Positions 1 to 24,255 of a DNA stretch of 24,255 nt are shown here, in pieces. The DNA is taken from NCBI GenBank assembly GCA_963977445.1, contig CAXBPH010000087.1:1-24255 (forward strand), read 5' to 3'. A model generated the notes under the pieces. The model was not told the DNA's origin and ran no database searches. It saw only the letters and a list, made by a program, of their open reading frames with translations. Source of the DNA: an uncultured bacterium. GTDB taxonomy: Bacteria > Hydrogenedentota > Hydrogenedentia > Hydrogenedentales > JAEUWI01. Both the position numbers and the translations under genes were made by a program. Position 1 is the first letter of the stretch; each line of letters begins with the position of its first letter.

Positions 1-177
1 CGTTGGGGGCGTTGGCGCGGGGGCGGCCTCGACGGGGGGGGCGGTATTTGCGACCTCCGTTGATTCTGGGGCGGGCGGTGCCGGGGGCGAGGAAAACCAG
101 CCCTGCATGATGCCCATGCCCAGGACCAGGGCCAGAATAACGAAAAACGGGGCCATGGAGACGATTTTATCTTTCAT
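1..177 (-). CDS. Partial CDS running off the left edge: N-terminally membrane-anchored protein with a Pro/Ala/Thr-rich linker
   Basis: Not in the ORF track; translated by hand. ATG at 177-175 overlaps the TGA stop of the GT4 gene (ATGA coupling). It reads MKDKIVSMAPFFVILALVLGMGIMQGWFSSPPAPPAPESTEVANTAPPVEAAPAPTPPT with no stop before the window edge. Confidence 0.8.
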   Translation of the reverse strand, partial: MKDKIVSMAPFFVILALVLGMGIMQGWFSSPPAPPAPESTEVANTAPPVEAAPAPTPPT

Positions 178-1466
178 GAATGGACATACCTTGAATAGAT
201 GTCGAGCGTACGTTCGGCCATTCGCTCGGTGGAAAAGTTTTCTTTAACCGCTTCCCTGCCGGTGCTCCCCAGTTCGCGCGCGCGATCCGGATCGAGGAGC
301 AGGGCTTCCAGCGACATGGTGAGCCCGTCGGCATTGGACGGATCATAGAGGAGGCCGCCGCCTGTGGCATTGAGCACCTCCGGAAAGGCCCCGGCCTCGG
401 GTTGCACCACCGGCACACCGGCCGCCAGCGACTCGATGATAAAGAGGCCAAAGGCTTCACCACCGTCCGCCGGCACGGACATGACCGAAATGGACTGGAC
501 AAATTTGCGTCGATCTTCGGCGTTGAAATCATTCAGAAATTCGACATCGTGTTCCATGCCGTGTTTGGCGAGTTTTTTCTTCAGCCACTTGACGTAGACG
601 ATATCGCCACCGACCTGGCCACCCGTTGCCCGCAGCTTGAGGTTGTGAAGTCTGGGGTGTTGTTTCAGATGAATAAAGGCATCCACCAGTCGGCCCAAGC
701 CCAGGGAGTCGGTCATTTTGGAGAGGTATCCGATGACCGGAGGGTCAAAAGAAACGGGCGTCGTGTCTTCGTCGTGGACCTTGATGCCCAGGTGAACGAC
801 ATGGACCTTGTCATCGGGCAGGGACATACGCCGTTTCATGGTGTCGGCATACCATTGGCTCACGGCGACAAAGGCATCAACATCTTTTGATGCCACGGTC
901 ATGGCTTCCCAGCAAAGTTGGTCATGGGGCTCGTCAATGGCATCCAGCCAGGGCTCTTCGTCTTGCAGGCTGCAGAAGAGGGGGACATCCAGCGCGGTTT
1001 TCAGCGTCTTGGCCATGCCCAGCAGGAGGGCGTTGGAGAGGTGGATGACGTCGGGCTTTTCCTGATCCCGGAGCCAGGTAATCATGCGCTCCAGCTCTTT
1101 TTTCTGATGACCATCGGGGCCTTCCAGCATGGAGAGGGTCATGGGGCCGAGTCCGGCGGCTTCGGTGGTGCCTTCCTTCTTTGCGGCCTGCCGGAGCATC
1201 CAGGCGGCGTCGAAAATACGGTCGAGCCACCGGGGTGTGTTGCGGAAGATGGGGAACTTTTGCTGGAGGTAGCAATTGATGCCTCCAAAAAACACGGGGG
1301 TGTCATCATTGATATCGGGCGCATCGATGAGTAAGGGCAGATAGACGGGCACCATGAGCACGTCGTGCCCCTGGCTGCGCAGGGTGCGCACCAGCTCGAT
1401 GTCGCGCATGCAATTCTGGCAATAGAAGGTGCCGCCTGTGCCGGGGACGATGTAGACGATTTTCAT
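174..1466 (-). CDS. Glycosyltransferase family 4 (GT-B fold, retaining) with an N-terminal FYCxxC motif
   Basis: N-terminal MKIVYIVPG strand and KPDVIHLSN. C-terminal EAFGLFIIE (E-x7-E) followed by SLAAGVPVVQP..GAFPEV and ...FSTERMAERTLDIY, all typical of GT4. Confidence 0.92.
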   Translation of the reverse strand: MKIVYIVPGTGGTFYCQNCMRDIELVRTLRSQGHDVLMVPVYLPLLIDAPDINDDTPVFFGGINCYLQQKFPIFRNTPRWLDRIFDAAWMLRQAAKKEGTTEAAGLGPMTLSMLEGPDGHQKKELERMITWLRDQEKPDVIHLSNALLLGMAKTLKTALDVPLFCSLQDEEPWLDAIDEPHDQLCWEAMTVASKDVDAFVAVSQWYADTMKRRMSLPDDKVHVVHLGIKVHDEDTTPVSFDPPVIGYLSKMTDSLGLGRLVDAFIHLKQHPRLHNLKLRATGGQVGGDIVYVKWLKKKLAKHGMEHDVEFLNDFNAEDRRKFVQSISVMSVPADGGEAFGLFIIESLAAGVPVVQPEAGAFPEVLNATGGGLLYDPSNADGLTMSLEALLLDPDRARELGSTGREAVKENFSTERMAERTLDIYSRYVHS

Positions 1467-1539
1467 GGGGTGCAGGGTCCTGTTACGGTTTTGTTGGCGT
1501 GCCTTTTGTACGTTATGCCCATATTCCGTTTAACGCCGC

Positions 1540-2823
1540 TCAGGATTTGCGCAGATCCAGGCATTTCATTTCGCTTTGACTGCGCACGACGAGCATCCCG
1601 TTGGAAAGAGCCATGGGTGACCAGATTTTTTTTCCATCAAGGACTGGAGCCCGGGCGATTTCCACATATTCCTTTGTGGAGGGCGTAATCAAATGAAGAA
1701 TGCCCGTGTTGCCATCGAGATTTAGAATCATGCCATCGGCGAAGAGGAGGTTTCCTCGCTCGAAGCTGGGGAGGTCCTGTTTATCTTCTGTGCGCCAGAG
1801 GAGTTCGCCGTCCAGCGCCATACAGACCATGCCGTCCCGTCGCTTGTTGCCATTGCTGTTGGCGTAGAGGACGTTGTCTATGACGAGTGGCTGGTGAATC
1901 TGGCTGCCCAGTTTATCGGTGGTGAAGAGTTCATGGACCGAAAATCTATCGCCGTCTTTCTTGACCTGAATCATGGCGGAGCCAGCGCCATATTCCCCGG
2001 TGATGAAGAGTCGGTTATCGGAAAGGAGGGTGGCATTGGGGATGGGGATTTTGCACTGCCAGTTATCGTAGGACCACAACACGGCACCGTCTTCCAGAGA
2101 GAGTCCCGCAACCGTGCCGTTCTTACCGCCTGGGGCTGTGACCATGACAACCTGATCCTGACCATCCAGGGTCGTCACCAGCGGCGATGAATAGCCTACG
2201 CCGCCCAACTCTTCACTGGCCCAGATTTGATCGCCTGATTTCTGGTCGTAGGCGGCCACAAAGGCATCGGGTGCCTGGGGTGCGACGATGACCAGGTTCT
2301 TATAGAGCGAGGGTGATTGGGAGAAGCCCCAGTTGGGCACGTCGGTTTTATGTTCCTTGCTGAGGTCTTTCTGCCACAGGATCGCGTGGCTCTTGCGGTC
2401 GAAACAGGTGAATTGTCCCAAGAGTCCTACGGTATAGACATGATCAGCGGTTATCGTCGGGGTCGTGCGGGAACCGTTGTAGCTGGTTGAGCCCGCTGCG
2501 TCGTAGGACGTTTCCCAGAGGATAGTTCCAGATTCCAGCGACAGGCAGCGAAGCACATCGCGCAGGCTTTCTTCCCGATCGAGGAAATAGACTTCGCCAT
2601 CGCGAATGGCGGGGCCGCTGAATCCTTCCTGGGTCGAGAAGGCCCACAGGGTTTTCGGTCCCCCTTCGGGCCAGGTGTGGGCGAGGCCCGTTTCGGGAGA
2701 CATGCCGGTACGTTCCGGACCCTGAAACTGGGGCCAGTCCGAAGCCCATGATGACGTGACGGTCAGGGCGCTTACAAGCGCGACTGCCACGGCGCAGGCG
2801 GCAAGGGGAGTACGATTCAACAT
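1540..2823 (-). CDS. Secreted PQQ-binding-like (BamB-like) beta-propeller protein, about 427 aa
   Basis: Start moved from 2925 to ATG 2823: AAGGAG SD just upstream, followed by signal peptide MLNRTPLAACAVAVALVSALTVTSSWA. DWPQFQGPERTG motif, repeated (C/A)xDxxxGxxxW Trp-docking blades, WSPMALSNG last blade. Confidence 0.88.
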   Translation of the reverse strand: MLNRTPLAACAVAVALVSALTVTSSWASDWPQFQGPERTGMSPETGLAHTWPEGGPKTLWAFSTQEGFSGPAIRDGEVYFLDREESLRDVLRCLSLESGTILWETSYDAAGSTSYNGSRTTPTITADHVYTVGLLGQFTCFDRKSHAILWQKDLSKEHKTDVPNWGFSQSPSLYKNLVIVAPQAPDAFVAAYDQKSGDQIWASEELGGVGYSSPLVTTLDGQDQVVMVTAPGGKNGTVAGLSLEDGAVLWSYDNWQCKIPIPNATLLSDNRLFITGEYGAGSAMIQVKKDGDRFSVHELFTTDKLGSQIHQPLVIDNVLYANSNGNKRRDGMVCMALDGELLWRTEDKQDLPSFERGNLLFADGMILNLDGNTGILHLITPSTKEYVEIARAPVLDGKKIWSPMALSNGMLVVRSQSEMKCLDLRKS

Positions 2824-3047
2824 CTGGGGAACTCCTTCATAATGGACCGTCCCCGGCAGGGCGGGGAAATCCTTTCCGCGCCACAGTTGAAGGAGCGCGG
2901 AGTCTTCGTTTAGAGTTGTATTCACGTCAGGCGGATGCTCATTTCAGCAGCCAACACGATAATCATTAGTATAGGGTAAATCAGGTCCCCTTCGACAATT
3001 TTACTTGGGGCGTCAGGGTGCAACAGAGCCGGAAAGAGGAATCGACG

Positions 3048-4358
3048 ATGGGTTGGACGAATATCAGGAATGTCACGGTACTTTCATTGCTTGCCAGCGT
3101 TTTCTTTGGGATGCAATTTACGGCTGTGGCCGCAGATTGGCCCTATTGGCGCGGTCCCCATTTCAACGGCACGAGCGACGAGACTGGCTTTAGTGGCGCG
3201 GTGTCGGAAGACAAGATCCAGTGGCGCACGCCGATGCCGGGCGCGAGTTCCGCATCGCCCATCGTTGTGGGTGACAGAATCTATTGTGTATCCAATTCGG
3301 GCGACATGGGCGCGCTGGTCGGTTATTGTCTGAATCGGGATACGGGCGACGTGATCTGGCAGAAGGAATTTGTTTCGGGCGTGGAACAACCCCGGCGCAA
3401 TACCCTGGCTTCCCCGTCCCCGGTGACCGATGGGGAGCGTATCTACTTCACCTTTGGTACGGGCGACCTCATCGCCACCGATAGCGATGGAAAGGTTGTC
3501 TGGGCCAAGAACCTGATGGAAGTCTATGGCCCCATCAGCCAGCAATTTGGCTATAGCGCGACCCCCTTGCCTTTCAAGGGAAAGTTGTATGTCGCGATCA
3601 TGCGTGGACAGTGGGACAGGAAGGAGCTTGACGATTTTACCGACGAAGATTCTTACCTTATTTGTCTGGATCCGACGACGGGCGACGAAGTCTGGAAGAC
3701 CCATCGGTCCAGCGACGGACACGATGAGGCCTTTGATTCCTACACGAGCCCCATGCCCTACGATCATGATGGCGTATCAGCCATCATTACCCAGGGTGCC
3801 AATTATGTGATTGCCCACGATACGACGACGGGTAAAGAACTCTGGCGCCAGAATCACAATCCGGAAATGGGCAAGATGTGGCGATTGATACCGTCTCCCG
3901 TGATGGCCGACGGGTTGGTTATTGGTGTCCAGCCCCGTGGACTGTCCCCCTTTGCAATTCGCCCCGAGGCGGGCAAGTCCTTTGCCTTCGATGAGTCCTT
4001 GTGGATTTTTGATGGCAAGACGACGGACGTGCCCACACCCGTTTACGACAATGGTCGGGTATACCTGATGAATGGTGTGCGTAAACTGCTCTATTGCCTT
4101 GATGCCAAGACGGGTAAGGAATTATGGGTTGGGGAAGTGGATGCCGATAGCCGCATCTGGTCGTCGCCTGTTGTTGCCGATGGCAAGATGTTCTGCCTGA
4201 CGGAAGAGGGTCAGGTGGTGACGATGAAGGTGGGCGATTCCTTTGAAATGATATCTACCCTCAGCCTGGGCGGGAAAGAGTGTAAATCGACTATCGCCAT
4301 TTCCGACGGTAAACTGTTTGTCCGCACCTCTGAGGCGCTTTATTGTCTGAAGGGATAG
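3048..4358 (+). CDS. Secreted PQQ-binding-like (BamB-like) beta-propeller protein, about 436 aa
   Basis: ATG 3048 preceded by GAGGA. Signal peptide ending AVA-A, DWPYWRGP motif, repeated LDxxTGxxxW blades, SSPVVADGK. Confidence 0.88.
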   Translation: MGWTNIRNVTVLSLLASVFFGMQFTAVAADWPYWRGPHFNGTSDETGFSGAVSEDKIQWRTPMPGASSASPIVVGDRIYCVSNSGDMGALVGYCLNRDTGDVIWQKEFVSGVEQPRRNTLASPSPVTDGERIYFTFGTGDLIATDSDGKVVWAKNLMEVYGPISQQFGYSATPLPFKGKLYVAIMRGQWDRKELDDFTDEDSYLICLDPTTGDEVWKTHRSSDGHDEAFDSYTSPMPYDHDGVSAIITQGANYVIAHDTTTGKELWRQNHNPEMGKMWRLIPSPVMADGLVIGVQPRGLSPFAIRPEAGKSFAFDESLWIFDGKTTDVPTPVYDNGRVYLMNGVRKLLYCLDAKTGKELWVGEVDADSRIWSSPVVADGKMFCLTEEGQVVTMKVGDSFEMISTLSLGGKECKSTIAISDGKLFVRTSEALYCLKG

Positions 4359-4593
4359 GCCGGGAGGATTTTCTTCGAAACCTTCCGGAAAATGGCCGCT
4401 TCATCCCCGGTCAAGAGTCCGTCACTTATGGCGATGATTTCTCACGTGGTCTACGCTCTATTTATCGATGGCAGCCGATGATGTCAGTTGAAATATGGCC
4501 GGAATTCATTGTGCCCGACCTGTAACACGGGTAGGTCGTGAATGAATGGTAGGGTTCAATCGCGTTGCTGGCAACGAAAAAGAGAGTTCAGGC

Positions 4594-4830
4594 ATGAAGA
4601 AATTACAGATTCTTGGCACGGGATGTGCCACGTGCGAGCGCCTCGCCATCATGACCAAGACGGCGGCAGAGGAACTTGGGCTGGAGTTCAGCCTGGAAAA
4701 GGTTACGGCCATCGAAGACATCATGGCCTTTGATATTGTCGCGACACCGGGTCTGGTGGTCGACGGCGAAGTGAAAGTCTCCGGGCGTCTTCCGTCCGAC
4801 GAAGAAATACGGACCATGCTGGCAGGATGA
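4594..4830 (+). CDS. Small redox-active disulfide protein (MTH895/ArsE-like thioredoxin family), 78 aa
   Basis: MKKLQILGTGCATC (CxxC), EKVTAIEDI, TPGLVVDGEVKVSGRLP are hallmark motifs. ATG at 4594 is preferred to the ORF-track start at 4546. Confidence 0.9.
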   Translation: MKKLQILGTGCATCERLAIMTKTAAEELGLEFSLEKVTAIEDIMAFDIVATPGLVVDGEVKVSGRLPSDEEIRTMLAG

Positions 4831-5294
4831 AGCGCCTTTTCACCATAGCGATTCTGCTGCTCGCTGTGGGCAGTGCCGCCTATGTCTTACGCGATGTGGT
4901 GGGGGGAAAGACGTCCACGGCGGATGCGGCGAATGCCCTGCCTCGTGGAGACAGCGCCCAGCTCATCGTCTACTACTTTGACATGGGAAAAGATTGCAGC
5001 ACCTGTCTCAATCTGGAATCCTACACCCACCAGACGCTCACGACTTATTTCAACGATGCCCTCCAATCGGGCGCGATCGAATGGGCTGTGGTTGATGTAG
5101 ATACGCCCGAAACCAGCCACTTTGTGGAGGACTTTGGACTCTACACCAAGTCGGTTGTTCTGGCCCGATTCGATGGGGAGACGATGACCGGCTACAACAA
5201 TCTGAGTCGCATCTGGGAATTGGTCTACGACAAAGATGCCTTCATGGAATACGTCCGTCTCCAAGTGGAAGAAGCCCGTGGAGCGACTTCGTGA
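4827..5294 (+). CDS. Membrane-anchored periplasmic thioredoxin-like protein (ArsF-like family)
   Basis: N-terminal hydrophobic anchor, LIVYYF..CSTC..LE motif, VDVDTPE..HFVEDFGLYTKSVVL and RIWELV. ATGA overlap with the upstream gene and GTGA overlap with the downstream gene. Confidence 0.75.
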   Translation: MKRLFTIAILLLAVGSAAYVLRDVVGGKTSTADAANALPRGDSAQLIVYYFDMGKDCSTCLNLESYTHQTLTTYFNDALQSGAIEWAVVDVDTPETSHFVEDFGLYTKSVVLARFDGETMTGYNNLSRIWELVYDKDAFMEYVRLQVEEARGATS

Positions 5295-5977
5295 CTGAGT
5301 TTATGGTGGCCATGGGCGGGGCCTTCTGGTTTGGCTTTCTGACTGCCATCAGCCCCTGTCTCCTGGTGACCAACGTAACCGCCATCACCTTTATTGCCCG
5401 CCGCCTCGATCAACCCCGACTGGTGGCCGCCTCCGGGGGCTGCTACATGCTGGGGCAGGCCCTGGGCTTCATTCTTCTTGCCCTGGTGGTCACCACGAGC
5501 CTCGTTTCCATCCCCGTGGTTTCCCATTGGCTACAGGAATACCTGTTTCGCTTGTTGGGCCCTATCCTGCTCGTCGTTGGCCTGTTTCTGCTCGAATTTT
5601 TGACGGTGCCCCTGGGCAGCGGGGCCTTAAAGGGCTGGTCCCAGCGCTTTGCCCATACCGGTACCTTGTGGGCCACCATGCTCCTTGGGCTGCTCTTCGC
5701 CATGTCCTTCTGTCCCACCACGGCGGCCTGGTTTTTTGGTGGTCTCATTCCCCTGGCGTTGGTCAATGACTCCCATATTTTGTTACCCTTCATTTTTGCC
5801 GTGGGAGCGGCCCTACCGGTGCTTGCCATCGTTTTGCTGGTCTTGTTTGCAAATCATCTTCTGGGGCAGAGCCTCCAACGGATTGGTAATTTCGAGTGGT
5901 GGCTACGTCGCGCTACCGGCGTTCTGTTTCTTGGCGTGGGGTTCTATTTTACGTTGATCTATACCTTGGGACTGTAG
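5291..5977 (+). CDS. CcdA/DsbD-TM-like membrane protein (ArsG-like family)
   Basis: About 6 TM helices, with paired membrane Cys motifs LTAISPC and FAMSFCP. Follows the ArsE-like and ArsF-like genes. Confidence 0.8.
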   Translation: MTEFMVAMGGAFWFGFLTAISPCLLVTNVTAITFIARRLDQPRLVAASGGCYMLGQALGFILLALVVTTSLVSIPVVSHWLQEYLFRLLGPILLVVGLFLLEFLTVPLGSGALKGWSQRFAHTGTLWATMLLGLLFAMSFCPTTAAWFFGGLIPLALVNDSHILLPFIFAVGAALPVLAIVLLVLFANHLLGQSLQRIGNFEWWLRRATGVLFLGVGFYFTLIYTLGL

Positions 5978-6018
5978 TTTCCTATCGAAAGTGCATCCTG
6001 ACAATCGGGAGAAATTAC

Positions 6019-9000
6019 ATGCGATTGGGGATTGCCCTTTGTATCTGGAGTTGCGCCTTCCTTGCCCATGGTGAGGTGACGTACTACCGTGATTTGGCCG
6101 CGACGGCTTCTTCGGAGGCCGGAGAAAAATACGGCGCGACCAAGGCCGTCGATGGGAACGATAGTACCCGCTGGGCCTCCAGGGATGGGGCGGAAATGCC
6201 TCAGTGGATCGACCTGCGCTTTGAAGCGCCCACGGTTATCAATTATCTCTACCTGAAGCTATCGGTAGACACGCTCTATTCTCCCTGGGCCGAGGTGGCA
6301 TTGCAGTTTTCTTCCGGTGACCCGGTAGTGTACCCGCTTGCTGCAACCCAGGACGTGGTGTCGCTCCATTTTCCGGAACGTAGCACAGACTTTATACGGA
6401 TAGAGATCCGGCGTGTTCACGAGGCCCGCCATTACGTGGGCGTCTATACGGCCTATGGGGCCTACGACCCGGATGAAAGTCTGAAGGTTCGAGAGGATGC
6501 CCCCAAGCCCGTCGACGAATCAACGCTTACCATTCGGGGGCGTGCGATTCACCCCAGTGTAAACCTGACGCCCGAGGACGTGGTCGCGGCCAAAGCGCGT
6601 GTGGAAAGCTACCCCTGGGCCCGCGCACGTCGAGATACCATCGTGGCGGAGGCCAACAAATGGCTACGTGAGGATGACGCCTATTGGCTGTCTTTGTTGC
6701 CCGAGCCGGGGGCCTGTTATGCCTATGGATTTACCGCATGCCCGATTTGCGACGGGGGCACGGGCACGTGGCAGAAAGCGAACTGTTCCTGGGAGCAGCC
6801 CGGGCAGGTGGTCTGTGTGAATGGTCATAGCTTGCCCGACGAGGAACATCCCGACGCAGGGTCGGGCTACACGGCACCCGATGGGCGCATCCACTATTTC
6901 AAAGGCCAGTTTAATGCCTGGGCCACGGAGCAGTGGACCCAGTATGCCTTGCCATCACTTACCCAGGCGTGGTTGCTGACGGATGACACGCGCTATGCGG
7001 ATCGTGCCATGCTGTTGCTCGATGCCCTGGCATCCATCTACAAAGAATCGACTTCCGGCTCCTGGGATTACCCGAGCAATCCACCGTCGGGGCGTTTTGC
7101 ACGACCGTGGTATCAGGTGGCGCGCACCCTGGTGAAATATGTCGATTTTTATGACCGCCTGTACCATGCTCCCGGCATGGACGAGCCTTCCCTTCGCCCG
7201 GGCGTCACGAAGCGAAAGAACATTGAAGAATATATGCTTCTGGATGGCGCGGCCTATTGCTATAAGAAGACCTTTGCCGGGGGGCTCCACAACGGGCACG
7301 CCGATTATATGCGTGGGGCGCTGGCGGTGGGATGCGTTCTCGATATTCCGGAATATATTTACAATGCGGTCGAGGGGCCCTTTTCCATCCGCACCATGCT
7401 GGCCAACAACATTGATCGGGATGGACGCTACTATGAGTCCTCCCTGGGTTATGCCATCCATGCGCGGTTGCTTTACCTCACCTTTGCGGACCCGCTCTAC
7501 AACTTGCGCAATGCCGAGTACCCCACGGGCATTAACCTCTACGACGACCCGGTGTTTCGCGCGGCGTTTTTATTGCCGGATACTCAGGTGATGCTGGGGG
7601 GACGTCGACCGAATTTTGGGGATTCGGCACCGGACTTTTCCTATCGCGCACCGGAGCCACCCCATGCCAACGGGTCGGATATTGCTTTTCTGGAGCGGCT
7701 CTATGGGCGTACGGAAGACCCCGAACGACGTGCCATATACAATACCTTGCTGGACTGGAGCGAAGCATCGACGGCAGACGCAACGGCGGATGGTGAAAGC
7801 CTCGACTGGCTGCTCTGGCATGGGCGAGAACGTGCGTCCACACCGGAAAAGACTGCGGACTTGCCTGCACCCTACGACCGCCGTATTGCGGGCTCCTGGG
7901 TGGCGGGTATGAAAGGGATGGCCATGCTTCGGGCGGGCGACCAGGCAGTCCTGCTGCGTTACGGCCCCAGCTTAACCCACGGCGATTTCGACGATCTGAG
8001 TCTCCAGTATTACGCGAAAGGCTATGAGCTCTCTTACGATATTGGATACGGCCTGGGTAGCACCCACGTTCAGATTGGCTGGGGCTCGAGCACGGTTTCC
8101 CACAGCCTGGTCACAGTGAATGAGAAGAACCAGATGGGCGGGGAGGGTTCCGGGGGATCATTACACTGGTTTGCATCGCTGCCTACCGTGCAGGCCGTCT
8201 CGGCTTCGTCGGAGGCCAGCTATAGCGCGGAAGGGGTTAGCGCCTATACACGGACGCTGGCGCTTGTTGACGGCACGTATCTGATTGATGCCTTTCATGT
8301 GACCGGTGGGACGCAGCACGATTTTGCCTTCGGCAGCATCGGAACCCAGCTCGACGCCTTTGGAATCGACTCGATTACGGCCCAAGGGGGGAGTCTGGCC
8401 GAGGGGGTTGATTGGGGCCGCAACATTGGTGCGGATGGCGATATCAAGGGCTATCCCAACAAACCCTACTGGAATCCGCCGCCTGGAAATGGATATGGCT
8501 TCTTTAAAGATATTCAACGGGGTCAACCGACGGCGCACTGGGGCGGTGAGTGGACCATTCCCGGCGAAGGCGATGTTCGTTTGCGTATGCACGTTCTGGG
8601 CGATGGGGGCGAGGCAATTATTGTCCATGCGCCGGGTCTCTATCCTAGCAAGCCAGATTCCAGTTATGTAATGGCGCGCAGACAGGGGGAGGCACCCCTT
8701 GAGAGTGACTTTCTGGCCATTTATGAGCCCTTCACCGAGAAGCCCGAGTTATCCGCAGTCAAACGAGTCGGTGCGCAGGCGGTGGAGGTGTTGCGCTCGG
8801 ATAGCCGTACCGACCTTATCCTGTTGGGTAGCCAACGTGCGGAGACGTCCATTGGCGCTGTCGACTTCACGGGCGATTTGGCCTTTTTGAAGGTGCAGGA
8901 CGGTGCGGTCATTCATTGGGAGTTACAGGGGGCCGAGGCGCTGTCCATCAATGGAAAGGCGATTGACCTGCCGCCTGGCGTCTTTGAGGCGAAGGTTACG

Positions 9001-9462
9001 GCTATCGATCTCGCAAAGCGAAGCGTTCAACTTGATGTGCCCTTACCGACGGGGCTCTCCCGCGGTCTGATGGCGGTCTTTTCTAACCCGGCGTATGGGC
9101 GAACAACGGCCTACCACATCGCATCTGGAGCGGGCACGGCGCTCACGCTTGATGCGGGCACCTTATTGCTGGGTACGGGGCGCGCCTGGGAGATTCGGGA
9201 CGACCAGACCATCCTCAGTGATGTGCCCCATGAATACGCCCGGCACACGGGCCGATTGTCGTCCGACTTCTTCCGGGGTAAGGTGATTCAGGGCAAGGAA
9301 GGCGGCAGCACCCGCGTGCAGTCGGTCAAGTCCGAAACACCTATGGTGATTACCGTGGAGGATGCCACCGTGTTTAGCCAGGAAGAGCCGTTCGACTACC
9401 TGGATATTGCACCGGGAGATCACGTCCGAATCGCGCTGCCCGAAGTCAGCACAACGGAATAG
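6019..9462 (+). CDS. Large secreted heparinase II/III-like polysaccharide lyase with an N-terminal F5/8 type C (discoidin/CBM32-like) domain, about 1147 aa
   Basis: Start moved to ATG 6019 (GGGAGA SD, signal peptide MRLGIALCIWSCAFLAHG). KAVDGNDSTRWAS and PQWIDLRF mark the F5/8 type C domain. Helical middle region with DRDGRYYESSLGY and RPNFGDS. HGDFDDLSL..YDIGYG..W..STVSHSLVTVN fits the Hepar_II_III domain. Confidence 0.78.
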   Translation: MRLGIALCIWSCAFLAHGEVTYYRDLAATASSEAGEKYGATKAVDGNDSTRWASRDGAEMPQWIDLRFEAPTVINYLYLKLSVDTLYSPWAEVALQFSSGDPVVYPLAATQDVVSLHFPERSTDFIRIEIRRVHEARHYVGVYTAYGAYDPDESLKVREDAPKPVDESTLTIRGRAIHPSVNLTPEDVVAAKARVESYPWARARRDTIVAEANKWLREDDAYWLSLLPEPGACYAYGFTACPICDGGTGTWQKANCSWEQPGQVVCVNGHSLPDEEHPDAGSGYTAPDGRIHYFKGQFNAWATEQWTQYALPSLTQAWLLTDDTRYADRAMLLLDALASIYKESTSGSWDYPSNPPSGRFARPWYQVARTLVKYVDFYDRLYHAPGMDEPSLRPGVTKRKNIEEYMLLDGAAYCYKKTFAGGLHNGHADYMRGALAVGCVLDIPEYIYNAVEGPFSIRTMLANNIDRDGRYYESSLGYAIHARLLYLTFADPLYNLRNAEYPTGINLYDDPVFRAAFLLPDTQVMLGGRRPNFGDSAPDFSYRAPEPPHANGSDIAFLERLYGRTEDPERRAIYNTLLDWSEASTADATADGESLDWLLWHGRERASTPEKTADLPAPYDRRIAGSWVAGMKGMAMLRAGDQAVLLRYGPSLTHGDFDDLSLQYYAKGYELSYDIGYGLGSTHVQIGWGSSTVSHSLVTVNEKNQMGGEGSGGSLHWFASLPTVQAVSASSEASYSAEGVSAYTRTLALVDGTYLIDAFHVTGGTQHDFAFGSIGTQLDAFGIDSITAQGGSLAEGVDWGRNIGADGDIKGYPNKPYWNPPPGNGYGFFKDIQRGQPTAHWGGEWTIPGEGDVRLRMHVLGDGGEAIIVHAPGLYPSKPDSSYVMARRQGEAPLESDFLAIYEPFTEKPELSAVKRVGAQAVEVLRSDSRTDLILLGSQRAETSIGAVDFTGDLAFLKVQDGAVIHWELQGAEALSINGKAIDLPPGVFEAKVTAIDLAKRSVQLDVPLPTGLSRGLMAVFSNPAYGRTTAYHIASGAGTALTLDAGTLLLGTGRAWEIRDDQTILSDVPHEYARHTGRLSSDFFRGKVIQGKEGGSTRVQSVKSETPMVITVEDATVFSQEEPFDYLDIAPGDHVRIALPEVSTTE

Positions 9463-9488
9463 AGCCATCCTGTGTCATGTGCGGTTTG

Positions 9489-10727
9489 TTATTTTGCCGC
9501 GATGTCGTAGGCGAAGAGATACTCGCCACGTCGAATATAGAGGCGTCCATCGGCGATGGTGGGGTGGGCCCAGTGTTTGGCTGAGCCTTCTTCGATGGCA
9601 AATTGCCCGGTGCGCTCGAAACCATCGGGGGTGGCCTTGACCAGGCTTACGATACCCTTTTGGGGACCTTCGTAGGCATAGAGCATACCATCGGCATAGA
9701 CGAGGGCACTTTCACTGATTTCTGACGTGCGCCACACGATTTTTCCGGTCTTGAACTCCAGGCACATCATTTCACGGCCGGAGCGGTGGGTTGTGCCGTA
9801 GATGTAGCCCTCTTTCAAGACCACCCCACCGTGGAAGGTGTCCATTTCGGTGTCTTGCCATACTGGCGTGATTTCCGACCCATCGTCCGAGAGTTGGAGG
9901 GTGCCGCCCCCTTCTTTGCTGCCGGCCACATAGTAGATCATGCCGTCGCTATATAATGGGGTGCTGGCGTGAATGTCGTATTTGTCGGGGTGCTCATAGG
10001 TCCACAGGACCTTGCCCGTATCCGGGTCGGCGCCGACGACATACTTGGCCGACATGGTTACCAGAATACGTCGTCCCTTGTGCACGATGATGTTGGGTGA
10101 GCAATAGGCCGAGGCGTCGCTGAATCCCTTCGACGCCCAGACGGTTGCGCCATCCTTTTTGTCGAGGGCGACCAAGGAGGCATCGGGGCCACCGGGCATG
10201 GCATAAACGTATTTGTCATCTACCAGGGGAGACTCTGCGATAGCCCACTGAATCTGGGTCCCCTTGAAGCGGGCCAGGGTATCCACCTCCCAGAGCGTTT
10301 TTTGGGTCGTCAGGTCGAAGCAATAGACCACACCGAGTCCGGAAATCAGGTAGCCACGGTCGCCTTCGATTGTCAGGGTCGAACGGGCTCCGGGGGCCAT
10401 CTTGTCGGTGGTTTCTTTGCCGTAATTCAAACGCCACTGCTCTTCGCCGGCCTTATTGAGGGCAAAGAGGTACCCGTCGTCTTCATTCAACAGTCCGGGG
10501 ACATAGAGGGTGTCTCCAGCCACCGAGACGGAGGCGTAGCCCATGCCTATGGAATCGATTTGCCATGCCAGCGCTGGGCCACCTTCCGGCCAGGACTTCA
10601 AGAGACCAGTTTCTGTGAATTGGCCATCTCGGTCGGGTCCTCGAAATTGCAGGGCATCACTGGCATGTACCAAGGTAGACGCTGCAAGGATCAGGTAACA
10701 CGCACTCCGAAAAGTCCACCGACGCAT
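9489..10727 (-). CDS. Secreted PQQ-binding-like (BamB-like) beta-propeller protein
   Basis: AGGAG SD, signal peptide, QFRGPDRDG, LLKSWPEGGP, repeated GxxxW blades, WAHPTIADGRLYIR. Confidence 0.9.
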   Translation of the reverse strand: MRRWTFRSACYLILAASTLVHASDALQFRGPDRDGQFTETGLLKSWPEGGPALAWQIDSIGMGYASVSVAGDTLYVPGLLNEDDGYLFALNKAGEEQWRLNYGKETTDKMAPGARSTLTIEGDRGYLISGLGVVYCFDLTTQKTLWEVDTLARFKGTQIQWAIAESPLVDDKYVYAMPGGPDASLVALDKKDGATVWASKGFSDASAYCSPNIIVHKGRRILVTMSAKYVVGADPDTGKVLWTYEHPDKYDIHASTPLYSDGMIYYVAGSKEGGGTLQLSDDGSEITPVWQDTEMDTFHGGVVLKEGYIYGTTHRSGREMMCLEFKTGKIVWRTSEISESALVYADGMLYAYEGPQKGIVSLVKATPDGFERTGQFAIEEGSAKHWAHPTIADGRLYIRRGEYLFAYDIAAK

Positions 10728-10754
10728 GAGAATTCTCCTGGGTTGTATTAATTT

Positions 10755-11756
10755 CTAGAACAACGAGCTGAACAGCGCCCAAACGCGGGTTACCGGGAAG
10801 GTGCTGGGAAACTTGTTGAACGATACATGACCATCCATATAGAGGACGTTGGCACCACCGGGAATATGATTGAATTCCGTGGGCACGGCACTCACGAAGT
10901 CATACATGACGGCCAGTGTGCTTTGGGACTGGGCCGAGGCTGCCGCGTTGTTGATATCGGTGATGTAGAAGCGTTCGATACCTTCGCGCAGCCGAAGAGC
11001 CGGCTCAAGGCCGGCACCGGAAATGTCGGAATCATAGGAGTTGGCACCGTAGGCCACCTCGGTTACCCGCTGGACGAAGGCCGCAACAAAGGCACCGTTG
11101 ATGTAGGTTGGAATGAGGTTGGCCGTGTTGGCTGCCCCATCATTGGGGTCGGCACCGGCCGCCAGGTAATTGTCCCCATCGATATCATTGAAGCCCCAGC
11201 CCAGGTAGACATAGGATTCGGGGCTGAAGGCGCAGGGGTCCCACTGGGCTTCGCCGGTGTTCGTCAGGACGGTCTGGTTATACCAATTGCCTGATTCTGT
11301 GTTGGTGGAATCGGTGCTATCCGGGTCCGAGGGGCAAATCAGGACGTTGGGGTCGGTGAGATATTCGGGGTAGACTTCCATTCCGTTAAAAACGAATTCC
11401 ACCGCGCCGGAGCCCCCCGTGCTGGGTGTGGGCTCGAAGGGATTCGCGTAGGCGCAAACGCCATTCACGGGCTCGGCATAGTTGCTGTAGTCATGGGGGA
11501 GGTTGGGGTCGAGGGGGTTGAGGTCCCGAACTTCATAAGAGACGCGGTCGGCCATGGCAGGAAACTTTTCACCAGCGGACTCGTTGGCGTACATTTTGAG
11601 CACCACGCCCAGTTGCTTCAGATTGTTGGCGCAACTTGAGCGGCGTGCGGCCTCCCGTGCCCGGGCCAGTGCCGGCAGGAGAATGGCCGCGAGAATGCCA
11701 ATAATCGCGATTACGACCAGCAATTCGATGAGGGTGAAGCCACGTTTTCGATTCAT
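10755..11756 (-). CDS. DUF1559-type prepilin-like protein (type IV pilin N-methylation signal and H-X9-DG-like C-terminal motif)
   Basis: [54 protein letters not shown], and C-terminal [17 protein letters not shown] (H-x10-DG here). Confidence 0.92.
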
Positions 11757-11824
11757 AGGTAATTCCTTTTAACTGCAGTTAACGTGGGCAACCCTCCAGG
11801 CAAGCGAGTCCTGTAGCGCGTTGG

Positions 11825-13339
11825 CTAAAGCTTAATCCATGTGGTCGTGTGGCACCCTTCGATATCTTCTTTATTGCGGAAAGAAATGGCCGCCGTCGGG
11901 CAGGCCCGGACGCACTCGTCGGCCGATTTCCGGAGCCCTTCATCGAGGCTGCGCCCGAAGGGCACTTTAATATCCATATCAAAGCCACGCCCACTGAAGG
12001 CGAGGCCGATATCTTCGCCATACTTCTCTGCGATCTCTACGCACAGGCCACAGCGGATACACTTGCCGGGTTCCAGATAAACGTCGCCGCCCAGGCCGAC
12101 AAAGGAGACCTTCTTTTCTTCGGTGGTGTTGTACTTGCGCTGTTCCGCGCCATATTCGTGGGACCATTTTCGCAGGGTACAGGAGACCCGTTTACGGCAA
12201 TCGCAATGAAGGCAGCGGCCCGCTTCCGCACGGGAATCGGATAGGGGTACTTCGTCTTCGATGGCGGCTACCGGCATGGCCTCGAGATTTTCATTGTGAT
12301 CCCGCATGTCCTCCATTTCCGCCTTCACCATTTTGCCGATTTTGGATTCGAAGAGCTTTTTTTCCGGTTTCGGGTCGACACTGGTCATGTAGCGATCCAC
12401 CCAGGCTGCCGTCGTCTTGCCATTGCCCACGGCCATGACCGTCAGCTTGTGTTCCTTTGCAGCAAAGACTTTGCCGCCCGGCTTCGGCATGCCGTCGCAG
12501 GCGAGAACGATACCGTCAAAGTCCCCTTTCAGGGCCTCCAACATTTCTTCGTCGACTTTCTGGCTGTACCGGTATTCCACGCCCAGCTTGGCGATAAATT
12601 CGATTTCCGTGTCGAGCACGTGCTTCGGCAATTTGCTGTCGGGCAGATCGCGAAGCTTTCCGCCGGCCTTTTCATCTTTTTCGTAGAGCGTTACGGCGTG
12701 GCCTCGTTTCCGAAGCACCCATGCCGCGGCCATACCCGTGGCACCCGCACCTACGATGGCCACCTTCTTACCAGAGTCCGGCGGGCATTCGAGTAGCTCC
12801 GGGTTCTCCTGAAGGGACTTCTCCGCCACGTTACGGTGCAACATGCGGATTTTCATGGTCTCGTCGTAGCTCTTCCGTCGGCAGGGGTTCTCGCAGGGTG
12901 CGGGGCAAACATAGCCGAGGGTCCAGGGGATGACCAATCCATTGTGGATGGTGAAGGCGGCATCGTCGAATTTGCCTTCGTAGATTTCACGCATCATGAC
13001 GGGGATATTCATCGAAGCGGGACAGGTGTGGGCGCAGGGGGCTTCGCAATCGCCGATGTGCTCACTGAGAATGAGTTCCAGCACTTCCTTGCGGGCCACG
13101 CACACGTCGCCCGTGTCCGTCTCGATTTTCATGCCTTCCTGGGCGAGGGTGCTGCAGGACGAGTGAATCTGACCCGTGTCCACATTGCGCACCGAGCAGA
13201 GCATGCAGGAGTTCATGGGGCGCACGCCTTCCCAATAGCACAACGTGGGAATCTCGATATCCATCTTACGGGCGGCCTGAAGGATGGTGGTCCCTTCGTC
13301 GACTTCGATATCCCGATTGTTGATACTCAGTGTAGGCAT
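11825..13339 (-). CDS. Multi-Fe-S subunit: NuoG/HydA-type N-terminal [2Fe-2S], GltD/NfnL-type Fe-S and partial FAD domain, C-terminal NuoG-like [4Fe-4S]; NAD(P)H-binding and catalytic domains absent
   Basis: IPTLCYW..SCMLC..SSC ([2Fe-2S]); HIGDCEAPCAHTCPA and LGYVCPAPCENPCRR (GltD Fe-S domain); KVAIVGAGATG (Rossmann); EAGRCLHCDC..C; KCIRCGLC and ECVRACPTAAI. AGGAG SD. Confidence 0.85.
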   Translation of the reverse strand: MPTLSINNRDIEVDEGTTILQAARKMDIEIPTLCYWEGVRPMNSCMLCSVRNVDTGQIHSSCSTLAQEGMKIETDTGDVCVARKEVLELILSEHIGDCEAPCAHTCPASMNIPVMMREIYEGKFDDAAFTIHNGLVIPWTLGYVCPAPCENPCRRKSYDETMKIRMLHRNVAEKSLQENPELLECPPDSGKKVAIVGAGATGMAAAWVLRKRGHAVTLYEKDEKAGGKLRDLPDSKLPKHVLDTEIEFIAKLGVEYRYSQKVDEEMLEALKGDFDGIVLACDGMPKPGGKVFAAKEHKLTVMAVGNGKTTAAWVDRYMTSVDPKPEKKLFESKIGKMVKAEMEDMRDHNENLEAMPVAAIEDEVPLSDSRAEAGRCLHCDCRKRVSCTLRKWSHEYGAEQRKYNTTEEKKVSFVGLGGDVYLEPGKCIRCGLCVEIAEKYGEDIGLAFSGRGFDMDIKVPFGRSLDEGLRKSADECVRACPTAAISFRNKEDIEGCHTTTWIKL

Positions 13340-13351
13340 GAGAAACTCCTG

Positions 13352-15799
13352 TTAGACCCGCGAGCCCGCTTTGATGGCGTCCACCGGACAAGCCACCAGG
13401 CAATAGTCGCAGCGCGTACAGATATCCAAATCAATGTGATGCATTTTGAAGGGGCCGCCGTCGATACAATCCACGGGGCACACCTGGGCACATTTGGTGC
13501 AGCCGATGCAGTTGTCTTCTACCCAGTAATCGATGAGGGGCTTACATTTTCCTGCGGGACAACGTCCCTCTACGTGGGCTTCGAATTCTTCCCGGAAATA
13601 CATGAGTGCGGTGAGCACCGGGTTGGGGGCGGTCTTGCCGAGTCCACAAAGACTCTGGCTCTTAACCACCTTGCCCAGCTCTTCCATCAGTTCCAGGTCG
13701 GAGGATTTGCCCTGACCTTCGCAGAGGCGGGTGAGCATTTCCTTCAGGCGCATGGTTCCGATGCGGCAGGGCGAACACTTGCCGCAGGACTCATCCTGGG
13801 TGAAGGAAAGGAAGTAGCGGGCCATTTCCACGATACAGTCGGAGTCATCGAGCACGACCATGCCACCGGAACCCATCATGGCACCGATTTTAGACAGGGC
13901 CTCAAAGTCGACGGGCGTGTCGGCCATGGACTCCGGAATAACGCCGCCGGAGGGTCCGCCGACGAGCATGGCCTTGAACTTGCGGCCATTGGCGATGCCG
14001 CCGCCGATTTCTTCGACAATCTGGCGTATTGTGATGCCCATGGGCACCTCGATAAGGCCACCATTGCGAATCTTTCCGGCGAGGGAGAACACTTTGGTGC
14101 CCTTACTCTTTTCCGTACCAAGTTTTGCGAATTCTTCGGCCCCTTTGCGAACGATCCAGGGGATCACCGCGAGGGTTTCGGTATTGTTAATCAGGGTCGG
14201 GCACTCATAGAGGCCGGAGATTGCGGGGTAGGGGGGGCGCATGGTGGGCATGCCCCGTTTTCCTTCGAGGGAGGCAATGAGGGCGGTTTCTTCACCACAC
14301 ACAAAGGCCCCGGCACCTTCTTTTACACGAAGGTGGAGGTTGAGGCCCGAACCCAGGAAGTTGTCCCCGAGAATACCCACTTCCATGCAATCGTCGATGG
14401 CGCGGCGCATTTGTTTTGTCGCCAACGGGTACTCGGCACGGATATAGAGGATGCCTTCGTCCGAACCCACGGCGAGGGCGCTGATAATCATGCCCTCGAT
14501 AACGCGGTAGGCGTAGGATTCAAGGATCATGCGATCCATGAAGGCACCTGGATCGCCTTCGTCACCATTGCAGATGATGTATTTCTTATTCTTCGGATTG
14601 GGCGCGTCGTGGACAAATTGCCACTTTTTGCCCGTGGGGAAGCCTGCGCCACCACGGCCGCGAAGACCACTGTTGTTGATTTCGTCAATGATTCGCTGGG
14701 GAGACCAGGCCTCGTCACTGGAGGGCAGATCATGGAGGGAGGTTCCGGCGTGCCGGGCCATCATAATCGCACCGGTGATTTTACCGAAGAGACATCGCTC
14801 GACGGCGGCGAATCCGCCTTTTTTCAGATACTCGCCCAGGTCGTGGGGGTCGATTTCACCGTGGTATTCCGTGGCAATATGCATTTGATTGCCCAGGAAG
14901 GCCGTTACGTGTTCGTCCCGCACATTGCCATCGTGGCGGGATACGGTATGGTTGTGGGCGTGGGCATCGACATAAAGATTATCGGCCCAGCGCAGCGCGG
15001 TAGAGCGCAGCCGGGATATGGGGGACTGGGGCTTGAAATGGCGCGCGATGATATCGGGGATATCGTCGGTCGTCACCCGCAGGTACATGGTGGGTTCTTT
15101 GTTTTCTTCGATAATTTCGAGGACAGGCACCTGGTGGCACATGTGCACACAACTCACGTGCTTTACCGGGACCGTGGATTGAATGCCCGCGAGGGCCAAT
15201 TCTACGGCCGCGTCGATGCGGTCGGTACCCCCGGCAACACAGCAGGAGTCGAGGCCAATACGAATTTCGGTACCATTTTCGATGACTTCGCGCTTCACGG
15301 GGGCGACATGGGTCGCCTTATCTTTTTCCCGCTGCTCAAAGTCACGCATGGTAGCGCCAACGGCTTCCGGGCCTACGTTGGCATAGGTCACGCCATCGAC
15401 CTGCATGGCCGGCGCCAGGGAACAGCAGCCGATGCAGGCTACTTTCTGGATCGTGTACTTGCCCTCATCGTCTGTGTCGCATCCTTTTTTGAGATTCAGA
15501 TGATCGGACAGGGCTTCATGAACGCCCTCCGCACCTTTCACGTGGCAGGCCGTGCCATCGCAGAGACTGATGACATGATTGCCCACCGGGTCGCGACGGA
15601 ACTGGGAGTAGAAGGTGGCTACACCTTCGATGGTTGCCGGTGTGATATCGGTCAGTTCGCAGACCCGCTCCAGGGCTTCGCTCGGCAGATACCGATACTC
15701 GGTCTGAATCGCCTGCAAGATGGGTATGACCGCTTCCGGGCTACGTCCTTGTTTTTCGACGATAGCATCAATTTGTATCAGGTCCAGGGTATCGGGCAT
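13352..15799 (-). CDS. Fused NuoE-NuoF (HydC-HydB / BfuC-BfuB-like) NADH-binding FMN/Fe-S flavoprotein with a C-terminal 2x[4Fe-4S] ferredoxin domain
   Basis: NuoE part: CDGTACHVKG and ACIGCCSLAP. Second [2Fe-2S]-like domain: GLDSCC and SCVHMC. NuoF part: SGLRGRGGAGFPTG, CNGDEGDPGAFMDR, GAGAFVCGEETAL, GGPSGG, ESCGKCSPCRIG, SLCGLG. Then HVEGRCPAGKC and two CxxCxxCxxxCP motifs. ATG 15799 overlaps the upstream TGA (TGATG). Confidence 0.93.
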   Translation of the reverse strand: MPDTLDLIQIDAIVEKQGRSPEAVIPILQAIQTEYRYLPSEALERVCELTDITPATIEGVATFYSQFRRDPVGNHVISLCDGTACHVKGAEGVHEALSDHLNLKKGCDTDDEGKYTIQKVACIGCCSLAPAMQVDGVTYANVGPEAVGATMRDFEQREKDKATHVAPVKREVIENGTEIRIGLDSCCVAGGTDRIDAAVELALAGIQSTVPVKHVSCVHMCHQVPVLEIIEENKEPTMYLRVTTDDIPDIIARHFKPQSPISRLRSTALRWADNLYVDAHAHNHTVSRHDGNVRDEHVTAFLGNQMHIATEYHGEIDPHDLGEYLKKGGFAAVERCLFGKITGAIMMARHAGTSLHDLPSSDEAWSPQRIIDEINNSGLRGRGGAGFPTGKKWQFVHDAPNPKNKKYIICNGDEGDPGAFMDRMILESYAYRVIEGMIISALAVGSDEGILYIRAEYPLATKQMRRAIDDCMEVGILGDNFLGSGLNLHLRVKEGAGAFVCGEETALIASLEGKRGMPTMRPPYPAISGLYECPTLINNTETLAVIPWIVRKGAEEFAKLGTEKSKGTKVFSLAGKIRNGGLIEVPMGITIRQIVEEIGGGIANGRKFKAMLVGGPSGGVIPESMADTPVDFEALSKIGAMMGSGGMVVLDDSDCIVEMARYFLSFTQDESCGKCSPCRIGTMRLKEMLTRLCEGQGKSSDLELMEELGKVVKSQSLCGLGKTAPNPVLTALMYFREEFEAHVEGRCPAGKCKPLIDYWVEDNCIGCTKCAQVCPVDCIDGGPFKMHHIDLDICTRCDYCLVACPVDAIKAGSRV

Positions 15800-17577
15800 C
15801 ACGAAGCCTCAATGCAGTAGAGTTGCGTTTCGGTTCGAACGTAAATACGGCCGTCCATAAAGGCGGGCGTAGCGTAGGTGGGTTCACCCAGGGGCAGGGC
15901 GGCGAGTGGTTCGTAGGTATCACTCGCCTTAAGTATGTGCATGGTGCCTCCCATATCGGCCACGTAGATGTATTCACCCACGAGAACGGGAGAAGAATAG
16001 AATCCTTCATCCATTTCTTCGGCCCAGTGTTCTTCACCGGTTTCCGCATCGAGACAGACGACGTCGCCTATGGCGGTTCCCAAATAGAAGCGCTCGCCAT
16101 CCCCGACGGGGCTGGAGACTTCGGGAAGGAGTTCATCAAACTGCCAGGCGATTTTGGTTTCTATGGCTTCGGCGGTACCGCCCAGGGTGATGCCCGTGGC
16201 TACCGCATATTCATTGGCGACAAAGACCATACCATTACTGTAGGCCGGGGAAGGGGCTACCTCGCCACCCAGGCATTCCACGGACCACAGGAGTTTGCCG
16301 GTCGTGGGGTCATAGGCGTCGACGTTCTCTTCCGATGCCAGGATAAGTTGGTCACCCAGGGTGGTCCGGGCGAGGATGGGGGATGCCCAGGATATCTTGT
16401 CCCGTGGCGTTGCCCAGACTTCTTTCCCCGTGGCCGTGTCGAAAGCGAGGATGCGCGCGTTTTCCGCCTGGTCGAACTGCACATAGAGCAGATTGTCAAA
16501 AGCGAGGAGGGAGGAAGAGTGGCCGTAGTGATTTTCCGGAAGGCCCAGATTGAAGCCCCAGAGCTCTTTGCCCTCTTTGTCGAGGCCCACCAGATCGCCG
16601 TTGGCAAACACGGCAAAGACGCGGTCGCCGTGGGCTACCATGGTGCAGGCAGCAAATCCGGTATCTTCCATGACGTCGGAAACTTCAGTCGGGGTGCCTG
16701 GATAAGGACTCAGGGTCTTGGTCCAGAGCAATTCACCGGAGTCTACATTGAAACAGTATACTTCGCGTTTTTCCTCATCGGCACCGGCCAGATAGAGGTG
16801 GTCACCCCAGACGACGGGCGAATTGTTGCCCGGCATAGGTGCCTCCACTTTCCAGAGGATATTGGTGCCCGCTTCCACATCCCAGGTGGTGGGTGCCGTC
16901 GTGAAATGGGCAATACCGTTGGCGCCGGGGCCGCGAAAGCTTGGCCAATTCACCTCGAGCTCGTCCCACATGGGGCCGGGCACCACAACGACTTCGGCGA
17001 CTTCCGTCACTTCGTCGGTGGCTTCTCCGGTGGTCTCGGTGCTCTTGGTGGAAGCCAGCACGGCTTCCTGTGTTTCCGCGAGCAGCGCGCTTTCTGCGAA
17101 GTATGAGGTCATCATTCCTCCGGCCAAGAGTCCAACACCGGCCCAGGTGATGAGCTGACGTGACTGGGCATAGGCCAGAAACTCTATATCCGCCGTGGGT
17201 TCATCGTCGAGCGTCGGCAATTGGGGGCGCCAGCGCATCATATTCTTGAAGGCTATCAGGAAGACCACGACCGCGCCCAGCAGGGTATAGGCACCAACGC
17301 GGAGTTGGGTCTGGCTTGTGAAGAAGGCCTTACGGGTCATCAGGTCCAGATCCCGAATGCGTTGGGCCAACACCTCATCTTTGGCTGGCAGCGACGCATA
17401 TTCCTGACGCATCGCAGTCAACAGTTCATGATTAACCGGATCCAGGTGTTGTATCTGGAGATAGTTAATGAGCAATAAGAGGAACACGAGGACCGAAAAA
17501 AGGCCCGCGACAATAGTGATCGTGGTAGAGAGACGCCATAAGAAGTCGCTCCTGTCAAACTCCCGTTTTTCTAACAT
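15799..17577 (-). CDS. Membrane protein with about 3 N-terminal TM helices fused to an acidic PQQ-like beta-propeller
   Basis: Hydrophobic segments near residues 20-40, 95-112 and 142-160, a Thr/Glu linker, then NWPSFRGP, repeated DxxTGxxxW blades and YATPAFMDGRIYVRT. Confidence 0.87.
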   Translation of the reverse strand: MLEKREFDRSDFLWRLSTTITIVAGLFSVLVFLLLLINYLQIQHLDPVNHELLTAMRQEYASLPAKDEVLAQRIRDLDLMTRKAFFTSQTQLRVGAYTLLGAVVVFLIAFKNMMRWRPQLPTLDDEPTADIEFLAYAQSRQLITWAGVGLLAGGMMTSYFAESALLAETQEAVLASTKSTETTGEATDEVTEVAEVVVVPGPMWDELEVNWPSFRGPGANGIAHFTTAPTTWDVEAGTNILWKVEAPMPGNNSPVVWGDHLYLAGADEEKREVYCFNVDSGELLWTKTLSPYPGTPTEVSDVMEDTGFAACTMVAHGDRVFAVFANGDLVGLDKEGKELWGFNLGLPENHYGHSSSLLAFDNLLYVQFDQAENARILAFDTATGKEVWATPRDKISWASPILARTTLGDQLILASEENVDAYDPTTGKLLWSVECLGGEVAPSPAYSNGMVFVANEYAVATGITLGGTAEAIETKIAWQFDELLPEVSSPVGDGERFYLGTAIGDVVCLDAETGEEHWAEEMDEGFYSSPVLVGEYIYVADMGGTMHILKASDTYEPLAALPLGEPTYATPAFMDGRIYVRTETQLYCIEAS

Positions 17578-17586
17578 TCTTGAGTA

Positions 17587-18849
17587 CTACGCTCCTTCTT
17601 CAACGGGGCAATAGGGATAACAACGCCCGCAACTGAAGCAGGTCTCTTTGTGGGGTTCAAATATGGTTCGTTTTTTCACGACCGACAATTCGATTAGTTT
17701 AATGCTCATGATCAGGGCCATGAAAGCTCCCAGCAGTGCGCTGCCTGTCTTGAACTTTTCCTTGATGGCCAGCGATTCCGCGTGAAGCTCTGCCGCTGTC
17801 TTTCCTTCGACACGAAACGTGTCGGCTTCAAGACTAACATCGGACACCAGGCTGCGGTCTTCCTTGGCGATGCGTTCGCTCAGGCTCACCGTGGGGTGCA
17901 TATGGGACAAGGGCTCATAGAGCATGTATCCACCGAGGGCACCAAGAGCGATGAAGAGGGGGGTGAGGAAGACATAGCGCCGCACCCGTTTTCTACCCTC
18001 GGCCGGGTCGCCGACCAGATGCTGGGGCGTGGGCATGTCGATGGCGTTGTAGGGGCAGGAATCTTCGCAAAGGCGACAGGACACACAGGGGGAGGGGGGG
18101 ATTTCCAGATGGTGCTTGGAGAAGCGAGACATCCACCCCAGTAATACGCCATAGGGACAGAGGAAACGGCAATAGGGCCGGGCGATAAAGACGCCGATGA
18201 GCAGGATCAGGGCGGCCGCAATGAGCATGGAATAATTGTCGGCCATGCGATAGATGCGCACGAAGGGATCGTAGCGACAGATGAAGAAACCCGACCCGGT
18301 GGCAACGCCGAGCGTCGCAAGGCCGAGATAGAGGTATTTCCCAAGGCCCAACACGCGCTCCAGGGCCGGAGAGATGCGAATTGGTGCAATGGCCACCAGT
18401 TCCTGCATGGCACCCAGGGGGCAAACCGAAGCGCAGAAGACCCGGCCAAAAAACAGGGAAAAGAGGAGGGGTATCACGAAAAAGGAAACCACGATCCAGG
18501 AAACGCCCACATTGGGCAAAAACATGGCCGCCATTACGTTCTGGGTAGAGCCAACGGGGCAAATACAGCCCTGTCGGTAAAACCCGAAGAACAGCAGGGA
18601 AAATACGCTGATGCCAAAGAGTCCCCGGCGCGACCGGGCCTTGAAAACCATCCAGGTAGTCGCGGAAAGGGCCAGGAAGAGGATCAGGGCCTCCCACGGC
18701 GTGTTCCGGCCCGCCGGCTGTGGCGTAAAGAGATAGGGCATCCCGTAGTCGGTCTCGAAGTCGGGTGGAGCGAACTTGAGTTCGATGGCCACCGCCGACT
18801 GCAAGAGCAACGTGGTGAGGCCTGCTATGGCAACGTGCAGATATTTCAT
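17587..18849 (-). CDS. Integral membrane 4Fe-4S-binding protein (NapH/MauN/YccM-like polyferredoxin)
   Basis: Many TM helices. GCICPVG, GRVFCASVCPLG and RPYCRFLCPYG (Cx3CP motifs), plus CVSCRLCEDSCP and C-terminal CFSCGRCYPYCP. Confidence 0.88.
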   Translation of the reverse strand: MKYLHVAIAGLTTLLLQSAVAIELKFAPPDFETDYGMPYLFTPQPAGRNTPWEALILFLALSATTWMVFKARSRRGLFGISVFSLLFFGFYRQGCICPVGSTQNVMAAMFLPNVGVSWIVVSFFVIPLLFSLFFGRVFCASVCPLGAMQELVAIAPIRISPALERVLGLGKYLYLGLATLGVATGSGFFICRYDPFVRIYRMADNYSMLIAAALILLIGVFIARPYCRFLCPYGVLLGWMSRFSKHHLEIPPSPCVSCRLCEDSCPYNAIDMPTPQHLVGDPAEGRKRVRRYVFLTPLFIALGALGGYMLYEPLSHMHPTVSLSERIAKEDRSLVSDVSLEADTFRVEGKTAAELHAESLAIKEKFKTGSALLGAFMALIMSIKLIELSVVKKRTIFEPHKETCFSCGRCYPYCPVEEGA

Positions 18850-18851
18850 GA

Positions 18852-19418
18852 TTACGCCGGTGGGTGGGCGAGATAGGTATCGCCCGTCAAGTAGGTGTAG
18901 GGACTGGATTCAGGTACTTCACTGAAGCAATCCGACGGACAGGACTTGGCAATGGAGCATTCATTGCAGTTGATACAGATATCCTGGCGAATTTGAAGGT
19001 AGAAGGAGCCGTTGCCGAAAACGAGGCAGGCCTTTACGCACTTGGCGCAGCCAATGCACAAGTCTTCGTGGATTTTGTATTCGTAGTAGGGCGCTTCGAT
19101 GTATTTACGTTCAATAGCGGCGGTAGGACAGAGCTGGTTTTCCGCGCCCGTATCCAAATCGCGGGAGCCTGGTTGGAGGTAACCAAAACACAGGTCACAA
19201 TAGCCACAAATATCAAACTGATTGAGGCACTTTACCGCACTGGGGTTGAGAACACAGTGGGTGGTACACCGACCACACTGGGTACATTTTGCGGGATCGA
19301 GCTGCCAGTATTTGGCTTCCGCTTTTTGTCCGACGGCCATCCAGGTGGCACCGGTGAAGGTAAAAGCGGCCGCACTGCGCATGAAATCACGCCTGTCGAG
19401 TTTTGTTCGCTCGCTCAT
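18852..19418 (-). CDS. Tat-signal polyferredoxin (NapG/MauM-like role), about four [4Fe-4S] clusters
   Basis: LDRRDFMR twin-arginine motif followed by a hydrophobic stretch and AEA. 18 Cys, including CTQCGRCTTHC, CGYCDLC, LCPTAAI, CIGCAKCVKAC and CINCNEC..CP. Confidence 0.87.
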   Translation of the reverse strand: MSERTKLDRRDFMRSAAAFTFTGATWMAVGQKAEAKYWQLDPAKCTQCGRCTTHCVLNPSAVKCLNQFDICGYCDLCFGYLQPGSRDLDTGAENQLCPTAAIERKYIEAPYYEYKIHEDLCIGCAKCVKACLVFGNGSFYLQIRQDICINCNECSIAKSCPSDCFSEVPESSPYTYLTGDTYLAHPPA

Positions 19419-19614
19419 CGGGCTCTAGTCCTTTCTCCGGCAGGCTGCACGAATGATTCGCCCAGCACGAGGCACAGGGGGTTGTCGTTTCGAAACACTC
19501 TTCGGGGGTTTTGCTCCCGTGCATTGCGGCCACGGCGACGCCGCCCATGCCGAGCATGGCACCACGTCGAAACAGGCGCTCGAAAAACTCCTGTCTATTC
19601 ATTGACGACTTCAT
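19387..19614 (-). CDS. Small Cys4 membrane-anchored protein (75 aa) with a degenerate Tat-like leader
   Basis: ATG 19614 follows AAGGTG. MKSSMNRQEFFERLFRRGAMLGMGGVAVAAM, then C-x6-C-x2-C-x5-C. It fills the gap between two operon genes and overlaps the next gene by 32 bp. Confidence 0.7.
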   Translation of the reverse strand: MKSSMNRQEFFERLFRRGAMLGMGGVAVAAMHGSKTPEECFETTTPCASCWANHSCSLPEKGLEPDERANKTRQA

Positions 19615-19686
19615 AAGACACACCTTATGTTACGGTCATGCGCTCCCCATTCGGAGCGCTATTCGGGGTTGCCACACCCCGATACA

Positions 19687-20703
19687 CTATTCTGCTGCTT
19701 TTTTACTAGCGAGGGTGGTGCGGGTCTGTTCAAAAATCCGCACCGCTTTCATTCGGGGGTCGAGTACCAGGATTCGATCGGAGGAGTCGACGACCAAGTC
19801 ACCAATTTGTTGGGGGACGTGAAAGGCTTTCGAACCAACTACCAGTTCCTCGAAACTACCGGATGTTATCTCAAATATCTTAATGCGGACCGGCCCCTTT
19901 TCGCCCGTGACGAGCCTGCCCTTGCTGTTAAACGCTATCTGCATGGGGTTACAGCATCCGGAGAAGCTGTCAAGCCGGGTGACATCGGGGCGGTACCAGG
20001 TGGTGACAATATCGCCATTTTCGCGGTAGCGCTCGAGACCGAGTTTGCCGGGATTGACCACCCAAAGCTGGCCGTCATTGTCAAAGGCTATATCGAAGTG
20101 GGCGCTGGGTGCTTCCAGGCCGGGGATATCCCGTTCCTCATCCGCTTTTCCTATTTGATCCAAGACATTGCCGTCGTAATCTAAGCGAAGCACGAGGCGA
20201 CTTCCCCCGTCTGCCAGGTAAACGTTGTCTTCGCTTGCCGCCATTGCGGAAATGTGGGTGCGATCAGAAAGGTTGCTCCACGTCGCGAGTGGTGTTCTGT
20301 CTGGGCCGAGGACCAGAACTTTGTCCCCCAAGCCGACCAGGAGCTTGTTGTCCGGCGTAAGTTCGAGACAGGTCGGCGTTCCGTCGATAGCGATGCGCGA
20401 CGTTTCCTTCCCGTCGGCATTGTATATGGCAATCGTGTTTTCGCCCGAGATATAGAGATTGCCGTTCGCATCTGTTTCCAGCGCTTTTGCCTGGTCAAAA
20501 TCCGGCACGATCTGCCCGGTTTCCTCGAATGCGGTCTCTACATTATCGATATCAAGCAGTCCCGTAATGTCATATTCCAGATTGGGGCCGGGCTCGGGAA
20601 ACTTCTTTTCCTTGGAAACGAGGCTAAAGTAAAAGCCCACCACACACGCCACTGCCACACCGACCAGGTAGGGGTGCTTGGTTTTGCGTACGGGTTCTTT
20701 CAT
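19687..20703 (-). CDS. Membrane-anchored NHL-repeat-like beta-propeller with an FSGCCNP motif
   Basis: Single N-terminal TM. Blades such as ALETDANGNLYISG, NVYLADGG, DIAFDNDGQLWVVNPG, IAFNSKGRLVTGE and LVVDSSDRILVLDP. GAAGGA SD. Confidence 0.8.
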   Translation of the reverse strand: MKEPVRKTKHPYLVGVAVACVVGFYFSLVSKEKKFPEPGPNLEYDITGLLDIDNVETAFEETGQIVPDFDQAKALETDANGNLYISGENTIAIYNADGKETSRIAIDGTPTCLELTPDNKLLVGLGDKVLVLGPDRTPLATWSNLSDRTHISAMAASEDNVYLADGGSRLVLRLDYDGNVLDQIGKADEERDIPGLEAPSAHFDIAFDNDGQLWVVNPGKLGLERYRENGDIVTTWYRPDVTRLDSFSGCCNPMQIAFNSKGRLVTGEKGPVRIKIFEITSGSFEELVVGSKAFHVPQQIGDLVVDSSDRILVLDPRMKAVRIFEQTRTTLASKKAAE

Positions 20704-20724
20704 GGTGGTACTTCCTTCTTCTGA

Positions 20725-22191
20725 CTATACGCCGACGTTGACACAAACCAGATTGTTCATGTCGCGCAGCAATACGCGGTCACCCGCAATGGCAATGGGA
20801 CCCCAAGCGTCGTGTCCATGTAGAACCTGCGCTTCGCCCAATTGTTTGTATTCTTTCGTGGCACCATCGATCATGGTGAACTTGCCATCGTCGTCCAGTA
20901 TATAGAACTTGTCGTCTGCCAGCAAAAAAGGCCCCAAACCGAATCGGTTGTCGTTGCCACTGGACCAGACGAGATTGCCTTCGGTGTCGTAGCAGACGAA
21001 TTGGCCCTTCATGGCACCTGCGTCTTTGGGCATGATGCTGTAGAGCAATCCGTCATGAAAGATGGGCGTCTGCTGTTCGCAGGCCAGGCCGTCTTCGGGG
21101 CCGGTACGGTACAGGATTTCCGCGTCGTAGGTGCCCGAGCCATTTTCCTTCAATTGAAGCATCATGGCACCCGTGCTGTAGCCCGCCGTCACGAAAACCT
21201 TATCGTCACCAGCGGCGACGGGGGAGGGGGCCACCACTTTGGCTTCCCAGGAGACGTCCCACAATATTTTGCCGACATCGGGCCCATCTGCTGCCACACC
21301 GGCGACCCCGCCAATGGCGCTGTAAACATACATGTTTCGGCCCATCAGGGTCATGGGGATAACGGAAGAGTGCGCCATGTTCCACTCCCGGGGGTTGGGG
21401 CTGGTCCAGGCTACTTCGCCGCTTTCGCAGTCAATACCCATCATCAACACATCGGTACCGGCGGGCGCAATGATGACCTGGCCATCCACGATAGGCGGGC
21501 ACTGGCCGGCGTACCACAAGGGTTCTTTGGTGCCATAATCCCGCTGGAGGTCTATGCCCCAACGGAAATCGCCGGTTTCCGTATCCAGACAAACCACGTG
21601 ACACTTCGGCCCCATGGTTACGATGTATTTTTCCGATATGGCGGGTATGGTTCGGGACATACCGTGGTTTCGCTTAATTTTGATCTCGTAGGAGCGGCGC
21701 CAGACCTCTTTGCCGTCTGCCAGCGACAGGCAGCGCAGGGAATCGGCCCGCCCATCCACATCGTAATCCATCAGGTAGGCGCAGCCATTAAAAATCGCGG
21801 GAGCGGCATAGCCATCGCCAATGGGAATCTGCCACATAATCTCGGGGCCGTCGGTACCCCAGGAATCGGCCAGTGCGGGACCATCGAGGACGATATTGTC
21901 TGAGTTGGCACCGCGGAACTGGGTCCAGGAGCCGGGCAGGTCGGAGGGAACGCCGTCGGAGGCGAGAAAGACGCCGGAAAGTTCTGGTCCGGCGCTTTTA
22001 AGGCCGGTGTCTTTTGGAAAGCCGTCTGTACCAGGGGTTTGGGACTCAATGACCATCGCTGGCCCACTGAGGAGCCAATAAGCCATGGCACACAGAGCAA
22101 CGATACTCCAGAGTGCCCCTGCAGATGTCATGGCTATGAAATTGGCCCTGGGGTTTTTATCCAGCGCATTAATGTTGATTTGCATGTTCAT
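20725..22191 (-). CDS. Membrane-anchored PQQ-binding-like beta-propeller, first gene of the Fe-S operon
   Basis: N-terminal TM, WTQFRGANSD, CLSLADGKEVW, CLDTETGDFRW, AWGPIAIAG. The exact start codon is uncertain. Confidence 0.85.
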   Translation of the reverse strand: MNMQININALDKNPRANFIAMTSAGALWSIVALCAMAYWLLSGPAMVIESQTPGTDGFPKDTGLKSAGPELSGVFLASDGVPSDLPGSWTQFRGANSDNIVLDGPALADSWGTDGPEIMWQIPIGDGYAAPAIFNGCAYLMDYDVDGRADSLRCLSLADGKEVWRRSYEIKIKRNHGMSRTIPAISEKYIVTMGPKCHVVCLDTETGDFRWGIDLQRDYGTKEPLWYAGQCPPIVDGQVIIAPAGTDVLMMGIDCESGEVAWTSPNPREWNMAHSSVIPMTLMGRNMYVYSAIGGVAGVAADGPDVGKILWDVSWEAKVVAPSPVAAGDDKVFVTAGYSTGAMMLQLKENGSGTYDAEILYRTGPEDGLACEQQTPIFHDGLLYSIMPKDAGAMKGQFVCYDTEGNLVWSSGNDNRFGLGPFLLADDKFYILDDDGKFTMIDGATKEYKQLGEAQVLHGHDAWGPIAIAGDRVLLRDMNNLVCVNVGV

Positions 22192-23058
22192 AGGCGAAAA
22201 AAAAATCCCTTGCGCTATTAAATTCCCGGCAGGCCCCGAATCGTGTCACGGTCACCCTGGTTTTCGAAATCTGCGGAGAACGCCACTAGATAAAACAATA
22301 GTAGTAACTATTCCATTCCCAATCAATCTTTCGGGCGGCCCAATGGCAACCCGCCCGGCGTTGGGAAAATGGAAGGCGACTTACGGTCCGCGTTCGGGTA
22401 GGGCAACGCGCGGCAAAAACCTTTGCCAGGAGTTGGGCCGGGCACCACTTTCCGAGGCACCGCCTATCCGTATAATTTCGGCGGGCAGGTCTGGTTGGAG
22501 GGGGCTTCAGGAGCGTCCCGAAGTCCGAATGCAGGTTTTTGACACGTTTTGATTGGTTGACAGTGATGCTAATTATGATTCTGGGTGCGAAAATTTACAC
22601 ATGCGGCAAAAAAATACGCACATTGAATTAATTGAATTTAGTGTCGTATATACAAGAAATTTCCACTATTAAGATTCGGATTCATTGATTGTGTTGGTCG
22701 GGTACAGCCAAATTTTTGTCACCGCTGACAAACTGGCGAATTAATGTTGTAAATATATATTTTAGAATGACTTGCGGTGTTTTGTTTTGCGTGGTAGTAT
22801 TCCGACAAGCGTCCCAAGAACGGGCTGAATCAAGGATACCTATGGTTACATCGAGCCTCTTTCGGGTGAGGTTGACTATCTTGCCTCGAACCATTCGCTT
22901 TAGCCCAGTGATTGCGTGATTTTCACCAGTACAGCGTCAACAGGGATAGAAACCTTGTTGCAAGACTATAAATAGAACGCAGGGAACATTGAGTCCAGTG
23001 TGCGAAATAGTGGTCAATGAAATACCCGGCGTTCTGAATCCATGAAAGGGGTTTGAAA
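22192..23058. promoter_or_regulatory. Long, partly AT-rich divergent intergenic region expected to hold the promoters of the Fe-S/propeller operon and the PEP-CTERM gene
   Basis: About 870 bp between divergent starts, visibly AT-rich at about 22530-22800, with no convincing ORF. No individual promoter elements were resolved. Confidence 0.55.
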
Positions 23059-23892
23059 ATGCGAAGAACAGGAGTTTGGCTGGCCGCGCTAGCCATGACC
23101 ACTATTGCGGGAACGGCATCGGCCACCATTACGACGGACGGGCAGTGGAACGATTGGTTCAGTTACGGTGGTTCCTATAACAATTACTGGGATCAGGCCG
23201 AGGCAGCACGGACCCGTACGCCGGGTCTTGATATCCGTTACCAAGACGATCCCGAAAATGATGCCTCGGGTGGTCAGAACTACGATATCGAACAGATCTT
23301 CTACTACTACGAAGATTACAATGACGAAGAGTTGACCGGTGGAATCCTCCATATCGGCCTGGTCACGGGCTATGAGGCATCTAACCGCACCTACCGATCT
23401 GGCGATATGTTCGTCGACCTTGGTGCCGACGATTCCTATGATATCGCTATTGCCACCGGAACCGAGAGTAATTCCCGCTTTGGTGATACCTGGGAAAACG
23501 ACGGCTGGAGAACCGAGCACGTTGACATTCGTTCTCACCGTGACGGCGGCGATCCCTACCGAGTTAAAGATTACCGGAGCGGTGCCACCGATTATACCCA
23601 TGCCGAAGTCGACTGGGATTATGGCGTTGGCCGGGGCAGTAAGCACAATTTCCTGGAGATTGCGCTGGAATTGACCGGTGCCCATGAGTTGCAAATCGCT
23701 ACGAGCGGTATTGGTCTCCACTGGACCATGGAATGTGGCAACGATTTCATTGACGTTTCTGACAGTAATCCTTTGTCCACCATTCCGACGCCCCCGGGGC
23801 CTAACGCTCCCGTGCCTGAACCGGCTACGGTTGCGCTCCTGGGTATGGGTGTATTGGGACTGGCCTTCCGTGGGCGTCGTCCCGCCTGCTGA
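23059..23892 (+). CDS. PEP-CTERM (exosortase target) surface protein, about 277 aa
   Basis: GAAAGGGG SD before ATG 23059, signal peptide, acidic beta-rich body with HWTMECGND, Pro-rich linker, and C-terminal VPEP-ATVALLGMGVLGLAF-RGRR. Confidence 0.9.
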   Translation: MRRTGVWLAALAMTTIAGTASATITTDGQWNDWFSYGGSYNNYWDQAEAARTRTPGLDIRYQDDPENDASGGQNYDIEQIFYYYEDYNDEELTGGILHIGLVTGYEASNRTYRSGDMFVDLGADDSYDIAIATGTESNSRFGDTWENDGWRTEHVDIRSHRDGGDPYRVKDYRSGATDYTHAEVDWDYGVGRGSKHNFLEIALELTGAHELQIATSGIGLHWTMECGNDFIDVSDSNPLSTIPTPPGPNAPVPEPATVALLGMGVLGLAFRGRRPAC

Positions 23893-23955
23893 GCGGGAGT
23901 CTGACAGCAATTTCCCGGTCTGAAATGACGGGGCTGAATAAAAGTGTATATTGTT

Positions 23956-23987
23956 AAGCGACCTGGCTTTGGGCAGGTCGCTTTTTT
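23956..23987 (+). terminator. Rho-independent terminator of the PEP-CTERM gene
   Basis: Perfect 10-bp stem AAGCGACCTG (23956-65) / CAGGTCGCTT (23974-83) with an 8-nt loop, ending in a T run to 23987. Confidence 0.85.
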
Positions 23988-24255
23988 GGTGTTGGTGCTG
24001 TTTATCGGGGTTTTCTCCGTCCGCCCCGGTGCGTCCTGGCCAACTACGGGACAGCCACACCGGTGTTATCTGCTGTGGCTTGGTTCGGTGATACTCGAGG
24101 GCGGTGGGAGGTGTGGGTAATCGGCATGGTGTGGTGAGGCAGTCCCCGAGACGCTTTTTTGGTGTTGGCGTTGTATATCGGGGTTTTCTCCGTCCGCCCT
24201 GGTGCGTCCTGGCCAACTACGGGACAGCCACACCGGTGTTATCTGCTGTGGCTTG
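23979..24255. repeat. Direct repeat with a 173-bp period (copy 1 from 23979, copy 2 from 24152, cut by the window edge)
   Basis: 23979-24082 and 24152-24255 align without gaps over 104 bp with 4 mismatches. Confidence 0.9.

Follow-up and report, generated by a model that had tools for sequence, protein, structure and literature searches.

A conserved gene system linking a Bfu-type flavo-Fe-S module with extracytoplasmic propellers: a candidate transmembrane electron path in Hydrogenedentota and other bacteria

Gene content, order and inheritance of the locus

The DNA analysed here (the window) is a stretch of 24,255 nucleotides from an uncultured member of the Hydrogenedentota. A preliminary description had placed ten co-directional genes at 9489-22191, with gaps ranging from overlaps to about 70 bp. 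All ten ORFs (G10 to G1, Table 1) are confirmed on the minus strand at those positions, and the spacings given by the coordinates, from G10 through to G1, are 21, 63, -32, 2, 9, -4, 12, 68 and 27 bp. Family matches in Pfam and NCBIfam upheld the domain calls for G1-G10; equally, the main ORFs of the window include no hydrogenase, molybdopterin enzyme or complex I membrane subunit, as had been noted. The end of the unit at 9489 did not hold, given that the GT4 gene (174-1466) and the propeller genes at 1540-2925 and 3018-4358 also belong to the co-inherited system. The region upstream of G10 is presumed to be the control region of the operon: G+C content is 0.478 in 22001-23000 compared with 0.54-0.59 elsewhere in the window. 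A search of 22192-23052 against Rfam gave zero matches, and no sigma-70-type consensus sites were found there.

Table 1. Features of the window
Feature	Position	Strand	Size or remark
G10	20725-22191	-	488 aa
G9	19687-20703	-	338 aa
G8	19387-19623	-	78 aa
G7	18852-19418	-	188 aa
G6	17587-18849	-	420 aa
G5	15799-17577	-	592 aa
G4	13352-15802	-	816 aa
G3	11825-13339	-	504 aa
G2	10755-11756	-	333 aa
G1	9489-10727	-	412 aa
Upstream intergenic region	22192-23052		lower G+C; presumed operon control region
GT4 glycosyltransferase, distinct subfamily	174-1466	-	PF00534, PF13439; co-inherited (module B)
PQQ_2 propeller, anchored or secreted	1540-2925	-	orthologue of extra G10-like gene
Secreted PQQ_2 propeller	3018-4358	+	PF13360 E 6e-31
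ArsE/MTH895 thioredoxin-like	4546-4830	+	NCBIfam 92.9 vs cut-off 62
ArsF-family exported CxxC protein	4827-5294	+	NCBIfam 89 vs cut-off 60
ArsG-family CcdA-like membrane protein	5291-5977	+	NCBIfam 222.5 vs cut-off 200

The order G10-G9-(G8)-G7-G6-G5-G4-G3 is kept in 15 of the 18 loci from the same taxonomic order and in 43 of 47 long loci – those extending 8.6 kb or more beyond G9 on its downstream side – from about ten phyla as named in the record titles; Hydrogenedentota, Bacteroidales, Latescibacterota, Kiritimatiellae, Lentisphaerota and Planctomycetota are among the groups represented. Conservation thus reaches well outside the phylum, and because it holds across loci the arrangement is non-random. 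Inheritance tells a similar story: across 41 related genomes (G9 scored by strong matches), G9, G7, fused full-length G4, the GT4 and an FtsX-type permease share an identical presence set of 22, while presence and absence are mixed inside five families (f1, f3, f5, f8 and f11). Genes, cofactor ligands, export signals, order and strict co-inheritance are in this sense direct observations, and they establish a genuine gene system whose deep conservation spans about ten bacterial phyla. Literature searches found no publication describing it.

Predicted flavin and Fe-S proteins

G4 joins NuoE (PF01257) and NuoF (PF01512, PF10589) domains to a C-terminal dicluster ferredoxin and reads as a fused BfuC-BfuB (NuoE-NuoF) flavoprotein with the full Bfu-type cluster set. 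Its best solved relatives are B subunits of bifurcating enzymes – NfnB 9n5u_B (636 bits), 9bov_B, StnB 8oh5_B and HydB 8a6t_B – and the alignments with them extend through the C-terminal dicluster domain, whereas non-bifurcating NuoF and FdsB score well below, at 376 bits or less. The conserved ligands are C81/C86/C123/C127, C187/C188/C218/C222 and C673/C676/C679/C719, with further sets at H743/C748/C753, C765-C775 and C795-C805.

G3 combines Fer2_4, Fer4_20 and Rossmann domains with a C-terminal Fe-S domain, and all cluster cysteines are invariant in 29 sequences. Its closest solved chains are 9bov_A (E 8e-77), 8oh5_C and 9n5u_A; residues 4-282 align with 9bov_A 6-286 and residues 294-485 with 9bov_A 474-671, leaving 9bov_A 287-473 without a counterpart. 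G3 is a truncated BfuA of NfnA/StnA type, comprising [2Fe-2S], GltD-type Fe-S, FAD-binding and C-terminal Fe-S regions: the FAD half is kept, but the Rossmann domain that binds NADPH is lacking, as is the pterin-like domain at the C-terminus. The earlier remark on the absence of a catalytic third domain needs amendment: G3 has a remnant of one, an NfnA-type FAD domain without its NADPH-binding half. Nearest to the bifurcating NfnABC, StnABC and HydABC, the G4-G3 pair is a derivative of Nfn/Stn-type Bfu enzymes. A passage in PMC9304861 has the third substrate of Bfu enzymes fed through BfuA; since G3 has no NADPH-binding domain, the third partner of G4-G3 is not NADPH.

The pair might have been shared with a hydrogenase or formate dehydrogenase encoded elsewhere. 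This is not what the genome (94% complete) indicates: G4 is its one NuoF-type gene and sole PF01512 match, and neither an [FeFe]-hydrogenase nor NuoD was found in it. Five molybdopterin enzymes are encoded on other contigs. With three heme-copper oxidase genes, an Nqr-type complex and no hydrogenase, the need for ferredoxin-coupled bifurcation is not obvious.

G6 carries a NapH-type Fer4_5 domain (PF12801, 67.5 bits against a cut-off of 22) along with ferredoxin motifs, but reaches only 45.2 bits against TIGR02163 napH, whose cut-off is 213. A hydrophobicity scan gives about six hydrophobic segments. Two CxxCxxCxxxC motifs are accompanied by seven further family-invariant cysteines in or beside membrane helices (CxCP, two CX3CP and C191); 14 of the 15 cysteines are present without exception in 64 sequences, C414 in 98% of them. 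The structure model (pLDDT 74) had no matches in a fold search against solved structures, and a solved structure of this membrane family that would back an Fe-S wire was sought and not found. These features point to a heme-free, integral-membrane Fe-S protein of NapH/NosR type. For comparison, NosZ is a propeller enzyme. NosR supplies NosZ, and NapH is partnered by periplasmic NapG and the cytoplasmic Fe-S protein NapF, according to sections of PMC5928378.

G7 matches Fer4 families and has four cysteine motifs behind a twin-arginine signal (DRRDFMRSAA) in which R9, R10 and F12 are at least 90% conserved among 73 sequences; 16 cysteines are present in at least 92% of these, 15 of them invariant. 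It follows G9 in 70 of 72 loci. Although its score falls below the curated NapG/MauM cut-off (17.6 versus 178.85 bits), the architecture is NapG/MauM-like, and we read G7 as a probable Tat-exported polyferredoxin with four Cys4-type motifs. G8, which overlaps the start of G7 by 32 nt, has a Tat-like N-region, a hydrophobic stretch and four cysteines arranged as C-x5-7-C-x2-C-x5-6-C-x-LP[EQ], with zero family matches in Pfam and NCBIfam. In 55 of 75 loci, spread over different phyla, a corresponding small ORF is found between G9 and G7, and most of those outside this lineage have an RRxF motif.

Propellers and the genes of module B

G10 is a PQQ_2 propeller (PF13360, E 8e-20) with one hydrophobic segment, at residues 18-36. 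Across 71 sequences, conservation reaches 90% or more at over 100 positions, among them K173-T181 (KRNHGMSRT), H176, H274, C154, C201, C231, C400 and C483; in 64 of 67 loci the gene precedes G9, and there are no matches to PDB sequences at E<=0.01. G10 is an N-terminally anchored, 8-blade-type propeller and the most conserved periplasmic subunit, which makes it a candidate for the catalytic or core component. G9 is an NHL propeller, six-bladed and signal-anchored, in which two vicinal cysteines within the motif GCCNP (F-x-G-C-C-N-P) are invariant: the structure model (pLDDT 87.6, pTM 0.81) finds NHL domains as best fold matches (E 3e-15), and in a set of 81 sequences both C250 and C251 show at least 90% conservation. 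Used as bait, G9 drew 283 relatives from genome_contigs; paralogues in L061 and L028/L069 have a twin-arginine signal.

G5, always between G6 and G4 in the loci compared, is likewise a PQQ_2 propeller (PF13360, E 6e-32), and its conserved features include N349-H350-Y351-G352 and the loop 70-89. Two hydrophobic segments exceed the scan threshold (19-37 and 92-110) and a third may be read at about 143-163, suggesting a polytopic N-terminal membrane domain ahead of a periplasmic propeller. The topology scan predicts G10, G9 and G5 to be anchored and G1 to be secreted. G1 (PF13360, E 1e-25) is a secreted propeller of a variable or expandable class: a G1-like gene (at least 220 bits) is found in 36 of 80 loci, and in Bacteroidales loci three to seven copies lie in tandem ahead of G10, a few of them bearing signals of lipoprotein type. 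G2 matches N_methyl (PF07963), DUF1559 (PF07596) and TIGR04294 and is a prepilin-type DUF1559/H-X9-DG pseudopilin-like protein, a lineage-specific companion with homologues (at least 140 bits) in 11 of 80 loci, all Hydrogenedentota-like. In none of the propellers is there a heme motif or recognisable redox cofactor site, so a terminal redox reaction is suggested by context alone; scores against PQQ-dehydrogenase models are far under cut-off.

Beyond the ten genes, the GT4 has an invariant N-terminal C16-x2-C19, with C165 and E337/E345 also conserved. Orthologues sharing 45-56% identity with it were found in 25 of the 80 loci, in different phyla; among 25 loci offering enough room, 15 have the gene immediately behind G3 and three others have it at another place in the locus. 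The propeller at 1540-2925 has 49-59% identity to the gene immediately 5' of G10 in 20 loci among those listed; its orthologue precedes G10 in other Hydrogenedentota families and adjoins the GT4 in two loci (L111, L112). That at 3018-4358 recurs near the cassette within the genus (65-66% identity in L014, L015, L029 and L030), in one other family of the order (47%, L017) and in genome G034 (45%, L113), where it adjoins the GT4. A MacB/LolD-type ABC transporter, encoded on its own contig (C396), and further propellers have exactly the distribution of G9, G7 and G4, in 22 of 41 relatives. At family level the ABC ATPase is similar to exporter ATPases for bacteriocins and darobactin, with scores under the respective cut-offs. 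Module B directly adjoins the redox genes, module A, in Bacteroidales, Latescibacterota and Lentisphaerales. Accessory and thiol-relay-like, the ArsE/ArsF/ArsG trio, whole or in part, flanks the cassette in 8 of the 18 loci from the order and, in the wider set of 80, in 6-8 loci; all of these are from Hydrogenedentota. A sugar-type substrate had been proposed from a neighbouring lyase and the GT4; the lyase-like gene was matched only in the nearest relative (1 of 18 loci, 0 of 80 wider loci), and it is the strictly co-inherited GT4 that sustains the hint.

A possible electron path and its competitors

We lean, by a modest degree, towards the account in which electrons from NADH, with ferredoxin as a possible bifurcation partner, pass through G6 to Tat-exported Fe-S proteins and on to an anchored propeller assembly. 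The transmembrane conduit first proposed is partly supported, in this form, by gene order and by the want of an alternative NuoEF partner, the third-domain and lyase points having been amended. G4 (FMN, NADH site, six Fe-S clusters) and G3 ([2Fe-2S] cluster, [4Fe-4S] clusters, FAD) would form a cytoplasmic complex derived from Nfn/Stn-type Bfu enzymes, whose third substrate would be the membrane module instead of NADPH; ferredoxin, as in other Bfu enzymes, would be the likely second partner. NADH-derived electrons would enter two cytoplasmic [4Fe-4S] clusters of G6, pass to the four-cluster ferredoxin G7 and probably also to the small Cys4 protein G8, and end at an assembly of G10, G5 and G9, where the vicinal cysteines of G9 are the best candidate for a two-electron site (dithiol/disulfide or soft-metal). 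Transmembrane transfer and a periplasmic reaction are what we infer; physical coupling, an outward direction, bifurcation, the roles of G8 and G9 and the substrate are proposed on the same footing. Among the observations that count against this account, one genome (G015) has G4-G3 and the GT4 on a separate contig, apart from G10-G5; 20 of 75 loci lack G8; and G10 has no solved sequence relative.

Its strongest competitor, though an unlikely one, is that the propellers and the GT4-ABC genes perform a non-redox envelope task (on glycolipid, glycan or lipoproteins) while the conduit merely keeps an extracytoplasmic site, for example the G9 cysteines, reduced or assembled, much as NosR/NosX serve NosZ or DsbD/CcdA serve periplasmic thiols. 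A role in biosynthesis or maintenance accounts for the strict co-inheritance of the GT4 and the MacB-type exporter at least as well as a respiratory role does; the G9 pair is invariant, and a Sec-inserted propeller could not gain an Fe-S cluster outside the cytoplasm. In Hydrogenedentota, thiol-relay genes of the ArsE/F/G families turn up repeatedly close by, as does a ResA-like gene, and portions of PMC5928378 report that NosR is needed for NosZ activation besides electron supply. Yet the thiol-relay trio is lineage-specific rather than universal, the redox genes are conserved as strictly as the propellers, and for a maintenance current a Bfu-type flavo-Fe-S complex of 1,320 residues, carrying about a dozen clusters, is costly.

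Reversal of the current is improbable: a low-potential periplasmic substrate would be oxidised at the propellers and feed G7, G6 and G3/G4 to reduce NAD+ and perhaps ferredoxin, with Bfu chemistry confurcating, or bifurcating from a third substrate. Thiol-, quinone- or PQQ-type centres would be too positive for NAD+ reduction, and no known low-potential donor enzyme (hydrogenase, formate dehydrogenase, CODH, aldehyde oxidoreductase) lies within or close to the cassette in any locus read. In its favour, a cofactor chain has no built-in direction, and Bfu enzymes are described in part of PMC9304861 as reversible, several oxidising a third substrate (H2, formate, aldehydes, NADPH) while reducing NAD+ and ferredoxin.

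We give equally little credence to a quinone-linked arrangement, with G6/G7 as a NapGH/NosGH-like quinol/quinone pair and no Fe-S wire across the membrane, and with either G3/G4 turning the complex into an NADH:quinone oxidoreductase that does not pump, or quinol simply supplying the periplasmic side. Electrons might indeed enter or leave the quinone pool rather than cross via G6. NapH-type proteins are known quinol dehydrogenases, and the membrane domain of Wolinella NapH has been proposed as the quinol-oxidising part (both from passages of PMC5928378); G6 shares the Fer4_5 domain and CX3CP motifs with NapH, and an excerpt of Schut et al. proposes quinones among Bfu third substrates. Against this, G6 is far under the NapH cut-off with extra invariant cysteines and extra helices, the genome already has an Nqr-type enzyme, and strict linkage to G9, G10, G5 and G8 goes unexplained. 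Very improbable indeed is that G8 is a ribosomal peptide substrate instead of an electron carrier, its leader-like N-region and cysteine-rich core being modified by the propellers or the GT4, with export by the ABC transporter and the redox module serving that chemistry: its small size, conserved leader-like N-region and Cys4 core, the co-inherited glycosyltransferase and exporter and the family-level ATPase resemblance are compatible with this, but loci without G8 keep all else, neither a peptidase nor a known RiPP maturase is conserved in the cassette, the core shows conservation where variability would be expected, and the N-region resembles a Tat signal.

Returning to the favoured path from NADH to the propellers, module B – the CxxC-bearing GT4, further propellers and MacB/LolD-type ABC transporter – would most likely make, position or remove a glycoconjugate or other envelope substrate of the propellers. 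On our best reading, a larger envelope system of two modules is inherited as a unit, and the ten genes make up its redox half.

Gene arrangement and its conservation

All ten co-directional genes claimed in the preliminary description were recovered as minus-strand ORFs in the window, and every one of its domain calls was upheld by Pfam and NCBIfam. From G10 at the upstream end to G1 at the downstream end the spacings are 21, 63, -32, 2, 9, -4, 12, 68 and 27 bp. A simple hydropathy scan gave one hydrophobic segment each for G10 and G9 (single anchors), two above threshold for G5, six for G6 and zero for G3 and G4; the N-terminus of G1 reads as signal-peptide-like.

Features of the window, with the ten operon genes listed from upstream to downstream
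Feature	Positions	Strand	Description
Operon	9489-22191	-	G10 to G1
G10		-	PQQ_2 propeller
G9	19687-20703	-	NHL propeller
G8	19387-19623	-	78-aa Cys4 protein, no family match
G7	18852-19418	-	polyferredoxin, twin-arginine signal
G6	17587-18849	-	Fer4_5 (NapH-type) membrane protein
G5		-	PQQ_2 propeller
G4	13352-15802	-	NuoE-NuoF fusion and C-terminal dicluster ferredoxin
G3	11825-13339	-	[2Fe-2S], GltD-type Fe-S domain, one Rossmann domain, C-terminal Fe-S region
G2	10755-11756	-	DUF1559 pseudopilin-like protein
G1		-	PQQ_2 propeller
GT4 gene	174-1466		glycosyltransferase
Further propeller gene	1540-2925		orthologue of an additional G10-like gene
ArsE/F/G trio	4546-5977	+	three overlapping genes
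Lyase-like gene	5896-9462	+	1188 aa, F5/8 type C and heparinase II/III-like domains
Antisense open frame	12836-15820	+	994 aa, antisense to G4
Low-G+C gap	from 22192		between operon and divergent gene
PEP-CTERM protein gene	23053-23892		divergent from operon

The gap beyond the upstream end of the operon spans about 860 bp (G+C 0.478), and the divergent PEP-CTERM gene on its far side is conserved only within the genus. Rfam returned zero matches in the whole window at the gathering score and zero at E<=1 in 22150-23100; promoter and terminator scans gave sites at a frequency not above that of shuffled sequence, with no site upstream of G10. The open frame antisense to G4 is most likely a by-product of the G+C-rich opposite coding strand.

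The arrangement is very strongly conserved. Among 41 genomes of the same order, strong matches to the G9 propeller (E<=1e-60) occur in 22, and five more have only weak NHL matches. The order G10-G9-(G8)-G7-G6-G5-G4-G3 is found in 15 of the 18 regions fetched around G9 matches; the others are a region that ends at G5 (L022), one at a contig end (L027) and one with a lone G9 paralogue (L028). A pattern scan with the G9 alignment, taking one genome per species, gave 283 relatives, and the best 80 loci were retained. The titles of these best 80 of 283 name Hydrogenedentota, Bacteroidales/Bacteroidota, Latescibacterota, Kiritimatiellae, Lentisphaerales/Victivallales, Planctomycetota, Aminicenantes, Chlorobiota and Verrucomicrobiota, together with some bins labelled Nitrospirales. 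Within this set G9 has G10 ahead of it in 64 of 67 loci and G7 behind it in 70 of 72, and G7-G6-G5-G4-G3 stand in order in 43 of the 47 loci that continue for 8.6 kb or more downstream of G9. The remaining four are L064, with only G10-G9 followed by unrelated genes; L067 (the L022 contig), whose G4 and G3 lie elsewhere; and L074 and L110, where insertions displace G3 beyond the end of the locus. The gene-order comparison proposed at the outset thus came out in favour of a conserved unit, both in the 15 of 18 same-order regions and in the 43 of 47 long loci.

Extra copies of cassette genes were seen in two relatives: a second full-length G4 with 63% identity (G034, contig C16, 5231-7618), and second G9 and G7 copies on another contig, C73, of G006. 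These could stem from duplication or from mixed bins.

The redox proteins

G4 joins a NuoF-type FMN/NAD(H) subunit and a NuoE-type [2Fe-2S] subunit in one chain of 816 residues. It scores above the cut-offs of PF01512, PF10589 and PF01257 and reaches 463 bits against nuoF_fam, as expected of the B and C subunits of the bifurcating (Bfu) enzymes. Its closest solved relatives are NfnB 9n5u_B (636 bits), 9bov_B, StnB 8oh5_B and HydB 8a6t_B/7q4v_B/7p5h_B; alignments to these bifurcating B subunits span the C-terminal dicluster domain and end at residues 810-812, whereas those to non-bifurcating NuoF/FdsB reach at most 376 bits and end near residue 745. According to the main text of the Bfu survey (PMC9304861), a Bfu core holds six Fe-S clusters, five in B and one in C, and the extra N-terminal cluster and C-terminal dicluster domain of BfuB are absent from non-bifurcating homologues. 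Cys/His sets for one NuoE cluster and five B-type centres, six clusters in all, are conserved across 46 G4 orthologues, and each set can provisionally be assigned to a named cluster.

G3, a truncated BfuA, is nearest to NfnA/StnA (9bov_A, E 8e-77; 8oh5_C; 9n5u_A), with which it shares the [2Fe-2S] domain, the GltD-type Fe-S domain, the FAD half and the following Fe-S region. Residues 4-282 align to 6-286 of 9bov_A and residues 294-485 to 474-671. From these breaks it follows that the NADPH-binding Rossmann domain (~287-473) and the pterin-like C-terminus are absent from G3, which keeps the FAD half (GxGxxG at 197-202; alignment 4-282 and 294-330) and all cluster ligands. The BfuA of Nfn-Bfu/Stn transhydrogenases is marked by an NADP(H)-binding, FAD-containing GltD/NfnB-like domain; G3 does not conform to this, the NADPH domain of 9bov_A being without a G3 counterpart.

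Judged from sequence, G4 and G3 make up a Bfu enzyme of the Nfn/Stn type whose NADPH site has been lost. The likeness to NfnABC/StnABC (9bov, 9n5u, 8oh5) lies in the best matches of G4 to NfnB/StnB and in its NuoE/BfuC-type N-terminal half; the differences are the fusion of B and C in G4 and, in G3, the missing NADPH domain and pterin-like C-terminus of some 500 residues. Nfn and Stn are, moreover, soluble transhydrogenases, whereas the G4 and G3 genes sit among those for membrane and periplasmic proteins. Besides using NADH and ferredoxin, Bfu cores pass electrons to or from a third substrate via BfuA (PMC9304861, main text); with the NADPH site lost from G3, that third substrate must be reached another way. 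A Bfu core within a membrane-protein operon has a parallel in the Mbh-Bfu and Nuo-Bfu complexes predicted in the main text of the same survey (Schut et al. 2022, PMC9304861) and proposed there to couple NADH/ferredoxin to a membrane process. Those complexes use ion-pumping modules of Mbh or complex-I type, whereas here the partners are a NapH-type Fe-S protein and periplasmic propellers; the words propeller, PQQ and NapH are absent from that main text.

The membrane protein G6 carries 15 cysteines, of which 14 are invariant in 64 sequences and one, C414, is present in 98%. They form two CxxCxxCxxxC, two CX3CP and one CxCP motif, plus C191. The module of NapH/NosR/RdhC proteins is complete, with C139-x3-C143-P, C227-x3-C231-P, C255/258/261/265 and C404/407/410/414 each conserved in at least 98% of the 64 sequences, and PF12801 is above its cut-off. 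Scores against the NapH/MauN family TIGR02163 (45.2 against 213.05 bits) and the NapH equivalog (35 against 234) fall below threshold. G7, the exported polyferredoxin, conserves its RR motif and 16 cysteines in 73 sequences and has the NapG/MauM architecture of a Tat signal and four [4Fe-4S] motifs, with 17.6 against 178.85 bits for TIGR00397. G6 and G7 are NapGH-like by architecture and fall outside those families by score. For the membrane core of G6 we found no solved relative by sequence or by fold: a Foldseek search of the model against the PDB returned nothing at E<=0.001, and VIA-align wide gave only helical-hairpin matches (Z at most 6.3, residues 277-393).

Like NapGH, NosGH and MauMN, the pair combines a CX3CP membrane protein bearing two cytoplasmic [4Fe-4S] motifs with a Tat-exported four-cluster ferredoxin; unlike them, G6 adds the CxCP motif, C191 and two extra helices between the ferredoxin motifs, and the input is presumed to be an NADH/flavin module in place of quinol. 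Genes for nitrate reductase, N2O reductase and methylamine dehydrogenase do not accompany the pair. NosZ is a beta-propeller enzyme, and the nos accessory genes include nosD, F, Y and L, none of which is evident among the Pfam calls of the ORFs read. The parallel with NosR and NosZ, a NapH-type membrane core supplying or activating a periplasmic enzyme (the NosR role as given in PMC5928378), is limited in two respects: the propellers here are of PQQ_2 and NHL types, and G6 is without the periplasmic covalent-FMN domain of NosR, its Pfam matches including no FMN-binding family and its score against the NosR model NF046105 being 32 against 1000 bits. The same source describes NapH and NosR as having two CX3CP motifs in a polytopic membrane core and two C-terminal [4Fe-4S] motifs, gives the function of the CX3CP motifs as unassigned, and has NapH-type proteins serving periplasmic Fe-S partners and periplasmic enzymes, with NapH in contact with periplasmic NapG and the cytoplasmic Fe-S protein NapF (PMC5928378). 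A complex prediction for G3 and G6 scored 0.00 in two runs without controls, a result that weighs neither for nor against contact.

Between G9 and G7 a small G8-like ORF is present in 55 of 75 loci (among the best 80 of 283), mostly with an RRxF-type N-region, a hydrophobic stretch and the motif C-x5-7-C-x2-C-x5-6-C-x-LP[EQ]. A clade of Hydrogenedentota in which G9 and G7 lie very close together is without it.

Propellers, co-inherited transport genes and neighbours

The model of G9 (pLDDT 87.6) is a six-bladed NHL propeller. The cysteines of its GCCNP motif are conserved in 81 sequences, and fold searches led to nothing more specific than generic NHL domains and gave no hint of function. Second G9-type copies with a twin-arginine signal in place of the signal anchor occur at L061 (10964-12004) and L069 (the L028 contig, 4167-5231), the latter a lone gene outside the cassette pattern; these signals suggest that a propeller of this type may be exported folded, perhaps with a cofactor or partner. 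G10 is the most conserved periplasmic protein, with more than 100 positions at least 90% identical in 71 sequences, among them KRNHGMSRT, two His and five Cys; no protein of solved structure is related to it by sequence. In the ESM Atlas both G10 and G9 fall only in 'BamB/PQQ_2' and 'NHL/SGL/DUF5128' clusters. The PQQ_2 propellers do not reach the PQQ-dehydrogenase families TIGR03075/TIGR03074 (best G5, 52.8 against 480 bits; G1, 33; G10, 18.6), nor do G10, G5 and G1 reach the BamB (YfgL) equivalog (27-79 against 285.2 bits). Because these family scores lie far under the cut-offs, we reject PQQ dependence; pqqC is unmatched in the organism's own genome and equally so in the control genomes, which makes the genome result uninformative. 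In Bacteroidales loci three to seven tandem G1-like propellers stand upstream of G10, some with lipoprotein-type signals.

The preliminary description confined the unit to the ten genes. These hold together, and the boundary does not: the GT4 gene and an ABC permease are co-inherited with them, and the further propeller gene next to GT4 is orthologous to an additional G10-like gene located ahead of G10 in other families. GT4 orthologues (45-56% identity) occur in 25 of the best 80 of 283 loci, in several phyla; in 15 of the 25 loci with room GT4 directly follows G3 (ORF overlap allowed), and in three more it lies elsewhere in the locus. An N-terminal CxxC and EX7E-type glutamates are invariant. 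Where GT4 and the cassette are separated, the three genes after GT4 encode a PQQ_2 propeller, a LolD/MacB/DevA-like ABC ATPase and a duplicated FtsX/MacB-type permease of about 1,010-1,110 aa. The permease gene of the present genome lies on a short contig, C396; it was found in 5 of 5 genomes probed, and in two Bacteroidales, one Latescibacterota and one Lentisphaerales genome it lies just downstream of the cassette. In another relative, G015, the G4-G3 pair shares a contig with GT4 and the ABC genes, and G10-G5 are on a different one. Of the 41 relatives, the 22 that carry any one of G9 (strong matches), GT4, G7, the full-length fused G4 and the permease carry all five, with presence and absence mixed within five families; as the relatives are not independent, we attach no statistic to this co-occurrence.

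The transporter may be of the type VII kind exemplified by MacB, LolCDE and DevCA: the ATPase is nearest the LolD, MacB, YbbA and DevA models (261 bits against 307.75 for the LolD cut-off), and in the permease two FtsX domains (PF02687 twice) accompany a MacB-type periplasmic core (PF12704). Unlike in those systems, one duplicated chain of about 1,090 aa makes up the permease. It matches no curated family (ADOP, 33 against 622 bits), and neither a membrane-fusion nor an outer-membrane partner was seen in the loci read. DevBCA is an exporter of glycolipids whose synthesis involves a dedicated glycosyltransferase; within the literature searched an ABC system linked to a redox module is unprecedented. 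Just past the permease in a relative of the genus (G008, L116, 7612-9399, minus strand) lies a gene for a 595-aa protein with a ResA-like thiol-disulfide oxidoreductase domain.

Of the neighbouring lyase and GT4 that the preliminary description had taken as a hint of a sugar-type substrate, GT4 stands, being co-inherited in 22 of 41 genomes. The lyase-like gene, which lies between the two modules, does not: among the relatives only the nearest (L013) has it, and on that ground we rejected it as a member. Counted from its listed GTG start it would overlap the ArsG-like gene by 82 nt, so that the true start is probably further downstream. The overlapping trio beside it scores above cut-off for the ArsE/MTH895, ArsF and ArsG families (92.9/62, 89/60 and 222.5/200 bits). 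By sequence its products resemble a thioredoxin of the cytoplasm, an exported protein with a CxxC motif and a CcdA-like membrane protein with two Cys, together a putative cytoplasm-to-periplasm thiol relay; recurrence of the trio near the cassette is confined to some families of Hydrogenedentota. Terpenoid-type genes directly upstream of G10 (radical SAM, polyprenyl synthetase-DUF116 fusion, prenyltransferase/cyclase-like and DGC-domain proteins) were seen in a Kiritimatiellae bin (L110, 2211-8423) and in L075 (4534-8452), 2 of the 14 loci with flanks scanned, and were set aside as lineage-specific.

Possible direction of electron flow and significance

It had been suggested that the NuoEF pair might instead serve a hydrogenase or formate dehydrogenase encoded elsewhere. 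The organism's own genome, 94% complete, argues otherwise: G4 is its sole PF01512 match, and neither a [FeFe]-hydrogenase nor a NuoD-type subunit was found. Five molybdopterin enzymes lie on other contigs. These features, together with an Nqr-type complex (NqrB/D match split over two contigs) and three heme-copper oxidase (COX1-type) genes, point to a respiring rather than a purely fermentative member of the Hydrogenedentales.

On balance we lean, by a little, towards a system in which NADH electrons leave the cytoplasm through Fe-S proteins to a propeller assembly, as argued for by gene order, co-inheritance, cofactor ligands and export signals. G3 and G4 would dock on G6; electrons would exit by way of G6 to G7 and G8 and be consumed at an assembly of G10, G5 and G9, where the likeliest two-electron site would be the pair of vicinal Cys in G9. 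The module containing GT4 and the transporter may supply or remove the substrate.

Several observations weigh against this reading. The propellers have no recognisable redox site, and the association with a glycosyltransferase and an exporter suits envelope biogenesis no less than respiration. The aerobic, hydrogenase-free make-up of the organism also counts against it, and NapH-type proteins may pass electrons by a route other than across the membrane. Of the alternatives, a role of the system in maintenance or maturation is rather unlikely; flow in the inward direction we judge improbable, and a quinone-coupled role equally so; that G8 is a peptide substrate is very improbable.

A more specific form of outward electron flow, which we put forward as doubtful, would make the system a new class of Bfu enzyme with an extracytoplasmic third substrate, an Fe-S wire in G6 and a dithiol propeller reductase of a glycoconjugate supplied by GT4 and the MacB-type transporter. 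Flavin-based bifurcation at G4, a predicted activity, would divide NADH electrons between ferredoxin and the wire; the wire, heme-free and quinone-independent, would end at a cofactor-poor reductase of a new kind, formed by G10, G5 and G9 with the Cys4 protein G8; and, much as in ferredoxin:thioredoxin reductase, a vicinal dithiol beside an Fe-S centre would reduce the envelope glycoconjugate. If true, this would be a new transmembrane electron route and a new energy-conserving outlet for NADH.

The component parts – Bfu core, NapGH-like pair, propellers and putative type VII ABC transporter – are all of known kinds. The system as a whole would be an extracytoplasmic electron supply of a known general kind; the combination is new within the literature searched, and the terminal enzyme possibly so. 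In keeping with the initial impression that this is no characterised system, the full-text literature searched holds no publication on this gene combination, and neither the main text of PMC9304861 nor that of PMC11406978 describes it.

The system opens to testing the heme-free movement of electrons across or along the membrane by NapH/NosR/RdhC-type proteins, and the coupling of Bfu-type bifurcating cores to extracytoplasmic chemistry; 18 of 57 clades were uncharacterised in the 2022 Bfu survey (PMC9304861, main text). It likewise opens the role of the abundant 'BamB-like/PQQ_2' and NHL propellers in heterotrophs of Planctomycetota, Bacteroidota and Hydrogenedentota type. The presence of the cassette in Bacteroidales MAGs makes genetics realistic if a culturable carrier exists there. 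Single-copy, strictly co-inherited and spread over some ten phyla, including an oxidase-bearing Hydrogenedentales genome and many other lineages that we take to be sediment fermenters, the system is likely to be relevant to carbon or redox turnover in sediments and waters.
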